Assembly: GCA_002423485.1 (NCBI GenBank)
Contig: DIWH01000011.1
Span: forward strand, 72,667 to 136,666
From: Candidatus Xenobium occultum
Lineage (GTDB): Bacteria > Vulcanimicrobiota > Xenobia > Xenobiales > Xenobiaceae
Direction: 5' to 3'
DNA length: 64,000 nt
Shown in pieces: positions 1 through 64,000 of the stretch; within the stretch, counting starts at the first letter, position 1, and each line of letters opens with the position of its first letter. The position numbers were made by a program, and so were the translations under genes. Below the pieces are notes generated by a model that did not search any database, had not been told where the DNA came from, and was given only the letters and a program-made list of their open reading frames with translations.

Positions 1-1
1 C

Positions 2-646
2 GGCTTTGCCACGGGAACCGCCGGCCTGGGAGCCGGGGGCGAAGACTTCCAGACCCTGCACGCCTTCCTGGATCGCTTCCCCATCCGACTGGAAGTTCCC
101 ACGGCCTCGGGAACCAGCCACGTTCCCGGAGAGCCCAGCAACCTGGACCGGGCCTTCCTGGTGGCCCTGGGACGCGAAGAGGACCGCTTCACCTCAGGGA
201 GGAACTTCCCCGACCCTCCCGAGGAGGATCCTCCCGGGATCAACGACGTGCTTCTGCTGGGAAGGGCTGCGATGCAGGGGTTGCAGGATGGGACCCCGCT
301 CCTCTTCGAGCCCGAGCGCTTGGAGGTCTTCCATCGGCACTTCATGGACATCGCCCGAGGGCTGCAGGCCGATGCCGGCACCCAGGGCGCCCTCCTGGAG
401 CACGAGGGCATCACCTGGACCATCTCGCCCCGGAAGCTGCGCTCGCTGTTCAAGATCGCACTGGCCATGGCCATCCTGCGCGACGAAGAGTTCCTGTCCG
501 GAGAACCGGGAGCAGCCCGGGTCCAGGGCCCGGGGGTCGACGGGCTGGAGGCCTTCAGCGCCATCTGGGACTCTCCAGCAGCCCAGAGGCGACTGCGCAA
601 CCGTCTGGAGTCCACCCTGCGTCGGGCCGAGAAGGACCTGGGCTGA
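2..646 (+). CDS. C-terminal fragment (cut by window edge) of an AAA+ ATPase, MoxR/AAA_5-like
   Basis: Frame 2 is open from the window edge to TGA at 644-646. It contains LHAFLDRFPIRLEVP, resembling the LDRF...YP sensor-2 region of MoxR-type ATPases, followed by a helical lid-like tail. Its stop overlaps the next start (TGATG). Confidence 0.45.
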   Translation, partial: GFATGTAGLGAGGEDFQTLHAFLDRFPIRLEVPTASGTSHVPGEPSNLDRAFLVALGREEDRFTSGRNFPDPPEEDPPGINDVLLLGRAAMQGLQDGTPLLFEPERLEVFHRHFMDIARGLQADAGTQGALLEHEGITWTISPRKLRSLFKIALAMAILRDEEFLSGEPGAARVQGPGVDGLEAFSAIWDSPAAQRRLRNRLESTLRRAEKDLG

Positions 647-2262
647 TGAATCCGTCGGAGGCCCTGGCCCGTTCCCTGGTGGCCGACGCCGCGTGCGCCG
701 GCCTTCCTGGGAGTCCGGCTGCCCTGGACAAGGCCCTGGAGTGGGGGCAGCGAGCGGCCGAGCAGGGGCACGCCCTGCCGTTGCCCCTCCTGCTGGATCT
801 GACCGGGTGGCTGGAGCGTCAGGAGGGGCAGAGCCCCGGTGGGACTGAAGAGCTGGCTCCGCCGGAGCCCGGCCCGGCGGGATTCGACCGCTGGGTCTGG
901 GAGCTGGCCGGCCTGATCCGACACTTCGTCGGCGGCCGCTTGGAGGACCTCAGCCTGTACCAGACTGAGCTCAGCTCCGCCGAACTCAGCCGCCTGGCCA
1001 ACCCCGACCACCCCCGCGCCGGCGAGCCCGACAGCCTGCCCTTCCTGCTGTGGGCTGTGCGACCCGTTCCGGTGGAATCGCACGCTCGCCTGGCGGAAGC
1101 CTGCAGGGTCCTGCGCCGCTCCGAGCCGTTGAAGGCGGACCTGGACCGAGCCTGGCGCGGGCCCCGCCCCCCGGCCGGCGACCCCCGTTGGCGGTGGTGG
1201 GCCGACATGGGCGACGGACCCTCGGGGGACCCCTCGGTTGCAGGCCTGTGGAGCCGCTTCGCCAGCGAAGCCGGAGCCGACTGGCTGCACGAGCGGCTGG
1301 ACCATGTCTCCGCTGAGGTCTACCTGAGAGGCGGGGCGATGAACCCCACCTCGCAGCAGGCCCGGCGCCTCGACTTCCTGCAGCGCCGGCGCAGCGAGGT
1401 CTTCTTCACCCCCATGACCACATGCTATGAAGAGTTGGACCCCTTTCAGGGCGCCATCGCCCTGTCCACCCTGAGCATGGGTGACTACGGGATGTACAAG
1501 ATCGCCAACCGGAGCGCGGTCTGGATCTCCAATCCCCCGTCTGCCCGTCCCTCCCACAAGGTGCACGTGCACCTGACCTGGACGACCCGTTTTGAAGGCC
1601 TCCTGCAGTCCGCCGTCTGGCCGATCCCGGCGGAGGGCTCCGATGAACCTGACCGCCTGGAGGTTCCGGCAGCCTCCCTGCTGCAGGGGATCGTGGCCCT
1701 GGTGGTGGATGACTGGCGCTCGGCCCTGCGCCATCTGCCTGTCCAGTTCCACCTGCATCGCGACGCGGAGGACCAGGAGGGGCTCAACCTGGGCGTCGGC
1801 GGCCCCCGTTGGAGAGGACCCGGGGCCCGGACGGGCCTGCCCCCGGCTCACGTCGTCGCCAGGATCTTCCTGCGCAATTCTCTGGCCGACCTGGCGTCCG
1901 GCGAGGCCGACTGGTCCGTCCCCGCCGGTTCGGCGGACAACTCCTACCACTACTGGTTCGGCTTCATCCTGGCCAACGACCTGCGCAGCCTGGGCTTCCG
2001 TGAATCGCGCGAGTCCGACGGCACCACGCCGGGCTGGGAAGGCCCCCCGGGTCGACTTCCGGATTGCCTGAGCCGTCTGGTCCTGCTGGACCCGGGACTC
2101 GGTGTGGACTGGACGATCCTCGATATCCGACGTGAGCGAAGCGATCTTTTGTCCCCCCGGACCCGCTGCCCTGAACCGGGAGGTGAACCCCACCCCTACC
2201 CTGCCTTGCGAAGAGCGACCCTGGACGTGCTGCTGGAGGCACTGGACCGTCGAATGACCTGA
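646..2262 (+). CDS. hypothetical protein (538 aa), no recognisable motif
   Basis: ATG at 646 overlaps the upstream stop. GC3-rich frame. Followed 20 nt later by the next gene, which has a GGAG-type RBS. Confidence 0.6.
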   Translation: MNPSEALARSLVADAACAGLPGSPAALDKALEWGQRAAEQGHALPLPLLLDLTGWLERQEGQSPGGTEELAPPEPGPAGFDRWVWELAGLIRHFVGGRLEDLSLYQTELSSAELSRLANPDHPRAGEPDSLPFLLWAVRPVPVESHARLAEACRVLRRSEPLKADLDRAWRGPRPPAGDPRWRWWADMGDGPSGDPSVAGLWSRFASEAGADWLHERLDHVSAEVYLRGGAMNPTSQQARRLDFLQRRRSEVFFTPMTTCYEELDPFQGAIALSTLSMGDYGMYKIANRSAVWISNPPSARPSHKVHVHLTWTTRFEGLLQSAVWPIPAEGSDEPDRLEVPAASLLQGIVALVVDDWRSALRHLPVQFHLHRDAEDQEGLNLGVGGPRWRGPGARTGLPPAHVVARIFLRNSLADLASGEADWSVPAGSADNSYHYWFGFILANDLRSLGFRESRESDGTTPGWEGPPGRLPDCLSRLVLLDPGLGVDWTILDIRRERSDLLSPRTRCPEPGGEPHPYPALRRATLDVLLEALDRRMT

Positions 2263-2282
2263 ACCGGGAATCGGAGACGAGC

Positions 2283-4391
2283 ATGCCCACCTACGCGGAA
2301 TTCAAGACCATCAAGGACCTGGTGCTGGGACTGCACGTGTGTTCCGGGCCTCGCGTCCGTTTCCCCGAGCAGTTCCTCCAGGCCTCGGACGGGCGCTGGA
2401 TCGTAGAGATCTCGCCCGAGGATCTGGACCTCAACGAGATCCAGGCCGTCCTGGACTCCCTGGCCCCGTCCGACCCGGGTCGGGTCCGGATTGCCTCGGC
2501 GGCCCCCTCCGGGCTCTCGCGACCCATCGTCTCGGTGCTGGATGGGACGTGGGTCTATCGCGACCCGCAGAAGTCTTCCGGCCTCCCCGTCGACCCCGCG
2601 CTCGAGCCCGGCCTGCATCCCCACCGGGAGGGCGTGCGCTACATCCTGGCTGCCCGGGACGCAGCGGGGGCCCAGCGCCTCCTGGAGAACCTCTCCGAAG
2701 CCCTGGTGACGGGGATCCGGGCCTTTTCCTGGCCCCAGGCCACCGAACCAGCCCCCGGAACACATCGGTTCTGGTTGGTCACCTCCAACGATCCCCCCGT
2801 CCCCTACCACGTCCTGGCGGAGGCGGAGCGGGCCTGGTGGGGGCCCCTCGTCACGCGCCCCTGCCAGGTCTTCGTCCAGTGGCCCTACTCGCTGGACCTG
2901 GCTGCCCGACTCCTGGAGCGAATCCCATGGGGTCCGGAAGGCTCGGTGGTGCTTCTGAACCATCCCCGAGAAGCCGCCGGGGACCCGGCCGTGGTGGTGC
3001 TCGAGCCTCCGGGGCAAGCCCGCGAGTTCAGCCCCCTGATCGACGTGGCCGACCTGAGGCTGCGAGGTGAAATGAGCCAGCCGGCCCGTGGCCAGGCCGT
3101 GCCCCCCGCTGCCGAATTCGAGATCCAGGTCCGCCTGGTCGAGGGAACGGAGCGTTCGACCCGGGCTCGGCGCCTGGCCGATCTCAAGCACGAGATCCGG
3201 GCCCTGCAGTTGGCGCTGGCCAGACTGGAAGGGGAACCGGGCGAGCCTCGCTCCCTGGGCGAGGGCCCGTCGGAACCTCTCTTCCTGTTCGCCGGGGATC
3301 CCCCCAAGGGCCCGGGACAGCCGGCCATGCTCCCCGAACCCCTGCAACGGCTGAACGTGGAATGGACCGACCAGCCCCGCGAGTTGGGACGACTGCGCTA
3401 CCTGCAACTCAGCCCCGGCTCACTACCCAGGCACCTGGTCGCCCCGGACCGGGTGGTCCACGTGCTGACCACCGCGGCCGCATTGGGAGAGCCGGGAGAG
3501 GAACCTGGGGCCGACCTGGTCAGCCTGCGCCTGCGCCACGACCTGGCCGAGGGAGAGGGGCTGACGCGCTTCCACCTGCTTCGGGAGTGGGCACGATTCG
3601 GGCTGCGGATCTTCCTGCCGGCCGGGCAGGCCCTGAGCATCTACCCCGACCTGCCGACCTGCACCACGGCGGCCGACAAGCTGGCCTCGGTGCTGCTGCC
3701 CCAGGACGACGGCGACCGGCAAAACTGGTGCGTGCTCTTCTCGCGCGGGCCAGAAGGAAGGACCCAGGTCTGCCGGGTCCGCGGCCCCTTCCGGCGACTG
3801 GTGGAGGCTTCCGAGTGGAAGTGCCGGCTGGACGTGCCCCTTCCCGAGGACTGGGCCGGACGACTGGAGATGTATGCCGCTGAGCAGGCCGACCAGGTGT
3901 TCCTGGAATCCCTGGAGAGGGCCTTCCGCGACGAGGCCCGGGGACATGCCGTCGAGCACCTCGAGACGCGCCGCCGCGAGCTGGCCGGAGAGCTCCAGCA
4001 GACGCACCTGGCCGACCAGGCCGCCCTGCGGGAACAGGCCGGCACCCTGGAAGCGCGAATCCGAGCCGACCGGGAATGGCTCGACCTGGTCGAGGCCGGA
4101 CGCCAGGAGCTCCGCACCCGGGCCGAAGAGATGGCCCGGGTTCAGGCCGACCTGGAGGGGGCGTGCCGTCGCCTGGAACGCGAACTTGAACTGGCGGAGG
4201 GTCGAGCCCAGGGGCTGCGCGAGGTCGCGACACGGATCCTGGACGGTCTGGAGGGACCGGACGAGACCACCCGCCGGGCTCGCGTCCGCACGGAGGAGCT
4301 GCGTCGCTCGCTGAACGAGCTTCTGACCCGACCGGCGGCGCCCCGCCGACGGGTTCGCGGCTGGAGGAGGTGGCTCGGCCGTGGGCAGTGA
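2283..4391 (+). CDS. hypothetical protein (702 aa) with long C-terminal coiled coil (E/R/L/A-rich heptads, last ~170 aa)
   Basis: ATG 2283 preceded by ggagacgag. Continuous GC3-rich frame. The C-terminal region has low-complexity coiled-coil-like composition. Confidence 0.6.
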   Translation: MPTYAEFKTIKDLVLGLHVCSGPRVRFPEQFLQASDGRWIVEISPEDLDLNEIQAVLDSLAPSDPGRVRIASAAPSGLSRPIVSVLDGTWVYRDPQKSSGLPVDPALEPGLHPHREGVRYILAARDAAGAQRLLENLSEALVTGIRAFSWPQATEPAPGTHRFWLVTSNDPPVPYHVLAEAERAWWGPLVTRPCQVFVQWPYSLDLAARLLERIPWGPEGSVVLLNHPREAAGDPAVVVLEPPGQAREFSPLIDVADLRLRGEMSQPARGQAVPPAAEFEIQVRLVEGTERSTRARRLADLKHEIRALQLALARLEGEPGEPRSLGEGPSEPLFLFAGDPPKGPGQPAMLPEPLQRLNVEWTDQPRELGRLRYLQLSPGSLPRHLVAPDRVVHVLTTAAALGEPGEEPGADLVSLRLRHDLAEGEGLTRFHLLREWARFGLRIFLPAGQALSIYPDLPTCTTAADKLASVLLPQDDGDRQNWCVLFSRGPEGRTQVCRVRGPFRRLVEASEWKCRLDVPLPEDWAGRLEMYAAEQADQVFLESLERAFRDEARGHAVEHLETRRRELAGELQQTHLADQAALREQAGTLEARIRADREWLDLVEAGRQELRTRAEEMARVQADLEGACRRLERELELAEGRAQGLREVATRILDGLEGPDETTRRARVRTEELRRSLNELLTRPAAPRRRVRGWRRWLGRGQ

Positions 4392-4569
4392 GGCTATCGG
4401 CCGGCCGCTCCCGAGAAGGCTCCCGGATCCCCCGGTCGGCCCGGGGGATGACCTGAACCATGCCTTGGAGCGGGTTCGAAACGAGTTTGAAAGCCTCCAG
4501 GCGCGCTGGGAGGTCTTCCAGACGATGCCAGGGGAAGAGGAAGGGTCCGAGGGGAGGAGGACCTCGTGA
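4381..4569 (+). CDS. possible small protein (62 aa), GTG start
   Basis: It fills the 175-nt gap between two coupled genes. GTG 4381 follows a GGAGGAGG-like tract. Its stop forms a GTGA overlap with the giant gene start at 4566. GC3 bias is moderate. Confidence 0.3.
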   Translation: MGSEAIGRPLPRRLPDPPVGPGDDLNHALERVRNEFESLQARWEVFQTMPGEEEGSEGRRTS

Positions 4570-7500
4570 GGCCAGACCCGCGTTCCAGGGCAACGGGCAA
4601 CCCGATCCACGTCCTGCTCCCCGCCCTGCTGGCCCTGGGACTTCCCGTCCTGGGGGTCCTGGCCCTGGCCTTGCTGCCGGTGGACCGATACTGGATCCTG
4701 GGCTACGAAGGCCTGCATTTCTACCGCATCTGGCCCTGGCTGATGGTGGCGGCCGCGGCCTGCATCCCCCTGGCGGGAGCCTGGATCCATTCCCGCCACG
4801 GTCGACCGCTGCACCTGCCCGGGATGGCCACCCTGGCCGTCCTGACCATGCTCCTGATCAGCCTGCGTCTGGCCACCTCCTGGAGCCTGGAATGGCACGC
4901 CGGGATGGTCTGGCTGTCCCTGCTGCCCCTGGCCGGCGCCAGCCTCACCCTCGCCCTGGGCTTCCTGGCCTTCAGCGAAGTCTGGAGGCGGGTCTGCAAC
5001 GGGCCCGTGGTGCGCACCTTGACTGGACGCCTGGGCCCGGGCCGCCTTCCGGCGCTACGGGTCGTGCCCGAGCGTTCGCGTTATGCCCGGGGGCGCCCCT
5101 GGGGCTCCCCACACCGCCTGGCGGTCCTGAACGCCAATTTCCAGCTCACCCTGGCCCGTGTGCACTCGGTGGATTCCCCCTATCCCCCGGACGAGGCGGA
5201 CCTGCGCCGGCTCTTCCGGGCCGGCGGGGCCCTGGTCGAGTGCCTGCTGCGCCGCTGGCCTGAGCAGGGCCCTGGATTCCCCTGGATCCTCGGGCTGCCT
5301 GACCGGGCCCAGCGCAGAGACCTCAACCTCCGGACCCTCCTGGACATGATCGCGGTTGGCCTGGAGAGGCTGCGACCCGCCAACAGCCCTGTGGACCCGA
5401 GCCAGGATGCCCTGGCCACCGAGTTGCGCCAGGTCCTGCCCCAATGGATGGAGGCCCTCGAGGTGCTGGCAGGTCCCCAGGCTCCCGGACTGGCCCTGGT
5501 GCGAAGGCTGGTCCGGGCGGGTCTGGACGGCTCGGCCGCCACGCGCGGGTGCGTCGCCGAGATCGTCGAGGAAGCGCGGAATTCCCAGACGTCGGATGCC
5601 GGGCCGAACCTGTCGGGTTGCTGTCCGGCCCTCTGGCTCCTGGTGGTTCCGGACGAGGTGCCGGGCGAACTGGTCCACGACGTCTGGCGCGAACTCTTCC
5701 AACGGGTCCCAGGCGACGGGGCGGAGTCCGCCCCTCCCCTGGCCTGCGAAATCCTCCAGACGCAGCATCTCTGGCGCCTGGTCGACCGACGCCTGGCCCA
5801 CCTCCCCCCTTTGCAACGCTCTGGCTTGGCGAGGCAGAAGGTGATGTTGGAAGAAACCGCCGGCCGATTGCAGGAGCGGGTGGACCTCCTGATGGGCCAA
5901 CACGGAGAGGCGCGCAACCCGTCGGAGGTGACGGCCCGGGCCGGCGCTGGAGTCCCCTCCTGGCCCTACTGGGAGGTCCGCAGGACCCCGGCCGTCCGAC
6001 GCCTGGTCGGGGGACTGGCGGCCCTGGCGCTCGCGCCGGTCCTGCTGGCCCTCCTGGCCAGCAACCCGTACGTCAGCCCCCTGGGAGCCAATACCATCGA
6101 CCACGTCCAGGATCCCCGTTGGTACCGTCCGACCCTGACGGGGGACTGGTTCGACCTGGCCCACAGCAAGAACTGGCTGGCCCTGGCCTCTCGGGAAGGC
6201 GACCTGACGCTCTTCAACACCCGCAGCCGGCTGCCTCGGGAAGCCAACCTGGAGAGTCCAGCCCGGGACGTAGCCGGCGGCATGCAACCGGGAAGCTTCC
6301 TGGCCATCACCCGCGACCAGGGGGTCGAGGAGGTCACCCCCGGGGCCGGGCCCCTGGGAGCCCGGGTCGACCTGGAGACCTGGCTGCCTGCCCGCGAACG
6401 CTGGGGGTGGCCGGGCCCGGGAGGGTTCGAGGCGCGGGCGGTCCTGGCCAATCTCCTGGATGAACGCGGCTGGCTGCTGGCCGTCCGGGGACGGGGTCTG
6501 GCACGGTATGAGTTCAGGAGCGAGCCGAACGGCCGACGGGTCCGAAGCAGGTCCTGGCAGTATGGCTCCTCACCGCACCTGGATCTGGACCAGGTGGCCC
6601 TGACCCTCCAAGGCGCCTGGTACTCCGAAGGCCAGGGCGGACTGGGGTTCGCAGACCTCGACACCCTCGACCCCGTGGGCACACGCAGCGTCTCGACCCC
6701 CCCGATCCGACGACTGGATGCCAACTTCGACCAGGACTGGGCCAGCGCCACCGACAAGCGCGACGGGCTGTGGCTCTTCGACCCCTCGATCGAGCGCTGG
6801 GCCGGGGCCTTCTTCGGACACGTGGAGCGCAGGACCACCTTGAAGTCCCTGGACTCGGTGCGAGCCGCGCGACTGGATGGAGATCTGGCCTGGCTGGGCG
6901 CCCGGGAGGGCCTCTTCGCCTACGACCTGGTCGGCAGGCGGCTCCACCCGGCTGTTCCCGGGTTCTCCAGCACCGCGCTGGAACCCCGGCCAGGCTCGGA
7001 CGCCGAGACTCCCCGGTCGGTCCTGGCGGGCGGTCCGCTGGGCCTGGTCCGGGTCTCGGCCGGGCCTCAGGACTTCCAGACCCGCAGACTGGACTCGGAG
7101 CCGGTGACCAGCCTGGCCCTGGGAGAGGACTCTTCGACCGCCGCATGGCTGGCCGATGGGAAGAGCCTGAAGGTCCTCAAGGAACCCTTCGGGGAGGGCC
7201 GACCCGCGACCTGGGTGCCTGCAGCCGGGGGACCGCGCATGACCGAGTCTCCGACCGTCCTGGATGCACGGCGGGCCAAGGACGGTTTGCTGCTCCTGAC
7301 CCGGGCGGGGGTCATCTACTATCAGGGGACCGAGCACGCCTACCGGGACGCCTCTCGCACCCGGGTGCCGGCTGTCCCTTCCAAGCGCTTCTCCGAGAGG
7401 ATCGAGACCCTGAAGAGCCTCGACGACGTCGATGTCACCGAGGGGCGCCTGGCCATCCTGGGAGACGGGCGACCCCACCTCCTGCAGGAGGACGCCGAGG

Positions 7501-10500
7501 CCGATGCCCCCCTGTGGCGGGCCCTGGACCCCCTGCGCCTGGGCCGACCGGTGCAGGTGGCCCAGGCAGGGGGCCTGGTCTTTGGCCTGGGCGGCGACGG
7601 GCGACTCTTGCGCTACCAGGAGGCCGAGGTCCAGACCTGCCCGGCCACCCCCGGGGGACTTCCCCGGGGGGACTCGTCGCGCTTCCAAACCCGAGGGGAC
7701 CTGTTCGAGCGAAGCGACGAGACCTGGCGGGTCAGCTTCGTGCACGAGGACCGCCTGTACACCTACGACTCGAAGTCGGGGAGCAGCCGCTCCCAGGCCT
7801 TGGCCAGCCACCTCCGAGGTCGGGTGAGCCAGGTCCGCCTGGTTGGCGAAGATCCCTTCCTGCTGGCGGACCAGCGCGTGTTCACCGATCAAGGGGAACC
7901 ACTCTTCGGATTTGGAAGCCTCCCGTTTGCGCCGACCCAGGTCTCGGCCCTGAGCCCGGGAGCGGACTGGCAGACCGTCCTGGTCGGAGGACCCGAAGGC
8001 CGGGTCCTGCAATACCGCTGGAACGACGCTTCCTGGCGTCCGGTCGGGGGACGGCCTCTCCCCGTCAAGAGCCCCCGGTCGACGGTGGAGGAAGTCCTCC
8101 AGACTCCGGGTGCGGTCCTGACCCGGGCAGAGGGCAGGGTCTTCCGCGGCACTTCCCGGGGTTGGGCGCCCGTCCCCGACTGCCGACGCGCCGCCTTCCC
8201 TCTGGCGGGCCTCTCCGGGTGGGGCCTCTTCCGCGACCACGTCCAACGGATGGACGCCAGGTCCAGTCGACCCGAAGGCCCCTTCTACTGCACCGGGATG
8301 ACCGAGGCCCGCCCTCGCGGCGGATGGCGCGCAGCCTGGCAGGACGAGTCGGGGCTGGTCCTGTTCTCTGAAGAAGGTTCGTATGCCACCTATGATCCGG
8401 ACACCGACTCGTGGAGTTCGGGCAGGCTCCAGGGTCTGAAGGAACTGGACGGCTTCACCCCTTGGAAAGGCGGAATGATGGTCCTGCAAGGGAAGAGCGT
8501 GCATCGCATCGTGCGCGACCCGAATCGCGGCCCGCTCAAACCCGAGCTCTTCGCGACGGCCCCGGGCCCGGCTCGCGGGATATCCCTGGCCAGCACCGGC
8601 TCGAAGCTGCGCATGTCCTACCTGCACGGCGGCGACGTGGTGGTTCGCGAGTGGGAACAGCCCCGGGGCCTGCCGGGTGAAGTCCGCCGCCGGCAGCGCC
8701 CGATTCCCGAAGGATTCGACGCTGCCGACGTGGTGGCGGCCACGCCGGCCGGTCGAGGTGCGCTTTTCTTCGACAGCCGGGGAGCCTGCGCCAGCTACGA
8801 TCCCCTGCTGGGACGTTGGGGACTGCTGCGCCAGGCCCGACCGGGCCAGACGGTCTTCGCCTGGGTCTCCTCCCCGCGGCCGGCCCTGGTCCTGCGCACG
8901 GAAGACAACCGGACCCACACCTTGCGGACCCTGCCGGACCTGACGCTGTCCGAGCGCGTGTACGAAACACCTCCCGAGCAGGTCCTGGAGCGGTTGGAGT
9001 GGGAAGGTTGCACATGGAAGGCCCCAGGCGAGGGGACGCTGCTGGAGACCGAGACGCTGCGGATCACCCGCCAGCAGGGACAGACCCGCTATGAAGCCGG
9101 ACGAGACCGGCAATGGATGCCCCTGCACCTGAAATCCACGGGATTTGCGGAGGACCAGCCCACGACGGTGCTGATGACCTCCAACGGCACCCCCTGGATC
9201 CTGGCGGGAGAAAGGCTCTTCCAGGTTCAGCCCAACGAAGCCTCCAAAGGCCTGGCCTTCACGGGTCGAGTGCTCCCGGGTCCTGTCCAGGCCGCCGGGG
9301 CCCTGGCCCAGGTCGAGATCCGGACGCAAGACCCTGGGGGCCTGGCCCGGTGGACCGAGCCGGAGCCGGGAGCCGCCTTGCAGGCCATCCCTGCCGACTC
9401 CAGCACTCCCCTGGCCCGCTCCACGATAGCCGGACACGAGGTCGAATGGGTGCTGGATCCCGCCCAGAAGGGAATCCCTGCCCAGGTCTCGGTGATTCCC
9501 AGGCATCGGGACGGACGTCCGACCGCCTTCACGGAAGAGGGTCGGCTGGACTTCCAGACCATCCAGGATCTGGCCGTGATGAACGATCGGCTGTTACTGG
9601 CCACCCCGACCGGGGTCGTGGTCCGCGACGCCCAGAGCTTCGCCTTCCGCGAGCTGCATGCCGGCCCGCCGGTCCGGGCCCTGATCCGCGCCTTCGGGCC
9701 CGAACGCCTGCTGGCCCGCCTGGCCGACGGGCGCGTGGTGGACTGGCAGGAGCAGGGGTTGGGAGGCGAGGACCTCCGGGGGACCCCCCAGGGTACCTCC
9801 CGAGTCGAGATGGGCCCCGTCACCTGGAGCCTGCTGATTTCCGGAAAACCCGGGGTCGGCTCGGGACTGGCCCTGACCATGAAGGAATCGCCCGTAGAGT
9901 GGCGACCGAGCCAGGACGGCTGGCTGCCCGAGATGGACCGGGTGGCGCGCCTGGATCGCCTGGCCTCGGCGGAACGGGCCCTGGTCCTGGGAACCGGGGC
10001 CGGCTCCTGGCGACTGGACCCGGACAACCTGCGGGCCTTCGAACCCGTTCCGGCGGTGGAACCCGAGAAGGTCCAGGGAGGCCACGCGGCCCTGGAGGTG
10101 ACTGCCGAAGCCCCGGTCCTGACCCTGCGGGCCCCGGACGACGGGCCGGTCTTCAACCAGGGGAGATTCTACTTCGATGTCGGCGGGGGCCTGCGCGGCC
10201 TGGGCTCTTCCATCTACACGCTGGTGCCGGGACGGGGCCTGGTGGGCCGGGACTCGGCCGCCCCCAACCACATCCTGGGCTACTGGCCACTGGATCGGCA
10301 GATGCCGGACGGACGGCCCGCCCTGGCCGCCGAGGACGGTCGACTCTCCCTGGCCTTCCAATCCTCCTCTCCCTCCCAGCGGACCCGATGGTTGCTGCCC
10401 CCGGAGGAGGGGGCTCGCTGGCGGCGGGATCCGAACCCGAATCGACCCGAGCGGGTCGAGTACGGGCCCGTCACCTGGCGTGGTTGGCGGGACGGACGAA

Positions 10501-11978
10501 GCGGCTTCCAGGCCGTGGTGGCCCACGATGGCCGGGACGAGGTCCTGCGGGAATGGTGGAGCCGGGACCGCTTCGCCTGGGACGACGTGCGCTCCGTGGG
10601 GGTGCTGGGCTCGCACACGGTCGTGGCCCTGACCCCGGCCGGCCTGGTCCTGTGGGACCGGGACTCGGGCTCCTTCCTGGAGGCCGACATGATCCTCCAG
10701 CCGGGCTTGGAGAGGCTCCTACCCGCCCGCCGCCAGGGACGCCGGGCAGGTCTCCTGGCAATGGGACCTTCCGGCCTCTTCCTCCTGAGCGCCGGGGAGT
10801 CGCAGCAACCAGGCCTCACCGTCGCGACAACCTCCGACTACGAACACCAGCCCGGACTGGAGCTGGCACGGGTTGCGGGCGAACCGGAGCCCTTCGTCAC
10901 GCTGGTGGAACGCTGGCGCCGCGGCGACCCCAGAAGGCCCCAGGAAGCGGCCCTGGTCTCGTCGATTCCGGACTTTGAGCCCTCTCATCTCCTCACGGAC
11001 GGTCAGTTCGTCTTCGACCAGGGGCAGGCGGCCTGTCCTGTGGCCAAGGGCCCCCTCTGGGCGGTCCACGCCCCGTCAGGTCCGCGCAGCCTGGTCACCC
11101 TCAACCGACTGCTGGACTCTGCCCGGGACGGCCGACCCCGGTTGCTCCTGACCCGCGTCCTGCCTGCTCCCGCCCGATTCTCGGCCATGCGCTCCCACCC
11201 GGAAGGCTTCCTGGCCCGGGAGGTTCAGGGCAAATGGTGGCTGGCCCGGATCGCGGGGCCCGAAATCCGTTGGAGCCGACTGGAGTCCCTCGACAAGATG
11301 CCGGAACTCCGCGCCGGGGACCAGGTCGCCCTGGACGTGCAGCGCCTTTCCTGGTCCGCCACTCCACGCCACCTGGGAGACCAGGGAGTCGCTCTGAGGG
11401 TCACCCCCCCGGGCTATCCCCTCTTCGCGACCCTGGACCAGAAGACCGTGCTGGCCTTTGACGGGTTGACGTCCATCTCGGCCTTCCCCAAGACCCGCAG
11501 TCTGGCCCTGGGCACCCTGGGCGGCGTCTACACGGTCCCGTTCACCGGAAACGGAAGAGCCGTGCTGACCTTGCAGGATCCCCGGGCCCGGTTCACCTTC
11601 CGCTGGAAACCCTCGGACGAAAGCGATTCGGACTGGTTGGCGGATGTCCGAGAGGTGCGCCATGACCTGGACGGGACGCTGCACGCCCGATTCGCCCACG
11701 GGTTGGAGGTGGCGCGCCAGGGCCAGGACGGGACCTGGACCCGGGCCGAACGGATGCCCGAGGACGAGAATCGGAGCCCCCGCCACCGAATGACGGTGAT
11801 GGGAGGAAGACTGCTGCTGGACGGGCGGGCCCTGGTCACCAGCAACGACCTGCCGGCAGGACGACGAGACCTGGTGGACATCGTGGGCAAAGCCTATGAC
11901 CCCGAGGACAACGCCCTGTGGCTGGCGACCCGGAACCAGGGACTCTTCAAGCTGGTCCTGGACCGCCTGCTGGAATGA
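4566..11978 (+). CDS. giant membrane-anchored repeat protein (2470 aa); 4 N-terminal TM helices, ~330-aa loop, 5th TM helix, then ~1970 aa of W/G/R-rich beta-propeller-like repeats
   Basis: GTG 4566 is 7 nt after AGGAGG (4554-4559). The open frame is uninterrupted and strongly GC3-biased. Hydrophobic stretches lie at residues ~15-150 and ~478-498. Recurrent motifs (DGRL, GLFxYD, LWLATRNQGLFKL) resemble two-component-regulator propeller repeats. Confidence 0.75.
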   Translation: MRPDPRSRATGNPIHVLLPALLALGLPVLGVLALALLPVDRYWILGYEGLHFYRIWPWLMVAAAACIPLAGAWIHSRHGRPLHLPGMATLAVLTMLLISLRLATSWSLEWHAGMVWLSLLPLAGASLTLALGFLAFSEVWRRVCNGPVVRTLTGRLGPGRLPALRVVPERSRYARGRPWGSPHRLAVLNANFQLTLARVHSVDSPYPPDEADLRRLFRAGGALVECLLRRWPEQGPGFPWILGLPDRAQRRDLNLRTLLDMIAVGLERLRPANSPVDPSQDALATELRQVLPQWMEALEVLAGPQAPGLALVRRLVRAGLDGSAATRGCVAEIVEEARNSQTSDAGPNLSGCCPALWLLVVPDEVPGELVHDVWRELFQRVPGDGAESAPPLACEILQTQHLWRLVDRRLAHLPPLQRSGLARQKVMLEETAGRLQERVDLLMGQHGEARNPSEVTARAGAGVPSWPYWEVRRTPAVRRLVGGLAALALAPVLLALLASNPYVSPLGANTIDHVQDPRWYRPTLTGDWFDLAHSKNWLALASREGDLTLFNTRSRLPREANLESPARDVAGGMQPGSFLAITRDQGVEEVTPGAGPLGARVDLETWLPARERWGWPGPGGFEARAVLANLLDERGWLLAVRGRGLARYEFRSEPNGRRVRSRSWQYGSSPHLDLDQVALTLQGAWYSEGQGGLGFADLDTLDPVGTRSVSTPPIRRLDANFDQDWASATDKRDGLWLFDPSIERWAGAFFGHVERRTTLKSLDSVRAARLDGDLAWLGAREGLFAYDLVGRRLHPAVPGFSSTALEPRPGSDAETPRSVLAGGPLGLVRVSAGPQDFQTRRLDSEPVTSLALGEDSSTAAWLADGKSLKVLKEPFGEGRPATWVPAAGGPRMTESPTVLDARRAKDGLLLLTRAGVIYYQGTEHAYRDASRTRVPAVPSKRFSERIETLKSLDDVDVTEGRLAILGDGRPHLLQEDAEADAPLWRALDPLRLGRPVQVAQAGGLVFGLGGDGRLLRYQEAEVQTCPATPGGLPRGDSSRFQTRGDLFERSDETWRVSFVHEDRLYTYDSKSGSSRSQALASHLRGRVSQVRLVGEDPFLLADQRVFTDQGEPLFGFGSLPFAPTQVSALSPGADWQTVLVGGPEGRVLQYRWNDASWRPVGGRPLPVKSPRSTVEEVLQTPGAVLTRAEGRVFRGTSRGWAPVPDCRRAAFPLAGLSGWGLFRDHVQRMDARSSRPEGPFYCTGMTEARPRGGWRAAWQDESGLVLFSEEGSYATYDPDTDSWSSGRLQGLKELDGFTPWKGGMMVLQGKSVHRIVRDPNRGPLKPELFATAPGPARGISLASTGSKLRMSYLHGGDVVVREWEQPRGLPGEVRRRQRPIPEGFDAADVVAATPAGRGALFFDSRGACASYDPLLGRWGLLRQARPGQTVFAWVSSPRPALVLRTEDNRTHTLRTLPDLTLSERVYETPPEQVLERLEWEGCTWKAPGEGTLLETETLRITRQQGQTRYEAGRDRQWMPLHLKSTGFAEDQPTTVLMTSNGTPWILAGERLFQVQPNEASKGLAFTGRVLPGPVQAAGALAQVEIRTQDPGGLARWTEPEPGAALQAIPADSSTPLARSTIAGHEVEWVLDPAQKGIPAQVSVIPRHRDGRPTAFTEEGRLDFQTIQDLAVMNDRLLLATPTGVVVRDAQSFAFRELHAGPPVRALIRAFGPERLLARLADGRVVDWQEQGLGGEDLRGTPQGTSRVEMGPVTWSLLISGKPGVGSGLALTMKESPVEWRPSQDGWLPEMDRVARLDRLASAERALVLGTGAGSWRLDPDNLRAFEPVPAVEPEKVQGGHAALEVTAEAPVLTLRAPDDGPVFNQGRFYFDVGGGLRGLGSSIYTLVPGRGLVGRDSAAPNHILGYWPLDRQMPDGRPALAAEDGRLSLAFQSSSPSQRTRWLLPPEEGARWRRDPNPNRPERVEYGPVTWRGWRDGRSGFQAVVAHDGRDEVLREWWSRDRFAWDDVRSVGVLGSHTVVALTPAGLVLWDRDSGSFLEADMILQPGLERLLPARRQGRRAGLLAMGPSGLFLLSAGESQQPGLTVATTSDYEHQPGLELARVAGEPEPFVTLVERWRRGDPRRPQEAALVSSIPDFEPSHLLTDGQFVFDQGQAACPVAKGPLWAVHAPSGPRSLVTLNRLLDSARDGRPRLLLTRVLPAPARFSAMRSHPEGFLAREVQGKWWLARIAGPEIRWSRLESLDKMPELRAGDQVALDVQRLSWSATPRHLGDQGVALRVTPPGYPLFATLDQKTVLAFDGLTSISAFPKTRSLALGTLGGVYTVPFTGNGRAVLTLQDPRARFTFRWKPSDESDSDWLADVREVRHDLDGTLHARFAHGLEVARQGQDGTWTRAERMPEDENRSPRHRMTVMGGRLLLDGRALVTSNDLPAGRRDLVDIVGKAYDPEDNALWLATRNQGLFKLVLDRLLE

Positions 11979-11988
11979 ACCGCTCGTC

Positions 11989-12849
11989 TCAGCCTCCGGA
12001 AAGGGCTCCCAGGACGCTCCCTTCTGAAGTGCAGGGGCCGACGTCTCCCAGGCCGCTGCCATCGAAGGTGGGAATGAACCGTGCGTCGGCGGACTGCAGG
12101 TCCTGGACCCATCCGTCCAGGTCGGGGAGCCCGTCCAGGTAATCCAGGACCTGCTCATACTCCTCGGAGGTCAGGGTCCGGTTCAGTTCAGGGAAGGCCG
12201 CCAGGTCGCCGACCGGGGTGTACTGGGCCATGATGGACACCGGAGTCCCCGCGGGAAGCGTGGCCAGGAAGTCCAGGGCGGCCAGGGTGTTGGGAAGGTT
12301 CCCGGGCAGCACCAGGTGGCGGACCACCGTGCCCCGCGCCAGCAGGCCCTCCTCGTCGAAGAGAGCCGGCCCCGTGGCCTCTCGCATGGCCTGGATCGCG
12401 GCCCGCGCCGTCTCGGAATAGTCCTCCCGAGCGCTGTAACGCGCGGCCAGGCCGGGCGAGGCGTACTTGAAATCGGGCAGGAAGATGTCGACCCAGGGGG
12501 CGACCCGGGCCACCAGGTCCACGGTTTCGTAGCCGCTGGAGTTCCAGACCACGGGGATGCTGGGGCGAGCCAGGGCCAGGGCCTCCCGGATGGATTCGGC
12601 GAAGTGGGTGGGTGTCACCAGGTTGAGGTTGTGGGCTCCCTGCTCTTCGAGTTCCCGGAAAACCTCGGCCAGGCGAGGAATCTCCAGGTTCCAGCCGCGT
12701 CCTTGGCGACTGATCTCCTGGTTCTGGCAGAAGGCACAGCGCAGGCGACAGCCCGAGAAGAAGACCGTCCCCGACCCCCGGGTCCCGCTCAGGCAGGGTT
12801 CTTCCCAGTGATGCAGGCCGGCCCGGGCGACGCGAACGACCCGGCTCAC
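11989..12849 (-). CDS. PflX-like radical SAM protein (pyruvate formate-lyase activase homologue), N-terminally short
   Basis: HHWEEPCLSGTRGSGTVFFSGCRLRCAFCQN carries the CxxxCxxC radical-SAM motif, and the downstream sequence matches the COG1313/PflX family. Start is taken as GTG 12849, overlapping the upstream TGA (GTGA). The usual Cys-rich N-terminal region of PflX is absent in this frame. Confidence 0.6.
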   Translation of the reverse strand: MSRVVRVARAGLHHWEEPCLSGTRGSGTVFFSGCRLRCAFCQNQEISRQGRGWNLEIPRLAEVFRELEEQGAHNLNLVTPTHFAESIREALALARPSIPVVWNSSGYETVDLVARVAPWVDIFLPDFKYASPGLAARYSAREDYSETARAAIQAMREATGPALFDEEGLLARGTVVRHLVLPGNLPNTLAALDFLATLPAGTPVSIMAQYTPVGDLAAFPELNRTLTSEEYEQVLDYLDGLPDLDGWVQDLQSADARFIPTFDGSGLGDVGPCTSEGSVLGALSGG

Positions 12850-14093
12850 GAGCGCCGCTCTCCAGCCCCCCCCACCAGACAACCCTCCAGCGCCAGGGCC
12901 ATCGCCTCGGCCGTCGGATAGCGCCGGTCGGGATCGCGCTCGGTGGCCGTCAGGCAGACCTGGTCCAGGTTCTCGGGGACTTCGGGCCGCAACCTGCGGG
13001 GCGACATGGGATTGCCGTGGAGGATCTGCGCCAGCATGCCGGTCACCCCCTCGCGCCGCAAAGGCAGGTCCCCCACCAGCATCTCGTACAGAATCAGGCC
13101 CAAGGCGTAGAGGTCCGTGCGGCCGTCCACCAGGTCGGACTCGGTTTGAAGCTGCTCGGGCGCCATGTAGGCGGGAGTGCCCAGGGTGCACCCCGGTTGG
13201 GTCAGGCGAAATGCGGCCTCCAGCAAACGCGAAATCCCGAAATCCACGAGACGAACCCTTCCGCTGGGTTCGATCAACAGGTTGCCCGGCTTGAGATCGC
13301 GATGGACCACCCCCGCCTGATGGACCACCTGGAGAATCCGCGCCACGTCGCGGGCGATGCGGGCCGCGCGAAGAACCGGCAGGGAGGCGAAGGCCAGGAT
13401 CCGGTCCAGATCCCGGCCGGGGACCAGCTCCATGGCCAGGTGGGGAAACGGTTCGGTCTGGAAGTCCCAGACGGGCACGATCTGGGGATGGGCCATGCGC
13501 GCCATGATTCGGGCCTCCTGGCGGAACCGGGCGACGTGGGCCGGCGAGAGCATCTCCTGAGGAAGGACCTTCAGGGCCACCTCCCGCTGCAGGGAGGTGG
13601 CCAACGCGCGGAAGACCTGCCCCATCCCACCTTCGCCCAGGACCTCCAGGATCCGATAGCGTCCCAGGGTCTGGCCAGGAAGCCCCCGGAAGGGCCTGCC
13701 CCCCGAATCCGGGGCCGCCCCCCGGGTGGCGCGCAGGCAGACCTGGATTCGGGCCAGCAGCACGGATGGATCGACCGGCTTGAGCAGGAAATCATCGGCG
13801 CCAGCCTGGAGGAGCTGGACCTCCAGATCGGGCCCGGCCCGCGTCCCCAACACCAGAATCGCCAGGTCCTCCGGGGAGAAGCGGCGGCGCAGACCGCGCA
13901 CTGCGTCCAGAAGGGGATGCAGAGAATCCAGGACGACCAGGTCCACCTGCTCGGCCAGGAGGGTCTCGAGGGTCTGCCCCGCTCCGACAGCCCGCAGGAT
14001 CCCGTATCCCTGGTCCTGGAGACTCTGAACCAGACCCTCCAGGGCCACGGGGTCCTCCCCTGCCAACAAGACACGCCTGGAGTTGCCATCCAT
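12846..14093 (-). CDS. response-regulator receiver domain fused to Ser/Thr protein kinase
   Basis: ATG 14093 gives MDGNSRRVLLAGEDP..., a REC domain with DSLHP and KP motifs, followed by a kinase with VALK, HRDLKPGN, DFG and APE motifs. The ORF-track start at 14279 adds an implausible Pro/Arg-rich leader. Confidence 0.7.
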   Translation of the reverse strand: MDGNSRRVLLAGEDPVALEGLVQSLQDQGYGILRAVGAGQTLETLLAEQVDLVVLDSLHPLLDAVRGLRRRFSPEDLAILVLGTRAGPDLEVQLLQAGADDFLLKPVDPSVLLARIQVCLRATRGAAPDSGGRPFRGLPGQTLGRYRILEVLGEGGMGQVFRALATSLQREVALKVLPQEMLSPAHVARFRQEARIMARMAHPQIVPVWDFQTEPFPHLAMELVPGRDLDRILAFASLPVLRAARIARDVARILQVVHQAGVVHRDLKPGNLLIEPSGRVRLVDFGISRLLEAAFRLTQPGCTLGTPAYMAPEQLQTESDLVDGRTDLYALGLILYEMLVGDLPLRREGVTGMLAQILHGNPMSPRRLRPEVPENLDQVCLTATERDPDRRYPTAEAMALALEGCLVGGAGERRS

Positions 14094-14520
14094 GGGGGTG
14101 CATTTCCACCGCGCCCCTGGAGAGGCCTGCCGAGACGAGGTCACGACTGGCAGCGCGGGTGTCTGCGAATCATGGATCCGGCTAAAAAATGCGCATGCAC
14201 CGGACAACGAGAAGGGTCGCCGGAGCGACCCTGGTGGTGGGCGGGCCTGAGACGGCTGCTTCCGGCCGGACGACTCCATTCTTGTTTCGGGCCGATCGAC
14301 GACAGGCGCTGACGCGTCTCAACTCCCGCCCAGATCATCCTGGCAGAATTGCCGTCGGGGAACATTGCCGGAACGTTGCCGACAGGACAAAGATGCAGAT
14401 GCGCTTTCCTGCCTGGGTGCACATGCAAGAATCTCCCAGGAACGGGTCATGGTCTCGAGGTCTGAAGACCCCTTCGACGGAGCCAATCCGGACTCGCGCC
14501 GACCGGTCCCCTGAGAAATC

Positions 14521-14550
14521 GAAAAGCCCGCCACCTGTGGCGGGCTTTTC
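14521..14550. terminator. palindromic hairpin (gcccgccac ctgt ggcgggc) flanked by A/T runs, usable from either strand; terminates tRNA-Ala transcript
   Basis: Perfect 9-bp stem with a 4-nt loop. On the minus strand it is followed by TTTTC, on the plus strand by TTTTCG. It lies 2 nt downstream of the tRNA-Ala 3' end. Confidence 0.5.
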
Positions 14551-14552
14551 GT

Positions 14553-14628
14553 TGGTGGAGCCAGTCGGACTCGAACCGACGGCCTCCTCCGTGCAAGGGA
14601 GGCGCTCTCCCAGCTGAGCTATGGCCCC
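14553..14628 (-). tRNA. tRNA-Ala(TGC)
   Basis: 76-nt cloverleaf with anticodon loop CTTGCAC, G3:U70 identity pair, T-loop TTCGAGT and encoded CCA. Confidence 0.9.
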
Positions 14629-14698
14629 AGGGTTCACCGGTAAAAACTGCCCCTATAGAAATGGGAGCGGCGGACCGCTCCCACTTCCAAGGCAGTTG

Positions 14699-14775
14699 TG
14701 GTGGGCTTAGCTGGACTCGAACCAGCGACCTCGTCCTTATCAGGGACGCGCTCTAACCACCTGAGCTACAAGCCC
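14699..14775 (-). tRNA. tRNA-Ile(GAT)
   Basis: 77-nt cloverleaf with anticodon loop CTGATAA, T-loop TTCGAGT and encoded CCA. Confidence 0.9.
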
Positions 14776-14790
14776 GTGCCCGAGTTCGGA

Positions 14791-14818
14791 GATTATCACA
14801 GGCCGAAGCCCCTGTCAA
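14791..14818 (-). promoter_or_regulatory. sigma70-type promoter for the tRNA-Ile/tRNA-Ala unit
   Basis: On the minus strand there is a consensus TTGACA (plus-strand tgtcaa at 14813-14818), a 15-17 nt spacer, and GATAAT/TAATCT around 14792-14797. This sits ~16 nt upstream of the mature tRNA-Ile 5' end. Confidence 0.35.
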
Positions 14819-14937
14819 GGAAGATCCGGAATCCGATCCCCGAACGGGTTCCGGATTTCCCTCCCCTGCCGGGTGAGCCATCTCAAGCGCCTGGAGTCCG
14901 GCGCAGGGAGGAGGACCGGCCGCGAGAAGTCTCCCGC

Positions 14938-15561
14938 ATGCCCTTCCAGTCCCAATCCTTCCAGCAGAGGGCCGAAGACTCGGTGGCGGCCATCGAGGCC
15001 GTCAGCCGAGCCGAGGTGGTGGTCGTGGTGGCAGGCCGTTCCGGCAGCTACGCCGACGTCGACCTGCTGTGGGGGATCCTGGCTGGATTGACGACGCTGG
15101 GACTCGTCCTGCACAGCCCCTGGAACTTCCATCCCGACCTGGTGCTGCCGGATGTCGCGCTCTTTGGATGGCTGGCCTGGATGGCCTCACGTCGCCTGGA
15201 CCCCCTCCGCCGGGCGCTGACCTCTCGGAAGCGTCGCTGCGGTCAGGTGGAAGCCGCAGCCCGCCAGGCCTTCATGGAGGAGGGCGTCTCGGCCACCCGG
15301 GAACGCACGGGAGTCTTGGTTTACCTGTCATTGCTGGAACGGGAGGTGGTCCTTCAACCGGATCTGGGTCTGGACGGCCTGGTGCCCCGGGCCGTGTGGA
15401 ACCGGTTCCGGCACGCCCTGCGCGGATGCCGGAAATTGAAGGATCTGGAGGAGTGCTTCTTCCAGGGGATGGCAGATCTGGCCCAGCACCTTCCCCGGCA
15501 TGCCCCGGCCGGCGCCCAGGATCCCGACGAAATCCCCAACACGCCGAGGCTGCGGCTTTGA
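14938..15561 (+). CDS. hypothetical protein (207 aa) with one hydrophobic segment
   Basis: The ORF-track frame 14698..15561 begins inside tRNA-Ile. The plausible start is ATG 14938 (MPFQSQSF...). RBS is weak and the start is uncertain. Confidence 0.4.
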   Translation: MPFQSQSFQQRAEDSVAAIEAVSRAEVVVVVAGRSGSYADVDLLWGILAGLTTLGLVLHSPWNFHPDLVLPDVALFGWLAWMASRRLDPLRRALTSRKRRCGQVEAAARQAFMEEGVSATRERTGVLVYLSLLEREVVLQPDLGLDGLVPRAVWNRFRHALRGCRKLKDLEECFFQGMADLAQHLPRHAPAGAQDPDEIPNTPRLRL

Positions 15562-17045
15562 GGCGGGTCCTGACCGGGGTCCTGATCGGGTCGCTGGCCT
15601 GGGCTTTGGCCGAGGCCGCCTGGGGCCGGGTGGGGGGTGGAGAGACCTTTGGAGGTGGAGGAGCCAGTCCCAGTGGCGGGGGCGGCGACGACGGGGGCGC
15701 CTTCCTGATCTACCTGCTGATCCGGCTGGTCCTCGAATACCCCGCCATCGGGATTCCATTGGCCATCGCCGTGGGAATCGGCTACCTCGTCCTGAAGGCC
15801 GGCTCGGCCCATCAACTGCAAGGGAACCTGTCTTCGCAACAGGCCCGGGACTGGTCCGCCTCGGTGACGCCAGCCCGGCGCTCGGCGCACCAGTTGGAGT
15901 CCCTCCGCAAGGAGGACCCCAACTTCTCAACCCCGCTCTTCCTGGACTTCGTCAACCTGCTGTTCACTCGGGTCCACTCCGAGCGGACCGGAGACCTGGC
16001 CAGCCTGGCGGGCTACCTGGACCCCGGATTGCGACGGAGCCTGGTCGAACAGACGCAGACCGCTCGGGTCACGGAGGTCCAGAACGTCCTGGTCGGCTCG
16101 ATGCGGATCACCGATCTGGAGTTGGGGGCCTCCCAGACCGTCACGGTGGACCTGGAGGCCAACTTCACCGAACTTGCAGCCTCCAGCCCCGCTCCCATCT
16201 ACTCCGTCGAGCGCTGGACCTTCGTCCGACGAGCGGGTGTCCTCTCCAAGGGCCCTGTCGAGATCACCCGACTGGCCTGCCCCAGTTGCGGGAACCCGGC
16301 CGAGTTCCGGGCCGACGGATCGTGTCCGTTCTGCGACCAGGTGGCCTCCACCGGCGCCTGGGCCTGGGTCCTGAAGACCATCGAGGTCCGCAACCGGGTT
16401 CCCCGACCTCGCATGGATCTGCGCCAGGGCGGCCAGGAGGTGGGCACCGAAGAGCCGACCCGCATGCAGCCCGGATTCGACCTGCGCCGCAAGGAGTTCA
16501 TGGTCCGCCACACCGGCTTCTCCTGGCCGGACTTCGAGAATCGGGTCCGTCACGTCTTCACCCGCCTGCAGGAGTCCTGGAGCCAGGGCCGCTGGGAGCT
16601 GGCGCGCCCCTTCGAGACCGACCATCTGTTCTCGAACCACCGCTTCTGGCTGGAGGCTTACGCGCGGGATGGTCTGGCCAACCGGATCCAGGACGTCCGG
16701 ATCGAGCACGTGGTCCCTGTCAAGATCGAAACAGATGCCTGGTTCGACTCATTGACAGTCCGCATCTGGGCCAGCGCCCGAGACTGGACCGAGGAGGTGG
16801 CCACCGGCAAGGTGGTCGCCGGATCCCGCGAGAAGGAGCGCCGTTTCTCGGAGTATTGGACCTTCCTGCGGCGTTCGGGCTTCTCCGCCACCCCGGCCAA
16901 GGATCCCGCCTCCTGCCCGAGCTGCGGAGCCCCGCTGGAGATCACCATGACCGGAATCTGCCCGTACTGCGACAGCAAGATCACCTCGGGGGAATTCGAC
17001 TGGGTGCTGACCCGAATCGAGCAGGACGAGGCCTACGAGGCTTGA
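15558..17045 (+). CDS. membrane protein with N-terminal TM/Gly-rich region and two repeated modules (Tim44-like/SnoaL-like fold candidate), each containing a CPSCG...CP(F/Y)CD zinc ribbon
   Basis: TTG 15558 overlaps the upstream TGA (TTGA). There is an internal duplication: ERWTFVRRAG...CPSCGNPAEF...CPFCDQ...WAWVLKTIE versus EYWTFLRRSG...CPSCGAPLEI...CPYCDS...FDWVLTRIE. Confidence 0.55.
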   Translation: MRRVLTGVLIGSLAWALAEAAWGRVGGGETFGGGGASPSGGGGDDGGAFLIYLLIRLVLEYPAIGIPLAIAVGIGYLVLKAGSAHQLQGNLSSQQARDWSASVTPARRSAHQLESLRKEDPNFSTPLFLDFVNLLFTRVHSERTGDLASLAGYLDPGLRRSLVEQTQTARVTEVQNVLVGSMRITDLELGASQTVTVDLEANFTELAASSPAPIYSVERWTFVRRAGVLSKGPVEITRLACPSCGNPAEFRADGSCPFCDQVASTGAWAWVLKTIEVRNRVPRPRMDLRQGGQEVGTEEPTRMQPGFDLRRKEFMVRHTGFSWPDFENRVRHVFTRLQESWSQGRWELARPFETDHLFSNHRFWLEAYARDGLANRIQDVRIEHVVPVKIETDAWFDSLTVRIWASARDWTEEVATGKVVAGSREKERRFSEYWTFLRRSGFSATPAKDPASCPSCGAPLEITMTGICPYCDSKITSGEFDWVLTRIEQDEAYEA

Positions 17046-17203
17046 GTCGGGCGGCGGCGGTTCACATCCTGGCAACACTCTTGTAACAAGTGGTTCGGAA
17101 CCTGAATCCGCGCTCTGTGGTAACATGAACGGGGTGCATGGACTTCAGACGAAGCCCATGCATACCGCCCGAACTTTGTCAGTCACGATGAAAGGGGAAC
17201 GCG

Positions 17204-17578
17204 ATGCCAGAGGACCATCGGGATAAAATCGAGCAGATCCGGGCCCGTCGTGGTCGCGACAACGTCCAGATCGGCTACAACCCGTATGACCCGCAGCAGC
17301 AGGTCGGTGGCACTGCGCCTACGGGCGTCCAGGCCATCGGGACCGAGAGCGAAGGCGCCCCCCTCCTGGGAGCCGACTTCAAGAGCCCCTGGCTCCGCGA
17401 CCGGGTCACCCTGAGCCTGGACGGTCAGATCGCCATGATCGAGCAGCGGGCCCACGGCCGCACCTCCATCGCCGATCTGGGCTACAGCAACCGGATCCCC
17501 ATCCTGCCGCTCCGGCCAGGAATGTTCGTGAAGATCGAGCCGCCGGGGACCTACCGCCTGGTCTACAACAACCGCTGA
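17204..17578 (+). CDS. hypothetical protein (124 aa)
   Basis: ATG 17204 is preceded by aaaggggaa. Compact ORF with GC3 bias. Confidence 0.5.
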   Translation: MPEDHRDKIEQIRARRGRDNVQIGYNPYDPQQQVGGTAPTGVQAIGTESEGAPLLGADFKSPWLRDRVTLSLDGQIAMIEQRAHGRTSIADLGYSNRIPILPLRPGMFVKIEPPGTYRLVYNNR

Positions 17579-17584
17579 GCCGGA

Positions 17585-19567
17585 ATGACTGAGCCTGCCG
17601 GCCCGCTCCGTGCGGAGCGGGCTTTTGGCGTTTGGGCAAGCCTGGGGTGGCTCTTGAGCCTCCTGGTCCTCTTGTCTGCCGTTCCAGCCCGCGCCGAAGG
17701 CCCTCCCCCGCCGCACGTCCTGCCCTCCCCCACCCACACCTCTTCCACCCCTCGCGGCTCCTCCACCTGTCAGACCACCCGCGCGGTCCTGTGGGCTGCC
17801 CGGGGGGATCTCGAGAAGGCCCGCCTCGCGTTGGCCAGGCTGCCGGACGGTCCCCGGACCGACCTAGCCCGGGGACTTCTGGCCGAGCTCGAGGGGCGCC
17901 GTCAGGAAGCCGCACGCCTGTATCGCCGCGCGGAACGCGCGCTGCCAGCCGAGGCGGCCTTCCGGCTGGGGAACCTGGCCATGCTGGAGGGCAAGCCGAC
18001 CCAAGCCGTCGGGCACTTCCACCGCGCGCTGAGATACTCACCCGACCACGCCCTGGCCCACTATCACCTGGCGCTGGCGCTGGAATCGCGGGGCCGCGCC
18101 GAAGAGGCCCTGCCCCACCTGGACCGTGCCCTGGAGTTGGACCCGCCCCAGACCCAGCAACTGGTGCGTGCCGTGACCCGGGGGCGCTACGCGGCCCTGG
18201 AGGTCACGCCCGTGAACCTGCTGCGCTCCCGGGCCCTTCTGGCCCGAGGTCGCCTGAAGCTGGCCCTGGGCCGGCCGGGTGCCGGCGAAGACCTGCAGGC
18301 CTCACCCGATCTGGCCGCAGGCGAAGCGGGTGAGTCGCTCTTCCTCCTGGGGCAGGAGGCCCTCTCCCGCGGAGACGTGGGTGAGGCCGCCTTGTGGCTT
18401 CAGGCCTGCCTGGAGGCCTCGCTGGAACCCACGGGGATTCCGGCCGACCTGGCGGTCTGGGGACCAGGAGCCATCCTGGTCCGGCAACCCGATGGGCGCC
18501 TCGAACCGGTCCGCAGCCTGCGCCTGGGCGTGAACCCCCCGGGCTGGCTGGTCGACCAGGGTGGAGGAGCCTTCGGCATCCGGCTTCCCGCAGGCTCCTA
18601 CGACCTGCAGGTCGACCGGGATGGAACGGTCCGAGTCTGGCAACCGGAAGCGGCCTTGCCGCGAGCCGTGGGCCAACTTCCCCTGACCGGCGACCAGGTC
18701 CACGTCCTCTCCGGCTTCCGTGAGCGGGATCCGCGCGCCCGGTTGGCTTGGGATCTCCTGCACAGCCTGGGCTCGGATACCGAGAACCTGGTCCGTCTCC
18801 TCCCCTTCCTGACCTCCTCCGACCAGGTCGCCTTGCTGGCTCCCATGGCCGAAGGTCCGATGGCCCCCCTGGCCCAGGCCCGTCTGGCTGCGCTCTACTT
18901 CAGCCGCTTCCAGACCAGTCGCCGCCTGGAGGACCTGCAGGAAGCCCGGCGCCGCTGGCAATCCCTGCGCCGAAGCCACCCCGACCTGCAGTTCCCCGCG
19001 CTCAACCTGGCCACCATCGCCTTGCTGGACCGCCAGTTCGACGAGGCCACGGCGCTTCTGACCGGGCTTCGCGACGCCCACTCCGCCCGAACCCTGCCAG
19101 ACACCCTGCTGGTCCAGTTGCTGATGGCCCTGGGAGAATGGGATGCGGCCCTGCAGGCGGTTGAGGAGGCCAGGAAGCGGACGCCCAACGGGGCCTTCCC
19201 CCTCCTGGCCAGGGTCGAGATCATGGCGGCCCGAGGCCAGACCTCCCAGGCCCTTTCAGAGACCGAAGCCCTGCTGGCGGACCTTCCTGACCTCATCGAG
19301 GCCCGTTACCTCCTGGTGAGGCTTCTGGGCCGCTCGGGAAACGTGGTGCGTCAGCAAGCCGAGTTGGAGGACCTCCTGGAGATGGACCCGGCACCCTACC
19401 GGGCCCTGCGAATGCTCGGCTCGCTCCTGGACCGCCTGGGCCAGGCCCCCCAGGCCCTGGACCTCTACCGCCGCTATCTGGCCACCCCGGAGGCCCTGGT
19501 CTACGAAACCGAGGAGTGGGTCGCCATCGAGGTCCGGGTCCGCGAGCTGCACGAGCCTCCCCGCTGA
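17585..19567 (+). CDS. secreted TPR-repeat protein (660 aa)
   Basis: N-terminal signal peptide ...LLSLLVLLSAVPARAEG, then multiple TPR-like units (ALAHYHLALALESRGRAEEALPHLDRALELDP). Confidence 0.7.
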   Translation: MTEPAGPLRAERAFGVWASLGWLLSLLVLLSAVPARAEGPPPPHVLPSPTHTSSTPRGSSTCQTTRAVLWAARGDLEKARLALARLPDGPRTDLARGLLAELEGRRQEAARLYRRAERALPAEAAFRLGNLAMLEGKPTQAVGHFHRALRYSPDHALAHYHLALALESRGRAEEALPHLDRALELDPPQTQQLVRAVTRGRYAALEVTPVNLLRSRALLARGRLKLALGRPGAGEDLQASPDLAAGEAGESLFLLGQEALSRGDVGEAALWLQACLEASLEPTGIPADLAVWGPGAILVRQPDGRLEPVRSLRLGVNPPGWLVDQGGGAFGIRLPAGSYDLQVDRDGTVRVWQPEAALPRAVGQLPLTGDQVHVLSGFRERDPRARLAWDLLHSLGSDTENLVRLLPFLTSSDQVALLAPMAEGPMAPLAQARLAALYFSRFQTSRRLEDLQEARRRWQSLRRSHPDLQFPALNLATIALLDRQFDEATALLTGLRDAHSARTLPDTLLVQLLMALGEWDAALQAVEEARKRTPNGAFPLLARVEIMAARGQTSQALSETEALLADLPDLIEARYLLVRLLGRSGNVVRQQAELEDLLEMDPAPYRALRMLGSLLDRLGQAPQALDLYRRYLATPEALVYETEEWVAIEVRVRELHEPPR

Positions 19568-19734
19568 CCCTGGCCACAAGAGGTTGAAATCCATCCACAG
19601 GCCCCTGTGGAAACCTGCTGCAACCCCCCATCAGACCGGAGATCGGCCCTGGCACGCCTCGGCCCCCACCTGTGGATAACCACAACATCTCGAGATCGAA
19701 ACAAAATACAGCACAAGATCTTGCGCCTCCTGGG

Positions 19735-19763
19735 TTGACACCCAGCCCTCCTGGTGGCAGAAT
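19735..19763 (+). promoter_or_regulatory. sigma70-type promoter upstream of nrdJ
   Basis: Consensus TTGACA (19735-19740), a 17-nt spacer, and TGg-CAGAAT extended -10 (19755-19763). Two AT-rich 10-bp perfect palindromes lie immediately upstream. Confidence 0.35.
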
Positions 19764-19846
19764 TTTTCAAGTCCGATCCTCGTCCGGCGACCCTGTCGCC
19801 TGGTCCCGAAACGATCGGACCCGCAACTGATCGGAGGGCCACTTTC

Positions 19847-22363
19847 GTGCACAAGCCGTCAAACGGGAGCATCCTGGACCGACTCCCCCTGCTGGGCAAC
19901 AACAACCTCTCGCCCCTGGGCGAAAAGATCTTCCTGGATCGCTACGCCCTGAAGGACGGCTCCAAGAGCACGCTTCAGACCGACGACCTGGTGGTGGCCC
20001 TGGTCGACTCGGCCACGGGTCAGCGCGAGATCGGAACCGCGCAAGCCTTCAACGAGGGGAACGTGCAGGTCGTCCTGCGCGACGGAACCACCCTGGAGTT
20101 GCCCCTCGAGCACGTGGACAAACCCGTCGAGTTGACGGTCGAGCAGATGATGGACCGTGCAGCCCGGGGAGCCGCCGCCGTCGAGACCAGCGATCCCGAG
20201 CGCCAGAAGTGGTCCGAAAACTTCCGCTGGCTTCTGGACTCATGGAAGTTCGTGCCGGGTGGGCGAATCCTGACGGCCTGTGGCACCGACCAGAACCTGA
20301 CCTTCTACAACTGCTACGTGGTCCCCAGCCCGGGAGACTCCCGCGACGGCATCATCGAGACCCTCTCGCAGATGGCGGAGATCATGAGCCGAGGAGGTGG
20401 AGTGGGCATCAACCTGTCCACCCTGCGGCCCCGATACGCCTACGTCCGCGGCGTGAACGGACGTTCCTCCGGTTCGGTCTCCTGGGGTGGCCTGTTCAGC
20501 TTCGTGACGGGCCTGATCGAACAAGGAGGCTCGCGTCGGGGCGCCCTGATGCTGATCCTGAACATCTGGCACCCGGACATCCTGGAGTTCATCCGCTCGA
20601 AGAGGGAAGCCGGCAAGATCTCCAACGCCAACATCTCGGTGGGAATCACCGACCGCTTCATGCAGGCCGTAGAGGAGGATCTGGACTGGGACCTGGTCTT
20701 CCCCGACACCACCGACATCCGGTATGCCGAACACTGGAGCGGGGACCTGGAAGCCTGGCAGGCCATGGGTGGCGCCGTGGTGACCCACAAGACGGTCAAG
20801 GCCCGCGAGATCTGGAATGGCATCATCGAGAGCGCCTGGGCGTCAGCCGAGCCAGGCCTGTGGTTCGTAGACCGCTGCAACAAAGAGGCCAACTCCTGGT
20901 ACTACCCTGAGGGCCGACTGGTCTGCACCAACCCTTGTGGCGAGCAACCCCTGCCGGCCTGGGCGGTGTGCAACCTGGGGCACGTGAACCTCTCGCGAAT
21001 GGTGCACGAAGGTGAAGTCGATTGGGACACCCTGGGACGCACGGTCCGCTATGCCGTGCGCTTCCTGGACAACGTGATCGACGCCACCCCCTACTTCTTT
21101 GACCAGAACGCCCGCCAGCAAAAGGATGAGCGCCGGGTGGGCCTGGGCACCATCGGCCTGGCCGAGATGCTGATCCGCCTGGGCATCCGATATGGCTCCT
21201 CCGAGTCGGAGGACTTCATCGAGAGGCTGTATGAGTTCATCGCCACCCAGGCCTATGAAGCCTCCAGCGATCTGGCCGCGGAGAAGGGGGCCTTCCCCCG
21301 CTTCAACGCCGAGAAACTGCTGCAAAGCGGTTTCATGCAGCGCATGCCCGAGCCGGTCCGCCAGCGGGTGGCGGACCAAGGTCTGCGCAACGTCACCTTG
21401 CTGACCCAGGCTCCCACCGGAACCGTGGGCACCATGGTTGGCACCTCCACCGGAATCGAACCCTTCTACTTCTGGTCCTACCTGCGCAAGAGCCGCCTGG
21501 GAGTTCACGAAGAGAAGGTCGGCGTGGTCGAGGAGTTCCAGCAGGCCCATCCCGGCCAGCCCCTTCCAGAGTACTTCGTCAACGCCATGGACCTGGCCCC
21601 GGAAGAACACGTCCGAGTCCAGGCTGCCACCCAGCGCTGGGTGGACTCGGCGATCTCCAAGACCTGCAACGTGCCCTCCAGCTACACCGTGGAGCAGACC
21701 CGCGAGCTGTATGAGTTGATGTACCGCCTGGGCTGCAAGGGAGGCACGATCTATCGCGACAAGTCTCGCGACGAGCAGGTCCTGCACGTCCAGGAGGCCC
21801 CCACGCCAGCCCCCAAGCCGGCGGAGGCTTCCAAACCCAAGGTTCGTCCCCGGCCCTACAAGCGTCGTGGCGTGACCGTCTCCAAGGCCACTCCGGCCGG
21901 AACCGCCCACATCGTGATGAACGATGACGACGACGGGCGACCCTTCGAGCTCTTCATCGAGATCGGCAAGGGTGGCAGTGACATCAAGGCCATGGCGGAG
22001 GCCCTGGGCCGGCTGGCCTCGCTGGTCTTGAGGGTGAGCTCTCCCTTGAGCCCCAAGGAACGAGTCCAGGAGATCGTCAAGCAACTGGGCGGGATCGGGG
22101 GACCGCGCTCGACCGGATTCGGAAAGACCCGAGTGCGCTCGTTGCCGGACGCTCTGTCCCAGGCGCTGGAAGAGAACTACCTGGGCGCCGAAGAAGAGTT
22201 GGACGTGGCGACTCCGGCCTACCGGAAGGAAGTCCTGGGCGAGACCCGGGACTCGTTGGGCCTGGAGGCCTTTGCCGACCTCTGCCCGGAGTGCGGCAAC
22301 ACCAGCTTCGTCTACACCGAAGGGTGCACAACCTGCTATTCCTGCGGACACTCGGAGTGCTGA
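19847..22363 (+). CDS. nrdJ: ribonucleotide reductase class II (adenosylcobalamin-dependent), NrdJ
   Basis: Class II RNR hallmark TNPCGEQPL. Conserved N-terminal core and C-terminal zinc ribbon (CPECG...CTTCYSCGHSEC). GTG 19847 sits 8 nt after GGAGGG. The ORF-track start GTG 19754 lies inside the predicted promoter. Confidence 0.85.
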   Translation: MHKPSNGSILDRLPLLGNNNLSPLGEKIFLDRYALKDGSKSTLQTDDLVVALVDSATGQREIGTAQAFNEGNVQVVLRDGTTLELPLEHVDKPVELTVEQMMDRAARGAAAVETSDPERQKWSENFRWLLDSWKFVPGGRILTACGTDQNLTFYNCYVVPSPGDSRDGIIETLSQMAEIMSRGGGVGINLSTLRPRYAYVRGVNGRSSGSVSWGGLFSFVTGLIEQGGSRRGALMLILNIWHPDILEFIRSKREAGKISNANISVGITDRFMQAVEEDLDWDLVFPDTTDIRYAEHWSGDLEAWQAMGGAVVTHKTVKAREIWNGIIESAWASAEPGLWFVDRCNKEANSWYYPEGRLVCTNPCGEQPLPAWAVCNLGHVNLSRMVHEGEVDWDTLGRTVRYAVRFLDNVIDATPYFFDQNARQQKDERRVGLGTIGLAEMLIRLGIRYGSSESEDFIERLYEFIATQAYEASSDLAAEKGAFPRFNAEKLLQSGFMQRMPEPVRQRVADQGLRNVTLLTQAPTGTVGTMVGTSTGIEPFYFWSYLRKSRLGVHEEKVGVVEEFQQAHPGQPLPEYFVNAMDLAPEEHVRVQAATQRWVDSAISKTCNVPSSYTVEQTRELYELMYRLGCKGGTIYRDKSRDEQVLHVQEAPTPAPKPAEASKPKVRPRPYKRRGVTVSKATPAGTAHIVMNDDDDGRPFELFIEIGKGGSDIKAMAEALGRLASLVLRVSSPLSPKERVQEIVKQLGGIGGPRSTGFGKTRVRSLPDALSQALEENYLGAEEELDVATPAYRKEVLGETRDSLGLEAFADLCPECGNTSFVYTEGCTTCYSCGHSEC

Positions 22364-22493
22364 GCGAATCGCCCTCCTGGCGCCCCGGACGACTGGGTCC
22401 GAGCGCCAGGGGCGGCCTGTGTCCTGGCTTACAGACCGGGAACGCCGCTCCGGGGCAGGATCGGATCATCGGATCCTGGCCCGGAGCAGCGTC

Positions 22494-22853
22494 ATGAACC
22501 CTGAGCGCCTCAAGATCCTGCTGGTGGAGGACGACGAGAGCCTCCGGGAACTCTTCGTCCTGGTCCTGGAGCGGATCGGAGAGGTCCAAGCCTTCTCCCG
22601 AGCCGTTCAGGCCCTGCCCCATCTCGACCGGGCCGACATCCTGGTGACGGATCTGGCCCTGCCGGGGATGACGGGCCTGGACCTGCTCGACTATCTGAAG
22701 TCCATCGGTTCGTCGCTCCCGGCGCTGGTCATCACGGCCCATGAAGGCTGTCCGATGATGGACGAGGTTCTTCGCCGGGGAATCCCCATCCTCAAGAAGC
22801 CTTTCCGCCTGCACACGCTGCTCTCGATGGTCCAGAAGCTGCCGGTGGCTTGA
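22494..22853 (+). CDS. single-domain response regulator (CheY-like receiver)
   Basis: ATG 22494 gives MNPERLKILLVEDDESLRELF... with the acid pocket, phospho-acceptor Asp (VTDLALPGMTG) and KKP motif. The upstream part of the ORF-track frame is Pro/Arg-rich filler. Confidence 0.7.
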   Translation: MNPERLKILLVEDDESLRELFVLVLERIGEVQAFSRAVQALPHLDRADILVTDLALPGMTGLDLLDYLKSIGSSLPALVITAHEGCPMMDEVLRRGIPILKKPFRLHTLLSMVQKLPVA

Positions 22854-22861
22854 AGCCCGGG

Positions 22862-24286
22862 TCAGCCCGCGACCGCGGCTGAACTCGGTTCGGGCTCCAG
22901 CTCGAGACCTGAGGGCGGCAAGGCAACCAGGCGGTCGATGCGAAGCCCGTCCAGGGCCTCGACCCGGAAGCGGAAGCCTTCCACTTCGACGGTGTCGCCC
23001 ACCTCGGGTTTGCGACCCAGACGGCTGAAGACGACCCCACCGATGGTGTCGTTGTAGGAGTCCTGGAGGTCGACGCCCAGGCGCTCGCCGACCTCCTCGG
23101 TCAACAACAGACCCGAGAGCCGATACGATCCATCGGGCAACCCTTCGAGGTCTGGAGGTTCTTGGGCTTCGACCACGTCATGCATCTCACCGACGATGCG
23201 CTCCAGGATGCTTCCCCACGTCGCGATGCCGTCGGTGCCCCCATACTCATCCAGGATCAGGACCATCCTGGCCCCGTCCTGCCTCATACGGGCCAGCAAC
23301 TGAGCCACCGGAAGACTGTGGGGCACGCTGGTGATGGGGCGGATGAGCGAGGAAATCGGCAGGTCCAGGCACGCCTTGGGATTCGGCCCCTGGATGGCGG
23401 CCAGAAGCTCGCGGACGTGGACCACCCCCACGATGTCGTCGAGATTCTCTCGGAACACGGGGAAGCGGTCGAAACCCTCCTGCGCTGCCACAACCAGGAA
23501 ATCCCTCAGGCGCGAATCGTGTGGGACGCAGACCGCTTCGGTCCGCGGGACCATCACCTGTCCGGCCACCAGGTCGCAACACGAGAAGATCCGCCCGATC
23601 ATCTCCTTCTCGATGGGGTCCAACAGGCCCGCCTCCTCGCGGGCCGCCAACAACATCTTGATCTCCTCTTCACTGTGGACCGTCGAGACGGCGTCGCGGG
23701 GAGCGACCTTCAGCATGCGGACCAGGCTCGAAGAGGCCTGCGAGAGCAGGCGAATGAAGGGTTTGAAGAGCACCAGGAAGAGCTCCGTGGGGGCCGCCAC
23801 CCACAGGGCCGTGCGCTCCGGGTGATGCAGGGCCAGGATCTTGGGAGACTGTTCGCCGACGACGATGTGCAGGGTGGTGACCAGCGTGAAGGCCACCGCG
23901 AACGCCAGCGAGTGGGCGGCGGCCGCCGACCAGGACCCCAGGCTCTGGAAGAAGGGAAGGAAGAGAGCGGCCAGGGCCGGCTCGGCCAACCACCCCAGGC
24001 CCAGACTGGCCATCGTGATCCCCAACTGAGCGGCGGCGACGAAATCCTCCAGATGGTCCAATCCGCGCTTGACGGCGGAAGCCCCGCGGTGCCCTTCCCG
24101 GACCATTTGCTCGATCCGGGTTCGCCGAACCGTGGCCAGGGCGAATTCCGAAGCAACGAAGAAACCGTTGACCAGGACCAGGAAAGCCACGCCCAGCAGG
24201 CGCAGGCCGATATTCAGAGGGTCGTCATCCATCAATCGGGAGGTGTCCCAATGCTGCCATGATTTTCCATTCTTCCCCTGTGGCAA
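22862..24286 (-). CDS. CNNM/CorC-HlyC family protein (DUF21 TM domain + CBS pair + CorC_HlyC transporter-associated domain)
   Basis: Four TM helices at the N-terminus, two CBS motifs, and a C-terminal CorC_HlyC-like region. Start is either 24286 or 24232 (MDDDPL...). Confidence 0.8.
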   Translation of the reverse strand: MPQGKNGKSWQHWDTSRLMDDDPLNIGLRLLGVAFLVLVNGFFVASEFALATVRRTRIEQMVREGHRGASAVKRGLDHLEDFVAAAQLGITMASLGLGWLAEPALAALFLPFFQSLGSWSAAAAHSLAFAVAFTLVTTLHIVVGEQSPKILALHHPERTALWVAAPTELFLVLFKPFIRLLSQASSSLVRMLKVAPRDAVSTVHSEEEIKMLLAAREEAGLLDPIEKEMIGRIFSCCDLVAGQVMVPRTEAVCVPHDSRLRDFLVVAAQEGFDRFPVFRENLDDIVGVVHVRELLAAIQGPNPKACLDLPISSLIRPITSVPHSLPVAQLLARMRQDGARMVLILDEYGGTDGIATWGSILERIVGEMHDVVEAQEPPDLEGLPDGSYRLSGLLLTEEVGERLGVDLQDSYNDTIGGVVFSRLGRKPEVGDTVEVEGFRFRVEALDGLRIDRLVALPPSGLELEPEPSSAAVAG

Positions 24287-24508
24287 GGATAGCCAGGGCC
24301 AGAGCAGCTGTCAACGTCGAGCCTCACCCGGATTTCTGCAGGGAGATGTCATTCGAGGCAAGATTCCACCTGAGGGGAGCCTCCTTCATCAGGAATGCCG
24401 GGAGCCGCTGTGGGGTTTCGCGCATTGCCCTCCCCTGCCGGACCGCCGGAGAGGCCGGAAACCGGGCGTCTGCCGATGGAGCGGACGTCCTGGAATCCGA
24501 AAGGACTC

Positions 24509-24537
24509 TTGACACCGCGGGTCCGGGAACGTAAAAT
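24509..24537 (+). promoter_or_regulatory. sigma70-type promoter driving tRNA(CAT)
   Basis: Consensus TTGACA (24509-24514), an exact 17-nt spacer, and TAAAAT (24532-24537). The tRNA 5' end is 13 nt downstream. Confidence 0.45.
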
Positions 24538-24549
24538 CACCCTCGTCCC

Positions 24550-24624
24550 GGCGGGGTAGCTCAGAGGTAGAGCAGGGGACTCATAAGCCCTTGGTCGCGA
24601 GTTCGACTCTCGCCCCCGCCACCA
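24550..24624 (+). tRNA. tRNA with anticodon CAT; features favour tRNA-Ile2 (lysidine-modified) over elongator Met; not initiator (G1-C72 paired)
   Basis: 75-nt cloverleaf with anticodon loop CTCATAA. It shares a G27-U43 wobble pair and variable loop TGGTC with E. coli ileX-type tRNAs. Encoded CCA. Confidence 0.85.
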
Positions 24625-24630
24625 AGCAAA

Positions 24631-24658
24631 CCCCTGGGAAACCGGGGGTTTCTTGTTT
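24631..24658 (+). terminator. intrinsic terminator after tRNA(CAT)
   Basis: 7-bp stem cccctgg/ccggggg (one U-G pair) with a GAAA tetraloop, followed by TTTCTTGTTT. Confidence 0.4.
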
Positions 24659-24706
24659 GGGCGCGGCGAACCGGCCTCTCTCGACCCCGCCGTGCAGGAG
24701 GTTCCC

Positions 24707-26197
24707 ATGACCCGAGCCGCCTCAGGACTCGAAGACCAGCGGGAGCCCCAGGCCCCCAACCAGCAGGTGCCGCCGCAACGCCCGGCGCTGAGCCCCCTGG
24801 CCGACCGGGTCCGACGACACCTGCAGCAGACCTCCCTGATTCCCGCGGGCTCACGCTGCCTGGTGGCTCTCTCGGGTGGTGGGGACTCGGTCGCCCTGCT
24901 CCTGCTGCTGGTTGAACTCCGGACGCTGCTGGGCCTCTCCCTGTCCGCCGCGCACCTTGACCACGGACTGCGCCAGGGTTCCCGCGCCGACAGGGATTTC
25001 GTGCGGAGCCTGTGCCGTCGACTGGGCGTCCCGCTCACCTGCGCCCGAGCCGACATCCGATCCCTGGCCCGCTCCCGAAACCTCTCGGTCGAGGCAGCGG
25101 GCAGGAAGGCCCGCTACAGCTTCCTCCGCCGCGTCGCCCTCCGCTTGGGATGCCAGGTGGTCCTGACCGCGCACACCGCGGACGACCAGGCCGAGACGGT
25201 CCTCTTGCGCCTGGTCTCGGGGACTGGCCTGCGAGGCCTGGCAGGGATCCAGTCGCACCGCCGGGACGGTGTGGTCCGCCCCCTTCTGCCCTTCACGCGT
25301 CAGGAACTGCGCGACTGGTTGCACGCAGCGGGTCAGCCCTGGCAGGAAGACCCGACCAATCAGGTGGCCGACGCACCCAGGACCCGGATTCGACTGTTGC
25401 TGATGCCCATGCTGAAGGAATGGAACCCGAGGATTCTGCAAGCCCTGGGCCGGTTGGCCCGACAGGCTCGGGAGGACGAGACCTGCCTGGCGGGCCTGGC
25501 CCGGCCCCTGCTGCGCTCGGCCCGTCGCCAGCCGGGCGCCCTGGTCCTGAGCCTGCCGAAGCTTCAACGCCTGGATCCCCCGGTGCGCTGGCGCGCCCTG
25601 CGCCGCGCCCTGGCCCGCCTGGGTTGTCGGTTGGAGGCCCGACACCGCGATCTCTTGGAGGACCTGCTGGCTGGCCCCTCGGGGCGGGATCTGGACCTTC
25701 CCGGAGGACGAAGGGCCCGACGACGCGGCCAGGAACTTCACCTGGAAGCCCTCCCTGCCGTCCCCCCAGAGCCCCCTCCCCCGGCTGCCCTCTCGTGTCA
25801 ACCGGGCCAGGTGGAGCTCCCGAGATGGAACCTCCGCCTGGAGATGTTCCCCTGCGACGAAGCAGCCCCCCCCGCTCCCTGGGAGGTCTGGCTGGATCCC
25901 GAGCTCCTGGACGGCCCCCTGGAGGTGCGCTCCCGACGTCCCGGCGACCGATTCCGCCCGGCCGGCGGAACAGGCCAGACGACGCTGAAGAAGTATCTCC
26001 ACGCGCTCGGACTTCCCAAGGAAGACCGGGACCAGATTCCCCTGCTGTGCCATCAGGACCGAGTGGTCTGGGTCATCGGGCATCGCGCTGACCAGGATTT
26101 CCTGGCCACTCCCAAGACCCGACGGGTCCTGAGGCTCCGGGCCACTCCCCTCCTGACAGGAGCCCGTGCCGGGCCGCCGAAGGGCAGCCTGCCATGA
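24707..26197 (+). CDS. tilS: tRNA(Ile)-lysidine synthetase TilS
   Basis: PP-loop SGGGDS with N-terminal ATP-PPase fold motifs. ATG 24707 sits 6 nt after AGGAGG. The ORF-track TTG 24653 lies within the terminator T-tract. Confidence 0.8.
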   Translation: MTRAASGLEDQREPQAPNQQVPPQRPALSPLADRVRRHLQQTSLIPAGSRCLVALSGGGDSVALLLLLVELRTLLGLSLSAAHLDHGLRQGSRADRDFVRSLCRRLGVPLTCARADIRSLARSRNLSVEAAGRKARYSFLRRVALRLGCQVVLTAHTADDQAETVLLRLVSGTGLRGLAGIQSHRRDGVVRPLLPFTRQELRDWLHAAGQPWQEDPTNQVADAPRTRIRLLLMPMLKEWNPRILQALGRLARQAREDETCLAGLARPLLRSARRQPGALVLSLPKLQRLDPPVRWRALRRALARLGCRLEARHRDLLEDLLAGPSGRDLDLPGGRRARRRGQELHLEALPAVPPEPPPPAALSCQPGQVELPRWNLRLEMFPCDEAAPPAPWEVWLDPELLDGPLEVRSRRPGDRFRPAGGTGQTTLKKYLHALGLPKEDRDQIPLLCHQDRVVWVIGHRADQDFLATPKTRRVLRLRATPLLTGARAGPPKGSLP

Positions 26198-26721
26198 CGA
26201 CCCTCCAAACTGCCCCTGGTCCGGTCATCCTTCCCCGAGAGCGGATCCAGGAACGGGTTCGTGAACTGGCGGCCGAAATCAGCCGGGACTACCAGGGGCG
26301 CCCGCTTCACCTGCTGGCGGTCCTGCGAGGGGCTCTTCCCTTCCTGAGCGACCTCTCGCGAAACCTCACTCTGGACGTCTCTTTCGACTTCCTGGCCGTG
26401 ACTCGAGACGGACCCGAGGGCCACGTCCAACTGATCAAGGACCTCGACCAACCCGTCGAGGGGCGGGAAGTCCTGCTGGTGGAGGACATCGTCAACGAGG
26501 GCACCACCCTGAAGTATCTCCTGAAGACCCTGGAACTGCGCCGTCCCGCTGGGGTGCGGGTCTGCACCATGTTCGACCGCCCCTCGCGCCGCAAGGCCGA
26601 CGTCCAGGCCGACTACCTCGGCCTGGTCCTGGACGACCGGTTCGTGGTCGGATACGGCCTGGACTACCAGCAGCACTACCGGAACCTTCCGGACCTGGCG
26701 GAGTTCACCGTTCCCGACTGA
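26194..26721 (+). CDS. hpt: hypoxanthine phosphoribosyltransferase
   Basis: PRPP-binding motif VLLVEDIVNEGTTL. ATGA overlap with the tilS stop. The tilS-hpt-ftsH order is conserved. Confidence 0.85.
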   Translation: MTTLQTAPGPVILPRERIQERVRELAAEISRDYQGRPLHLLAVLRGALPFLSDLSRNLTLDVSFDFLAVTRDGPEGHVQLIKDLDQPVEGREVLLVEDIVNEGTTLKYLLKTLELRRPAGVRVCTMFDRPSRRKADVQADYLGLVLDDRFVVGYGLDYQQHYRNLPDLAEFTVPD

Positions 26722-26985
26722 GCACGGCGTCTCGTCTCCAGACTCCGACCAGACCTGAATCCGCCGCCTGCGTTGTCCCGCCTCCGGGTGCCATGCTATG
26801 ATGGCACTGCCCGACTCGCGAGGCCCCCCCACCCCCCCTGACCGGAGTCCTCCCGGCGGGGAGGTTTGTTGTTCTCCAGCCCCCGTCAGGCAGGGGTCCC
26901 GCGCTTCGGATGGAAGCCCCTGCCCCGAACATCCTGGTGTGCCGCCTGGACAAGGCAGCACGGTGTTGAAGAGAGGTACTTTCGG

Positions 26986-28899
26986 TTGCCAAAGCCACTG
27001 CGACAGTTGATGTTGATCATCGCCCTGAGCGTGGCTGTGCTCATGGTCCTCAACGCCGTGCAGTCCCATTCTCCGGCCCAGGAACTCAAGTACAGCGACT
27101 TCGTCCAGGCCGTCCGCGACGGCCGAATCGCCACGGCCACGCTCAAGGGAGACCAGATCACCGGCACCTTCAGCAAGCCCGAGGCCGGCAAGCCCGAAAG
27201 CTTCAAGACCACCTTCCGCCGTGAAGTCAAGCCGGCTCCCGAAGAGGTGCTGCTGGAGAACAATGTCGCCACCGAGGTCAAGCAGGACAAGGGGATCGAG
27301 TGGTGGGTCGTGATCCTGCAAGGCCTTCCCTTCATCCTGGTCTTCCTGTTCTTCATGCTGATCATGCGTCAGGCTTCCGGTTCGGGAAACCAGGCCTTTG
27401 CCTTCGGCCGCTCCAAGCACAAACTGGTCTCGGACAACCGGGTCAAGGTCACCTTCGAGGATGTCGCCGGGGTGGAAGAGGCCAAGGAAGAGCTGGCCGA
27501 GGTGGTCGACTACCTGAAGTTCCCCAAGAAATACCAGAGCCTGGGTGCCCGCATCCCCAAGGGCGTGCTGCTGCTTGGCGCTCCGGGCACAGGCAAGACC
27601 CTCCTGGGGCGCGCCGTTGCCGGCGAGGCCGGGGTGCCCTTCTTCTACATCAGCGGTTCAGACTTCGTCGAAATGTTCGTCGGAGTCGGGGCCTCGCGCG
27701 TCCGAGATCTCTTCGAACAAGCCAAGAAGTCCGCCCCCTGCATCGTGTTCGTCGATGAGATCGACGCCGTGGGACGCCAGCGCGGAGCCGGCCTGGGAGG
27801 TGGGCACGACGAGCGCGAGCAGACCCTGAACCAATTGCTGGTTGAGATGGACGGCTTCGACTCCTCTCCGGCCACCCCGGCGGTGATCGTCCTGGCCGCC
27901 ACCAACCGGCCTGACGTCCTGGATCCAGCTCTGCTGCGGCCGGGCCGCTTCGACCGTCAGGTGGTGGTCGACAAACCCGACATCGCAGGGCGCCTGGCCA
28001 TCCTGAAGGTGCACAGCCGGGGCAAGCCCCTGGGAGCCGACATCAACCTTCACGATCTGGCCCAGCGCACGCCCGGCTTCTCGGGAGCGGATCTGGAGAA
28101 CCTGCTGAATGAAGCTGCCCTGTTGGCGGCCCGGGTGGGCAAGGACCGGATCGAGATGGACGACTGCACCGAGGCCATCGACCGGGTGTTGATGGGGCCC
28201 GAGCGCAAGAGTCGGGTGATCTCCGAGAGGGAGCGGGAGGTGACAGCCTACCACGAAGGCGGCCACGCCCTGGTGGCCCGGGCCATTCCCGAGGCCGATC
28301 CGGTCCGCAAGATCACCATCCTTCCGCGTGGGGTGACGCTGGGGGTCACGTCCCTGGTCCCCGACGAGGATCGCTACAACATGACCCGATCCGAACTCAT
28401 GGCCAACATTGCGGTCTTCATGGGCGGCCGGGTGGCGGAGGAGATCGTCTTCGACGAGATCTCCACCGGGGCTTCCAACGACATCGAGCGGGCCACCGAA
28501 CTGGCCCGGGACATGGTCTGCCGCTACGGCATGAGCCCCACCGTGGGCCCGCTGCACTTCGGACGCAAGCCGAGCAAGGTCTTCCTGGGCCGGGACATCG
28601 TCGAGAACCGCAACTTCTCGGAGGCGACCTCGCGCACCATCGACGCCGAGGTCCACCGCCTGGTCGCCGATTCCTATGAGAGGGCTCGCGCCATCCTGAC
28701 CGAGAATCGCGACCAGCTTGACATGCTGTCCCAGATGCTGATGGAGAAGGAGGTCATCGAGGCCTCCGAGTTGGAGGACATGCTGGGTCCGGCTGCCCGG
28801 GATGCCGAGAACGGACGCTCCGCACACCCCGTGATCACCGTGGAGGAAACCAACCTGGGCACCGACTGGCTGGGCAGCTCCCCCACCGAGCGGGTTTGA
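26986..28899 (+). CDS. ftsH: ATP-dependent zinc metalloprotease FtsH
   Basis: Two N-terminal TM helices, AAA Walker A GAPGTGKT, Walker B, SRH, and the protease HEGGHAL motif. Start is taken as TTG 26986, 9 nt after GAGAGG; an alternative is ATG 27010. The ORF-track start at 26866 adds a non-FtsH leader. Confidence 0.85.
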
Positions 28900-29822
28900 C
28901 CGCCCCCCGTGGTGACCGGCTCTTCCTGACCCGGTTCGCCGGGCTGTCGATCGCGGCCGCCGTGGCCACGATGGCTTTGAAGCTCGGGGCCTGGCAGGTC
29001 ACCGGTTCGGTGGGCCTGCTTTCGGATGCCCTGGAGTCCCTGGTCAACCTGGCTGCTGCCCTGCTGGCGCTGGGAGTCCTCGTCGTGGCCGCCCGACCTC
29101 CCGACGAGGGGCATCAGTTTGGCCACGAGAAGGCCGAATTCTTCGCCAGCGGAGCGGAGGGAGCCCTGATCCTGGTGGCCTCCGCCGCCATCGCGGTCCC
29201 GGCCTGGAACCGGCTTCAGGCCCCCCAACCCGTCGAAGAGATCGGCCTGGGCCTGGGGATCTCGGTGCTGGCCGCCCTGGTCAACCTGGGGGTTGCCCTG
29301 GTCCTGCGTCAGGCCGGGCGGCGCCACCGTTCAGCTGTCCTGGAGGCCGATGCCCAGCACCTCATGACCGATGTCTGGACCTCGGTGGGCGTGGTCCTCG
29401 GAGTCGCCGCGGTGGCCTGGACCGGATGGCTGATCCTGGACCCGCTCATCGCCCTCCTGGTGGCCGTGCAGATCCTGCACACCGGAGCAAACTTGATCCG
29501 CAAGGCGATCCACGGCTTGATGGACCCGGCCCTGCCTCTGGAAGAACGCAAGGCCCTCGAGGCAATCCTGGACCGGACCTTGCCAGAAGGGACCCAGTAC
29601 CACGCCCTGCTCACGCGTCAAGCCGGCCCCCGTCGCTTTGCCTCGGTCCACATCCTGGTTCCGGGCAGCTGGACCGTCCAGAAGGGGCACCATCTCCTCG
29701 AAGAAGTGGAAGAGGCGATGCGTGCGGCCTTGCCGGGGCTGGTCCTGGTCACCCACCTCGAGCCGCTCGAAGACCCCGTCTCCTTCGCCGACCAGGAGGT
29801 CTTCGGCAACCCTCTGGCCTGA
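28896..29822 (+). CDS. cation diffusion facilitator (CDF) family metal efflux transporter
   Basis: Six TM helices with conserved HxxxD-type sites (LSDALESL...), an H-rich loop, and a C-terminal cytoplasmic domain. TTG 28896 overlaps the ftsH TGA (TTGA). Confidence 0.8.
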
Positions 29823-29887
29823 AGGACCCGGCCGCCCCAGCGTCATTCCGCCGGAGACCAGATCATCCTTGGTCGAGGAGGCGGACC

Positions 29888-30580
29888 TCACCGCTCTTCA
29901 GGTCGTAGACGGCTCCGACGATCTTGAGGGTCCCCTTCTCCACCGCCGGGGCCAGGATGGGGTAGGACTGCTTCAAGCGATCCACTGCCACCCGGACATT
30001 CATGTCGGTAGCGGCCTCCAGGGAATTGCCGCCCTGGGCCTTCGACTTGCGGGCGGCGGGGCGGATGGTGTCTACCAGGTGCTCGATGGAGCCCGGCAGG
30101 TCCCCGCCCCCCGGCGATGGTCTTCAAGGCTGCGTTGACCGCGCCACAACTGCTATGCCCCAAGACCATGATGAGTGGCGCCCCCAGGACAGCGTGGGAA
30201 AACTCCAGGCTGCCGATCACGTTGTGACCGGACAGGCCCACCGTGTTCCCCGCCACCCGCACCACGAACAGGTCTCCCAACCCCTGGTCGAAGAGGATCT
30301 CGACGGGCACCCGGCTATCCGCGCAGGCCAGGATGGAGGCGAAGGGGTGCTGAGCGGAAGCCACCCCCAGTCGCCGCGTGGCGCCACGGCCGCCACCGCC
30401 GGTCTTCTGCTCCTCGACGAACCGGACGTTGCCCTCCACCAGGGCCTTCAGCGCTGCGTCCGGCGTGCGCTTCACAGAAGCCCCACCCTGGGCGACGGCT
30501 GGCCTCGCCCCCGAGACGACGGCCGCGCCCATGGCGGCGGCCAGGCCCATCTTCAACAACTCGCGACGACTCTGGTCCAT
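29888..30580 (-). CDS. beta-class carbonic anhydrase with Tat signal peptide
   Basis: N-terminal twin-arginine motif SRRELLKMGL. Zinc-ligand motifs CADSRVP and HSSCGAV. Confidence 0.8.
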   Translation of the reverse strand: MDQSRRELLKMGLAAAMGAAVVSGARPAVAQGGASVKRTPDAALKALVEGNVRFVEEQKTGGGGRGATRRLGVASAQHPFASILACADSRVPVEILFDQGLGDLFVVRVAGNTVGLSGHNVIGSLEFSHAVLGAPLIMVLGHSSCGAVNAALKTIAGGRGPAGLHRAPGRHHPPRRPQVEGPGRQFPGGRYRHECPGGSGSLEAVLPHPGPGGGEGDPQDRRSRLRPEER

Positions 30581-30725
30581 GATTGGCGCCCCTCTCTAAT
30601 GTCCGGGGCCAACGCAACCTTCCACAGGCGGGACAGCCGCCCGGCCCCACCCGTTTCCGCGACGGAGCGACGAAAAACACCCGCATCTGCCTTCACGCCA
30701 AGGAGCGTCTGGCCTCTGCCTTCTT

Positions 30726-30892
30726 GTTCCCGAATCGCTTTCCGAATCAAACACCAAGACACGCCGTCAACCCCCTGGAAGCGCCTCCCCTCCCCCTCTC
30801 CCCCATCCAAGTCGAAAGCCCCGTCGCGGCGGGGCTTTCCTTGTTGGTGCGGGAGGAGGGATTCGAACCCTCATGCCTTGCGGCGCAGGATT
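30726..30892. repeat. attL-like direct repeat containing a 48-nt tRNA-Leu 3' fragment (30845-30892, minus strand)
   Basis: Identical to 34388-34554 except for 4 substitutions. It includes the tRNA 3' half plus 119 bp of downstream flank with a hairpin. Confidence 0.7.
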
Positions 30893-32056
30893 CAAGACTT
30901 CCTCCCAGCACAGATACCTCGTGACGACCCGTATATTTTCTTCCACCGTCCGGACACTTTCCGAAATAATTTCCGATTCGGCCCAGGGCCTCCCTCAAAA
31001 GAGGGGTGGAAAAGTGGGCGTAGCGGTCCGTCATCTCGGGCGACTCGTGGCGGGCCAGCTCCTGGATCGTCTCACGGGGCACCCCGGCCATCCGCAGCCA
31101 GGTGCAGAAGGTGTGACGCAGGTCATGGAAGTGCAGCCCTTCGACTCCGGCCTTCCGGCAGAGCCCCTGGAATCTCTTGGTGACCGCGTTCGGAGCCCGG
31201 CCAGGGAAGACCCTCTCCCCCTTCTGGGGTGCTGAGGGCCGGACATGCGACAAGACCTCGACGGCCCGGGGATGCAGAGGCAACCACTCGTCCTCGTGCC
31301 GCTTCGAGGCGCGCACCCGAAACAGGCCTCGCGCCAGGTCCAGGTCCCTCCACTCAAGCCGACACAGTTCCGCCCGCCTCAACCCCGTCAGCAGCGCCAC
31401 CTCGATCATCCTCCAGAAATCCGGGTCGCATCGTTCACGGAGGCGATCCAGCTCGCCATCCTGGAGGAATCGCCTGCGCTTGTTGTTCTCGCGCAGCAGC
31501 GTGTTGCGTGGGACGGGCTGGTGCCGGGTCACCTGGTCGCGCTCGGCGAGATTGAAGAGACGACGCAGCATGGCCAGGCGGCGGTTGATGCTGGCGGGCT
31601 TGAAGGGGGTCCCGTAGCGGTCAGGGTCTTCGCCTTCGCCCGCATCCATGCGCGGATGTCCCCAGGCTGAATGCTGAGGACCCGTCGGTCTTCCCCCAGG
31701 GCCTCGAGCCACTCGGCGGCATACTGAGCGTAGTTCGGGCCGATGCCCTCCAGGGATACCATCTCGTCACTGAAGAGGCCCCACAGCCGCCCCAGGGTCA
31801 TCCCCTCATCGGGCGGAGCGGTCACACCCATCCTCTCCCCCATCTTGGCCCGCTCGTCAGCCAGTCGCTGGCGATGCAGTTCGGCCAGCGCGGCGTCCTT
31901 CGAGATGCCCACTGCCCGCTTGATGTCCCGCCTCTTTCCCGTGGCGTCCACCTCCGAGGTCCGAACCCCGTAGACCCGGATCCCGTCTTCCCTGTCCGCG
32001 AAAATCAGGCCGCGAGGGCCCTTCGGGACAGACCTCCACATGAAAGCCACTGGCAC
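30747..32056 (-). pseudogene. tyrosine recombinase/integrase, split by a frameshift
   Basis: The N-terminal part (frame of 31529..32056) carries integrase arm/core-binding-like sequence. The C-terminal part (frame of 30747..31712) carries the catalytic HDLRHTF...TDRYAH motif. The frames switch around 31601-31630, at a G5/C5 homopolymer. The 3' end reads into attL. Confidence 0.6.
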
Positions 32057-32152
32057 CTCCTGCAGGGGCCCGACCCGGAGCGGCGAACCTGCAGGGTGTC
32101 AGCACCTGCGGCGCCTGGGCTCCGGCCCGGGCGTTCGTGTTTGGAGGAAAGA

Positions 32153-32593
32153 TCACGCCGTCTTTTGGAAGCTGACCTCCAACACGCGACCGAAAGCCCG
32201 GGCGACCCTCTCCAGGGTGGACACCGTAGCGTTGCACTTCTCGGGGTCCTCCCAGCGCTGATAGGTCGAGAAGCTGACGCCCATCCTGGCCGCCGCCTGC
32301 TGCATCGTGAGGCCCGCCTTCTGGCGCTCGGAACGCACCATCAGGGCGACCTCTAGTCGCGCATCGGGATAGACCCACTCCCACCCCGCAGGAAGGCGGC
32401 CCTGCGTAGGAGCATCCAGTTCCTCTCCCGCGTCGATGCGCACCAGAAGCATTGTGGTCACGAGGTCGCCAGCCATTCGGCGCGCTTCCTCCAGCGTGTC
32501 GCCCTGGGTCATCTGGCCTCCGGCGATGTCCGGAACCTCAGCCAGCCACCAGTCATCCTCTTGGAAATACCTGACCTTGTAGCGCAACCTCAT
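32153..32593 (-). CDS. hicB: HicB-family antitoxin (RNase H-like fold + C-terminal HTH)
   Basis: Start MRLRYKVRYFQEDDWWLAEVPDIAGGQMTQGDTLEEA (typical HicB N-terminus). C-terminal helix-turn-helix TMQQAAARMGVSFSTYQRWE. ATGA overlap with the hicA stop. Confidence 0.7.
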   Translation of the reverse strand: MRLRYKVRYFQEDDWWLAEVPDIAGGQMTQGDTLEEARRMAGDLVTTMLLVRIDAGEELDAPTQGRLPAGWEWVYPDARLEVALMVRSERQKAGLTMQQAAARMGVSFSTYQRWEDPEKCNATVSTLERVARAFGRVLEVSFQKTA

Positions 32594-32778
32594 GGTCCAT
32601 CCTCCTCCGCCTTCCGGTCCTTCTGTTGCCACTGCCGGATGATGCCGGGGCGAATCTCCGTGTGCCGAGGGACCGCGAAGGTCTGCCGATGCCGCCCGTA
32701 AACATCGTGGTCGCCGCCGTGCCGGACGAATGACCACCCGGCGGCCTCGACCATCTTCAGGAACTCACGGCGCTTCAT
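32590..32778 (-). CDS. hicA: HicA-family mRNA interferase toxin
   Basis: MKRREFLKMVEAAGWSFVRHGGDHDVYGRHRQTFAVPRH... is the dsRBD-like HicA pattern. ATG 32778 is taken as the start because the predicted promoter -10 overlaps the ORF-track GTG 32793. Confidence 0.65.
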   Translation of the reverse strand: MKRREFLKMVEAAGWSFVRHGGDHDVYGRHRQTFAVPRHTEIRPGIIRQWQQKDRKAEEDGP

Positions 32779-32793
32779 CGACTTCACAGGCAC

Positions 32794-32822
32794 ACAATAA
32801 CGCTTTACTGCGTTCTTGTCAA
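32794..32822 (-). promoter_or_regulatory. sigma70-type promoter of hicAB with flanking 8-bp direct repeats (aacgcttt x2, candidate operator)
   Basis: On the minus strand there is TTGACA (plus-strand tgtcaa 32817-32822), a 17-nt spacer, and TATTGT (32794-32799). The repeats lie at 32799-32806 and 32821-32828. This is a locally AT-rich patch. Confidence 0.35.
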
Positions 32823-33156
32823 CGCTTTTATGCTGTGATTGGCATCATACCCTACGCCTCGCCCCATGCGGCCAGCCAGTCCCCGAACCAGCCCCTGACG
32901 CGTCTCGGCTCAGGGCCCTGGCGTCGCAGCATCTCCCGACTCAGGGCCCCGCAAGCGCAACAGGTATTTCGCGTCTGTCAGCTTGTTCTGCTCGCGGATG
33001 AACTGCCGCGAGGCTTGATGGTCGCAGCGTAGGCTCTCCAACTCGCGCCGCATCGAGGCCAGGGCCTCCGCCATCTCCGCCTGTCGCTCGTCGGCGCGGG
33101 TCTGGGACTGGTGGACCACGACGGCCCGCACCCGACTGGAGCCCGGCGCCTCGGTC

Positions 33157-33942
33157 GTGGTGCTCATGACCCGCTGGCATGACGACGACCTGGCCGGGCG
33201 CATCCTGCGCAACGCCCAGGAGTCTGGAGACGGCTGGGAGGTCCTGAACCTGCCCGCCCTGGCCGAGGAGGGAGACCCCCTGGGCCGGGAGCCCGGCGAG
33301 GCCCTCTGGCCAGAGCGCTACGACGTGGAGGCCCTGCAGGAAACCCGGCGCGAGGTGGGAGAGCGAACCTGGTCGGCGCTCTATCAGCAGCGCCCGACCG
33401 TGGACGAGGGCGGCTATTTCCAGCGCTCCTGGTGGCGCTACTACACGCGGCCCCCTGTGCGATTCGAAGAGGTCCTGCAGTCCTGGGACATGGCCTTCAA
33501 AGGCACGACCTCGAGCGACTACGTGGTGGGGCAGATCTGGGGCAGGAAGGGTGCTGACCGTTACCTGCTGGACCAGGTCCGTGGGCGATGGGACTTCCCG
33601 CGCACCCTGGATGCCGTGCGGGAACTGTCCTTCCGCTGGCCTGACGCCCGCACCAAGCTGGTTGAGGACAAGGCGAACGGCAGCGCGGTCATCGACACCC
33701 TCCGCCGCGAGATGCAGGGCCTGGTGGCCGTCGAGCCCGAGGGCGGGAAGGTGGCCAGGGCGGCCGCCGTCTCGCACCAGGTGGAGGGCGGCAACGTCTG
33801 GCTGCCAGCCCGGAGCATCGCCCCCGACGGAACGCCGGTCCTGGACCCCTGGGTGCGCGACCTGGTCGAGGAGGCGGCGGCCTTCCCGACCGGGGTGAAT
33901 GACGACCAGGTGGATGCCATGACGCACTGCCGTTTTTTTTAA
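33157..33942 (+). pseudogene. phage terminase large subunit, C-terminal nuclease half only (ATPase domain missing)
   Basis: LMTRWHDDDLAGRIL...ALWPERY...YQQRP...EDKANGSAVIDTL...EGGNVWLP...FPTGVNDDQVDAMT matches the terminase_6C/RNaseH-like domain. The upstream in-frame sequence is unrelated. The gene ends CRFF* inside a T8 run. Confidence 0.6.
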
Positions 33943-34213
33943 CCAGCCAGTCGAGCTCGACCTTCAACTGCCCGACCTCCTGGTAGAGGCGAGCGATCAA
34001 GGCCTCCCGTGCCGCCTCAACCCTGGAGGCCGACGCCGGGTTGGCAAAGACCTGTGCCAGCCCCTCAGCCGCCGTCTTCTTCCACTGGCTAACCTGCACT
34101 GGGTGAACCTCGACGTCAGCCGCGATCTCGTTGACGGTTCGCCGCTCCTTGAGGGCCTCGAGCGCCACCCTTGCTTTGAACTCCGCCGTGTGCTTCCTGC
34201 GCGTCTTGTCCAT
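33919..34213 (-). mobile_element. IS3-family transposase OrfA remnant (HTH + leucine zipper) truncated at its A-run frameshift site; no OrfB
   Basis: MDKTRRKHTAEFKARVALEALKERRTVNEIAADVEVHPVQVSQWKK...LKVELDWLVKK is classic IS3 OrfA. It ends at the A8 slippery run (33933-33940). Beyond that point the sequence is antisense to the terminase fragment. Confidence 0.6.
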
Positions 34214-34387
34214 TGCCGGCCATCCTTTCGTTGTTCACAGGCCGGTCATGATAGTGTTAGCTAAACACCGTGTCTAGTTTTCTGGGGCCACTATAATCGT
34301 GTCCGGGGTCATGAGACTCCGGGCCTGACCCACGACCATCACCTGACCACAGAGCCCCTCTCCCCTGACCGGGAGGGGGGCTTTCCG

Positions 34388-34554
34388 GTTCCCGAATCGC
34401 TTTCCGAATCAAACACCAAAACACGCCGTCAAACCCCTGGAAGCGCCTCCCCTCCTCCTCTCCCCCATCCAAGTCGAAAGCCCCGTCGCGGCGGGGCTTT
34501 CATTGTTGGTGCGGGAGGAGGGATTCGAACCCTCATGCCTTGCGGCGCAGGATT
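34388..34554. repeat. attR-like direct repeat overlapping the 3' part of the intact tRNA-Leu
   Basis: Partner of the 30726-30892 repeat. Confidence 0.7.
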
Positions 34555-34590
34555 TTAAGTCCCGTGCGTCTGCCGTTTCGCCACTCCCGC
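34507..34590 (-). tRNA. tRNA-Leu(TAA), type II with long variable arm
   Basis: 84-nt cloverleaf with anticodon loop CTTAAAA, long variable arm, T-loop TTCGAAT and encoded CCA. Confidence 0.9.
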
Positions 34591-34604
34591 GAACTCCAGA
34601 CGGC

Positions 34605-36158
34605 TCAGACGGCCGCCGAGGTCTTGCCTCGGTGAAAGACGCAGTTCCTGCCGGCCCGTTTGGCGCGATACAACTGTTCGTCGACATGGGCCAGCAGCTC
34701 CTCGTGGGTGTTGCCATCGTCGGGCATGCTGGCCACCCCGGCGCTGACCGTCAGGCCCAGTTGCCCGGCGCAGAAGGGGTGAGCCGCGACGCTGGCGCGG
34801 ACCCTTTCAGCCACGACCAGGGCGCCTTGCAGGTCGGTCTCGGGCAGCAGGATCATGAACTCCTCGCCCCCATAGCGGGACACCACATCGATGTCGCGGC
34901 GACTCCCCGCCACGAGCACCGAGGCGAGCTCGCGCAGGACCTGATCGCCCACCAGATGACCACGCGTGTCGTTGACCTGCTTGAAGAAATCGGCATCGAA
35001 CATGATCAACGAGACGGGGAAGCCGTAGCGACGCCCCCGCTTGGTCTCCTCCATCGCCCTCTGGCGCAGGTAATGGCTCATGTAGAGGCCCGTGGTGGAA
35101 TCGTGGATGGCCAGGTCGTACAGGTGCGCATTGGAGATGGCGTTGGAGGCCAGGGGCGCGAGGGTGGAGAGGAACTCGCGGTCCCGATCGGCGTAGGCCT
35201 CGCCGGTGTACTTCCGCCCCACGGCTAGAAGCCCCATGAAACGATCCTTGTAGGTCAGCGGCGCGAAATGCAGCAGTCCGTGCGAGTCCAACCGACGGGA
35301 CAGGTCTGGCAGGACCTGGAGCACAGCGGGATCCCGGGTGGAGACGAGCGGGGCGGTGTGCCCCTCAAAGCCGCGAATCCAATCCAGGAAAGCCTCACTC
35401 AGCAGGACCTCGAACTCTGGAGAGCCTTCCTGGCCAAGGAACTTGCCCATGCGAGTCCGCAGGACCCCGTCGCCCTCCAGGTGCAGGCAGATCAGCGCCG
35501 ACTCTGCGGTCATGATCTCGCAGACCATGTCGCAGATCAGCTTGAGCAGATCCTCCAGCTCCAGGACCGACCCCAGGACCCGGGCCACATGGTTGATGGT
35601 GTAGAGTCGAAATTCGCGCCGGGCCAATTCACGATTGGCCTCCGCCAGATTGTCCGCCAGCCCCCGCCAACCCATGACCCGGGCCAAGGTTTCGCAGAAT
35701 CCTGCCAGGACCTGGCGCTCAGACTCCGAGAACGGCTCTTGCCCTGGCTCCCGAGCCAGGGCCAGGGCGCCAGAGCGCCCTTTGCCGTCGAGATTCACCA
35801 CCGCGCAGGCCAGACTGAGAGAGCGGACGGCCTCTCCAGACTTCTTGGAGTCCAATGTCTGGCTTGCCAGAGCCAGGACTTCCGGGAAGACGGTGCGCAG
35901 CATTCCCGGATCACCGACCTGGGCTCGACAGTCCAAGCCCGCCCCCCCGTCGGAAGGCGTGAAGAACCAGCCGGCCTGAGCCTGGAGGGCCAGGATGAGC
36001 CCCCCCAGGGTCTCGGCAAGATCGCCGTCAGACATCGCCCCCTGGCTGAGGCGACCGAGGACCGAGACCAGATCCAGAAGCCGAGCGTGGCCCCCCTGCC
36101 GAGTGTTCACCGGGCGCCTTTCAATGGGATAACGAACCTTCCCTACCTCCCGGCCCAA
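34605..36158 (-). CDS. GAF-GAF-GGDEF diguanylate cyclase
   Basis: C-terminal GGDEF domain with an intact RYGGEEF active site and RxxD-like I-site region. Two GAF-like sensor domains upstream. The start is probably internal, since 36158 abuts a divergent gene. Confidence 0.75.
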   Translation of the reverse strand: MGREVGKVRYPIERRPVNTRQGGHARLLDLVSVLGRLSQGAMSDGDLAETLGGLILALQAQAGWFFTPSDGGAGLDCRAQVGDPGMLRTVFPEVLALASQTLDSKKSGEAVRSLSLACAVVNLDGKGRSGALALAREPGQEPFSESERQVLAGFCETLARVMGWRGLADNLAEANRELARREFRLYTINHVARVLGSVLELEDLLKLICDMVCEIMTAESALICLHLEGDGVLRTRMGKFLGQEGSPEFEVLLSEAFLDWIRGFEGHTAPLVSTRDPAVLQVLPDLSRRLDSHGLLHFAPLTYKDRFMGLLAVGRKYTGEAYADRDREFLSTLAPLASNAISNAHLYDLAIHDSTTGLYMSHYLRQRAMEETKRGRRYGFPVSLIMFDADFFKQVNDTRGHLVGDQVLRELASVLVAGSRRDIDVVSRYGGEEFMILLPETDLQGALVVAERVRASVAAHPFCAGQLGLTVSAGVASMPDDGNTHEELLAHVDEQLYRAKRAGRNCVFHRGKTSAAV

Positions 36159-36159
36159 A

Positions 36160-37401
36160 ATGACTCGAGTGACCCATGCTCAGATGAGGGATCCAGACTG
36201 CAGCAGGTCAGCTACCAGGATGGACATGGAGGGGGCAGATCGACGTGCGAATGAAAGAGCGAATCCAGGATGCATTCCTGCCCCCGAAATCGCCCTGAAG
36301 ATCGAAGAGAGAATGCCAGGAGATGTGACGGACAGCGGGAAAGCCCCTCCCCTCATGAGCCAGGAACCGATGAATGCAAACGCTTGGCTGCAACGAGCCT
36401 GCGAGGAAGAAGAGCAGGATCGGACACACGCTGCCCTGACCGCCGTGGACGAGGCCCTGAGCCTGAGTCCCATCCTGGCAGAGGCCTGGAGACTGAAGGC
36501 CAGCCTGCTCCTGGACATGGACCGCACCCAGGAGGCTCTCCAGACGCTGGAGCAGGCGACCTCCACCCTCCCCCAGGACCCGGGGTGCTGGTTCGAGCGG
36601 GGTGCCGCTCTGGTGGAGGAAGACCCGGCAACGGCCGCGGACTGCTTCACCCGGGTTCAGCAACTGGCTCCCGACTTTCCGCGGGTGACCGCCAACCTGG
36701 GGATCGCCCTGTTGAAGGCAGGCCGCTTCGAGGAGGCCGTCCGGGCCCTGGAAGCGGCTGTGACCCGATCACCCGAGGAAGCCCACCTGTGGAGCCATCT
36801 GGGCGAAGCCGCCCTGGCCGTGCACCGCTGTCGACAGGCCCTGGACAGCTTCGATCGGGCCTTGGCATTGACACCGGACGACTACGTGATCCTGGGCAAC
36901 CGGGCCCTGGCCCTGTGCCACCTGTCCCGACCCGAGCCGGCCCTGGCCTGCCTGGAGCGAGCTTTGGAGTTGGCCCCCCAGGAAGCCAGGCTCTGGGCCA
37001 TCCGAGGTCTGCTCATGGAGCAGGCGATGCATCCCGACGAGGCCCTGGCCGCCTTTGACCGTTCCCTGGACCTGGACCCTCGGGATCCGGACACCTGGAG
37101 CCACAAGGCCCAACACCTCCTGGGCAGGGGCCGGACCGAAGAAGCTGTCCGCTGCCGTCGGCAGGCCCTGATGCTGAGCGGACGCCTGAAGGTTTGGGGC
37201 CTGTGCCTGCTGGACGAAGCGAACAGCCCGGTCCCCGGGACGGAACTGAGATGTGAGACGGACCTGCCCCCCGAGGCGATTGCCCACCGATACCTCGCGG
37301 ACCTGGCGGGTCAAGGGCACCAGGTGGATCAGGACGGCCTGGTGGACGGCCGATTCCGGGCGGCACTCTGGGAAATGTCGCCTGAAGAGCTCCCGACCTG
37401 A
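36160..37401 (+). CDS. TPR-repeat protein
   Basis: Multiple TPR units (AWRLKASLLLDMDRTQEALQTLEQA..., ANLGIALLKAGRFEEAVRALEAAV...). The start is uncertain; internal Met codons at 36223 and 36355 are candidates. Confidence 0.6.
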   Translation: MTRVTHAQMRDPDCSRSATRMDMEGADRRANERANPGCIPAPEIALKIEERMPGDVTDSGKAPPLMSQEPMNANAWLQRACEEEEQDRTHAALTAVDEALSLSPILAEAWRLKASLLLDMDRTQEALQTLEQATSTLPQDPGCWFERGAALVEEDPATAADCFTRVQQLAPDFPRVTANLGIALLKAGRFEEAVRALEAAVTRSPEEAHLWSHLGEAALAVHRCRQALDSFDRALALTPDDYVILGNRALALCHLSRPEPALACLERALELAPQEARLWAIRGLLMEQAMHPDEALAAFDRSLDLDPRDPDTWSHKAQHLLGRGRTEEAVRCRRQALMLSGRLKVWGLCLLDEANSPVPGTELRCETDLPPEAIAHRYLADLAGQGHQVDQDGLVDGRFRAALWEMSPEELPT

Positions 37402-37409
37402 AGACCAGC

Positions 37410-38369
37410 TCAGTTGAACTCGTCGGGGTCGGTGAAGGGCCGAGCCAGGGTCTGGCACAGGCGCTGAAGGAAACCTCCCTCCTCTTTGAGGGGACGCAGT
37501 CGGCGTGGAGAGAGCGCCTTGAGGTGGGCCAGCATGTCCTTCATCTCAAGATAGCGCTGAGTCGGGTCGACATCGGTGGCCACTTTCACGATGCCGGCGA
37601 AATCCTCGCTGATCGCCGGATTGACCTGCGTGCACGGAGCAAAGACGCCCGGCTGGACGGTCGGGTCGTGGCCGGTCACCATCTGGTGCATCAGGACGCC
37701 CAAGGCATACACATCATTGGACCGGCCGATGACGGCCTCTGAACCGCACTGCTCGGGTGGTGCATAACCTCGAGTCCCCAGCCTGGGTTCCTCGGGTGAG
37801 CGAGGGGCCAGGAGCCGACCCAGGCCGAAATCCGTCAGGATGACATCGCCTCGCTGGGTCAACAAGACGTTATTGGGGTTGAGATCGGCGAAATAGAGCG
37901 GTGGCCGGTAGTTGTGCATCCAATCCAGGATGACGGCCGTCTTGACGGCCACATCGATGGCCTGGGATTCCAGGAAAGGCCTGTTCCGCATCGACATCAC
38001 TTCGCCCAGCCGATGCCCCGGGACGTAGTCGAAGACCACGTACTCGGCCCCGTTCTCGAAGAAATAATCCTTCAGGGTTGTCAAGCCGGGGTGCTGGACC
38101 TCGACGTAGGGAGCCGCAACCTTCCGAAAGTAGTCCATGACCTCCCGATGCGCATCCGAGCCCTGACCGCCCTCCGCCCGAACCTCCTTGATGGCGTACT
38201 TGCGCTCGGAGCTGTGCAGGGAGACGGCCAGATACAGATTGCTGTAGTCATAGCACTCCAGCATCTTCACCAGCTTGTATTCTCCCTGGAGGATCGGCTT
38301 GCGCTCGGGCTCCATCGTCATGCCTCCCTGCGATGATGTTCGTTGGCCATCTTCATGTTTCGGATTCAT
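37410..38369 (-). CDS. protein kinase-like protein with degenerate catalytic loop (probable pseudokinase/atypical kinase)
   Basis: YAIKEV (beta3 Lys) and DFG are present, but HRDLKPxN is replaced by FADLNPNN and there is no Gly-rich loop. Noticeably lower GC than its neighbours. Confidence 0.65.
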   Translation of the reverse strand: MNPKHEDGQRTSSQGGMTMEPERKPILQGEYKLVKMLECYDYSNLYLAVSLHSSERKYAIKEVRAEGGQGSDAHREVMDYFRKVAAPYVEVQHPGLTTLKDYFFENGAEYVVFDYVPGHRLGEVMSMRNRPFLESQAIDVAVKTAVILDWMHNYRPPLYFADLNPNNVLLTQRGDVILTDFGLGRLLAPRSPEEPRLGTRGYAPPEQCGSEAVIGRSNDVYALGVLMHQMVTGHDPTVQPGVFAPCTQVNPAISEDFAGIVKVATDVDPTQRYLEMKDMLAHLKALSPRRLRPLKEEGGFLQRLCQTLARPFTDPDEFN

Positions 38370-38454
38370 CGGGTTGCTCCGGGTTCATTCGTTCAAGAGG
38401 GGGTACTCCCCCTTCCAGCGGACCGCGAGGCCCCCCCACAGGTCGAGCCGTGGG

Positions 38455-39099
38455 TCAGGGCTCCTCGAGCGGTGGTCCCTCGCCCGAGAAGTCCGACCAC
38501 GAAGCGGCCAGTTCCAGGAGTCGGACGACCCCGATGGTCCTCTCCCAATCCAGGAAACCTTCCAGCCCCTGCTGGTAGACCGGGCCCGACTGTCGGCGAA
38601 TGCGGTCGGCGATTCGCAGATACCCGGTCTGGCGGGCCACCACGTGGGCCACCCAGGAAGCAAACCCCTCGCTGAACCTCTCGCTGAGTTGCCTGGCCCG
38701 GACATTGTGGAAGTCCTGCCAGGCATGCCCGTATTCGTGGGCCAGCACGACCAGGGCTTCGGGACGGCGCAGCCAGCGCCCCAAGCGAATCTCACTCCCT
38801 CGGCAGGTGGCCAGGGCCACGTCTCCGCCCTCCAGGCGCAAATCCTCGGCGGCAGCCATCCGAACCGACGGCAGCGGGTCCAGTCGCATCCCTGGACCCG
38901 CTTTGCGGACAAGAAGGAAGACCACATAGTCCAGAAGCTCCCGGGCCGACTCGTCGTCCAGGGGTTTATTGCAATTGCACTCACCTGACAGGTTGTGCCC
39001 GTCGCAGTCACAATTCGGAGTTACCGGCAGTCCGGAAGCCCCCAGCGGCCCGACCAGAAGAAACAAACAGGCCAGGGTCCCCAGCGTCACCGTCCTCAA
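38455..39099 (-). CDS. putative secreted zinc metallopeptidase (HEYGHAW motif), paralogue of the upstream gene
   Basis: TTG 39099 is 7 nt after GAGGA and overlaps the upstream TGA (TTGA). Signal peptide, then LVVLAHEYGHAWQ...SERFSEGFASWVAHVV. Confidence 0.55.
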   Translation of the reverse strand: MRTVTLGTLACLFLLVGPLGASGLPVTPNCDCDGHNLSGECNCNKPLDDESARELLDYVVFLLVRKAGPGMRLDPLPSVRMAAAEDLRLEGGDVALATCRGSEIRLGRWLRRPEALVVLAHEYGHAWQDFHNVRARQLSERFSEGFASWVAHVVARQTGYLRIADRIRRQSGPVYQQGLEGFLDWERTIGVVRLLELAASWSDFSGEGPPLEEP

Positions 39100-40013
39100 A
39101 AATCGGTCCTCGTCCGAGCCAGGCTCAAGGCCGCGGCGGTACCCGTCCCCCTTTCGATCTGCAAGAAGCGGCGAAGCCCCTCTGCGTAGGGTCCCGACTT
39201 CTCGGCCAGCAGCCGGTCGCACTCCGCCTGCCGGCCGAGATGCTGATTGACATTGAAGGCCACCCACTCGGCGAACCCCTCACGCATCCGGCTGCTGCAT
39301 TCCAGATAGCGGGAATTCTGCTCGCTGTGCCAGGCGTGGGCATATTCGTGGGCGGCCACGGTCAGAAGCCTCTCCCGCGGCAGACCGCTGATGAAATAGA
39401 CCGTGTAGCGACGACTGAAGCCTTGGACCTGCAGATGGAAAAGCCCCAGAACGTCGCTGCCCGCCTGGGAGCGGCGCCCAAGAAGGCGCCTCAGGGCGGC
39501 TCCATCCACGACCCGGACCACATCGACGGGATGTTCCAGGCGCATCTGCGCCCCCATGGCCGCGACCACGACCTGCTCGGCCTGATGCAGAATCGCTTCG
39601 GCCGGACTGGTGGTCAGCACCGCCTGCCGGAGGTGATCCGCGCACAAGGCCCGTCCGTCGGACAGACGCCGGCCGGACGGACCCGCGGGCAGGCCACAGA
39701 CGAAACAGGCCGGGTAGCGCTCGTGGCAGGCTCGACACACGGTATACCGGGAATCCAGAACCACGTAGGCCCCGACGACCAGGGCCCCGCACGTGACGCA
39801 ACGGGGGCCGAGGCGCTCGTAGTCGGCGGGGCAGAGCTGTCGACCATCGGGCAGGCGGTAATAGGTTCCCACCAACGGTTTGCCGCAGGCAGAACAGGTT
39901 GGCTGGGCCTGGGAGGGTGCGACCAGGAAGACAAGGAGCACGAGCGCCAGGAGGAGACGAAAGGTTGCGACGGCCCACCACTCCTTGTGCGGACGAGCCC
40001 TTCCTTGGTCCAA
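39096..40013 (-). CDS. putative zinc metallopeptidase (HEYAHAW motif) with TM segment and Cys-rich zinc-ribbon region
   Basis: TTG 40013 is 9 nt after GGAGGAAGG. The N-terminal region is hydrophobic, followed by CSACG...CPADY...CVTCG...CRACHERYPACFVCG, then LLTVAAHEYAHAWH...REGFAEWVAFNV. Confidence 0.55.
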   Translation of the reverse strand: MDQGRARPHKEWWAVATFRLLLALVLLVFLVAPSQAQPTCSACGKPLVGTYYRLPDGRQLCPADYERLGPRCVTCGALVVGAYVVLDSRYTVCRACHERYPACFVCGLPAGPSGRRLSDGRALCADHLRQAVLTTSPAEAILHQAEQVVVAAMGAQMRLEHPVDVVRVVDGAALRRLLGRRSQAGSDVLGLFHLQVQGFSRRYTVYFISGLPRERLLTVAAHEYAHAWHSEQNSRYLECSSRMREGFAEWVAFNVNQHLGRQAECDRLLAEKSGPYAEGLRRFLQIERGTGTAAALSLARTRTDF

Positions 40014-40092
40014 GTTCAGCACCCTTCCTCCACTTCCACGCGGACCGACCTGGCCGGCCCTGGGGACGCAGGGAGGCGGTCGGGGTGGAACT

Positions 40093-40875
40093 TCACCTGG
40101 AACGCGCCCGACTTCGGGCCGCCAGGTAGGCGCGGTATTCAGAATAGATGGTGTGCACGTAGTAACGGGTCTCGGCGTACGGAGGCACGCCCCCGTATTC
40201 CATGACGGCGCCCGGGCCTGCGTTGTATGCGGCCAGGGCCAGGCGAACATCCTTGAAGCGGCGCAACTGGTTGGCGATGTAGCGCACCCCACCGCCCACG
40301 TTCTGGTCCGGGTCGAAGGGGTCCGAGACTCCCAGGCCGACTGCGGTCCCGGGCATCAACTGCATCAAGCCCTGGGCTCCGACTGGAGAGACGGCCTGAG
40401 GATTGAAGTTGGATTCATGACGAATCACCAACTCCACCAACAGGGGGTCGACGTTGTGGGTCCGGGCGTGGCGGAGGATGATCTCGTTGAGATCGACCCG
40501 GGCCAGGCGGCGAACCATCTGGCCAGAGGCATCGCGAACCCAGGCCAGACAAGAGACGGGCCGCGGGGGCCTCTTGCCAGCGTCGAAGGTGCTGAACGCG
40601 AACTCTCGGGGCACCGCTCCCGTGGCCGCTGGAGTCCCCGCAGGCAGTTCCTGGAAGGTGCGAGGTCGGATGACCGGCCGCGAGTTTCGCAAGATGCTGC
40701 CTTCCTGGCGGATCTCGCGCCGGAAGGTGGCAGCCCCACTGTTGGTGTACACGGTCTGGGGCTTTCCGTCCACCTGTCGCGTCTCAGCCCAGGTGGCCTC
40801 GGCGCGGGCGGGGCCCGACGCCGCAAGAATTCCCACCACAGCCAGGAGCGCAGCAGCCCGCGCAAGAAGAGTCAT
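40093..40875 (-). CDS. lytic transglycosylase (SLT domain) with signal peptide
   Basis: MTLLARAAALLAVVGILAASGPARAEA signal peptide. SLT catalytic region ...VIRHESNFNPQAVSPVGAQGLMQLMP...AAYNAGPG. Confidence 0.75.
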   Translation of the reverse strand: MTLLARAAALLAVVGILAASGPARAEATWAETRQVDGKPQTVYTNSGAATFRREIRQEGSILRNSRPVIRPRTFQELPAGTPAATGAVPREFAFSTFDAGKRPPRPVSCLAWVRDASGQMVRRLARVDLNEIILRHARTHNVDPLLVELVIRHESNFNPQAVSPVGAQGLMQLMPGTAVGLGVSDPFDPDQNVGGGVRYIANQLRRFKDVRLALAAYNAGPGAVMEYGGVPPYAETRYYVHTIYSEYRAYLAARSRARSR

Positions 40876-41004
40876 CGCCTCGGCTCCCTCCGGACCCGGC
40901 TTCCGCCCAGGTCCCAGATCGATCGACATTGTTTCTTGGCTGTAGAGAGCCGGGTTCCTTCTCGGAAGGGGTCGATAATACCTCAGAAGCCCAGGAGGCA
41001 GCAC

Positions 41005-41868
41005 TTGGCTGAACACAATGGTCTTGAGAGGCCGTGTCCCCGATGCGAAGGCTCCGGCCGCTGCGTCGACTGTTCGGGGACCGGCCAGGCGGTCTGCCCG
41101 GGATGTCAGGGGCAGGGCAGCCGGACATCTCCACGCGGGATGGAGTCCACCTGTCGAATCTGCAACGGCCTTGGGACGATTGCCTGCCCCGAGGAGTGCC
41201 CCTCCTGCAACGGCACGGGCCGCATCAGTCCCAGTTTCCAGAAGGAAATCCACCAGAAGTACACAGTCAGCTTCTCCAACTACTCGCCTCTGGCCCACGC
41301 GGTGACCGGACTGACCGCGTTGACGGTCGCGGTCTATCTGCTCGCCCCACCGGATTTCACGCCGTTGCTCCCGCCACCGTTGCCCACGCTGCTCTGGTCG
41401 GCCCTGCGCAACCACGCCAATGTCCTGGACACCTTCGAGCTGTGGCGTTTCCTGACACCGGTCCTGCTTCACGCCGGTTGGTGGCACCTGCTGGCCAACA
41501 TGTATTTCCTGGTGAACATGGGCCCGCCGCTGGAGGGCGTCCTGGGCACGCGCCGCTTCCTGTTGCTCTATGTCCTGGCCGCTTTGGGGGGCAACATCCT
41601 GTCCTGGGCCTTCAACCCGGTCCCCGGGGTGGGGGCCTCCACGGCGCTCTTCGGAGTCGGGGCCGCCTACGTCGGCTTGTCCTGGCGCTGGCGCCTGTTC
41701 GAGGAGGCCGGGGCACGCCGGATTGGCATCGTCTTGAGCCTCCTGCTGGTGCTGGGTTTCGCCCTGTCCGATGTGTTCGGAATTCCGCTGGACAACTGGG
41801 GACACCTGGGCGGCGGCCTGGTCGGACTGGCCTTCACCGCCCTGGGGACCCGCCCCCGCGGACACTGA
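41005..41868 (+). CDS. rhomboid-family intramembrane serine protease with N-terminal 4x CxxC zinc-ribbon domain
   Basis: TTG 41005 is 6 nt after AGGAGG. CPRCEGSGRCVDC...CPGCQG...CRICNG...CPEECPSCNG, then 6 TM helices with GASTALFG (catalytic Ser) and WGHLGG (catalytic His). Confidence 0.7.
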   Translation: MAEHNGLERPCPRCEGSGRCVDCSGTGQAVCPGCQGQGSRTSPRGMESTCRICNGLGTIACPEECPSCNGTGRISPSFQKEIHQKYTVSFSNYSPLAHAVTGLTALTVAVYLLAPPDFTPLLPPPLPTLLWSALRNHANVLDTFELWRFLTPVLLHAGWWHLLANMYFLVNMGPPLEGVLGTRRFLLLYVLAALGGNILSWAFNPVPGVGASTALFGVGAAYVGLSWRWRLFEEAGARRIGIVLSLLLVLGFALSDVFGIPLDNWGHLGGGLVGLAFTALGTRPRGH

Positions 41869-41972
41869 GTCCCGGAAGGGGGCAACTTTCCCCACCTCGA
41901 AGCGCATGATTGGCAAGAACCGCCGGGAGACAACCGCCCAGGGGGGCCCGCTCCCGGTTGATGGGAGGTATC

Positions 41973-42986
41973 ATGTCGAGAAGAAGACTCCTCTTTCTTG
42001 GAATGCTGGTGGGCCTGTTCTTGATTGTTGCGCCGGATGGGGCCCGGGCCAGCGAGCAGGAAGAACTGGCACAGAACATGCCGGTGGCCATCGTGTCCCA
42101 GGTCCTGGGTCAGGCCCAGGTGAAGAACGTGAACGGCGACTGGCGCCCTCTGTACCTGCTGGAACTTCTCCGGCCGGAAGACCATCTCCAGACGGCGGAC
42201 GACGGCAAGGTCGTGGTCCTGTTCTTCTTTGACAACCACCTGGAGGTCCTCGACCCGACCGGTCAGGCCAAGGTTGCCTTCAAGAACCTTCAGTCCGACA
42301 CCGGCCCCGTGCGCCGGGCCGAGACCAGGAACCGAAGCCGCGGACAAATCGAGATTCCCTACATGTTGCTGCGCCGACTGCGCGTGGCCGACTTCACGCA
42401 GGCAGACGAACCCGGGGCCTACGAGAAGGAGGAAGTCTTCCTCTCGGCCTGGGTGAAGGCCACCACCTCCCCCCCGGTCTTCTACTGCAAAGACCTCCAG
42501 TTGCCCAAGTACCGATTCCAGTTCTTCAACGAATGGGACGAATTCCTGTACGAAGGGACTTCGACCGAGCCGAGATTCAAGTTCCCCTTCCAGGGCCCGG
42601 TCCAATTGACCCGCAACAGCCTGTACTACTGGCAGGTCCTGGGGCCCGACGACTCGATCGTGGTCCGCAAATACCCCTTCCGCGTCCTGACCCAACCGCT
42701 GGCCCAGCTCGTCGAGCGCAGTGAGAAGAGATTCGAGGCTCTCAAGAAGGCCAACGGCTCGACCAGCATCGACGAGACGGACATGTTCCTGCTGTACAAC
42801 ACCCAGGGTCTGGTGGACAAGAACCTTCACCTGCTGCAGGAGATGTCGCGAAAGGACCCCGAGAATCCCCTGCTCTACCGGGCCCTGGTGCGCGCCTACC
42901 TGACCCGAGGTTGCCCGGCCCATGCCCGGGAGGCATTGGACAGGGAAACCGCCCTGGGTTCCCAGGATCCCATCGAGAAGCTCTGA
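41973..42986 (+). CDS. secreted hypothetical protein (337 aa)
   Basis: ATG 41973 is 5 nt after GGGAGG. Signal peptide MSRRRLLFLGMLVGLFLIVAPDGARA. Lower GC than surroundings. Confidence 0.5.
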   Translation: MSRRRLLFLGMLVGLFLIVAPDGARASEQEELAQNMPVAIVSQVLGQAQVKNVNGDWRPLYLLELLRPEDHLQTADDGKVVVLFFFDNHLEVLDPTGQAKVAFKNLQSDTGPVRRAETRNRSRGQIEIPYMLLRRLRVADFTQADEPGAYEKEEVFLSAWVKATTSPPVFYCKDLQLPKYRFQFFNEWDEFLYEGTSTEPRFKFPFQGPVQLTRNSLYYWQVLGPDDSIVVRKYPFRVLTQPLAQLVERSEKRFEALKKANGSTSIDETDMFLLYNTQGLVDKNLHLLQEMSRKDPENPLLYRALVRAYLTRGCPAHAREALDRETALGSQDPIEKL

Positions 42987-42996
42987 GAGGACCGAG

Positions 42997-43443
42997 ATGA
43001 CCGCCCCCACCTCCAACAACGAGACGGTCCGGAAGCGCATCCTGGATTTCCTCCAACGCGTCGACCGCCTGGATGAACCTGGGGCCATCCTGGGGGGGGA
43101 CGGTCTTCCCGAGACCACCGTGTTCGAGTGTGTGGCCCAGACCTGGCCGGGTCGCCAGGTGGTCCACCTCGACTCTTCCTTCCCCTTGGAGCCAGAGAGG
43201 ATCCGACAGTCGATCCGGGACTCGTTTGTCCCCGGCCGGGTGCTCCTGATGACGCTGACCCATCGGGCCGGCCGAGACCTGTTCCGCTTCCTCGAGCAGC
43301 TCCTCGTGGAGGGGACCCTGGAGGTCCAGGCCGGGCAAGAGTGGACCCGAGTGCACCCCCCTGAACACTGGCGCCTGGTCATCCACTCGCGGCCAGGGCG
43401 CTTCCCCTTGGATGAGGCGGTGAGTTCCCGACTCGCCCTGTAG
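42997..43443 (+). CDS. hypothetical protein (148 aa)
   Basis: ATG 42997 follows GAGAGGA. The ORF-track start at 42922 adds a Pro/Arg-rich leader. Confidence 0.45.
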   Translation: MTAPTSNNETVRKRILDFLQRVDRLDEPGAILGGDGLPETTVFECVAQTWPGRQVVHLDSSFPLEPERIRQSIRDSFVPGRVLLMTLTHRAGRDLFRFLEQLLVEGTLEVQAGQEWTRVHPPEHWRLVIHSRPGRFPLDEAVSSRLAL

Positions 43444-43550
43444 TCGGATCCACCCCGATGGGAATCGAGAAGGTGCGCCGGTCGGCGCACCTTCTCACAT
43501 GAAGCAGACCTCTGGTCCTCGCCAGGTTGGGCCCGGCAGCAGGCGTGGTC

Positions 43551-45782
43551 TCAGGACTCGATCTGCTCGCGCAGCACCTCGGCCAATCGCGCGGGGAGCT
43601 TGGAGACCCGGTCCACCAGAACGGCCTCCGGATACACGTTCTCGACGTGCTCCATCCCAGAGTCGATCCCGACGCCGATGGCGTTGATGCCCAATTCCTT
43701 GGCGCGCGCCAATTCGGCTTTGAGCTGGTCCTCTTTGCCCTGGCCGTCGGTGATCACGATCATGATCTTGCGCTTGTCGGGGTCGCCCTTCCGGAGCATC
43801 TCGATGGCCGACTTCACGGCGTCCGAGTCGTTGGTCCCGCTCGAGGGGCTGCTCTCGATATCGGCCAGCATCGAGTTCCGCGAGTCCAGGGTGAACTTCT
43901 CGGCGAGATCCTTGTGGACTTTCGGGGTATCCGAGAAGCCGAGCAGACCGAAGCTGATGTCCAACTGGTCCAGCGCCTCCACGGCCAGGACCAGGGCCTG
44001 CACCGCATTGCGCCACTTGTTGTCGCCCTTCATGGAACCCGACTCGTCCAGAACGAACACGAACTCATAGCCGCGCTCGGTGGGGTTGTTCCGGCGCAAC
44101 CAGATATTGGGGTCGAACTCTCCGGTCCGCTCGTATCGGGCCTCCGCCTGCATCGCCGAGCGCATGTCCAGCTTTCGTCCCGAGGCGAAGGTCTGGCGCT
44201 GGAACTTGGGCCGGGTGTTCTCGGCCAGGAAGTTCTTCAACTCGCCCGCCAGCTCATCGGCGTAGGGGGCCACCGGACCGTGGTAACGGTCGTAGTCGGA
44301 CTTCAGGCCCTCGTACATCGACTCCATATCCTGCTTCATGCGGATCAGGTCCTCCAGATCCGGCAGGTCGATCTCCGAAGTCCCCCGTCCATCCGGGCTC
44401 CCGTTCTGGTCGCCAGACGGATTGGGGTCGCCTCCGGTCTGGTTTCCGGTCTGGTTTCCGGTCTGGTTTCCGGTCTGGCCCTGGTTGGCCTGACCGCCCT
44501 GCTGAGGCTGGCCAGGATCCTGGCCCGGCTGGGGGGCCGGTCGACCCTGTTGAGCCTGGTCGGACTTCTGGCCTGGCTGAGCCTCACCGCCACGCTTGAG
44601 GTCTCCCTGTCGGGACTCCAGCTTGTCGTTGAGCTCGCGATCCATCTCGCCGAGCACCTTCTCGGCCAGATCGCGGGCCTCTTCTGGAGTGAGGTCGGGC
44701 ATGTCCTGGGGACTGCCAGATCCCGATGGAGCGGACTGACCCGGCTGGCCGGTCTGCCCCGACGGACCGGATTGCCCCGACTGACCACCCTGGCTCTGCT
44801 GCCCCTGCTGACCTTGGAGGGCCTGGGAAAGGTTGTCGACGTCGTTCTGGATCAGCTCTTTGTAGACCGGCCAGATCTTGTTCTTGACGATGTCATAGGA
44901 CTGTTGGGCCTGCTGATCGACCTCCGCCGGGGCAAGGTCGGTCTTCAGGACGTCGCGCTTGAGGCGGATCGCCTCGCGATAGTCGCTGCGGGTCTGGTCC
45001 AGGGCCTGGTGGACCTGGGGATCGACGATGTCGGGGTCGCGCTGCCCATTGGTATACCAGTCGTAGATGACCCCGAAGCCGTACTGCATGTGCTTGGGTT
45101 GCTGCATGCCCGACTTCTCGACCACACGCCGGGCCTGGTCCGGGTTGACCCGGCCCTGGGAGGCCTCGACCAGCTTCTGGGCCATCTGCTCGCGCATTTC
45201 CGAGCGCCCTTTGAAGAGGTCCTCGTCATAGATGACCTTGAAGTAGTCCTTGGCCCCGGCATAACGCGAAATCGTGACGTTGTTGACCCGGGGATCCTCG
45301 ACGGCATTGTTCAGGAAGAGGAAGGGCTCGTTGCCCATCATCTCCTTCTCGACCAGCCAACGGGAGTACAGGCGATGAGACCCTTCGTGAAGCACGACCC
45401 CGATCCCGTAGTCCGCCGGTTTGCCCTGCAGGTCCTCCAGGCGGTAGGTGATGGTGTTGCTGGTGAAGTCGTAGGCCCAGCCAGCCCCTTCCTTCACCTG
45501 CATCTTGAAGTCGCCGCCCACCGAGCGACCGATGGATTCGATCCGATGCAACCGCTGGCGTAATTCACGCTCGAGGGCCTTGTCGCGGGTGGGGTCCGAG
45601 GCTGCGGGTGCCTGCACCGGCGCGCCCTGTGCCGGCGGTGGCGAGGCCGTCCTGGCCAGGCGGGCGTCCCCCCCCAGCTCCACGCGATCCTGGGGCGGGG
45701 CCTGGTCCGTGCCCTGGGCCTTGGACAAGGTGGCTCGGCGCACCTCGAGGGGCGCCACGTCCACTCGGCGGATCTCAGTCAT
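43551..45782 (-). CDS. vWA-domain protein with N-terminal HExxH metallopeptidase-like domain (DUF2201/COG3864-like) and long Q/G/P-rich linker
   Basis: N-terminal IGVVLHEGSHRLY (HExxH). C-terminal FVFVLDESGSMKG (MIDAS DxSxS) ... IMIVITDGQ. A low-complexity linker separates the two domains. Located downstream of the AAA gene. Confidence 0.7.
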   Translation of the reverse strand: MTEIRRVDVAPLEVRRATLSKAQGTDQAPPQDRVELGGDARLARTASPPPAQGAPVQAPAASDPTRDKALERELRQRLHRIESIGRSVGGDFKMQVKEGAGWAYDFTSNTITYRLEDLQGKPADYGIGVVLHEGSHRLYSRWLVEKEMMGNEPFLFLNNAVEDPRVNNVTISRYAGAKDYFKVIYDEDLFKGRSEMREQMAQKLVEASQGRVNPDQARRVVEKSGMQQPKHMQYGFGVIYDWYTNGQRDPDIVDPQVHQALDQTRSDYREAIRLKRDVLKTDLAPAEVDQQAQQSYDIVKNKIWPVYKELIQNDVDNLSQALQGQQGQQSQGGQSGQSGPSGQTGQPGQSAPSGSGSPQDMPDLTPEEARDLAEKVLGEMDRELNDKLESRQGDLKRGGEAQPGQKSDQAQQGRPAPQPGQDPGQPQQGGQANQGQTGNQTGNQTGNQTGGDPNPSGDQNGSPDGRGTSEIDLPDLEDLIRMKQDMESMYEGLKSDYDRYHGPVAPYADELAGELKNFLAENTRPKFQRQTFASGRKLDMRSAMQAEARYERTGEFDPNIWLRRNNPTERGYEFVFVLDESGSMKGDNKWRNAVQALVLAVEALDQLDISFGLLGFSDTPKVHKDLAEKFTLDSRNSMLADIESSPSSGTNDSDAVKSAIEMLRKGDPDKRKIMIVITDGQGKEDQLKAELARAKELGINAIGVGIDSGMEHVENVYPEAVLVDRVSKLPARLAEVLREQIES
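44434..44479. repeat. 12-bp tandem repeat (ccggtctggttt x3.8) inside the vWA gene linker, encoding (TGNQ)n on the coding strand
   Basis: Three perfect copies and one partial copy. In-frame, so copy-number change would alter linker length without a frameshift. Confidence 0.6.
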
Positions 45783-45855
45783 CGTTTGAGGCTCCTTGTA
45801 TGACCATCCGGGAGAACACCGCCCGGATCAGGGCAACTGCCCGGGCGGGAGGGGC

Positions 45856-48066
45856 TCAGAGCTGCTCGGCAAACGAGCGGGCCAGCGCCTCGACGTTCTT
45901 GCGCTCGTCCTCGTCGCTGATGGCGTCCATGTAGACGTGCATGGCCCCGTCCACGAAGGTCTGCTTGTTGTCGGCGGCCTCGGGGCCGAAGACCTTCATG
46001 AACTTCGAGAAGGCCTTCAGGTCGCGCAGGGTGTAAACGAACCCATCCTTCCGGGCGGAGGCCAGGTCCCCGCTTTCGACCTTCGAACGGATGTCGTAGT
46101 GGAACTTGACCATCTGCTCGGCGATCTTGTCGCCCCCCTCCACCTTCTTCATCCAGCCGGCCACGATGGTCGTCGTCTCGCCGACATCGGTCAGCTCGGG
46201 GAACCACTGCTCGGTGAAGCGGTTGCGCATGGCCAGGGAGAGGTCGCGCCGGCCCGCGTACTGGGACGTGGCCGGGTTCATGGTGGCGAAGACCCGGAAA
46301 TTCGGATCCGCCTCGACCTTCTCGCCGTTGTGCTCGGTCAGCACGATGGCACGGTCGTCGTCCAGAAGCGAATTGAGACGCTCGAGGATGGAGGGCTCGG
46401 CCAGGTTGATCTCGTCGAGGACCACCCAGTCGCCATTCTTCATGGCGGTGATCAGGGTGCCGTCCCGCCAGGTGTACTCGCCCGGCTTGGGTCTGCCGGT
46501 GGTCGGGTCCGTGGCCGGAACGTAGCCGCCGATCAACTCGGAGGTGTCCGTCTGCAAGCTGAGGTTGAAGCGGTGCAGGTTCCGGTTGTCCAGGTGGGCC
46601 AGATAGCGCACGTAGGACGTCTTGCCGGAAGCCGTCGGGCCGACCAGCAGGACCGGCTCGTCCAGGGCCGCCGACTTGGCCAGGCGCGTCAGCTTCTGCA
46701 CCGTGGAGGGCGTGTTGAAGAGCCGAGCCGACTCGTCGGGGACCAGCGTCCCTCCCTCGCCTTTGTCCAGGACCGCCTCGCCAATACGGACCTGCTGGGG
46801 CTGTTCCTCGACCGTGATGTCGAGATCGCGGGTCGGGGGCTCGTTGGCTTTGCCGAAGGTCAGGGCCAGGACGTCATCCACCACCTGGCGATCGTCGTCG
46901 TTGATGAAGCGAGCCTGGTAGACCTCTCGAGCCTCCTTCCAGAGGATCTGTTCGGTGCTCAACCCGGAGGTGGCGAACTTCTCGACCCGCTTGTTCCACT
47001 TCAAGACGTCCCGCAGCGTGAAGGGATAGGGGCCACCCTTCTTGCCGATCTGGCGGTGCTCGGACATGTCCGCCATCTGCTTGTGGAACATGACCATCTG
47101 AAGGACGGTCTTCTCGGGCAGCTTGGACTTGGCCTGGATGATCTCGACCATCTCCTCAGGCTTCATGCCCTCGACCCAGGTCTTGTGGAAGCGGTTCATC
47201 ATCGCCGCCGAGAGCTCTTTGCGACCCGCGTAGGAGGCCGGGTTCATGGTCGCAAAGATTCGGGTACTCTCGTCAGCTCGGACAATCTCGGGGCCCTTGT
47301 CGCCGGCGCCCTTCTCGGTCAGGACCAGGAAACGGTCGTCGTCCAGCAGCGAGTTGAGCCGCTCGAGGATGGCCGGTTCGGCCAGGTTGATCTCGTCGAA
47401 GAGGATCCACTGCCCCTGCTTGAGGGCCTCGACCACCACGCCGTCGTGCCACTCCGGGCGGCCATCCTGCCCCGGCTTGTAGCCCCCGACGATCTCGACC
47501 ACATCGGTCATGTCGTTGAGGTTGATCCGGCGCAGCTCGTTGTTGGTCAGATGGGCCAGGTACTTGACCAGCGACGTCTTGCCTGCTCCGGTGGGGCCGG
47601 TCATGAGGACGTTTTCGTTCAGCTTGACCGAGCGGGCCAGCTTCTCGAGGTTCTTGACCGTGGTCGGGGTGTGGATCAACCTCGACCTCTCGTCGGGAAC
47701 CCAGGAGTGGGCCTTGGAAGCGGACGGCGCCTCCTGGGACGTGGTCGCGCTGGCCTGGGCCACCGGGACGCCAGGCTCATCCACAGGCTGAGCCGGAGGC
47801 TCTTCCAGGAAGAGGGTCTCGGGCACTCCCTGCGACCGCGGTGGCGCGGAAGCGCCGGCCGGCACACTCGCCTGTGCCGCCTGCGAGCCGGCAGCGGAAA
47901 TCGCCGGGGCGGCTGCTGAGCCAGGGCTGACATGACCGGCAGCGGGGTTCAACTGGACCGAGTCCTGGGCGCTGGGAACCGATATTCCGGGTTCCGGGGC
48001 CACCCGGCGGGCGCCGGGAAGCGGCGTCTGCGCGCTCTGACCGGGCTGAACCTTGATGCTGTCCAT
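45856..48066 (-). CDS. tandem AAA_5 (MoxR/dynein-related) ATPase, two complete AAA modules
   Basis: Two Walker A motifs (GPTGAGKTS, GPTASGKTS). Two Walker B motifs (ILFDEINLAEP, VVLDEINLAEP). Duplicated ILERLNSLLDDDR and TMNPA motifs. ATG 48066 is 6 nt after GGGAGGA. Confidence 0.8.
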   Translation of the reverse strand: MDSIKVQPGQSAQTPLPGARRVAPEPGISVPSAQDSVQLNPAAGHVSPGSAAAPAISAAGSQAAQASVPAGASAPPRSQGVPETLFLEEPPAQPVDEPGVPVAQASATTSQEAPSASKAHSWVPDERSRLIHTPTTVKNLEKLARSVKLNENVLMTGPTGAGKTSLVKYLAHLTNNELRRINLNDMTDVVEIVGGYKPGQDGRPEWHDGVVVEALKQGQWILFDEINLAEPAILERLNSLLDDDRFLVLTEKGAGDKGPEIVRADESTRIFATMNPASYAGRKELSAAMMNRFHKTWVEGMKPEEMVEIIQAKSKLPEKTVLQMVMFHKQMADMSEHRQIGKKGGPYPFTLRDVLKWNKRVEKFATSGLSTEQILWKEAREVYQARFINDDDRQVVDDVLALTFGKANEPPTRDLDITVEEQPQQVRIGEAVLDKGEGGTLVPDESARLFNTPSTVQKLTRLAKSAALDEPVLLVGPTASGKTSYVRYLAHLDNRNLHRFNLSLQTDTSELIGGYVPATDPTTGRPKPGEYTWRDGTLITAMKNGDWVVLDEINLAEPSILERLNSLLDDDRAIVLTEHNGEKVEADPNFRVFATMNPATSQYAGRRDLSLAMRNRFTEQWFPELTDVGETTTIVAGWMKKVEGGDKIAEQMVKFHYDIRSKVESGDLASARKDGFVYTLRDLKAFSKFMKVFGPEAADNKQTFVDGAMHVYMDAISDEDERKNVEALARSFAEQL

Positions 48067-48234
48067 GTGAGTCCTCCCTGGAAGACCTGCCGGGAGCCCG
48101 GAATCCTGTCGACGAAATCCAGAAGGCAGACCGGCATGGTTGGGCCTGTTTGATCCTTCCAAAGATAGCCTTCCCGTCTCCCAACCGTCCAATGCCAGGA
48201 TGATAACATCCCGACAGGTCAGGAGTTCCCCGAA

Positions 48235-49032
48235 TCAGGGCGTCTGGGGCGCGGGAGGGGTCTCTGGCCCGGCTGAGGGTACAGGGCCAGCGGTTCCGGC
48301 GGGGGCGACCGGGCTGACAGGCGCCGCCACGCCTTCGGACCCTGCCGCAGGGGCTTCCGGAGCCGCTCCGATCCCAGTCGCCAACCCGGCCAGAATCTGC
48401 TCGACGGCTCGTCCCATCAGATGGAAGCCGGTGGGGGGACGACCAAAGCGAACCGTGGAGGCGATGCGGGAAAATTCCGCGATCTCGGCGGCCAGGTTCG
48501 GGCCCTCCGGTGCGGTCCCCAGCATCACGAAGCCTCGGGCGGGGCCTTCCTGAGTGGCGGGACGAGTGAAGAACCACGCGCGACAGGCCACGTTTCGCCC
48601 CTCCTCCTGCCGTGAGAAGCCCAGCCACGGACCCACCGAATCCTCCCCCTCCTCAGGGGTGCCGACCAGGGTTCCGGTGCTGCGCAGTTCGGCCAGTTGC
48701 CTCTGTCGGAACACGGCCGGACTGAGGTCCTGCTCGAGGTCCTGGACGGTCAGCACCAGGTTCTCGCGGAAGCCCCCGCTCTCCGGGGTCAATGGCTTGA
48801 AGGCCACGACCACCGCTCGGTCGATGCCCCGGCGCAGCTCCCAGTAGCGATCCTCGCCGCCGGGCTTCTCGGCCAGGGAGATCAGGGGGACGCTGAAGGA
48901 GATCCCCTCTCCGTAGAAGCGGCCGATCTGCCCGCTGTGGTGGGTTGCCTGGGGTGCGGCGCAACCCGAAGCACCGAAGAGGGCAAGCCCGGCGAGCAAC
49001 ATGAAAAGGTTCCGGATGGTGGCTGAACGCAT
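48235..49032 (-). CDS. lipoprotein, function unknown
   Basis: Signal peptide with lipobox LFGASGC. Followed 168 nt later by the AAA gene on the same strand. Confidence 0.55.
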   Translation of the reverse strand: MRSATIRNLFMLLAGLALFGASGCAAPQATHHSGQIGRFYGEGISFSVPLISLAEKPGGEDRYWELRRGIDRAVVVAFKPLTPESGGFRENLVLTVQDLEQDLSPAVFRQRQLAELRSTGTLVGTPEEGEDSVGPWLGFSRQEEGRNVACRAWFFTRPATQEGPARGFVMLGTAPEGPNLAAEIAEFSRIASTVRFGRPPTGFHLMGRAVEQILAGLATGIGAAPEAPAAGSEGVAAPVSPVAPAGTAGPVPSAGPETPPAPQTP

Positions 49033-49115
49033 CGGGGCGCGTTCGGGGCTTCCCGTCCTGGTCCTTCCCGCAGCGTCCTGTTCCTCCGGCGCCCGATCCC
49101 CAAAGACCAGTCGCC

Positions 49116-49988
49116 TCAGGGTCTGGGGTTTCGAGATCGATGCCGACGACGTCGGGAAAGCAGGAGGCGTGCCAGCCAGTGCCGAGTCTGCCGGGTCCGT
49201 GCCTCCAGCGCCTCCCTCATCACGGCAGCCGACTCCGGGCGCCGCGCGGGGTCCACGTCGAGGCAGCGGCTCAACAGGTCCTCCATCTCCAAGGAAAGCG
49301 CCGGATTGAACTCCCGCGCCGGTGGGAAGGCAAAGCCAAAGGGCTGAGGATCCCGGGCCGTGAGGAGCTCGAAGAGGGTGGCGCCGAGCGCGTACAGATC
49401 CGAGCGGGTCTCGGCGCGGCCCTGGTACTGCTCGGGCGGCGCGTATCCCGGCGTCCCGTAGGCCGTGGTGTCCCCGGGTCGGCCTGGACGCATCGGACGC
49501 GCGATTCCGAAGTCCACCAGCTTCAGTGGACCACGGACCGAGACCATCACGTTCGACGGCTTGAGATCGCGGTAGACCACCGGCGGTCTCAGGCCGTGCA
49601 GGTAGCCCAGGACCTCGCAGATCTGCACCCCCCAGGAGGCCACCAGGGCTTCTTCCAGAGGTTCGGCACGGCTGCGCAGGACGTCCGCCAGGGTCGGCCC
49701 TTCGACCCTCTCCATCACCAGGAATTCGCGACCATCCTGGGTGAACCGGTGCAGGACCCGAGGCAGCGATGGATGGCGCAGGCGAAGCAGGATGCCGGCC
49801 TCCCGCTCGAAGAGCTCGAGGGCTTCGGGCCGGTCTGCCGGACAGATGGCCCGGAAGTCCAACTCCTTGACGGCCCAGACACGCCCTCGCTCGCGCGTGT
49901 CTCGGGCCAGCCAGACCCGACTCGAAGCGCCCTCCCCCAGAAGGCGTTCGACCCGATAGCGCCCCGCCAGCAGGATGCCTGGTTCCAC
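49116..49988 (-). CDS. Ser/Thr protein kinase (catalytic domain only)
   Basis: GTG 49988 starts immediately after the ABC gene TAG. AVKEL, YRDLKPSNVMV, VDFGIA and APE motifs are all intact. Confidence 0.7.
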   Translation of the reverse strand: MEPGILLAGRYRVERLLGEGASSRVWLARDTRERGRVWAVKELDFRAICPADRPEALELFEREAGILLRLRHPSLPRVLHRFTQDGREFLVMERVEGPTLADVLRSRAEPLEEALVASWGVQICEVLGYLHGLRPPVVYRDLKPSNVMVSVRGPLKLVDFGIARPMRPGRPGDTTAYGTPGYAPPEQYQGRAETRSDLYALGATLFELLTARDPQPFGFAFPPAREFNPALSLEMEDLLSRCLDVDPARRPESAAVMREALEARTRQTRHWLARLLLSRRRRHRSRNPRP

Positions 49989-49990
49989 GC

Positions 49991-51076
49991 CTACTCCAGG
50001 TCGATCCCCTCGGTCATGCGGAGGTAGACCTCCTGGAGATCCCAGGCCTCGTCCGCGAAGCTGACCACGGGGAAGCCCTTCTCGAAGAGCAAGCGGTTCA
50101 GCTTCGCCAGTTCCCTGTCCTCCCCGGCGAACTCCAGGACCAGTTGTTCCTCCTGCCAGGCGACCGAACGGACGCCGGGAGTTCCCTCCAGAAAGAGCCG
50201 ACACTCCTCTCCCCTCTCCAGCAGCCGGACCCGCACCCTGCGGGTCCCACGCAACCGGGAGACCACCTGACGGGTCTCGCCGAAGAGCAGGAGCTGCCCT
50301 TTGGCGAGAATCCCGACCTTGTTGCAGAAATCAGCCAGGTCCGAGAGGATGTGGGAGGAGACGATCAGGGTCTTGCCCCTCTTCTGCAGCCCCTTGAGGA
50401 TGTCGGCCAGTTCGACCCGCGCCCGAGGATCCAGACCGGCTGCGGGTTCGTCCAGAAGGAACAGGGCGGGATCGTGCATCAGCAGACGAGCCAGACCCAG
50501 GCGCTGCTTCTGCCCCCGAGAGAGGCCTTCCACCGGATTCTCGGCCAGGCGGGTCAACCGGGTGGTCTCCAAGGCCTCGGCGATCACGAAGTCCCGATGA
50601 TGGGCGGGCACCTTGTAGGCGCGGGCGAAGAACTCGAGGTATTCCCGAACCAGGAGATCGTCGTAGACGCCCAGGAAATCGGGCATGAACCCGACCCGGG
50701 CGCGCACCTCGGCCACCTGTTTCAACGAGAAGCCGGCGATGCGGGCCTCCCCGGCATCGGGGGCCAGGACGGTGGCCAACATCCGCAGGGTCGTCGTCTT
50801 GCCTGCCCCGTTGGGGCCCAGGAAGCCGAAGATGTCCCCAGGGTAGAGCTTCAAGGACAATTCGTTGACGGCCAGGGTCGAACCGTAGCTCTTGGTCAGC
50901 CCCCGGACCTCCAGGACCGGCTCCACTCCGGGCGAGGGCTCCTCCAACGTGCGCGGGTGGGGGTCGGGACCGGGTGCAGACCAGCGCGGGACCGAGTCTT
51001 CCTCGGGGCGCGGGGTTCGGACGGGGCCGGCGCCTTCGGGCTCGAGGTGGCGGGTCTGGGGATCGATCTGGCTCAT
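49991..51076 (-). CDS. ABC transporter ATP-binding protein with Pro-rich N-terminal extension; no adjacent permease
   Basis: Walker A GPNGAGKTT, signature LSRGQKQRL, Walker B LFLLDEP. ATG 51076 overlaps the upstream TGA (ATGA). Confidence 0.75.
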   Translation of the reverse strand: MSQIDPQTRHLEPEGAGPVRTPRPEEDSVPRWSAPGPDPHPRTLEEPSPGVEPVLEVRGLTKSYGSTLAVNELSLKLYPGDIFGFLGPNGAGKTTTLRMLATVLAPDAGEARIAGFSLKQVAEVRARVGFMPDFLGVYDDLLVREYLEFFARAYKVPAHHRDFVIAEALETTRLTRLAENPVEGLSRGQKQRLGLARLLMHDPALFLLDEPAAGLDPRARVELADILKGLQKRGKTLIVSSHILSDLADFCNKVGILAKGQLLLFGETRQVVSRLRGTRRVRVRLLERGEECRLFLEGTPGVRSVAWQEEQLVLEFAGEDRELAKLNRLLFEKGFPVVSFADEAWDLQEVYLRMTEGIDLE

Positions 51077-52158
51077 GGCTCGGGGCTTCGACGGCCCCCA
51101 CTCGCCTTCCCCTGGCTTTGCGACGACGCCCATTCCAGGCGCTCCAGAAAGCCTCGAGGATCGCGGTGGAAGGCCCCCTCCGGCAGGTCTCCCCGGGCCA
51201 GGGCCGTCAGGGTTTCCGCCAGGAAACGGTTCACGGGAGCTTCCAGCCCCAGCCGGGCGGCCTCGAGGGCGATGGCACCGTTCATCCACTCCACCTCCGT
51301 CCTGGCGCGACCCGCCCGCAGGTCCAGCAGCAGGGAGGGAGGCTTGTCTCCCCGGCCTGACGCCATTCTCGGTGCCAGCAGGGGAAAAGCCAGTGCCTCC
51401 GGCAACCAGCGAACGGCACGGGCCAGCAGTCGCACCGGATAGCCCGGAAGGTCGACCACGGCCAGGCCCCTCCGGCGCATCACCCGCAGGGCCTCACGCA
51501 GCGCCTGCAACTCGACTCGGAAGAGATCCCGCTCGGCCAGGAGTTGTCGGCAGGACAGGTCCAGGATGGCGCAGGAAGCGTTGGCGACCATGTTCAGCAG
51601 CAGCTTGGACCACTTCATGGCGGCTGCGTCGGCCAACACGGCGACGGGAACCCCCTGGGCTGCCAGGCGCGCAGGGAGGTCTCCTGGGATCTCCCCCCGC
51701 GCCAGGGGAGCCAGGGCCAGGCCTCCCCGTGACCCGGGGCGCAGGACCCCCGGATCCGGGCAGGCCACCGCGCGGGTCACCGAGCCCACGAAGGTCCTGG
51801 CCTTCCCGAAACAGGCCGCCACCTGGTCCTCGGTGCCGAGTCCATTCTGGATGGCCAGGACGCGGGTGGGGTTCAACCCGGCCTGCTGCGCCTGGGCCAG
51901 GGCGGCCTCGACTGCGAAGGTCTTGACGGCCAGGACCAGCCACTCGAACCGTCGCTGCTCCTGAGGGAGGTCCTCCAGGCTGGCGATGGCCCGGACCGGG
52001 AGATTCTCCTGGGCACCCTCCACCTCCAGGCCACGCACGCGCAGGACTTCCAGATGAGGAGGTCGGGCCAGGAGGGTGACCTCGGTCCCGGAGCATGCCA
52101 GAAGGCCACCGAGCCACTGCCCGATGGCCCCCGCTCCCAGGACCAGGACCCTGGACAC
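51073..52158 (-). CDS. 2-dehydropantoate 2-reductase family (ApbA/PanE-like)
   Basis: N-terminal Rossmann motif VLVLGAGAIGQWLGG and the ApbA-family C-terminal domain. Confidence 0.7.
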   Translation of the reverse strand: MSRVLVLGAGAIGQWLGGLLACSGTEVTLLARPPHLEVLRVRGLEVEGAQENLPVRAIASLEDLPQEQRRFEWLVLAVKTFAVEAALAQAQQAGLNPTRVLAIQNGLGTEDQVAACFGKARTFVGSVTRAVACPDPGVLRPGSRGGLALAPLARGEIPGDLPARLAAQGVPVAVLADAAAMKWSKLLLNMVANASCAILDLSCRQLLAERDLFRVELQALREALRVMRRRGLAVVDLPGYPVRLLARAVRWLPEALAFPLLAPRMASGRGDKPPSLLLDLRAGRARTEVEWMNGAIALEAARLGLEAPVNRFLAETLTALARGDLPEGAFHRDPRGFLERLEWASSQSQGKASGGRRSPEP

Positions 52159-52164
52159 GGGTTC

Positions 52165-52722
52165 CTAGACCCGCCGCAGGTACTGTCCGGTCCGGGTGTC
52201 GATCTGCAGCTTGGTTCCGACCTCGATGAAGAGCGGCACATTGACGACCGCTCCGGTCTCGAGGGTGGCAGCCTTGGTGGCACCGGTGGCCGTGTCTCCC
52301 TTGTAGCCGGGCTCGGTGTCGGTGACCACCAGCTCCACGAAATTGGGGACCTCGATCCCGATGGGAGTGACGTCGTGGAAGGAGACCTCCACCTCGGTCC
52401 CATCCTTCAACCACTGAACGTTGTCGCCCAGGAGGGCCTTCTCGACGGGCACGTCTTCGTAGGACTCCAGGTCCATGAAGTGATAATGGTCCTCCTCGAT
52501 GTAGGTGAACTGCATCTTGCGGCGTTCGATATGGGCCCGCTGCAGTTTTTCGCCGCCCCGGAAGGTCTTCTCGACGGTGTAGCCAGTCTTGATGTTCCGA
52601 AACTTGGTCCGGACGAAGGCTGCGCCCTTTCCGGGCTTGACGTGGAGGAACTCGACGACCTGGAACAGGTCTCCATCAATCTCCACGGTCATCCCCGTGC
52701 GAAAATCGTTCACCGAGATCAT
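52165..52722 (-). CDS. efp: elongation factor P
   Basis: MISVNDFRTGMTVEIDGDLFQVVEFLHVKPGKGAAFVRTKFRN... with the KPGKG loop. ATG 52722 is 5 nt after GGAGGG. Confidence 0.9.
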   Translation of the reverse strand: MISVNDFRTGMTVEIDGDLFQVVEFLHVKPGKGAAFVRTKFRNIKTGYTVEKTFRGGEKLQRAHIERRKMQFTYIEEDHYHFMDLESYEDVPVEKALLGDNVQWLKDGTEVEVSFHDVTPIGIEVPNFVELVVTDTEPGYKGDTATGATKAATLETGAVVNVPLFIEVGTKLQIDTRTGQYLRRV

Positions 52723-52938
52723 GAGACCCTCCGCTAGAGCTCCGGTTCCTGACCAGGGGCCAGGAACCGGGTTGAATTCGATTCGGGCCCGTTCGCGCAC
52801 ATGCCCGCAAACCCTCCAACTTCGGAGAGTTCCCTGCAGACTCCGGGCGGGGCCGGTATCCCCCTTCCCGAAATCCCTTCCCAGGATCGGGAAGAGGGCC
52901 CTGGGGACAGGACCCTCTTGATTCCGGACCTGGTCGTC

Positions 52939-53985
52939 CTAGTTCTTCTGGTAGTCCAGATCGACCGTGACGGTGGGGATGCCGCGGGGCATCGCGTTGC
53001 CCTCCGAGTGGACCCAGAAGGCCTCGAGGTTCCACACCCCGTCCACTTCCAGGGCCCCGTCCCGGTAGTAGACCCGCTGCCGGTTCCAGACCGAGCCGTC
53101 CGGGCCGCGCAGGGTCACCTGGGCGCTGATTCCGCTGGCAGGGGCCTCCCCGTTGTTCTGGACGCGGGCGGTGCAGCGGACCATCCCGGTGAAGTAGTCG
53201 GGCACCGCCAGGGGATTGATCACGATCAGCAGGGCCTCTGGGGGAGGCTTGGGTGCTTCGGGCTCTGCAGGCGCTTCAGGAGCAGCGGGAGGAGCCGGGG
53301 TCGCCACCGGAGCCGGTGAAGGTGAAGGTGCAGCCGGAGCCGGACGCGCAGCAGGCCGGGCATCCATCTCGCTGGGGAAGGCTCCTTCGCCCCCCTCAAC
53401 GGTGTCCGCCGTGGGTTCCTGCCCCTCTGCGGCAGCCTTGGCTGCCTCGGCCTCCTCACGCGCCTTGCGCTCTGCCTGGATGGCTTCGCGTCGCTTGTTC
53501 CAGGCCTCCTGGATGGCCTGCTCATGAGCCGCGTTGGCGGAGGCGATTTCAGCAGCAGCCTGACGATCCGAGGCTGTGATGGGACGGCCAGCCACCACGT
53601 CGAGAATCTCGGTCTCCGGCGTGTACAGGACATTGAAGCCCATCAGGTCGGCCACCGGGCGCAGCGGAACCCAGATCTCGTTCCCGCGATCCAATCCTTC
53701 GACGATGAGGGAACGCTGACCTGATCGCAGCAGGAACGTCTTCTCGGTCACCGGAGTTCCCTGGCCGCGACCCGGGGTCACGACCAGCGACCCATCCTCC
53801 TGGGCCAGCCAGTCAACCTTCAGTGCCTGAAGGAACCTCTCGACAGGAACATAGACGGTGCCCCCGATATTGACTCGATCCGGGAACGGCCGATTGCGGA
53901 CATACAGGGTCTGTGCGTCCGCAGCCAGGGCCAGCAGCATGACCGCAGCCAGGAAGCCAGCCAGGGCTGGAAGTCGGAACCTCAT
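52939..53985 (-). CDS. secreted protein with coiled-coil and Pro/Ala-rich linker
   Basis: ATG 53985 follows AGGGGG. Signal peptide MRFRLPALAGFLAAVMLLALAADA. The central region is EAAK-like helical, then PAPAAPSPSPAP. Confidence 0.5.
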   Translation of the reverse strand: MRFRLPALAGFLAAVMLLALAADAQTLYVRNRPFPDRVNIGGTVYVPVERFLQALKVDWLAQEDGSLVVTPGRGQGTPVTEKTFLLRSGQRSLIVEGLDRGNEIWVPLRPVADLMGFNVLYTPETEILDVVAGRPITASDRQAAAEIASANAAHEQAIQEAWNKRREAIQAERKAREEAEAAKAAAEGQEPTADTVEGGEGAFPSEMDARPAARPAPAAPSPSPAPVATPAPPAAPEAPAEPEAPKPPPEALLIVINPLAVPDYFTGMVRCTARVQNNGEAPASGISAQVTLRGPDGSVWNRQRVYYRDGALEVDGVWNLEAFWVHSEGNAMPRGIPTVTVDLDYQKN

Positions 53986-54083
53986 GGAGCAGAACCCCCT
54001 TCGACGGGTTGGAAATCGTGCCAGATGTTCTCGTTCCTGAACAGACTTCCTGCGCGGGCCCGGTCGGCTGCCCCGGCCTTCCC

Positions 54084-55007
54084 TCATGGGCAGTCCGGCA
54101 ATTCCAACTCCAGGCCTTCCCAGGCTCCCAGGATCTGGGGTGGAGCCTCGTAGCCGGAAACCCGTTCCCGACACGACTCGAGCATCCCATCCAGGAACTC
54201 GTCCTCATGGTCGGGATCGTGATGGAACATGACGTAACGACGGACCTCGGCCGCCAGGGCCACGTCCGTGGCGAAGTCGCATGGGCTGTGCCCCCACCCC
54301 CGGCGTGAGACATACTCCTCGGGGGTGTACATGGAATCCTGGATATACAGGTCTGCCCCACGGGCAAAAGAAACCAGGCGGGCGTTCTCCCGATGAAGGA
54401 TGGCCTCCCGCATGGCGGACCGGTCCCGGAGCAGACGTCCCGAATCCCGACGGTCCACGCGCAGCAGCCTGCCCAGGTGGGGCTCCACGTCGGTGCAGTG
54501 GACCAGGACCTGGCCATCAGCCTCGATCCGATAGCCCAGACACAGCACGGTGTGGTTCAAGAACTGGGTGGTGATGCGGACGTCGCCGATCCGGAACCTT
54601 TCCTCAACCAGTTCGCGGAACTGAAGCTGGCCGGTCATCGACTCGAGGTGGTAGGGAGCATTGGTGAAGGCCAGTTGGCCTTCCAGCAGATCCCGGATCG
54701 AGCGCTTGGGCTCCTTGGGGGCCCAGACGCAGACCCGATTCCCTGGTTCGTGGGCCGGACCGAAGAAGGGCAGCCCCTGGATGTGGTCCCAGTGGGTGTG
54801 CGTGAGCAGGATGTGGGCCTGGAGAGGCCGGGGCTCCGTGTCCTGCAGGTGGCGGCCCAGTGGGAAGAGGCCGGACCCTGCATCCAGGATCAACAACGTC
54901 CCGTCCGCAGTACGGACCTCGACGCACAGGGTGTTGCCCCCATAGTGCACGGTGCCCGGCCCCGGCGTCGGAATCGAGCCTCGAGTGCCCCAGAACCGGA
55001 CCTTCAC
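54084..55007 (-). CDS. MBL-fold metallo-hydrolase
   Basis: HTHWDH zinc-binding motif with surrounding beta-lactamase-fold signatures. Confidence 0.7.
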   Translation of the reverse strand: MKVRFWGTRGSIPTPGPGTVHYGGNTLCVEVRTADGTLLILDAGSGLFPLGRHLQDTEPRPLQAHILLTHTHWDHIQGLPFFGPAHEPGNRVCVWAPKEPKRSIRDLLEGQLAFTNAPYHLESMTGQLQFRELVEERFRIGDVRITTQFLNHTVLCLGYRIEADGQVLVHCTDVEPHLGRLLRVDRRDSGRLLRDRSAMREAILHRENARLVSFARGADLYIQDSMYTPEEYVSRRGWGHSPCDFATDVALAAEVRRYVMFHHDPDHEDEFLDGMLESCRERVSGYEAPPQILGAWEGLELELPDCP

Positions 55008-55077
55008 GAAGGGGTTCCTCCCCGCGAATGGAGTCGAGCCCCCCCCTGGTGGAGTCCGTCGAGCCCAGAGGACGGAC

Positions 55078-56490
55078 TCACAGGAAGCGCAGGCGGGTGT
55101 TGCCTGCCTGGAGCTCGTCGCCTCGATGCAGCTCCACCTTTCGGCTCAGGCGATGCCGGTTCACCCAGGTCCCGTTGGTCGAATTCAAATCCTCCACCCA
55201 ATAGGTCCCCTCCTCCAGGAAGAGACGCGCGTGGGAGTGGGAGACCGCCGTATCCTGAGGCAGCACGAGGTCGCCCTCCTCCCGACCGATGAGCACGGGC
55301 TGCCCCGTCAGGACCAGGTCGAGGCCCTCCTCCTCCGAGAACAACCGCCACTGCCCAGGAGTGACCGGCGGCAGGGCGGGAGGCGGCGTGGGGGTGGACT
55401 GAACAGGGGGATCGACGTGTCGTGGGGCTTCCTCGGCAGTGACCTCGCGAGTCTTCGGCGAGACGGAAGCGACCGCAGAAGAGGTCCCCTTCTGCACGCC
55501 CAGGCGTTCCAGGAGAGGAAGATGGTCCGGGGACTCTGCCCGGACAGCCTGGAACTCCTGCTCGGCATCCCGAGTCCATCCCTCCTGGGCCAGGGCCTCG
55601 CCCAGGGAATAGCGCAAATCGAGCCGCAGAAGCGGATCCAGGCCCTGGCGCCCAAGAGCCTTGCGGTACAGTTCGGTGGCCGTCAAAGTATCGCCCAGGC
55701 CCTCACAGGCCTTCCCCAGCAGAAGCAGATCGGCCACGTGAATGTTCGAGTCGGGCAGGAAGTCCTTCAAGTCGTCCACGGCCTGGCGGAACTCACCCGC
55801 CTCCAGGTGGAAGACGCCTTTGAAGAACAGGGCCATGGGCTCGGCCGGCATGACTCCCAACAGTTGGGCCAGGGTCGCCAGGCCGTCATCCGGACGGCCG
55901 CTGGCCCTCTGGGCCAGGGCCAGAAGGAGGTTGAGGCCCAGAAGATCCGCCCCCATGCTGAAGAAGGAGGTCCGGGTCAGGGGCAGGGTCATCCTGAAGG
56001 AAGGGAGATACCTGCGGATCTTCTGCCCCAGTCCCTGCTGGCACAGGAGGGCCTTCTGGAAGGTGCGCACCGCCTGGACCGGATTCCCAGTCTCGCTCTC
56101 CAGGCAGCCCATCAGGAGGTAGGCGTCGGTGAACTGGGCGTCCCGCGCCACCGCGTCCCGCAAGCGTTCCAGGGCGGCTGGAAGGTTCCCCAGCACCAGA
56201 TCCGAGCAGGCCTGCACGAAGGCACGCTCCGCCCGGGACATGGTCAGGTTCTTGACCATCCCCACCCCAAAGCGGGCCCCGTGCTGAGGTTCAAAGATCT
56301 CCAGGACGGGGCACAGCCCCTTCCCAGGCAGGATGGAGGGGCGACGCCAGTACAGACCACTGTCGGTCCCTGCCGAGCCGTCCTCACGCCCCTTGAACAG
56401 GCCCGAGACCTCTCCGATCCCCTTGCCGGCCAGCTTGCCGGCCAGCCCGAGGCCACCCTTCAAGCTGCCCAGGATGTCGGACTGTTCCAT
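55078..56490 (-). CDS. TPR-repeat protein with C-terminal FHA domain
   Basis: The C-terminus (GQPVLIGREEGDLVLPQDTAVSHSHARLF...NSTNGTWVN) matches the FHA fold signature (G-R...S-xx-H...N-G). TPR units upstream. Confidence 0.7.
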   Translation of the reverse strand: MEQSDILGSLKGGLGLAGKLAGKGIGEVSGLFKGREDGSAGTDSGLYWRRPSILPGKGLCPVLEIFEPQHGARFGVGMVKNLTMSRAERAFVQACSDLVLGNLPAALERLRDAVARDAQFTDAYLLMGCLESETGNPVQAVRTFQKALLCQQGLGQKIRRYLPSFRMTLPLTRTSFFSMGADLLGLNLLLALAQRASGRPDDGLATLAQLLGVMPAEPMALFFKGVFHLEAGEFRQAVDDLKDFLPDSNIHVADLLLLGKACEGLGDTLTATELYRKALGRQGLDPLLRLDLRYSLGEALAQEGWTRDAEQEFQAVRAESPDHLPLLERLGVQKGTSSAVASVSPKTREVTAEEAPRHVDPPVQSTPTPPPALPPVTPGQWRLFSEEEGLDLVLTGQPVLIGREEGDLVLPQDTAVSHSHARLFLEEGTYWVEDLNSTNGTWVNRHRLSRKVELHRGDELQAGNTRLRFL

Positions 56491-56525
56491 CTGGTGCCTC
56501 CTGGTGGGCCGATGCCCTCGAGAAC

Positions 56526-57254
56526 TCAGACGAGGAAGACCATCTCGGTCTTGCCCAGGCGCAGCCGGTCCCCCTCGCGGATCTCGGCCTGGACCCCGGA
56601 GGTCAGGCGGTTCCCGTTCAGGAAGGAGCCGTTGGAGGAACCCACGTCCTCATAGAGGAGCCTCCCCTCCTGGCGAACGATGCGGCCGTGCCGGCGCGAG
56701 ACGTAGGACTCGGTGTCGGCCTCGGTCAGGTCGACCTCGGGGAAGATCGAGTCGGCCGGAGACCGGCGCCCCAGGGCCACGACGTCGCGGTCCAACGGGA
56801 ACTCGCCTCCCCCGTCCACCAGCGAGAGCCGGGGGCGGGCCGAGATCGTCGGTGCGGGCGTTTCGGCTGCGACGGGGACCGGAACCACCGGGAGCGGAGG
56901 CGCGGCCTCGGCCCGAGCGGCCGTCAGGCTGGCTCCGCAGTCCTCGCAATAGGCCTCATAGGAGGGATTCTCGGCCCCGCAAGCGGCGCAGCGGACAGTG
57001 CCCGAGACGGCCTCGACGGTGGGGATCGGAGCAGGTGGGGCTGCCTGCGGCAGCGGAGCGGGGACAGGCTCGGGCACGGGGGCGGGAAGAGAGGCCGGAG
57101 CAGGCTGGGGAGCGGCAAGCGGCACCGCCGGCGCCTCCTGGGTGACGGCGGGCATGCCCTGGGGAAGCCGAGCTCCGCAATCCTCGCAGTAGGCGGAACC
57201 TTCGAGATTCTCCGAACCGCAGACACTGCACTTCATGGACGTTCTCCTTTTCAC
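56526..57254 (-). CDS. double zinc-ribbon + FHA domain protein
   Basis: CSVCGSEN...CEDCG and CAACGAEN...CEDCG ribbons with a Pro/Ala-rich linker. The C-terminal FHA (...VALGRRSPAD...SRRHGRI...SSNGSFLN). Confidence 0.7.
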   Translation of the reverse strand: MKRRTSMKCSVCGSENLEGSAYCEDCGARLPQGMPAVTQEAPAVPLAAPQPAPASLPAPVPEPVPAPLPQAAPPAPIPTVEAVSGTVRCAACGAENPSYEAYCEDCGASLTAARAEAAPPLPVVPVPVAAETPAPTISARPRLSLVDGGGEFPLDRDVVALGRRSPADSIFPEVDLTEADTESYVSRRHGRIVRQEGRLLYEDVGSSNGSFLNGNRLTSGVQAEIREGDRLRLGKTEMVFLV

Positions 57255-57287
57255 ATCGCGTTGAGGCCGCGTCGAAGCGGCCGGAAT

Positions 57288-58592
57288 TCATTCCTGCCCG
57301 ACGACCGGCGCGCGCATCGCCTCGAGGGGCGGGACCGTGTCCAGCAACTGGGTCAACTTGCGGGTTCCGTACTCCAGCTTCTTGGTTCCGGCCGAGGTGG
57401 CGGCGGCGCCCTGCTCGATCCGAGTCGCCTCGGCCAGGGCCTGGTCGGCCAGGTCCTTCTGACCCTGCTGGAGGAGTTGGGTGGCCGCCGAGCGCAGCAA
57501 CTGGGTCGCCTTGGACCGGTCTCCAGCCTGGGCCAGTTCCAGCGCCCGCGTCTGCTGGCGGAAGACGCTGACCGCATCGATGACCTGCATCACCCGCGGG
57601 GTAACCCTCGAGGCCTGGTTGGGATCCGAGGTATAGGCAATCGTGATGTCCGAGGAGACCGTCGAGCTGGGGGCAGGCTGTCCCGGCATGTCGTAGGAGA
57701 GGGAAGCCTGGGCGATCCGGTAGGTCCCGGACTGGCGCGAAGGAAGGACCAGCTCGAAGAGCAGCGACTGGGTCTCCTCCTTCTGCAGATCCGTCAAACG
57801 GATGCTGCAGGTGCGGTCGATGACGGGCACGGCCCCCAGGTCGTTGATCAGCGGCTTGACCTTGTAGGCCCTGCGGACGTTCACATCCTTGGCCAGCTTG
57901 AGGCGGATCTCGGGGTTCCGGACCACCACGTTCTGGACCCCTCGCAGCTCACCTTCGAAGATGGAGGGGATGTCCCGAGGCATGTCGATGTAGTAGGAGG
58001 TTCCTCGACACGAGTTGGCGATATCCAGAAGGAGCTTCTCGTTGAAATCGTCGCCGACCCCGATGGTCGAAACCGAGATGCCCTCCTCGGTCGCCAGGAT
58101 GCACTTCTCCTTGCAGCGCGCCTCGTGAAGCGTCAGTCCGTCGGTCAGGAGGATGATGTGGTTCATCCGGTCGCGCGAGAAGTTGCGTCGAACCTCCTCC
58201 ACCGCCGCGTTGATCCCGTGCAGCATCTCGGTCCCGGACCCCACGTCGATCTGGTCGATCTTGCGGACCATCTGCCGCGCCGAGTTCTTGTCGTAGATCT
58301 GGCTGGACGGAATCAACACTCGGGCCTTGTCGGCGAAGGCGATCAAGGCACACAGGTCGTTGGGACGCAACTGCTCGATCACGTGGCTGACCGCATTGAT
58401 CACGTAATCGAGCTTCTGCGCGGCGTACATCGAGCCGCTCTTGTCCAGAACGATGGCCAGGTTCAAGGCCGCGGGACCGCTGCCGATCTCGGGCCCGGGC
58501 CGGACATCCGCCAGCAGGTACACGAGCTTGCTCTCGCTGGTGGTCATCACGGCCTGATAGCTCAGGTAGGTTACGAGATTGACTTCGGCCAC
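57288..58592 (-). CDS. vWA-domain protein
   Basis: LAIVLDKSGSM (MIDAS) ... ILLTDGL. GTG 58592 is 6 nt after GGAGGAA. Confidence 0.65.
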   Translation of the reverse strand: MAEVNLVTYLSYQAVMTTSESKLVYLLADVRPGPEIGSGPAALNLAIVLDKSGSMYAAQKLDYVINAVSHVIEQLRPNDLCALIAFADKARVLIPSSQIYDKNSARQMVRKIDQIDVGSGTEMLHGINAAVEEVRRNFSRDRMNHIILLTDGLTLHEARCKEKCILATEEGISVSTIGVGDDFNEKLLLDIANSCRGTSYYIDMPRDIPSIFEGELRGVQNVVVRNPEIRLKLAKDVNVRRAYKVKPLINDLGAVPVIDRTCSIRLTDLQKEETQSLLFELVLPSRQSGTYRIAQASLSYDMPGQPAPSSTVSSDITIAYTSDPNQASRVTPRVMQVIDAVSVFRQQTRALELAQAGDRSKATQLLRSAATQLLQQGQKDLADQALAEATRIEQGAAATSAGTKKLEYGTRKLTQLLDTVPPLEAMRAPVVGQE

Positions 58593-58676
58593 GTCGTTTC
58601 CTCCACTATGGTTGGGACCCCAGAAATGAGGGCCTGCACTCGCCCCGGGGTGGCTCCGGAGGCGCACTCTTCCCGT

Positions 58677-60452
58677 TCAATCGGGCCGACTCCTCGTGGG
58701 TTCGGATGAAGCGGGACGGCGCACCACCGCCAGCGTCGCGTTGTCATCTGCGCCGCGCTGCAGGCAGGTCGCCACCAGGCGCTCGCACAGAGCCGCTGGC
58801 GCGGGTGCCCCCTGGAAGAACTCCAGCAATTCCTCGTCGCTGTAGTACTCCCAGATTCCATCCGAACAGACCAGCAGATACTCCCCGGGAGCCAGGCGCC
58901 GCTCATACAGATCCACCTCGACCTCGGGGTTGGTTCCCAGGGCCCGGTAGATCACGCTGCGTCGGGGAGAGCGACGAGCCTCTTCACGGGTCAGGTGCCC
59001 CATCTGCACCAGGCTGCCCACCAGTGAGTGGTCGGTGGTGACCTGATCAAGCTCGGAGCCGATCCGGAAGGCCCTGGTATCCCCCACATGGGCAAAGACC
59101 GCCAGATCCCCCTCCAAGAGCACCGCCGTCATGGTGCAGCCCATTCCCTGACGCGATGGGTCCAGGCTGGCATATTGGTAGATGGTCCGATTGGCCCGTT
59201 CCAGTGCACGCTTGAGGATCAGGCCATTGCGCTGGGCGGGGTCCCCAGGCAGCAGCAGCGAGGTCTCCAGGCCGACCTGGCAGGTCAAGAAGCGCTCGAC
59301 GATCTCGTGGGCCAGGGCCCGGATGGCCAGGGACGCCGCCTTGTCCCCCTCGGCCTCTCCTCCCATCCCATCCGCGACCACCACCAGGTGGGCCTGCATC
59401 GGAACATCCCGCTCACAAGCCCCAAGTCGACACTCCAGCCAGGCATCCTGGTTGATCCGGCGGACCAGGCCGATATGGGACTTCGTGGCCACTTCGAACC
59501 CCAGGTCGGCCCCGGAACCCTCAGGCGGCGACCCCGGCGATTCCGAGTCACTTGGGGGTTCATCGCCCAGGTGCTCGCGCGCCTGTTCCAAGGCCTCACG
59601 CATCTGGGCAGCGGACTCAAAACGGCGATCGGGCTTGCGCTCGACGGCTTGGAGGATGACTTCGACCACGGGTCCGGCCCCGGGCACCTGGGGGCGCGGA
59701 AAGAAGAAGAAGCTCTCGCGGGCTTCCAGGTTCATCCGCTCAGCGGTCAACGCCGAGTACAGGACCGCACCCAGGCTGTAGAGATCCGAGCGACGGTCGG
59801 GAACCCCTCCTTCCATGCCGTAGGCCTCGGGCGAAGAGTACCCCTGGATCACCGAATACTCCTCCCAGGGTTCCTCCAGGCGGCGGGCCCGCTCACAGCG
59901 GACCAGCAAGGGCGCCCCCTCGGAGCCGATCCAGATGGCCTCCGGGCTCAGTCCCCCGTGGAGCCATCCGGCCTGGTGCAAAGCCTCCAGCGCCCCCAGC
60001 AGGGCCTCGCCCAGTCGGGCCACCTGTTCGGCGGGCAGGGCGCCGCCGGCCAGGTGCTGCTGAAGGGATTCCAGACCGGGCCAGGGCCCGATCAGGTAAC
60101 CCCGACCTTCGTGCTCCAGGCGCTCGACAGGGAGCCAGAGGGTCTCGTGCTGAACGGCGGTCAGCAGGTCCCATTGCCGGGACCAGGCCGGGCCGGCGTC
60201 TGGGAATTCCAGAACCAGGACGCGATCCTCACCCGATTCCAGGGGATGGGCCTCATAGAGGTGGACTCCCCCGCCTGTTTCAACCACCCGCTCGATCACG
60301 TACCGATCCGCGATCTTCTGACCGGGGTCCAGCGGAGACCCGGGCTGCACATCGGCCGCCTCGGGCTCCCCCTCCACCTGCAGAAAGGCTCCGCACTCAT
60401 CGCAGAATCGGGAGTCGGCCGGGTTCTCACAGGCACAGGATGGACAGAGCAT
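58677..60452 (-). CDS. zinc-ribbon + pseudokinase + PP2C-type Ser/Thr phosphatase fusion
   Basis: ATG 60452 is 5 nt after GAGGAGG. N-terminal CPSCACEN...CDECG. The kinase-like domain lacks VAIK and the HRD Asp (HGGLSPEA). The C-terminal PPM carries metal-binding motifs VADGMGG, GDTRAF, CSDGIW and GADDNATLAVV. Confidence 0.7.
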   Translation of the reverse strand: MLCPSCACENPADSRFCDECGAFLQVEGEPEAADVQPGSPLDPGQKIADRYVIERVVETGGGVHLYEAHPLESGEDRVLVLEFPDAGPAWSRQWDLLTAVQHETLWLPVERLEHEGRGYLIGPWPGLESLQQHLAGGALPAEQVARLGEALLGALEALHQAGWLHGGLSPEAIWIGSEGAPLLVRCERARRLEEPWEEYSVIQGYSSPEAYGMEGGVPDRRSDLYSLGAVLYSALTAERMNLEARESFFFFPRPQVPGAGPVVEVILQAVERKPDRRFESAAQMREALEQAREHLGDEPPSDSESPGSPPEGSGADLGFEVATKSHIGLVRRINQDAWLECRLGACERDVPMQAHLVVVADGMGGEAEGDKAASLAIRALAHEIVERFLTCQVGLETSLLLPGDPAQRNGLILKRALERANRTIYQYASLDPSRQGMGCTMTAVLLEGDLAVFAHVGDTRAFRIGSELDQVTTDHSLVGSLVQMGHLTREEARRSPRRSVIYRALGTNPEVEVDLYERRLAPGEYLLVCSDGIWEYYSDEELLEFFQGAPAPAALCERLVATCLQRGADDNATLAVVRRPASSEPTRSRPD

Positions 60453-60475
60453 GGGACCTCCTCGAAAAGTGCGGA

Positions 60476-61867
60476 TCACCGGGCGGTGAGCCCGGACCGG
60501 GTCACCCAGAACCACAAGGCCCAGCCCCCCGTGCTGGAGACCAGGCTCAAGAGACTGGCCGAAATCACGAAAATCCAGAGGGGAGCGCGCTCGTGGCGCG
60601 GGGTTGAAAACAGGATCACCCAAAGCAGACCCGCTGTCACCAACCCCGCCCCGGGCACGATGGCCCCCAGGGTCAACAGGAAGGCCAGGGGCATCGCCCA
60701 GCAGCCCACCCGAGCCGGCTCGACCTCGACCTCCAGGCCCAGACGCTCGCTGCCGAGGCCGCTCTCGTAGAGAAGAGAACCGGTGTGGCGTCCCCCCATG
60801 CCCAGGCGCGCCGTCTGAACCGTGACCTCCAGGGGAACATCCCGGCCCTGGACCTTCCCCGGAGAGACCTGAATCCAGGGGTCGCTGGCCTTCACGGTGC
60901 CGTCCACCGCACCGCGCAGCAGGACCTGCGAGCGGACCGTCGCTCCGTGGCGATGGCGCCCCAGCTCCAGACGCTCGGGTTCGAACCGGTTGAAGGGAGG
61001 TGGCGGCAGAGGGCCTGTCCGGAGACGCTCGGGAAGCTTGGCAAAGGCCTCGGGGAGGTGGCGCATCTCCTCCAGGGCGCGACGAAAGGCTGCTGCGTCG
61101 GGGAACCGGTCCTCGGGAGAAAGGGCCACGGCGCGGGCCACGATGGCCTCCAAGGCCTCGGGCACCTCGGGATTCAGGGTCCGCAAGGGGGCGAAGCGGA
61201 AGGGTTCCTGCGAAGGGTCCACCCCGCTCAGGGCTTCATGGAGGGTGGCGCCAAGTGCATACAGATCCGTGCGGGCATCTGACTGTCCGCGCCCGTACTG
61301 TTCGGGAGCTGCGTAGCCCGGAGTGCCCAGGGCCCTGGTATCCGAGGTCTTGCCGCTCTGGAAGAAGCGGGCGATGCCGAAGTCGATCAGGCGGGCCGTT
61401 CCGTCCGGCGAGAGGATCACGTTGGCGGGCTTGAGGTCTCGAAAGATCACTGGCCGAGGGTGTCCGTGCAGGTATTCCAGGACCTCGGCAATCTGCACCG
61501 CCACGTCCAAGGCCTCACCGACCGAAAGCCGCCCCCGCTTCCGAAGGACGCGCTCGAGGGTTTCTCCGTCGACAAAGTCCATGACCAGGTACTGCCTGCC
61601 AGCCTCGATGAAGGAATCGGTGATCCGGGGCAGATTCACGTGCTTGAGCTGGGAGAGAAGCTCTGCCTCGGACTTGAAGGCTTCCAGGGCCTCGGCGCGT
61701 TCAGCCGGGTCGCTGAAGGTGTCGGTCATCTCCTTGATGGCCCAGGACTGCCGGGGCAGCCGGGAATCGCTGACCAGGTAGACGGCACCCATCCCGCCCT
61801 CGCCCAGGATCCGCTCCACCCTGTAGCGGCCTGAGAGAACCTGTCCGACTCCCAGCCTGGCTGTCAT
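60476..61867 (-). CDS. Ser/Thr protein kinase with C-terminal membrane anchor (2-3 TM helices)
   Basis: ATG 61867. WAIKEM, FRDLKPANVIL, IDFGIARF and APEQ motifs intact. The C-terminus has hydrophobic helices LAFLLTLGAIVPGAGLVTAGLLWVILF and IFVISASLLSLVSS. Confidence 0.75.
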   Translation of the reverse strand: MTARLGVGQVLSGRYRVERILGEGGMGAVYLVSDSRLPRQSWAIKEMTDTFSDPAERAEALEAFKSEAELLSQLKHVNLPRITDSFIEAGRQYLVMDFVDGETLERVLRKRGRLSVGEALDVAVQIAEVLEYLHGHPRPVIFRDLKPANVILSPDGTARLIDFGIARFFQSGKTSDTRALGTPGYAAPEQYGRGQSDARTDLYALGATLHEALSGVDPSQEPFRFAPLRTLNPEVPEALEAIVARAVALSPEDRFPDAAAFRRALEEMRHLPEAFAKLPERLRTGPLPPPPFNRFEPERLELGRHRHGATVRSQVLLRGAVDGTVKASDPWIQVSPGKVQGRDVPLEVTVQTARLGMGGRHTGSLLYESGLGSERLGLEVEVEPARVGCWAMPLAFLLTLGAIVPGAGLVTAGLLWVILFSTPRHERAPLWIFVISASLLSLVSSTGGWALWFWVTRSGLTAR

Positions 61868-62039
61868 CCTGCTTGGACCCCTCTCCTGGACCCGCTGACT
61901 CCCGCGATTCGGGGCCATCCCGGCCTGCAGACCGGAGAAGGTAGCTTCCGCCTGAAGCCCGGGGCTCCTCCAAAGAAGGATCTAGGGGCCCGGTCGGAAA
62001 CCTCTCGGCGATGCTCGGTCGAGGTTTCCGACCGGGTTC

Positions 62040-62783
62040 CTAGACGCAGAACCCGACCCAGGACAGCAGGGCCAGGCTCGCCAGCAGGCCACGGCTCATG
62101 GCGACCAGGACGGCCCGGGTGCGGTCGTGCACACCCAGCTTCCGGAAGATGTTCTTCAAGTGGTTGGCGACGGTGAATTCGCTGATCGAGAGCCTCTGGG
62201 CCACCTCGCGATTGGAGCCTCCCTCCTGGATCCCGCGCAGCACCTGCACCTCCCGCGTCGAGAGCAGACTCGACGTCGATTGCGGTGCGTTCTGGGTGGA
62301 GAGGGCGGACAGACCATCGGCCGAACCGCTCGGGTTCTGCGTCAGGACCTCCAACAGGCGCTTGCCCAGGAAGGCTTCCAGGAGGCTTCCCTCCCGGCGG
62401 ACCCGGCGAAGGCTGTCCACGAGTTCCCTGGGTCCCAGCTCTTTGGGCAGATAGGCACAGGCCCCTGCCTGGACGGCCTCCAGAATTGAAGACAAATCAC
62501 CTTGCCCCGTCAACAGGACAACCTGGACCTCCGGGAATCTCTGCAGGACCCGACGGCACAATTCAGTCCCGCTCATCTGGGGGAGGACCAGGTCCAAGAG
62601 CATCAGGTCCGGACGAGCCTCATCCAGAAGGTCCAGGGCCTCCTCTGCACTGCCGACCTGGGCCACGACCTGGAAGTCCCCAGCCCTCTCGACCATCAGG
62701 ACCAGGCCTTCCCTCAACAGCTCATAGTCCTCAACCACCATGACCCGCACCGGCGGGTCGGGGAAACCGGATTCTTGACTCAC
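62040..62783 (-). CDS. two-component response regulator, NarL/LuxR family (REC + HTH_LuxR)
   Basis: REC motifs VMVVEDYEL...LLDLVLPQMSG...KEL, and a C-terminal LuxR HTH ...REVAQRLSISEFTVANHLKNIFRKLGV. Confidence 0.8.
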   Translation of the reverse strand: MSQESGFPDPPVRVMVVEDYELLREGLVLMVERAGDFQVVAQVGSAEEALDLLDEARPDLMLLDLVLPQMSGTELCRRVLQRFPEVQVVLLTGQGDLSSILEAVQAGACAYLPKELGPRELVDSLRRVRREGSLLEAFLGKRLLEVLTQNPSGSADGLSALSTQNAPQSTSSLLSTREVQVLRGIQEGGSNREVAQRLSISEFTVANHLKNIFRKLGVHDRTRAVLVAMSRGLLASLALLSWVGFCV

Positions 62784-62953
62784 TCAGCCGACCTTCCCTC
62801 TAGAACACGTTTCTGGAGCCCTCCCCCGTACCGTGAAGGACGTTCTACGGATTCGTCCAGCAATCCTGGAATTCAGGAGAGAAGGCGGAGTGGGAAGGGT
62901 GCTTGGACTTCCTGAAGGTGTCCGGTGAATCTTTTCGATGGGGACCCGACGGT

Positions 62954-63922
62954 TCAATGCAGCAACTCGCGGTCCAGCCTCCGCAGACAGGCCTCGACGG
63001 TCCGGCCCACGGCCTCCAGGCTGGAGGCGCTGACCTTGTCCAGGGTGTCCTGGGGGGTATGCCAATAGGAAGGCACGACCCCTTCCGGCGAGGTGGCGAA
63101 ACCGATCACGTTGAGTGCCGGAATGCCGGCCATGAGGAAGGGGACGTGATCATCCTCCACGCCCTGCTCAGGACCCGAAAAGAGCCGAGAATGGCCCAGG
63201 CGGGCCGCCTCCTCTCGAAGTCGGGCGCGCAGTTGGGGGTGGGAGTTGACCTCGTCGGTCACCTTCAGGTTGCGGTCACCGACCATGTCCAGGATGAAGA
63301 CGGCGGAGACCTTCCGGGCCAGGCCATTCTCGACCCAGGAGTCGACCAGGTGGGTGCTTCCGTACAGGCTGTCGTCCGGGCCCCATTCCACCAGGGCCTC
63401 CTCGCCGTCAAAGAAGGCCAGGGTCAGGGTGTGGCGCAGACGGTTTGAGTGAAAGACCCGAGCCAATTCCAGCAAGGCCGCCACACCGGAAGCACCATCG
63501 TTGGCTCCCAGGAACTCGAATTCCTCGAAGCGCTTGGTGTCCGCGTGGGCCCCCAGGACAAGCCTCCGCTCCGAGGCCCCCGGAAGGGTGGCCACCAGGT
63601 TGACCATGGGAACGGGCCCCAGGGGGGTCCGGGGCGTGAAGGGCTGCTCTTGAACCTGGAAGCCCAAGGCTTCCAGCTCGGTTCGCAGCCAGGAACGCAG
63701 GCGTCCGGAGGCCTCGCTTCCTGGGGGTCGGGGTCCCATCGAGACCTGGGTCCGCACGTGATCCAAAGCCCGCTCTCCCGAGAAACCCTCTTCAGGCTCC
63801 CCTCCCCGGCACCCGATCCCCATGGCCAGCATCACGACAATCCCCACGACAAGCTTGAACCTGGGCACAAACTCAGCTCTTCGCGCCGCCTGCTTCTCGA
63901 CCTTCACGCAACGAAGTGCCAC
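62954..63922 (-). CDS. M28-family zinc aminopeptidase-like protein, probable lipoprotein
   Basis: M28 metal-ligand context ...GANDGASGVAALLELARVF...FDGEE...; N-terminal hydrophobic signal ending MGIGC. Confidence 0.7.
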   Translation of the reverse strand: MALRCVKVEKQAARRAEFVPRFKLVVGIVVMLAMGIGCRGGEPEEGFSGERALDHVRTQVSMGPRPPGSEASGRLRSWLRTELEALGFQVQEQPFTPRTPLGPVPMVNLVATLPGASERRLVLGAHADTKRFEEFEFLGANDGASGVAALLELARVFHSNRLRHTLTLAFFDGEEALVEWGPDDSLYGSTHLVDSWVENGLARKVSAVFILDMVGDRNLKVTDEVNSHPQLRARLREEAARLGHSRLFSGPEQGVEDDHVPFLMAGIPALNVIGFATSPEGVVPSYWHTPQDTLDKVSASSLEAVGRTVEACLRRLDRELLH

Positions 63923-64000
63923 AGGTTCAGTTCCTGGGACGTCCCAGAACTTGAAGAGTGACAGCGCATGCGTTGGCCGCGACGCGCTCGTTGCCCCGCG

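Follow-up and report, generated by a model that had tools for sequence, protein, structure and literature searches.

The locus reported here is most closely matched, by description, by the beta-propeller-containing MoxR-vWA ternary systems (Kaur, Burroughs, Iyer and Aravind, eLife 2020; PMC7159879), whose ATPases are represented by the Pfam family PF20030 (bpMoxR). In general, MoxR ATPases act as chaperones by which particular client complexes are matured or assembled, and those of the bpMoxR clade carry the P-loop variant GXXXTAKS. [quoted passage not shown] A role in conflict or defense was proposed by the authors who described them (PMC7159879). A more distant precedent is the Esr threat-sensing pathway of oral Actinomycetota (bioRxiv 2026, PMC13622651), in which the surface propeller protein EsrA signals through a MoxR/vWA module and a kinase/phosphatase pair. 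Also relevant are the HTCS Reg_prop sensors of Bacteroides (BT4663 and BT4673; PDB entries 4a2l/4a2m and 3ott/3va6), which comprise two seven-bladed propellers and a YYY domain followed by a TM helix to which histidine kinase, receiver, and AraC modules are joined. According to the PDB entry titles, glycan fragments are ligands of the BT4663 and BT4673 propellers. Literature searches on bpMoxR, and on Reg_prop in combination with MoxR, gave no matches, nor did a search of the eLife supplement.

The window analyzed (the whole stretch of 64,000 nucleotides from contig DIWH01000011.1 of Candidatus Xenobium occultum, assembly GCA_002423485.1) carries, from within the MoxR gene onward, a cassette with the conserved gene order p555, bpMoxR AAA+ ATPase, p538, p702, p62, and a gene for a giant protein (Table 1). 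A first-pass annotation had considered the giant protein without seeing this operon, whose context is more informative than the protein alone. Five loci retain the cassette, at 52–86% identity, and it also occurs in distant phyla, represented by a Bryobacteraceae MAG and Sumerlaeota, with a giant protein that is only 25% identical. Genes overlap at the junctions, as where the MoxR stop codon runs into the ATG of p538; the cassette is translationally coupled, with the giant gene as its terminal member.

Table 1. Features of the cassette and its flank within the window; aa positions refer to the giant protein.
Feature	Position	Strand	Basis or remark
bpMoxR-type AAA+ ATPase, C-terminal 214 aa	2..646	+	Gene cut by the left edge of the window
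p538, conserved soluble protein	646..2262	+	Always directly after the MoxR gene
p702, conserved soluble protein with C-terminal coiled coil of ~150 aa	2283..4391	+	Present in all loci
p62, small conserved ORF	4381..4569	+	Overlaps the p702 end and the giant gene start (GTGA)
Giant gene	4566..11978	+	2470 aa plus stop codon; one intact gene
Four-helix TM bundle, aa 16-135 (predicted)	4611..4970	+	Hydropathy peaks 1.56-2.54
Cytoplasmic all-alpha domain, aa 137-478, ~340 aa (predicted)	4974..5999	+	AlphaFold; conserved columns
Fifth TM helix, aa 479-499 (predicted)	6000..6062	+	Hydropathy 2.48; predicted helix; matches the lone N-terminal TM helix of short members
Extracytoplasmic tail, aa 500-2470 (predicted)	6063..11975	+	Self-alignment; 44-aa period; predicted beta structure; PDB profile and Foldseek matches
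Clearest Reg_prop-like blade, DSVRAARLDGDLAWLGAREGLFAYDLVGRRLH, aa 763-794	6852..6947	+	Aligns to BT4673 residues 102-135
Best-predicted propeller region, aa ~1055-1510	7728..9095	+	pLDDT 70-79 (aa 1055-1200) and 70-90 (aa 1271-1510)
Convergent neighbors: radical-SAM protein (11989-13191) and receiver-Ser/Thr kinase fusion (12846-14279)	11989..14279	-	Pfam

The C-terminal half of MoxR present in the window is 97, 89, 74, and 73% identical to the 450-aa MoxR proteins of loci L004, L003, L001, and L005, respectively, over their C-terminal halves. Full-length MoxR from L001 and L004 matches PF20030 with 101–105 bits (cut-off 27) as well as AAA_5, and the Walker A (GRPGVAKS) and Walker B (FLDE) motifs are intact. 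Relative to the published GXXXTAKS signature, the AKS residues are retained and Val takes the place of Thr. These ATPases form a separate tight clade of about 100 sequence clusters (41–64% identity), and identity to the MoxR-VWA_CoxE pairs that match PF20030 is at most 33%. Besides its type of ATPase, the cassette shares with the systems of Kaur et al. a large partner with a variable N-terminus, a globular domain, one or more membrane spans, and probable C-terminal propellers. It likewise includes additional linked proteins of alpha and alpha+beta class that are not assigned to a family, and it is related to systems with added classical AAA+ genes. However, a vWA protein, with or without a four-bladed propeller, is not detectable in the cassette, Pfam detects no TPR region, and the giant protein is far larger, with an estimated 45 or so blades.

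No match to p538 was obtained in Pfam, NCBIfam, PADLOC, or the PDB, including a profile search of the PDB, and its homologues with identities down to 30% also lie downstream of and adjacent to a bpMoxR gene. Profile matches of p702 in the PDB are limited to generic coiled coils (positions 530–690). The p62 frame, taken from the ORF list, has codon-position GC values of 0.70/0.52/0.78 and is 66, 53, and 38% identical to the sequences at the equivalent position in L004, L003, and L001; in L001 a 67-aa gene is called there. When 18 members of the p555, p538, and p702 families were searched for vWA domains, no VWA family was matched at E<=10. Assignment of p538 and p702 as vWA proteins was also rejected at the sensitivity of hhalign comparisons with the vWA partners of other bpMoxR genes (E=0.6–0.7). 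Elsewhere within the same window, canonical VWA genes are readily detected. At sequence-level sensitivity, the partner proteins may still include a cryptic vWA domain devoid of a MIDAS.

High-GC genomes yield many long spurious ORFs, several of which lie antisense within the giant gene, and a reading frame of this length might also consist of several genes fused by a sequencing or assembly error. We consider this interpretation effectively refuted. The GTG start codon, which overlaps the p62 stop codon as GTGA, is preceded 7 nt upstream by a Shine-Dalgarno sequence (GGAGGAGG). Codon-position GC is approximately 0.74/0.53/0.84 in every 900-nt window of the gene, which indicates a single continuous coding frame, and the antisense ORFs fail a coding-composition filter. 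Full-length orthologues are present in five other assemblies, and because all six proteins agree in length (2466–2480 aa) and ends, with hardly any indels at 52–100% identity, the frame is not a fusion or frameshift artifact of the kind that the first-pass annotation had named as its possible undoing. The gene is under purifying selection over its whole length (dN/dS about 0.23, range 0.23–0.34), and the protein of 2470 residues proposed earlier is thus secure. Its described richness in W, G, and R (3.1, 10.0, and 10.6%) and its recurring short motifs (GLFAYDL, GRVLQYRW, ALWLATRNQGLFKL, and DGRLSL) were likewise recovered. The family is rare, with 51 clusters worldwide among 1.84 billion representative proteins. 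It is covered by no Pfam or NCBIfam model, and searches of plasmids and phages returned no homologues.

The membrane layout of the giant protein is also as first described, namely four TM helices within residues ~15–150, a soluble segment of ~330 aa, a fifth TM helix at ~478–498, and a long tail. Kyte-Doolittle peaks fall at aa 16–34, 56–74, 82–102, and 117–135, with one more at 480–498. The positive-inside rule assigns the N-terminus, loop 2, the Arg-rich segment after TM4, and the sequence VRRTPAVRR before TM5 to the cytoplasm, and the tail to the outside. The soluble loop and the repeat region were previously argued to lie on opposite sides of the membrane, a prediction with which both charge bias and short relatives agree. 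In these shorter family members, the SWPYW motif stands at the N-terminus and is followed by basic residues and a single TM helix. Such proteins are predicted to be type-II signal anchors with the same orientation as the giant protein, whose fifth TM helix is predicted to serve as the signal anchor for the tail. Thus, on the basis of hydropathy, charge bias, and relatives that have only the signal anchor, the ~1970-aa tail is predicted to reside outside the cytoplasmic membrane.

For the cytoplasmic domain (aa 137–478), AlphaFold predicts about 13 helices with pLDDT values of 60–84. An invariant juxtamembrane motif, PSWPYWEV (aa 464–471), closes the domain, and basic residues flank this end. 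The best-conserved stretches of the protein (aa 140–189, 464–471, and 499–577) flank the membrane, which hints at a coupling core. The four-helix bundle retains the motifs WP, G..H..G, and W..W in distant family members. Across the family the N-terminal region varies, being absent, longer, or furnished with ankyrin repeats, whereas within the clade represented in the window the N-terminal module shows no less conservation than the remainder of the protein.

The tail probably consists of about 45 four-stranded blades of ~44 aa arranged in super-repeats of ~130 aa, which by our estimate would suffice for about five to six propellers. Repeats had been proposed from motif recurrence, and they are evident when a 36-sequence family profile of the tail is aligned to itself (off-diagonal E=1e-20 to 1e-13, at shifts of about 130, 260, 500, 630, and 900 aa). 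A profile of the six orthologues, self-aligned by hhalign, revealed no repeats. In a windowed hydropathy spectrum, a 44-aa period is the top bin in 5 of 8 windows, compared to a maximum of 4 in 500 block shuffles, and spectral power in the 40–50 aa bins is 0.174 versus 0.093 ± 0.022 in the shuffles. Unlike this windowed spectrum, hydropathy autocorrelation over the whole tail shows no excess over shuffles. An iterated blade HMM found only three blades in the window protein, with an iE of 2e-13 for the clearest of them (aa 763–794). The blades are too diverged to be enumerated by sequence, so that their number was estimated from the 44-aa period together with the predicted strands.

Structure prediction had been proposed earlier as a check. 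AlphaFold, run on 1200-aa pieces with six-sequence alignments, renders the tail as an all-beta meander of four-stranded units spaced ~43 aa apart, a spacing that is also seen between blade starts at aa 1271–1510, and the models find propeller folds among their matches. However, because the mean pLDDT is 47, propeller closure and number are not fixed by the models, the blade count and its partition into propellers are estimates, and global superpositions (TM-scores of ~0.1–0.2 to the fold matches) are meaningless, so that local fold class alone was used. Foldseek searches with the aa 1271–2470 model matched the eukaryotic multi-propeller scaffolds DDB1, SF3B130, and CPSF160 and the YWTD arrays of LRP2 (E ~1e-10), by which measure this model looks like consecutive propellers. 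There is no sequence relationship to these proteins, TM-scores are ~0.1, and their biology is unrelated.

A more specific relationship links the tail to Reg_prop sensors. A profile of 21 distant family members matched BT4673 (3ott/3va6, E=6.3e-9), BT4663 (4a2l, E=6.1e-8), and 3v9f (E=0.028) in the PDB, the only other matches being two actin-interacting WD-repeat proteins (E=0.16 and 2.1). With the aa 136–1335 model, the nine best Foldseek matches are BT4663 and BT4673. A search with the single sequence gave an insignificant hint to 3va6 (E=3.4). The first-pass suggestion of Reg_prop-like blades therefore stands as distant homology, supported by sequence profiles, to the solved Reg_prop propellers, although the Pfam Reg_prop HMM (PF07494) does not score: it finds no match in the giant protein, for which no Pfam family is reported at E<=0.1, nor in any of the 21 distant members at E<=0.01. 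In common with the Bacteroides HTCS sensors, the blades carry the motif W-[LI]-[GA]-T-x-x-G-L-x-x-Y-D, and the propellers are predicted to be extracytoplasmic and to follow an N-terminal membrane anchor. In contrast, the giant protein has an estimated 45 or so blades, an N-terminal cytoplasmic part, and a MoxR gene in its operon, and it has no YYY, histidine kinase, or receiver domain. Pfam detects no HisKA, HATPase_c, or Response_reg domain, and the C-terminal end is composed of beta blades.

Kinases or phosphoesterases repeatedly adjoin the cassette, although their identity varies between lineages. The convergent radical-SAM and receiver-kinase genes recur in L003 and L004, whereas a Metallophos gene takes their place in L001 and L005; because the former are conserved only in the closest relatives, they probably are not core components. 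Distant relatives of the cassette add Ser/Thr-kinase-AAA and AAA genes just upstream. The logic of the Esr pathway is similar, in that a surface beta-propeller protein is coupled genetically to a MoxR ATPase and kinases or phosphatases lie close by. The likeness is one of logic rather than of any demonstrated homology between the proteins. EsrA is a secreted filament built from Ig-like repeats that ends in a single WD40 propeller. Esr also includes an unmistakable vWA protein together with a kinase/phosphatase pair and an output through FHA (PMC13622651), of which vWA and FHA were not found in the cassette.

The MoxR-headed operon points to a sensor or scaffold at the surface that is coupled to an ATP-driven machine in the cytoplasm. 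We tentatively favor the view, at a probability of roughly 0.45, that the giant protein serves as a sensor or scaffold across the envelope and is coupled to a MoxR machine. The overlapping genes kept together even in distant phyla, the intact nucleotide-binding motifs of MoxR, the specific relation of the tail to periplasmic Reg_prop sensor domains, the recurrent kinases and phosphoesterases, and the two published precedents (PMC7159879, PMC13622651) all argue for this reading. Against it, the hallmark co-chaperone of MoxR systems, vWA, is undetected in p555, p538, and p702, and within the clade represented in the window no output domain (histidine kinase, FHA, HTH, or cyclase) occurs either as a fusion or as a constant neighbor. 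Furthermore, the AlphaFold models are of low confidence and the topology is predicted from hydropathy and charge alone. The tail is also not hypervariable (dN/dS 0.16–0.33, almost no indels); its even conservation fits better with a conserved ligand or structural role than with an arms-race sensor.

Such even selection is what might be expected of a structural protein, and the giant protein could instead be a structural envelope component or adhesin, for instance a scaffold at the surface or one that spans the periplasm, with MoxR, p555, p538, p702, and p62 as dedicated chaperones that hold, target, or mature it for secretion and take no part in signaling. The general role of MoxR ATPases in client assembly (PMC7159879), the strict gene order and translational coupling with the client, and the inconstancy of any output domain are consistent with this proposal. 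However, the conserved alpha domain and SWPYWEV motif are kept in the mature protein, which suggests an interface that stays in the cytoplasm for good and not a targeting signal needed only briefly. In addition, the kinase-AAA fusions of relatives are commoner in signaling or conflict systems, and the blades have ligand sensors as their nearest homologues. We regard a purely structural role as somewhat unlikely. It is more doubtful that the N-terminal membrane module is an effector, for example one that perturbs membranes, released by MoxR when the propellers detect an invader. The architectural variability of this region across the family and the differing genomic contexts of the cassette per lineage would suit such a function, which follows the proposal of the authors who defined the bpMoxR systems (PMC7159879). 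Yet the module evolves no faster than the rest of the protein in the window's clade, Pfam and NCBIfam detect no toxin-like domain, plasmids and phages yield no matches, and none of the anti-phage defense models of PADLOC-DB 2.0 matches MoxR, p555, p538, p702, p62, or the giant protein. The glycan fragments bound by BT4663 and BT4673 raise the further idea that the tail is a periplasmic or surface array, glycan-binding or enzymatic, for polysaccharide uptake, to which MoxR is linked only by chance. This is very improbable: neither the cassette nor its conserved flanks include glycoside hydrolase, SusC/D, or transporter genes, and the MoxR linkage is not incidental because it is conserved across phyla.

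If the giant protein is indeed a sensor or scaffold coupled to MoxR, the propeller array would provide an extracytoplasmic binding platform for a conserved envelope ligand or a foreign surface ligand, much as HTCS Reg_prop propellers do for glycans. Occupancy or mechanical load might then reach the cytoplasmic alpha domain by way of TM5 and the juxtamembrane segments, which are highly conserved. MoxR and its four soluble partners would bind and remodel this domain, thereby switching or resetting the receptor and relaying its state. In relatives, the target of this relay could be the Ser/Thr-kinase-AAA and AAA proteins encoded just upstream. The cassette would thus be a vWA-less variant of the membrane-proximal beta-propeller/MoxR systems, and by analogy a functional counterpart of Esr. 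We speculate further, while considering it unlikely, that the cassette represents a hitherto undescribed, vWA-independent class of MoxR AAA+ machine present in several phyla. In such a machine, cytoplasmic ATP hydrolysis would be mechanically coupled through the conserved five-helix membrane core to the extracytoplasmic array of ~45 blades in several propellers, forming an energized surveillance receptor or envelope-spanning actuator, and p555, p538, p702, and p62 would be new folds or co-chaperones that replace vWA.

Although MoxR ATPases are widespread, very few of their clients have been identified, and almost every system described so far relies on a vWA co-chaperone. This rare and uncharacterized operon, with its five protein families that at present have no Pfam or NCBIfam model, ties a MoxR clade to one defined client. 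This client is a giant membrane protein whose interface in the cytoplasm can be mapped to an invariant motif of short length, and vWA is undetectable. The cassette makes communication between a cytoplasmic AAA+ ATPase and an extracytoplasmic binding array directly testable. Moreover, Reg_prop-type propellers have so far been known mainly from glycan sensors of Bacteroidota, and the giant protein extends their range to little-studied phyla and to a markedly different architecture.

Long spurious ORFs are abundant in the window, where G+C content is about 70%. The frame of the giant protein carries a uniform coding signature, with G+C fractions of about 0.74, 0.53, and 0.84 at codon positions 1, 2, and 3 in eight of eight 900-nt windows. 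GGAGGAGG lies ahead of its GTG start codon, which overlaps the stop codon of a small ORF upstream. Among 5.8 billion proteins searched, six orthologues covered the full length (2466-2480 aa, 52-100% identity), and very few indels are present in their alignment. The dN/dS ratio (Nei-Gojobori) is 0.23 relative to an orthologue with 86% identity and 0.34 relative to one with 70% identity, and no 190-codon window exceeds 0.56. Given these codon, start-signal, orthologue, indel, and dN/dS data, a fusion or frameshift artefact is excluded, and the single 2470-aa ORF reported in the first-pass annotation is a genuine gene under purifying selection. ORFs of up to 978 aa also lie antisense to it (one is listed in the table); these failed the codon-position G+C filter, and we regard them as artefacts of the high G+C content.

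Exhaustive HMMER searching of 1.84 billion representatives places the family in 51 clusters at 50% identity, and there is no curated family model for it or for its four partner families. Of the relatives with a name, the MAG “bacterium UBP9_UBA1432” is the closest, and the remaining comparison loci are from unclassified MAGs.

The tail of the protein (residues 500-2470) had been likened to Reg_prop propeller blades on the basis of short motifs and a W/G/R-rich composition, both of which are found in the sequence. The protein has no match in Pfam or NCBIfam, and self-alignment based on the six close orthologues gave no significant internal repeats. When a 36-sequence family alignment is used, off-diagonal self-alignments extend over more than 1000 columns (E=1e-20 to 1e-13), with shifts clustering near 130, 260, 340, 500, 630, 900, and 1130 residues, confirming that the tail is repetitive. 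The hydropathy spectrum, averaged over the family, peaks at 44 aa in five of eight 400-aa windows, a count that reached at most four in 500 block shuffles, and the power in the 40-50 aa bins is 0.174 compared to 0.093 +/- 0.022 in the shuffles. Most decisively, when all PDB sequences were searched with a profile built from 21 distant family members, it matched the periplasmic propellers of the Bacteroides hybrid two-component sensors BT4673 (E=6.3e-9) and BT4663 (E=6.1e-8), as well as 3v9f (E=0.028). The blade DSVRAARLDGDLAWLGAREGLFAYDLVGRRL is aligned with DVRTMALQGDTLWLGALNGLYTYQLQSRKL. Apart from these, the profile matched just two actin-interacting WD-repeat proteins (E=0.16 and 2.1). The repeats, the 44-aa period, and the profile matches together argue that the tail consists of Reg_prop-type blades, strongly diverged and strung together in a very long array, and the proposed kinship is thus supported as distant homology.

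AlphaFold models of residues 136-1335 and 1271-2470 are poor overall (mean pLDDT 47 and 46.5), but the entire tail is predicted at this low confidence as short antiparallel strands in fours. In the better-modelled regions, residues 1055-1200 (pLDDT 70-79) and 1271-1510 (pLDDT 70-90), blades start every ~43 residues. The top Foldseek matches for the first model are the sensor domains of BT4663 and BT4673, which recur for the C-terminal model along with multi-propeller scaffolds, among them DDB1, SF3B130, CPSF160, LRP2, and ROS1. These matches have E values of ~1e-10, yet TM-scores of only 0.1-0.2. Dividing the 1970-residue tail by the 44-aa period yields an estimate of ~45 blades, which would suffice to build five or six propellers. 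They appear to be grouped as three-blade super-repeats of ~130 aa, and any partition into individual propellers is likewise an estimate.

Kyte-Doolittle analysis reproduced the membrane layout noted previously, with four hydrophobic helices in residues 16-135, a soluble segment, and a fifth helix at 480-498. Basic residues are concentrated in four places: the N-terminus, loop 2, the stretch after TM4 (SEVWRRVCNG...RLPALRVVPERSRYARGRPWGSPHR), and the one immediately before TM5 (VRRTPAVRR). Neutral or acidic segments follow TM1, TM3, and TM5. Based on this charge distribution, we predict an N-in topology in which residues 137-478 are cytoplasmic and the tail lies outside, which supports the earlier suggestion that the two parts face opposite sides of the membrane. 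Two independent lines agree with this prediction. In shorter family members (~2040-2130 aa), roughly the first 460 residues are missing, and the protein starts with the SWPYW motif that the full-length protein carries before TM5, followed by basic residues, one TM helix, and a conserved NP...NTIDHV segment; this arrangement is a classical type-II signal anchor. Moreover, the only relatives of the tail with a solved structure are domains from the periplasm.

Residues 185-445 are modelled by AlphaFold as an all-alpha domain of ~13 helices (pLDDT 60-84), for which neither Pfam nor the PDB has a relative. Conservation along the protein is highest next to the membrane, at residues 140-189 after TM4, in PSWPYWEV at 464-471, and at 499-577 after TM5. 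The N-terminal module varies in the wider family, where it may be present, absent, longer, or equipped with ankyrin repeats.

The gene is the last of a cassette with start and stop codons that overlap or almost abut, linking it to a MoxR operon. The window begins inside the gene for a bpMoxR AAA+ ATPase and then holds the remainder of the cassette, which encodes the partner proteins p538, p702, and p62. Upstream of an orthologue in one NCBI genome are genes for proteins of 555, 450 (AAA_5/bpMoxR), 536, 705, and 67 aa. The order MoxR, p538, p702, p62, giant is kept in five of five independent loci, with the fourth partner, p555, encoded upstream of the MoxR gene.

Features of the window and of distant comparison loci
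Feature	Position	Strand
MoxR ATPase, C-terminus	2-646	
p538	646-2262	
p702	2283-4391	
p62	4381-4569	
Giant protein	4566-11978	+
Antisense ORF	6570-9506	-
Convergent pair: radical-SAM ORF (400 aa) and receiver-domain-Ser/Thr-kinase fusion (477 aa)	11989-14279	-
tRNA-Ile(GAT) and tRNA-Ala(TGC), adjacent	14553-14775	-
Housekeeping genes	19754-22363, 26866-28899	+
Second, canonical MoxR-type pair	43551-48192	-
743-aa protein, C-terminal VWA/VWA_CoxE domain	43551-45782	-
778-aa protein, two AAA_5 domains and midasin-type lid	45856-48192	-
Stand-alone VWA-domain protein (459 aa)	57288-58667	-
Bryobacteraceae MAG neighbourhood	L008 1-9976	
Sumerlaeota neighbourhood	L009 1-9946	
Phage-like region	L010 1-16209	

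The cassette MoxR scores 101-105 bits on PF20030 and is apparently active, with Walker A (GRPGVAKS) and Walker B (FLDE) motifs. It belongs to a tight clade of ~100 clusters (41-64% identity), beyond which identity is at most 33%. Weaker PF20030 matches occur in simple MoxR-VWA_CoxE pairs or in a phage-like region, where a distant bpMoxR-family ATPase (394 aa) and a 471-aa partner are encoded along with a terminase large subunit, an HNH endonuclease, and sigma factors. No vWA domain was found in p555, p538, or p702 with Pfam at E<=10 across 18 members, and hhalign comparison of p538 and p702 with the vWA partners of other PF20030 MoxR genes gave only E=0.6-0.7. PDB profile searches with these two proteins returned nothing, or a generic coiled coil at the p702 C-terminus. 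In this genome, ordinary vWA partners are readily picked up, as shown by the canonical MoxR/VWA pair ~34 kb from the cassette. A stand-alone protein elsewhere in the window matches VWA, VWA_2, and VWA_3.

Two distant neighbourhoods of the MoxR clade, from a Bryobacteraceae MAG and from Sumerlaeota, begin with a Ser/Thr-kinase-AAA fusion (~1240 aa), an AAA protein, a p555-like protein, a second AAA protein (the two classical AAA proteins are 616 and 544 aa), and two small conserved proteins (~190 and 166 aa). These are followed by bpMoxR, p538-like, p702-like, a small protein (beside an extra 522-aa gene in Sumerlaeota), and finally the giant protein, 2353 or 2321 aa in length. The 166-aa protein likewise precedes the MoxR gene in two further loci (L006 and L007), and still more distant p538 homologues again directly follow a bpMoxR gene. 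The Bryobacteraceae giant protein shares 25% identity with that of the window over 2417 alignment columns (E=6e-105), from the first TM helix to at least about residue 1450 of the latter.

Genes flanking the cassette vary by lineage. The radical-SAM and receiver-Ser/Thr-kinase pair of the window is kept only in L003 and L004, whereas L001 and L005 carry Metallophos genes. The radical-SAM and kinase ORFs as listed overlap by ~345 nt, and the radical-SAM start therefore probably lies further downstream. The window also contains a tRNA-Ile/tRNA-Ala pair of the kind normally located in rRNA operon spacers; Rfam detected no rRNA anywhere in the window. Downstream are ordinary housekeeping genes, for CNNM/CorC, TilS, FtsH, a cation-efflux protein, and a ribonucleotide reductase that carries a TSCPD domain. 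Because the base composition is uniform, nothing obvious marks the cassette as a recent island. PADLOC gave no match among the cassette proteins, and the plasmid and phage searches yielded no homologues.

Beta-propeller-containing MoxR systems described by Kaur et al. (PMC7159879) include a third component that acts near the membrane and combines C-terminal propellers with a TM segment and an N-terminus that varies. The giant protein would fit this outline, with no vWA detectable in its cassette. It also resembles a Reg_prop periplasmic sensor joined to a MoxR system, but has neither a Pfam Reg_prop score nor an HK output. On these three points, the protein and its cassette fall outside both families.

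The main alternative is that the giant protein is a structural component of the envelope and the MoxR set simply its assembly chaperone. Two features lean somewhat towards this explanation: dN/dS is even and moderate along the giant protein, and there is no fixed output domain. However, the protein retains a cytoplasmic interface and kinase-AAA genes are present in relatives, both of which fit better with coupling or signalling, and we regard the chaperone role as less likely.

We tentatively prefer, with a probability of roughly 0.45, that the giant protein is coupled to the MoxR machine. The propeller array would bind something at the surface or in the envelope, and the cytoplasmic alpha domain would receive its state via the conserved segments that flank the membrane; MoxR and its four soluble partners would act on that domain. 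Such a mechanism would parallel the experimentally supported Esr pathway (PMC13622651), in which a surface propeller protein signals via MoxR/vWA and a kinase/phosphatase pair.

Follow-up and report, generated by a model that had tools for sequence, protein, structure and literature searches.

A decayed 3.7-kb prophage at tRNA-Leu(TAA) of Candidatus Xenobium occultum with a long direct repeat that may stem from a re-used attachment site

We studied a 64-kb stretch of the Candidatus Xenobium occultum genome (hereafter the window) and found at its tRNA-Leu(TAA) gene a small element, P1, flanked by 167-bp direct repeats. Taken as a whole, the best explanation is that P1 is a decayed 3.7-kb prophage whose long repeat arose from re-use of an orphan attL, a reading that we consider probable on the basis of sequence comparison. 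Comparison with a sibling prophage in the same genome showed what P1 lacks, namely about 21 kb that encode head, tail and lysis functions.

Long direct repeats at tRNA-Leu(TAA)

The integration target, an intact tRNA-Leu(TAA), lies on the minus strand at 34507-34590. Repeat search and alignment placed the left direct repeat (DR-L) at 30726-30892 and the right one (DR-R), into which the 3' 48 nt of the intact tRNA extend, at 34388-34554. The alignment reproduced the length and the four differences reported in a preliminary description of this DNA: over 167 bp the copies differ at exactly four positions (30758/34420 G/A, 30771/34433 C/A, 30794/34456 C/T and 30840/34502 C/A), and the repeat search gave a weak extension to 175 nt at 96%. 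Both copies were verified to consist of the 3' 48 nt of the tRNA plus 119 bp containing a hairpin. In DR-L, the displaced tRNA fragment occupies 30845-30892 (gene sense minus) and is adjoined by a putative orphan copy of the attP P' arm (30726-30844), while the putative P' arm of DR-R spans 34388-34506. The tRNA part is free of mismatches, all four of which lie within the 119 bp, and the identity was read from the sequence to start just 3' of the anticodon, at loop positions 37-38. The G+C-rich, terminator-like hairpin GAAAGCCCCGTCGCGGCGGGGCTTTC was found directly 3' of the tRNA fragment in DR-L (30814-30839) and likewise in DR-R (34476-34501).

We considered whether the locus might be an assembly artefact or an ancestral non-mobile region, given that the source is a metagenome-assembled genome and that an older JGI contig at the locus, Draft_10000354, is apparently chimeric. 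The locus was 100% identical in ENA ERZ27315036 k141_264683 and JGI 3300002498 TOLCLC_10009437, and its right part was 100% identical in JGI 3300001567 Draft_10000892. An assembly duplication was therefore dismissed, as three independent assemblies carry the same locus. Moreover, the repeat copies differ at four positions, and the Logan contigs of SRR5323138 end about 30 nt inside each copy, as a true repeat predicts. A non-mobile ancestral region is contradicted by an element-free allele in a sister species (see below). Altogether, these results leave either form of this explanation hardly credible.

Putative attP arms and an exchangeable integrase module

The 119 bp had been taken for the downstream flank of the tRNA gene. 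Judged from the sequence, they are probably phage DNA instead, namely the attP P' arm. The orphan copy has a doubled motif, TTCCCGAATC-gc-TTTCCGAATC, with 12-bp spacing at its outer end (30727-30748, plus strand), which is repeated in the P' arm of DR-R (34389-34410). A second, co-oriented doubled motif, TTTCCGAAAT-aa-TTTCCGATTC, was found at 30958-30979 within the putative P arm (30893-30990), which overlaps the 3' tail of the integrase gene. The TTTCCGAATC doublet, a motif defined post hoc from one arm, occurs three times in the 64 kb (30727, 34389 and 30958), always on the plus strand, and was absent from 60 random 64-kb sequences. These doublets are putative arm-type sites that the integrase would bind, and they lie about 66-87 bp (P) and 145-166 bp (P') from the crossover. 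The distances are comparable to those in HE-PICI attP sites, where the motifs lie at 81 bp and 132 bp (PMC10111431); the same work describes attP sites whose two arms both carry co-oriented doubled motifs, as well as identity blocks of up to about 250 bp.

The sibling prophage, P2, allows a comparison of the arms. It is about 25 kb long and lies in the same genome on another contig of the same sample, beside tRNA-Val-Glu-Met (ENA ERZ27315036 k141_283438; IMGVR_UViG_3300001567_000264). The homology between P1 and P2 stops at 34382, about 6 bp short of the repeat, which begins at 34388. Past this edge, P2 carries a different arm of about 130 bp with its own doublet, GGTGTCTATTC-t-GGTGTCCATTC, also with 12-bp spacing, and the distance from doublet to tRNA 3' end is 93-116 bp in P2 versus 97-118 bp in P1. 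On the left side, the homology picks up directly upstream of the integrase start codon, in a common segment at 32055-32148 (92.7% identity, upstream of the unrelated int2 in P2), although int1 of P1 differs from int2. Since the homology resumes there between unlike integrases, the integrase gene and both arms appear to behave as one exchangeable module, with this segment as its left boundary.

It is conceivable, if unlikely, that the 119 bp are native to the host and were picked up by a phage ancestor through imprecise excision, in which case integration at a naive site would give 167 bp. The block does hold the tRNA terminator hairpin, a plausible host feature, its left copy passes straight into sequence without recognisable phage homology, and there is precedent for extended identity blocks by which the target gene is restored (PMC10111431). 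However, the doublet of the block is found again in phage-only DNA beside int, P2 has an analogous arm of other sequence but the same geometry, and in the sister species about 100 bp of the block are missing from the empty site, which has a remnant of the last phage gene beside it.

With the 119 bp read as a P' arm, P1 resembles lambda-type (heterobivalent) integrase systems that target the tRNA anticodon stem-loop: its integrase has the catalytic and SAM-like core-binding domains, the identity block runs from the anticodon loop through the tRNA 3' end, and both arms carry co-oriented doubled motifs, which in P1 are candidate sites. In contrast to those systems, the chromosomal repeat of P1 takes in all of the P' arm, a segment that would not be duplicated on naive integration; furthermore, its integrase is at most about 30% identical to those of cultured phages and its host belongs to the uncultured class Xenobia. 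To our knowledge, metagenome-assembled genomes are the sole source on this class. Among phages of Candidatus Xenobia (Eremiobacterota/Vulcanimicrobiota), P1 is the first case that we found in which the attP/attB architecture has been dissected, here with its core, its two arms and a candidate arm-site motif. Neither the metagenome contigs nor the viral contigs gave a match when scanned for the exact hairpin and arm patterns. Likewise, no free phage contig with the P1 attP was found, and no viral contig has the 35-nt tRNA core or the P2 doublet.

Remnants within the element

The integrase gene int1 (30747-32056, minus strand, GTG start at 32056) is a tyrosine integrase pseudogene, in agreement with the frameshift noted earlier. 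Profile searches detected PF00589 (E 3.7e-29), split over two ORFs, and phrog_1 (E 8e-62), and comparison with two relatives traced the frameshift to the loss of 1 nt from a CCC run near 31620. The ORF is open as far as 30747, so that its stop lies inside DR-L, and the repaired translation keeps the catalytic R...HxxR...Y residues (TGLRRAEL, HDLRHT and RYAH) in the tyrosine recombinase catalytic domain next to a SAM-like core-binding domain. Residues 1-100 gave no Pfam match. A single-sequence AlphaFold2 model of this N-terminus showed three strands and a helix with a mean pLDDT of only 42.9, too poor for a fold search.

Beside int1 lies the hicAB module, which was confirmed to be intact. The toxin gene hicA (32590-32793) and the antitoxin gene hicB (32153-32593), directly downstream, are both on the minus strand and overlap at ATGA, the hicA stop overlapping the hicB start as read from the sequence; a promoter-like TTGACA-17-TATTGT precedes hicA (32822-32794, minus). 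HicA matched PF07927 (34.5 bits, cut-off 27) and phrog_353 (E 1.3e-12). HicB has a HicB-like N-terminal domain and an HTH_3 domain: HTH_3 scored above its cut-off (34.7 bits), PF15919 scored below (22.4 bits, cut-off 27), and the HicB-like families phrog_497 (E 3.4e-8) and phrog_8245 (E 4e-6) were also matched.

The module is followed by a non-coding stretch common to P1 and P2 (32850-33105). Within it, 32907-33040 is identical to P2, and a segment of about 60 bp (32874-32933) also follows the toxin-antitoxin cassettes of P2 and of the sister species. Next comes a fragment of the terminase large subunit gene, terL' (33106-33926, plus strand), which aligns to residues 114-408 of a 419-aa relative, so that about 113 N-terminal residues and the last 11-25 or so are gone. 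The C-terminal nuclease domain was recognised (PF17289, E 1.2e-13; TIGR01630, 73.8 bits, cut-off 41.65), while the N-terminal ATPase domain with Walker A is not present, the alignment beginning at residue 114. Full-length TerL homologues are mostly about 370-457 aa long, with PF03237, and the missing N-terminal region is the place of the Walker A motif in full-length TerL proteins. The earlier reading of half a terminase thus stands in that only the C-terminal part is there, but local erosion alone does not account for it, because the N-terminal truncation is common to P2, whose terL' region is 92.5% identical to window positions 33041-33926. Both terminases, each without the N-terminal ATPase region, evolve under purifying selection. 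Searches for the parent phage gave 55% identity for TerL and 31% for the integrase as the best matches among cultured phages, and so no close parent.

At 33927 the terminase meets an IS3-family stump (33927-34295, minus strand), made up of the left end, a promoter-like site and OrfA, as had been proposed. OrfA (34213-33929, minus) matched PF01527 (E 1.9e-9) and the N-terminal positions 1-81 of 369 of NF033516. The stump is cut just after an A8 run (33933-33940), and the OrfB/rve domain and the right end of the IS are absent. No second copy of the stump was found in the window or in the compared loci. On its other side we identified a 92-bp remnant of the phage right end (34296-34387, plus strand, 92% identical to P2), which the preliminary description had missed. 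It comprises the last 10 codons and stop of a conserved 141-aa last phage gene (34296-34328) and the terminator hairpin of that gene (34355-34380).

The two phage segments on either side of the stump, 33041-33926 (92.5%) and 34296-34382 (92%), correspond to the opposite ends of a P2 block of about 21 kb that holds portal, Mu-F, scaffold, capsid, tail, tape-measure, holin and last genes. The IS3 stump is thus the junction of a deletion of about 21 kb. P2 and P1 share the terL' truncation, terL' and right-end sequences that are 92-93% identical, and a toxin-antitoxin module beside int, whereas P2 has another integrase (of the Int_N type), another arm and a tRNA-Val site, and has kept the 21 kb or so of late genes. 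That P2 holds the missing block between the points fused in the window upholds the earlier view of a prophage eroded down to its addiction module. A more distant prophage, P3 (GCA_032942435.1), has the complete terS-terL-portal-MuF-capsid-tail order and a TerL with only about 50% amino-acid identity.

JGI Draft_10000354 could be taken for a longer allele of the P1 locus, and we rejected it as a chimera or, less likely, a recombinant. All of its 66 differences from the window lie within 33041-33926, its switch point is the 134-bp exact stretch common to both loci (32907-33040), and in a MEGAHIT assembly of another sample its prophage sits at tRNA-Val with its own integrase. We therefore flag this public contig, together with the IMG/VR viral genome derived from it, as probably chimeric.

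Sister-species alleles and a proposed history

The sister species, whose host genes are about 86% identical at the nucleotide level to those of the window's species, offers both states of the locus. Its element-free allele (ERZ2931041 NODE_211) has no element between the CDF and GGDEF genes, which speaks against an ancestral non-mobile region, and its site reads tRNA, hairpin and CTCCCCCATCC fused to CTCCGCGCCTGACCCA...CAGAGCCCCT. The last two represent the stop-codon region and the terminator half of the last phage gene, indicating that this 'empty' site is a scarred one, an attL with an internal deletion of about 100 bp. In the occupied allele, a 3'-truncated int' and hicAB are followed by the final 55 codons of the last phage gene and then by the same arm and tRNA-Leu. 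This independent decay of a related element to int'-hicAB and the phage right end also agrees with the erosion reading. A scan of metagenome contigs for the tRNA 5' half returned three more copies of the occupied sister-species allele and nothing else; in the species of the window itself, no tRNA-Leu site was found that is naive and was never occupied.

We propose that P1 was a temperate tailed phage with a heterobivalent, lambda-type tyrosine integrase that inserted into the anticodon stem-loop of tRNA-Leu(TAA). Its reconstructed attP of about 253 bp would comprise the right end, the 119-bp P' arm with the doubled TTTCCGAATC site at its outer end and the terminator hairpin, the 48-nt tRNA 3' half, the crossover, the P arm and int; with this order, integration would swap the tRNA 3' half and terminator for phage copies. 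The tRNA that served as target would already have borne a P' arm, left by a related prophage that came before or belonging to a tandem copy of P1, and DR-L would be the displaced core plus this old P' arm. On this view an orphan attL, not a naive tRNA gene, was the target, which would account for a repeat of 167 bp in place of one of 48 bp. Serial or tandem integration of this kind is the most likely origin of the repeat as judged from the sequences, and among the three options raised before, tandem or secondary recombination is the one that our comparisons favour. Left of DR-L there is no recognisable phage sequence. This implies that the earlier element was removed right up to the outer edge of the arm, which is something of a coincidence.

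As to its decay, the early region and the terminase N-terminus are missing, the latter truncation being common to P2; an IS3-family element would have entered the last gene, followed by the deletion of about 21 kb that fused the middle of the IS to the terminase 3' end; and the 1-nt deletion inactivated int. Only hicAB is still intact, with its own promoter-like site. The anatomy of P1, its homologies, the allele differences among relatives and the motif statistics are observed, and from them we infer the order of these events and the state of the target before integration. Apart from the proposed re-use of its site, P1 is a case of ordinary prophage decay.

Tandem accretion at att sites has been described (PMC8978831), also for CIME-like elements (Pavlovic 2004, Bellanger 2011/2014). 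Successive integrations into the att site of a resident and subsequent deletions leave att-flanked remnants without a working integrase, as proposed for P1. P1 differs from these systems in that its resident would be reduced to a bare attL arm, that prophages rather than ICE or IME are concerned, and that any cis-mobilisation is putative. An overlong att repeat may accordingly be read as a record of successive integrations, which is useful where automated island callers report extended identity blocks. It is a doubtful extension that orphan attL scars are not neutral debris but act as improved landing pads for related phages, a tRNA-site 'memory' channelling later integrations. If true, the extra 119 bp of homology and the arm sites would favour re-lysogenisation via the integrase or RecA, the effect could extend to int-defective relatives, and the same logic would also explain the clean swap of the int-attP module between P1 and P2.

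Toxin-antitoxin modules are known to stabilise integrated elements (PMC8978831). Cryptic prophages with type II modules (for example ParE/CopA of CP4So and HipAB of CGI48, as cited there) share with P1 an intact operon beside the integrase and decay of the rest; the module of P1 differs in being hicAB, with a putative stabilising role. We found hicAB kept in three related remnants, with differing alleles and orientations. Deletions that remove the antitoxin may be counter-selected, which would fit an addiction role, or the retention could be a mere result of the position beside int.

A further reading, that int-hicAB is a true mini-island or satellite and the phage pieces are debris of a tandem neighbour, is in our view very improbable. 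It would fit the sister-species allele with only int'-hicAB and the right end, and also the three int1 variants with three different cargos at the same position upstream of int, namely minus-strand hicAB, a divergent hicAB in the opposite orientation and an opposite-strand putative Gp37/Gp68-like gene. Nevertheless, int is dead or truncated in both small versions, both end in the same last-gene remnant joined directly to the P' arm, and replication, mobilisation and excisionase genes are absent. In P2, moreover, the order int-TA-terL' runs on without a break into a full late region.

Scans of viral contigs gave no match to int1 or int2. In genome contigs, an integrase-based scan recovered three loci only: one in a contig of 2.2 kb, one in the sister species and a Ktedonobacteraceae match with 30% identity. 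An apparently uninterrupted relative of int1 (L031) could in principle serve as a genetic tool.

The direct repeat and the element that it encloses

A single tRNA-Leu(TAA) gene was located by ARAGORN and Rfam at 34507-34590 on the minus strand. A repeat finder and pairwise alignment both recovered the 167-bp direct repeat (30726-30892 and 34388-34554) with its four differences, as the preliminary description had it. Each copy carries the 3' 48 nt of the tRNA, here called the core, and an adjoining 119 bp with the hairpin GAAAGCCCCGTCGCGGCGGGGCTTTC, also as described, and the identity begins directly past the anticodon. All four mismatches (left-copy positions 30758, 30771, 30794 and 30840) lie within the 119 bp 3' of the tRNA end, while the 48-nt tRNA part carries none. 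We found the locus to be 100% identical in ENA ERZ27315036 k141_264683 and JGI 3300002498 TOLCLC_10009437, and JGI 3300001567 Draft_10000892 is 100% identical over its whole extent there. Moreover, both flanking contigs in the Logan assembly of SRR5323138 stop about 30 nt into their repeat copy. These results refute an assembly duplication, and the repeat is real.

The previously listed remnants inside the element (P1) were recovered one by one. The integrase is a tyrosine recombinase (PF00589, phrog_1) broken into two ORFs, and alignment with two relatives identified the cause of the frameshift as one C absent from a CCC run at ~31620. The genes hicB (32153-32593) and hicA (32590-32793) are both intact and share an ATGA overlap; TTGACA-17-TATTGT lies upstream of the pair. 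The terminase fragment aligns to residues 114-408 of a 419-aa relative, without the ATPase N-terminus and the last residues. It is followed by an IS3-family stump (33927-34295) consisting of the left end and OrfA, cut just past an A8 run, for which no OrfB and no second copy was seen. A further piece, new to this analysis, is a phage gene 3' end at 34296-34387, with the last 10 codons, the stop and a terminator. Given that the integrase is frameshifted and that no recognisable excisionase was found in the element, it cannot excise by itself; RecA could conceivably mediate its loss across the 167-bp repeats.

Two minor features were also noted. Over 30747-30960 (minus strand), the integrase ORF continues for about 90 codons without a stop beyond the catalytic tyrosine, spanning the P arm (the arm next to the 3' end of the integrase gene), the tRNA fragment and the 119 bp; in a high-GC genome such an open frame may arise by chance, or the stop codon may have been lost. 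At 32903-32962, upstream of hicA, two imperfect repeats of about 29 nt adjoin each other (TCTCGGCTCAGGGCCCTGGCGTCGCAGCA / TCCCGACTCAGGGCCCCGCAAGCGCAACA).

A sibling prophage at tRNA-Val

Searching for exact matches to HicB, we arrived at JGI contig Draft_10000354 (3300001567), on which terminase is followed by portal, Mu-F, scaffold, decoration, capsid, connector, tail, a 1413-aa tape measure, holin and a last gene of 141 aa. The final 33 nt of this last gene, within a match of 87 bp overall, correspond to window 34296-34382 at 92%. The right end of this sibling prophage (P2) adjoins a tRNA-Val(TAC)-Glu-Met cluster, not tRNA-Leu. The JGI contig shows this, as does a separate MEGAHIT contig of 179 kb from ERZ27315036, a sample that also holds the window-type locus on a different contig. 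The left part of P2 on the MEGAHIT contig consists of an Int_N-type integrase (int2) that differs from that of P1 (int1), hicA2, an HTH antitoxin and two small ORFs, and then the terminase.

Draft_10000354 is probably not a true map of P2, with an apparent switch from P2 to P1 within a 134-bp exact repeat. We compared window 32850-33926 with true P2 sequence (ERZ27315036 k141_283438; L035 2698-3774) and found 93.5% identity, with the 134 bp at 32907-33040 identical. Since every difference between Draft_10000354 and the window lies inside 33041-33926, directly beyond this identical stretch, a P2-to-P1 switch is the simplest account, and the contig is probably an assembly chimera that joins P2 late genes to the hicAB-int-host side of P1. 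IMGVR_UViG_3300001567_000264, cut from this contig, begins in P1 sequence and inherits the join. P1/P2 divergence climbs from 0% at 32907-33040 to ~10% rightward. In the terminase fragments of the two prophages, 46 of the 65 differing sites are third codon positions and only 12 of 273 codons carry amino-acid changes. This pattern suggests purifying selection on the truncated terminase, or that the junction region recombined recently; taken with the rising divergence, it looks as though such recombination took place between two prophages whose terminases had diverged under purifying selection.

P2 is at least 25 kb in size (L035/L017, L016, L014-L015), with portal, Mu-F, capsid, tail, tape measure and holin uninterrupted in a long, frameshift-free late region, and carries one IS3 insertion of 1.3 kb. 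Its terminase has the same N-terminal truncation as that of P1, and neither terS, the TerL ATPase N-terminus nor replication genes were found in the at least 25 kb known. P2 appears unable to package DNA despite its frameshift-free late genes. Computed from coordinates on the P2 map, ~21.2 kb, a figure that includes the 1.3-kb IS3, is absent from the window between 33926 and 34296. No cultured phage is close (best TerL match 55%, best integrase match 31%). A complete relative with terS and a 419-aa terL was found in GCA_032942435.1. The proposal of a prophage eroded to its addiction module is thereby supported and refined, as P2 holds the missing late genes and hicAB alone is intact in P1.

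Site polymorphism in a sister species and the origin of the 119 bp

Through members of the CDF-transporter cluster we reached a sister species, ~86% identical to the window in host genes, in which the proposed empty-site comparison could be made. One contig (L025, ERZ2931041 NODE_211) reads CDF, small ORF, tRNA-Leu and GGDEF without the element, whereas L024 and many similar contigs carry a ~2.2-kb remnant at tRNA-Leu. This remnant consists of an integrase 3'-truncated at a CAGAGCCCCT microhomology, with the displaced tRNA half gone, a divergent hicAB in opposite orientation, the final 55 codons of the 141-aa gene with its terminator, and the same 119-bp arm followed by tRNA-Leu. Two copies of CAGAGCCCCT, one within int and the other within the older phage scar (L024 11468-11477 versus window 31159-31168), bound the deletion that removed the 3' end of int together with attR and the displaced half of the tRNA. 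The site is therefore polymorphic, which refutes an ancestral, non-mobile region; the content of the element is not ancestral, and in the sister species a second, independent erosion likewise ended at a truncated integrase with hicAB. The "empty" allele itself carries the hairpin, CTCCCCCATCC and then CTCCGCGCCTGACCCA...CAGAGCCCCT, a stretch that corresponds to the last phage gene around its stop codon plus half of its terminator. Judged by this sequence, the allele is a scar, namely an attL that has lost ~100 bp internally between CCTCTCCCC microhomologies.

P1/P2 homology ends at 34382, ~6 bp short of the repeat start at 34388, and beyond this point P2 has a different arm of ~130 bp running to tRNA-Val. 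The homology resumes directly upstream of the integrase start codon, though int1 and int2 differ, indicating that the integrase and the two arms are exchanged together as a single module. At its outer end, the 119 bp carries a TTCCCGAATC-gc-TTTCCGAATC doublet with 12-bp spacing, and a second doublet, equally spaced and in the same orientation, is found at 30958-30979 next to the 3' end of the integrase gene; no other such doublet was found in the 64-kb window, nor any in 60 random 64-kb sequences. A separate doublet, GGTGTCTATTC-t-GGTGTCCATTC, also spaced by 12 bp, is present in the P2 arm and lies almost equally far from the tRNA of P2. For another integrase clade, attP sites with co-oriented doubled motifs in each arm are on record (PMC10111431), and by this analogy the doublets are plausible candidate binding sites for integrase arm domains. 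The homology breakpoints, the doublets in both arms and the sister-species scar together argue that the 119 bp is probably the attP P' arm of the phage and not host flank. Capture of the 119 bp from the host by aberrant excision is a less likely alternative that fits the doublets, the arm of P2 and the sister-species scar less well, although no naive tRNA-Leu site was found in the window's own species and the sequence left of 30726 shows no recognisable phage features.

With the arm as probable phage DNA and the scar in the sister species, tRNA-Leu has served as an integration site more than once, and the junction next to the tRNA stays in place when old prophages are lost. The next phage would integrate into the orphan attL (tRNA and P' arm) of an earlier prophage; alternatively, two copies would integrate in tandem and one would be deleted afterwards. 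Either route would yield a new prophage with core and P' arm at both ends, and this would give a repeat of exactly 167 bp with differences confined to the arm. Tandem accretion is referred to as a known process in PMC8978831, which cites Bellanger et al. 2014. Tandem or secondary recombination, one of the origins first suggested for the long repeat, is thus favoured by the doublets, the P2 arm and the sister scar, and the analysis supports P1 as a prophage that decayed in the ordinary way at a tRNA attachment site used more than once. It is unlikely that int-hicAB forms an autonomous mini-element, since the integrase is dead in both small versions and each of them ends in the phage last gene.

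The hicAB slot and neighbouring loci

The sole intact operon of P1 is hicAB. A toxin-antitoxin module beside int also survives in P2 and in the sister-species remnant. An addiction effect of such modules has been shown for other integrated elements (PMC8978831), and their survival here is consistent with a similar effect. We also observed that the position directly upstream of int is a cargo slot (window 32057-32933; L024 12361-13250; L031 1-1049; L035 1035-1941). It holds hicAB co-oriented with int in the window, hicAB in opposite orientation in the sister species (estimated roughly 50% identical to the window's), and an opposite-strand, putative Gp37/Gp68-like gene in L031, an int1 allele without the frameshift. 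The slot is bracketed by conserved segments at 32055-32148 and 32874-32933, the latter of ~60 bp and present twice in P2.

A beta-carbonic anhydrase gene (29863-30580, minus strand) adjoins the left repeat copy. Of the 156 positions in the Pro_CA profile, its 230-aa ORF covers only 2-74, with the C-terminal part in a 46-aa ORF of its own and the split the same in all assemblies, so that from its sequence the gene appears to be a pseudogene as well. At this position the sister species carries a different ORF (111/122 aa) and lacks a carbonic anhydrase gene. Elsewhere, a tRNA-Ala(TGC)/tRNA-Ile(GAT) pair, usually placed in the 16S-23S spacer, stands alone at 14553-14775 (minus strand), and Rfam found no rRNA in the 64-kb window. 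Candidatus Xenobium, the source name borne by identical or near-identical proteins, belongs to the class Xenobia of Eremiobacterota/Vulcanimicrobiota; several MAG records with these Xenobium sequences are labelled "Burkholderiales bacterium" (e.g. NMA27570.1, CAZQPM010000514.1), probably through mis-binning or a taxonomy error.

Follow-up and report, generated by a model that had tools for sequence, protein, structure and literature searches.

A conserved tandem-AAA ATPase and MIDAS protein pair of Candidatus Xenobium occultum as a probable split bacterial counterpart of midasin

Results

The window analysed here is a 64,000-nucleotide stretch of contig DIWH01000011.1 from Candidatus Xenobium occultum, and all positions given below refer to it. 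Four ORFs were found on its minus strand, as reported in a preliminary description of this DNA: a protein of 743 aa made of an N-domain, a low-complexity linker and a MIDAS (vWA) domain, hereafter called the partner (43551..45782; assigned by Pfam and orthologue context), a tandem-AAA ATPase (45856..48066; 736 aa plus stop; assigned by two AAA_5 and two AAA_lid_7 Pfam matches, a ribosome binding site (RBS) and homologue N-termini), a lipoprotein-like ORF with a signal peptide ending in ...GASGC (48235..49032) and a Ser/Thr protein kinase ORF (49116..50204; Pfam Pkinase, E = 1.5e-39). Codon-position GC of the partner and ATPase ORFs followed the pattern of real genes, with a GC3 of 0.85-0.87 in a genome of ~67% GC. 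The ATPase ORF has a maximal span of 45856-48192, with a TTG at 48192. Translation likely starts at ATG 48066 instead, because of the RBS GGGAGGA and of homologues beginning MDSIK..., which gives an ATPase of 736 aa rather than 778. A gap of 73 nt separates the ATPase stop from the start of the partner gene, which has an RBS of its own (AAGGAG). The kinase probably has its real start downstream of 49991, the end of the ABC-ATPase gene that precedes it.

Comparison of related loci indicated that only two of the four genes belong together. A partner orthologue was found directly after the ATPase gene, or one small ORF away, in 10 out of 10 loci, which span Eremiobacterota-like, Armatimonadota, 'Firmicutes', Oligoflexales and other MAGs. 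The ATPase and its partner are therefore a conserved gene pair, probably linked in function. The lipoprotein-like ORF, which had no Pfam or NCBIfam match, and the kinase were kept only in three near-identical relatives (L001-L003) and were absent from the seven more distant loci retaining the pair. On this comparison, both are neighbours lying outside the ATPase-partner system. The preliminary description was right about their strand, but their membership of the module was not supported, and of the lipoprotein-ATPase-vWA order, the conservation of which it proposed to check, only the ATPase-vWA part was kept beyond the three near-identical relatives. A second MoxR-type module that it had placed at the 5' edge of the window was not confirmed, as the 5' ORFs tested had no Pfam match and no Walker A motif.

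The genes surrounding the pair differed at every distant locus, and the family has a patchy distribution covering several bacterial phyla and one archaeal MAG. These properties would suit a phage-defence or conflict role like that of the MoxR-vWA 'ternary' systems (Kaur et al. 2020), and so would the similarity of the upstream kinase to PD-T4-6/Mad6 models and a weak bpMoxR match of the ATPase. The latter scored 36 bits against a Pfam cut-off of 27 bits and was confined to the P-loop region (profile positions 28-126 of 205), with AAA_5 scoring 188 bits. We consider this reading very unlikely: PADLOC returned nothing for the partner and generic P-loop matches only for the ATPase, the kinase does not accompany the pair in the more distant loci, these loci share no third component or effector, and searches of 72,556 plasmids and 50,697 phage records yielded no tandem homologue.

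The ATPase begins with an A/S/P-rich region of ~122 aa seen in the translation (47701..48066), which is probably disordered and varies in length and sequence among homologues past the first residues. It is followed by AAA unit 1 (46783..47700; Walker A GPTGAGKT at 47575-47598), made of an alpha/beta domain and a midasin-type lid, and by AAA unit 2 (45859..46743; Walker A GPTASGKT at 46618-46641), made of an alpha/beta domain and a lid at which the chain ends. Pfam searches detected two stretches of AAA_5 (E = 1e-55) and two of AAA_lid_7 ('Midasin AAA lid'; 72 bits for a cut-off of 22.7). Walker B motifs are intact in both units (ILFDEINLA and VVLDEINLA), and the ILERLNSLLDDDR and ATMNPA motifs are present in unit 1 and unit 2 alike, in agreement with the earlier claim of two complete AAA_5 units. 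The H2 hairpin is ~10 aa longer in unit 2. An artefactual origin of the two units by misassembly, named beforehand as a finding that would overturn this claim, was ruled out because the units share only 43% protein identity and their best DNA match is just 138 nt long at 77% identity.

Sequence searches consistently pointed to midasin, the giant motor protein that acts in ribosome assembly in eukaryotes, as the closest characterised relative of the ATPase. Its best PDB matches were Rea1/Mdn1 (E = 4e-179, 6-7 matched stretches), followed at a distance by NorQ (6.5e-14). When 1.84 billion representatives were searched exhaustively, the family itself was followed in the ranking by midasins (4800-5500 aa, 33-36% identity) and giant prokaryotic proteins; midasins made up the majority of the best 150 matches, the remainder being the family itself and the prokaryotic giants. 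The closest PDB match of the partner MIDAS domain was also from Rea1 (MIDAS domain 6qt8, E = 6e-6). Collectively, these matches indicate that both window proteins are specifically homologous to midasin. The label 'MoxR-type' used previously is correct in that the ATPase belongs to the dynein/MoxR class of AAA_5 proteins, but it is too coarse for a pair that is specifically midasin-like.

Operonic pairs of a helix-2-insert-clade AAA+ protein and a vWA/MIDAS partner are well represented by NorQ-NorD, CbbQ-CbbO, CobS-CobT, CoxD-CoxE and RavA-ViaA, and the window pair could be an ordinary maturation chaperone of the NorQ/NorD, CbbQ/CbbO or CobS/CobT type, acting in metal insertion or remodelling of one enzyme, with a merely cosmetic tandem. 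It shares with them the two-gene logic and the AAA_5 class, and weak matches were obtained to CobS (TIGR01650, E = 6.6e-12), GvpN (E = 6e-27) and CobT_C (E = 6e-4). In CobT, too, an N-domain is joined to a vWA domain by a low-complexity linker, which is acidic; the layout of the partner matches that of Devosia CobT, and the N-domains of CobT and the partner have a marginal likeness (PDB 21vu_H, E = 1; hhalign P = 0.087). These scores are nevertheless far below the curated NCBIfam cut-offs (45 versus 558 bits for CobS, 95 versus 267 bits for GvpN), NorQ and CobS match 10-100 orders of magnitude worse than midasin, and Devosia CobT fell below threshold in the MIDAS search that matched midasins. 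The known MoxR/vWA pairs have a single AAA module per chain and form homohexamers, whereas the window family has two differentiated modules throughout. They also encode defined client enzymes nearby, whereas none lies beside the window pair, and cNOR, rubisco, CobN and CODH were not conserved next to it at any locus. Their mechanism has been described for NorQD, in which a finger of the vWA protein sits inside the AAA pore (PMC13036017). Taken together, a maturation chaperone appears an unlikely reading.

The AF2 model of the ATPase was confident (pLDDT 89.2, pTM 0.85) and had the two AAA modules side by side. Along its full length, it superposed on a pair of adjacent modules in the rings of dynein and Rea1. 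Among the top 50 structural matches, full-length alignments (617-714 columns, TMq 0.59-0.69) were obtained with dynein and Rea1 rings only. Most known bacterial tandem-AAA proteins form stacked double rings, and an assembly of that kind, a two-tier type II hexamer of twelve modules like ClpB or p97, has to be weighed against a planar six-module trimer. The arrangement in the model makes stacking improbable, and all of the top 50 structural matches were single-chain planar rings, with no ClpB and no p97 among them. The existence of fused giants with exactly six alternating modules, described below, also argues for a planar ring.

The partner protein has the architecture described previously, with a HEGSH motif at residues 132-136, a Q/G/P-rich linker at residues ~323-470 and an intact MIDAS motif at residues 579-583. 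Its conserved N-domain (residues ~66-322; 44817..45587) was defined by an HMM across partner proteins and may be zincin-like. With this HMM, all partner proteins were recovered (E = 1e-35 to 1e-97), as were four fused giants, whereas the domain was not detected in eukaryotic midasins. The earlier assignment to a 'DUF2201-type' protein, to be checked by comparing the N-terminus with DUF2201_N, was not borne out: Pfam, including PF13203 (DUF2201_N), had no N-domain match with the full protein at E <= 0.1 or with nine N-domains searched singly at E <= 10. The resemblance to DUF2201_N plus VWA proteins is one of layout, namely an HExxH N-terminal domain preceding a vWA domain and encoded beside a MoxR-class ATPase; the window protein differs in lacking a sequence match to the Pfam model and in having an ATPase that is tandem and midasin-like.

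The HEGSH motif (45375-45389) and the acidic residues E162/D163 found ~25 residues further on, within an AVEDPRVNN motif (45279-45305), were shared by all four giants and the majority of orthologues. In four orthologues forming one subclade, HExxH (replaced by NEAAK, AEAAR, REVAK or RESGH) and EDPRVNN were lost together, with the Glu invariant. The putative metal ligands, whose conservation the preliminary description had made a test of its reading, gave a mixed result, being present in most of the family and absent from this subclade. The joint loss suggests that both motifs form a single functional site. The predicted secondary structure of the N-domain, three strands followed by the HExxH helix, would fit a minimal zincin. 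The pair could thus be an ATP-dependent protease, whose ring unfolds MIDAS-recruited substrates and whose N-domain is an obligatory catalytic peptidase; a MoxR-vWA-peptidase degradation system has been proposed by Zhang & Aravind for another operon type (PMC3495828). We find this reading rather unlikely. The four orthologues without HExxH retain the N-domain, the MIDAS domain and the ATPase, and catalysis therefore cannot be essential to the family. Moreover, no peptidase family was matched by sequence, and Foldseek returned nothing significant with the N-domain model, a poor AF2 prediction of low confidence (pLDDT 49.8).

The linker that follows (44373..44816) contains 21% G, 20% Q, 10% P and 9% S and has a net charge of -9. 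A 12-nt tandem repeat present three times at 44433-44478 encodes GNQT repeats. Linker length ranged from ~150 to ~590 aa among orthologues. A helical island of ~35 aa within the linker (44598..44702; …LTPEEARDLAEKVLGEMDRELNDKLE…) was kept in the partners at L016, L017 and L018 and was not detected in giants or eukaryotic midasins. The MIDAS domain (43554..44372) was identified with the Pfam VWA and VWA_CoxE models (VWA at partner residues 575-709, E = 4e-18) and carries a midasin-type N-terminal extension. Its DxSxS (DESGS, 44034-44048), T and D elements are all intact. Alignment to the MIDAS domains of eukaryotic midasins was collinear (E = 1e-15 to 1e-11) and took in the pre-beta1 extension (GKRLN..IWLRR..P..R).

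Four giant prokaryotic proteins were found to carry six AAA_5 modules, the N-domain and the MIDAS domain on a single chain, with the order of these parts unchanged: P0094 (7557 aa), P0241 (7592 aa), P0095 (6708 aa) and P0097 (4005 aa; 'AAA family ATPase [Thermoproteota archaeon]', MFC1753351.1, from a MAG). A further giant, P0099 (MDD5437092.1, Candidatus Omnitrophota), is partial. Fused giants occur in Omnitrophota and in one Thermoproteota MAG. They share with the window pair the module types, the MIDAS domain, the N-domain with HExxH and EDPRVNN, and the order of these elements; they differ in being one fused chain with six modules, in an N-terminal part that is longer by thousands of residues and in an insertion within the N-domain. 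A literature search found no description of the giant six-AAA proteins or of the two-gene system, in keeping with the earlier remark that the class is essentially uncharacterised.

In a neighbour-joining tree of modules, the backbone of which was unsupported (5-16% bootstrap), unit 1 fell in one clade (m1, 87% bootstrap) and unit 2 in another (m2, 75% bootstrap). By this grouping, the split between the units is ancient, the two clades stemming from an old internal duplication. Comparison of 94 midasins with m1 and m2 HMMs revealed that AAA1, AAA3 and AAA5 are m1-like in 93-100% and AAA2, AAA4 and AAA6 m2-like in 87-100% of cases. The two types alternate in the same way in the four giants. This pattern suggests that the six-part midasin ring was built by repeating a two-part unit three times.

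The closest characterised relatives of the pair are eukaryotic, as would be expected if it were the relic of a horizontally transferred midasin gene fragment. This origin is extremely unlikely: the codon-position GC is that of the host genome, the family is found in several bacterial phyla and an archaeal MAG, and neither unit groups within the eukaryotic AAA3 (99%) or AAA4 (100%) clades, both of which are well supported. In addition, the prokaryotic proteins lack the eukaryotic H2-alpha inserts and carry the N-domain that was undetected in eukaryotic midasins.

Discussion

We propose that the genes at 43551-48066 probably encode a miniature bacterial counterpart of midasin divided over two proteins, a trimer-of-tandems ring pulling clients held by a tethered MIDAS adaptor. 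Three copies of the ATPase would give a closed ring of six modules arranged as (odd, even) x3, as in the single-chain ring of midasin. The partner would be the adaptor: the MIDAS domain at its C-terminus would grip an acidic client residue through the metal site and dock on the ATPase ring, the long disordered Q/G-rich linker would provide a flexible tether and the conserved N-domain would anchor the adaptor. Zinc binding and cleavage of the client by the N-domain are possible where HExxH is intact. By hydrolysing ATP, the ring would then exert a pull on the client or remodel it. For Rea1, docking of the MIDAS domain on the ring has been described, together with a D/E-rich tether that stays flexible (PMC6286127).

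The resemblance to eukaryotic midasin includes AAA_5 modules with midasin-type lids, two alternating module types ordered as in AAA1-6, modules adjacent as ring neighbours (in the window ATPase, in its model) and a long disordered tether ending in a MIDAS domain that has the same N-terminal extension. Eukaryotic midasins match the window proteins solely via the AAA modules and the MIDAS domain, and the differences are considerable. Each chain of the window ATPase has two modules where midasin has six, separate genes encode the ATPase and the MIDAS domain, which share one chain in midasin, and the tether is Q/G-rich instead of D/E-rich. The midasin N-terminal domain is missing, as is the ~1700-aa structured linker (stem, middle and top), which in Rea1 is thought to transmit force. 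The window proteins have neither H2-alpha inserts nor the large MIDAS-domain insertion, and the partner has an extra HExxH N-domain. Midasin removes UBL-domain assembly factors (Ytm1 and Rsa4) from pre-60S particles; such particles and factors are absent from the bacterial host, and substrates of this kind are not expected there.

To our knowledge, six ring modules in one chain are a feature of only two well-known AAA+ machines, midasin and dynein. Single-module bacterial MoxR has been regarded as their closest prokaryotic relative, with the step to six modules placed early in eukaryotes (PMC3495828). We tentatively raise the possibility, which we hold to be somewhat doubtful, that the two-module ATPase with a separate MIDAS adaptor is a surviving ancestral form of midasin, that the unit pair predates the split between prokaryotes and eukaryotes, and that triplication of the pair and fusion of the adaptor occurred several times independently. 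If true, independent fusions would have given rise to Omnitrophota-type giants, to those of an archaeal lineage and, in the eukaryotic stem, to midasin; possibly, further back, the same route would also have led to dynein. The present picture, in which early eukaryotes turned a single-module MoxR into a six-module protein, would then be replaced. The two-module bacterial form with a midasin-type adaptor, the prokaryotic six-module fusions and the odd/even pattern of the 94 midasins would represent a concrete intermediate, and they offer a testable route from two to six modules by triplication, then fusion. With proteins of ~80 kDa and 82 kDa compared with 550 kDa for Rea1, the two-gene system is small and could therefore be a tractable model for the coupling of a tethered MIDAS domain to an AAA+ ring.

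Adjacent genes encode a tandem AAA_5 ATPase and a vWA protein

ORF listing and translation placed four consecutive genes on the minus strand of the window, which has a GC content of ~67%: a vWA protein of 743 aa (43551-45782), referred to here as the partner; the tandem ATPase (ORF 45856-48192); a 265-aa protein with a lipoprotein-type signal peptide (48235-49032); and a Ser/Thr kinase (49116-50204). The codon-position GC of the vWA and ATPase genes displayed the signature of real genes (GC3 0.85-0.87), and the feature outlined in the preliminary description is real and was largely described correctly. Since the next downstream genes (41910-42986 and 42922-43443, plus strand) are convergent, the vWA gene is the end of the transcription unit. 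The ATPase ORF encodes 778 aa in full; its most likely start is the ATG at 48066, because a GGGAGGA ribosome-binding site precedes this codon and homologues begin with MDSIK or MDSIR. The resulting protein has 736 aa, as does its best homologue. A separate AAGGAG site serves the partner, which starts 73 nt past the stop codon of the ATPase.

The kinase ORF runs ~210 nt into the end of the ABC-transporter ATPase gene upstream of it (49991-51289, minus strand). Since its homology to the kinases of relatives begins only around residue 63-73, the true kinase would have ~290 aa; among the PADLOC models it matched those for PD-T4-6/Mad6, generic profiles of Ser/Thr kinases. The window also encodes a second, unrelated vWA protein of 462 aa (57288-58676, minus strand; Pfam VWA, E 5e-20), 29% identical to the partner MIDAS domain over 139 aa, and tblastn detected no AAA_5 gene beside it.

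The tandem ATPase resembles midasin

In the ATPase, Pfam searches identified AAA_5 (E 1e-55) and AAA_lid_7, each in two stretches. As proposed earlier, both AAA units are complete: each has intact Walker A and Walker B motifs and its own copy of ILERLNSLLDDDR and of ATMNPA. Units 1 and 2 share 43% protein identity, and their DNA is at most 77% identical over 138 nt, which indicates an old duplication rather than a misassembly. The description of the protein as a MoxR-type ATPase held for its AAA_5 class, but the relationship appeared to be more specific. AAA_lid_7, the Pfam 'Midasin AAA lid domain', scored 72 bits (cut-off 22.7), and the top matches among all PDB sequences were yeast and fission-yeast Rea1/Mdn1, the eukaryotic ribosome-assembly motor midasin (E 4e-179, six to seven matched stretches). 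NorQ (6.5e-14) and CbbQ (4e-11) followed in the same search, and matches to CobS and GvpN models fell far under the curated cut-offs. These comparisons identify the ATPase as midasin-like, not a generic MoxR protein. That it and its partner form an ordinary MoxR-vWA chaperone with a single client, as the AAA_5 class and the weak CobS and GvpN matches would allow, is unlikely given the midasin-specific scores.

An exhaustive phmmer search of 1.84 billion cluster representatives agreed with the midasin-like assignment. Outside its own family, the best 150 matches were proteins of ~2000-6200 aa, mostly 4400-5600 aa, with 31-39% identity over four to nine matched stretches; they included the UniRef 'Midasin' of Blastobotrys, and a few giant proteins from prokaryotes were also listed. 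With ~50 clusters at 90% identity among 5.8 billion, the ATPase's own family is small; the MAGs that encode it are labelled Eremiobacterota/Xenobia/Vulcanimicrobiota, Armatimonadota, Firmicutes, Acidobacteria, Omnitrophota and Oligoflexales. Several members were already auto-named 'midasin' by JGI's pipeline, and the genome nearest to the window is the MAG 'bacterium UBP9_UBA1432' (98% identity in the ATPase). A derivation of the bacterial pair from eukaryotes, as a relic, would fit the midasin matches but seems barely conceivable for a family found in all these MAGs.

Seven family members of 840-1145 aa (P0028 from locus L018, P0033, P0026, P0036, P0040, P0076 and P0078) contain an SH3_3-like insert (Pfam PF08239) in or near unit 2; that of P0028 lies after helix 2, not at the midasin H2-alpha site.

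A second MoxR module had been placed at the 5' edge of the window. It could not be confirmed: the plus-strand ORFs 2-646, 646-2262, 2187-4391 and 4491-11978 gave no Pfam match, and no Walker A motif was found in 1-11978. The last of these ORFs (2495 aa) has gene-like codon GC and no recognisable domain.

The partner combines a midasin-like MIDAS domain with a variable linker

The partner contains the three parts anticipated from the sequence: HEGSH at residues 132-136 of an N-domain, a low-complexity linker (~323 to 470; G/Q/P/S-rich, net charge -9) and an intact MIDAS site (DESGS with the downstream T and D) in a vWA domain matched by Pfam VWA, VWA_2 and VWA_CoxE at 512-709. Its best solved relative was the Rea1 MIDAS domain 6qt8 (E 6e-6), in an alignment beginning ~70 residues ahead of the first beta-strand. 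A MAFFT alignment of the window protein, six orthologues, three giants and four eukaryotic midasins was collinear from this extension (…GELKNFL…SGRKLDMR…IWLRR..P..R) through the C-terminus, the eukaryotic proteins having one additional large insertion. Phmmer scored eukaryotic MIDAS domains at E 1e-15 to 1e-11, and Devosia CobT was below threshold in the same search. By these alignments, the partner is likewise midasin-like.

The linker bears a conserved helical island of ~35 aa. Its length ranges from ~150 to ~590 aa among orthologues, and this roughly four-fold difference suggests that it grows and shrinks through slippage. At 44433-44478 (minus strand) a perfect 12-nt tandem repeat in three overlapping copies encodes GNQT-GNQT-GNQT. 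Several of the disordered partner N-termini (45588-45782 in the window; also loci L016 and L018) have short motifs in common: MG(I/F)(I/L)D(G/S)IKS.FG opens the L016 and L018 proteins, and D(R/K)V.(I/L)(S/G)GG occurs further along, as QDRVELGGD in the window. These motifs may be docking peptides.

The HExxH site of the N-domain is lost in a subclade

The DUF2201-type label given to the partner was not upheld, as no Pfam family, DUF2201_N included, matched the N-domain. Word-indexed protein searches with this domain, as a single sequence or a nine-sequence profile, returned only one or two fragments, and its profile matched only the CobT chain 21vu_H and an amino-acid oxidase in the PDB, both at E~1. 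CobT has the same layout as the partner (N-domain, low-complexity linker, vWA). The marginal likeness (E~1) is centred on FLxNAVEDPRV / AYDALEQARVE, and hhalign against Devosia CobT N-domains was not significant (P=0.087 over 33 columns); the resemblance is suggestive and serves as a lead only. An AF2 model of the N-domain, built from a three-sequence alignment, reached a pLDDT of 49.8. With this low-confidence model, Foldseek found nothing in the PDB at E<0.8, and a selecase (mini-zincin) match at E~2.3 was discarded.

Comparison of partner proteins gathered from the contigs of ATPase homologues indicated that HExxH is kept in the window protein, in loci L001-L003, L016, L018 and L022, in all giants and in two fragments. 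Both histidines are replaced in L017, L020 and L023 (NEAAK, AEAAR, REVAK), the first histidine alone is lost in L021 (RESGH), and the glutamate is invariant. In the same four loci the downstream (A/I)VEDPRVNN is changed to E(A/S/E)ARTGN or EQIRINR. The joint loss of both motifs argues for one functional site, probably metal-binding, that a subclade has given up; the N-domain would therefore have a non-catalytic role too. The metallopeptidase activity put forward for this domain is plausible but unproven, and not every family member has the motif. An obligatory AAA+ protease would account for the HExxH of most members but not for its loss in four loci, and is improbable.

The ATPase-partner pair is conserved without its flanking genes

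Ten related loci were recovered, and in 10/10 the tandem ATPase gene is followed by one for a protein with the N-domain and a C-terminal vWA; an N-domain HMM matched all ten partners (E 1e-35 to 1e-97). The partner usually comes directly after the ATPase, with a 132-aa ORF between them in one locus and the partner split in two ORFs in another. The gene order described earlier was therefore conserved for these two genes. The lipoprotein gene recurs only in three relatives that are nearly identical (L001-L003), as do the genes for the kinase and the upstream ABC ATPase and the convergent genes downstream. The seven more distant loci have unrelated flanks (among them RF-1/L31/SecG, PilZ, glycosyltransferases, a two-component system and biotin carboxylase), so the conserved system is the two-gene pair. 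Synteny ruled out the lipoprotein and the kinase as components, leaving both as bystanders. Collectively, the comparisons describe the feature as a conserved two-gene, putatively midasin-like machine.

In locus L016 (5507-10160, a 'Firmicutes' MAG) secG, rpmE (L31), tdk and prfA (RF-1) immediately precede the pair, a translation-related setting that occurred once. In L022 (11292-14400) a second, longer AAA_5 protein (at least 1428 aa, running past the locus end) directly follows the pair, suggesting that paralogous or multi-component forms of the system exist.

A role of the pair in defence is very unlikely: PADLOC reported nothing specific for membership of a defence system, and plasmid and phage collections contained only single-module AAA_5 genes with <32% identity.

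Prokaryotic giants carry both components in one chain

Four giant proteins, P0094 (7557 aa), P0241 (7592 aa), P0095 (6708 aa) and P0097 (4005 aa; NCBI 'AAA family ATPase [Thermoproteota archaeon]'), carry six AAA_5 modules followed, in a single chain, by the N-domain known from the partner and by MIDAS. Their N-domain retains HExxH and EDPRVNN, and the partial Omnitrophota protein P0099 has the same layout. In domain order the giants are prokaryotic examples of the midasin architecture, and their fusion would tie the two genes of the window into one machine. All five proteins have 700-4000 extra N-terminal residues and gaps of 500-900 aa between module pairs; the modules are arranged as 2+2, gap, 2 in P0097 and as 2, gap, 4 in the others.

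Unit-1-like and unit-2-like modules alternate along midasin

A neighbour-joining tree of 108 AAA modules (251 trimmed columns, 200 bootstraps) grouped unit 1 of all two-module proteins in one clade (87%) and unit 2 in another (75%); the duplication is therefore older than the family. Odd modules grouped with one another in each giant lineage, as did even modules (65-100%), the former close to the unit-1 clade and the latter close to the unit-2 clade. AAA2, AAA4 and AAA6 of eukaryotes fell on the unit-2 side (47%; AAA2+AAA4 74%). Because the backbone was unsupported (5-16%), a second, tree-free test was carried out with HMMs built from twelve bacterial unit-1 and unit-2 sequences, scoring all modules of 94 midasins with six recognised modules. 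The unit-1 HMM was preferred by AAA1 (+20 bits), AAA3 (+16.5) and AAA5 (+36) in 99%, 93% and 100% of proteins, and the unit-2 HMM by AAA2 (14 bits), AAA4 (25) and AAA6 (8) in 96%, 100% and 87%, the midasins being mutually related and these counts not independent trials. The four giants displayed the same alternation. By these scores a clear six-fold odd/even alternation runs through midasins. It agrees with the alternation of H2-alpha inserts in Rea1, which are borne by AAA2, AAA4 and AAA6 (PMC6286127). At the Rea1 H2-alpha site, the hairpin of the window's unit 2 is 10 residues longer than that of unit 1.

A six-module ring is predicted from three chains

An AF2 model of ATPase residues 160-778 (42-sequence alignment) was confident (pLDDT 89.2, pTM 0.85). 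All top-50 Foldseek matches in the PDB were dynein motor domains or Rea1, aligned over 617-732 columns with query-normalised TM-scores of 0.58-0.69. As a full-length score >0.5 needs both modules superposed at once, the model sets them side by side as neighbours in one ring. A stacked double ring, which two AAA modules per chain might form as in ClpB or p97, is quite improbable given this predicted arrangement. With neighbouring modules, we infer that three chains close a six-module ring.

In NorQD, a vWA finger lies within the AAA pore (PMC13036017), and the Rea1 MIDAS domain docks on its ring, with the acidic tether remaining flexible (PMC6286127). From homology and this published work on relatives, we propose that three tandem ATPase chains would form the ring. 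The adaptor MIDAS domain would grip an acidic side chain of the client via a metal ion and dock on the ring, and ATP-driven module movements would pull the client. The disordered linker would give the MIDAS domain reach to its target; the N-domain would anchor the adaptor or, with intact HExxH, may process the client. The machine is probably cytoplasmic, because inspection revealed neither a signal peptide nor a hydrophobic segment in the ATPase or the partner.

Published work regards MoxR as the prokaryotic protein most closely related to the modules of dynein and midasin (PMC3495828), and a 2026 paper treats MoxR-like ATPases as strictly prokaryotic, citing Rea1 only as a eukaryotic parallel (PMC13036017). 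Full-text literature searches did not turn up midasin-like proteins of the tandem or six-module type in prokaryotes, although a brief mention in the founding papers (Garbarino & Gibbons 2002; Iyer et al. 2004) is possible. The pair is of interest mainly for what it would say about how the midasin ring arose and as a model system of small size.
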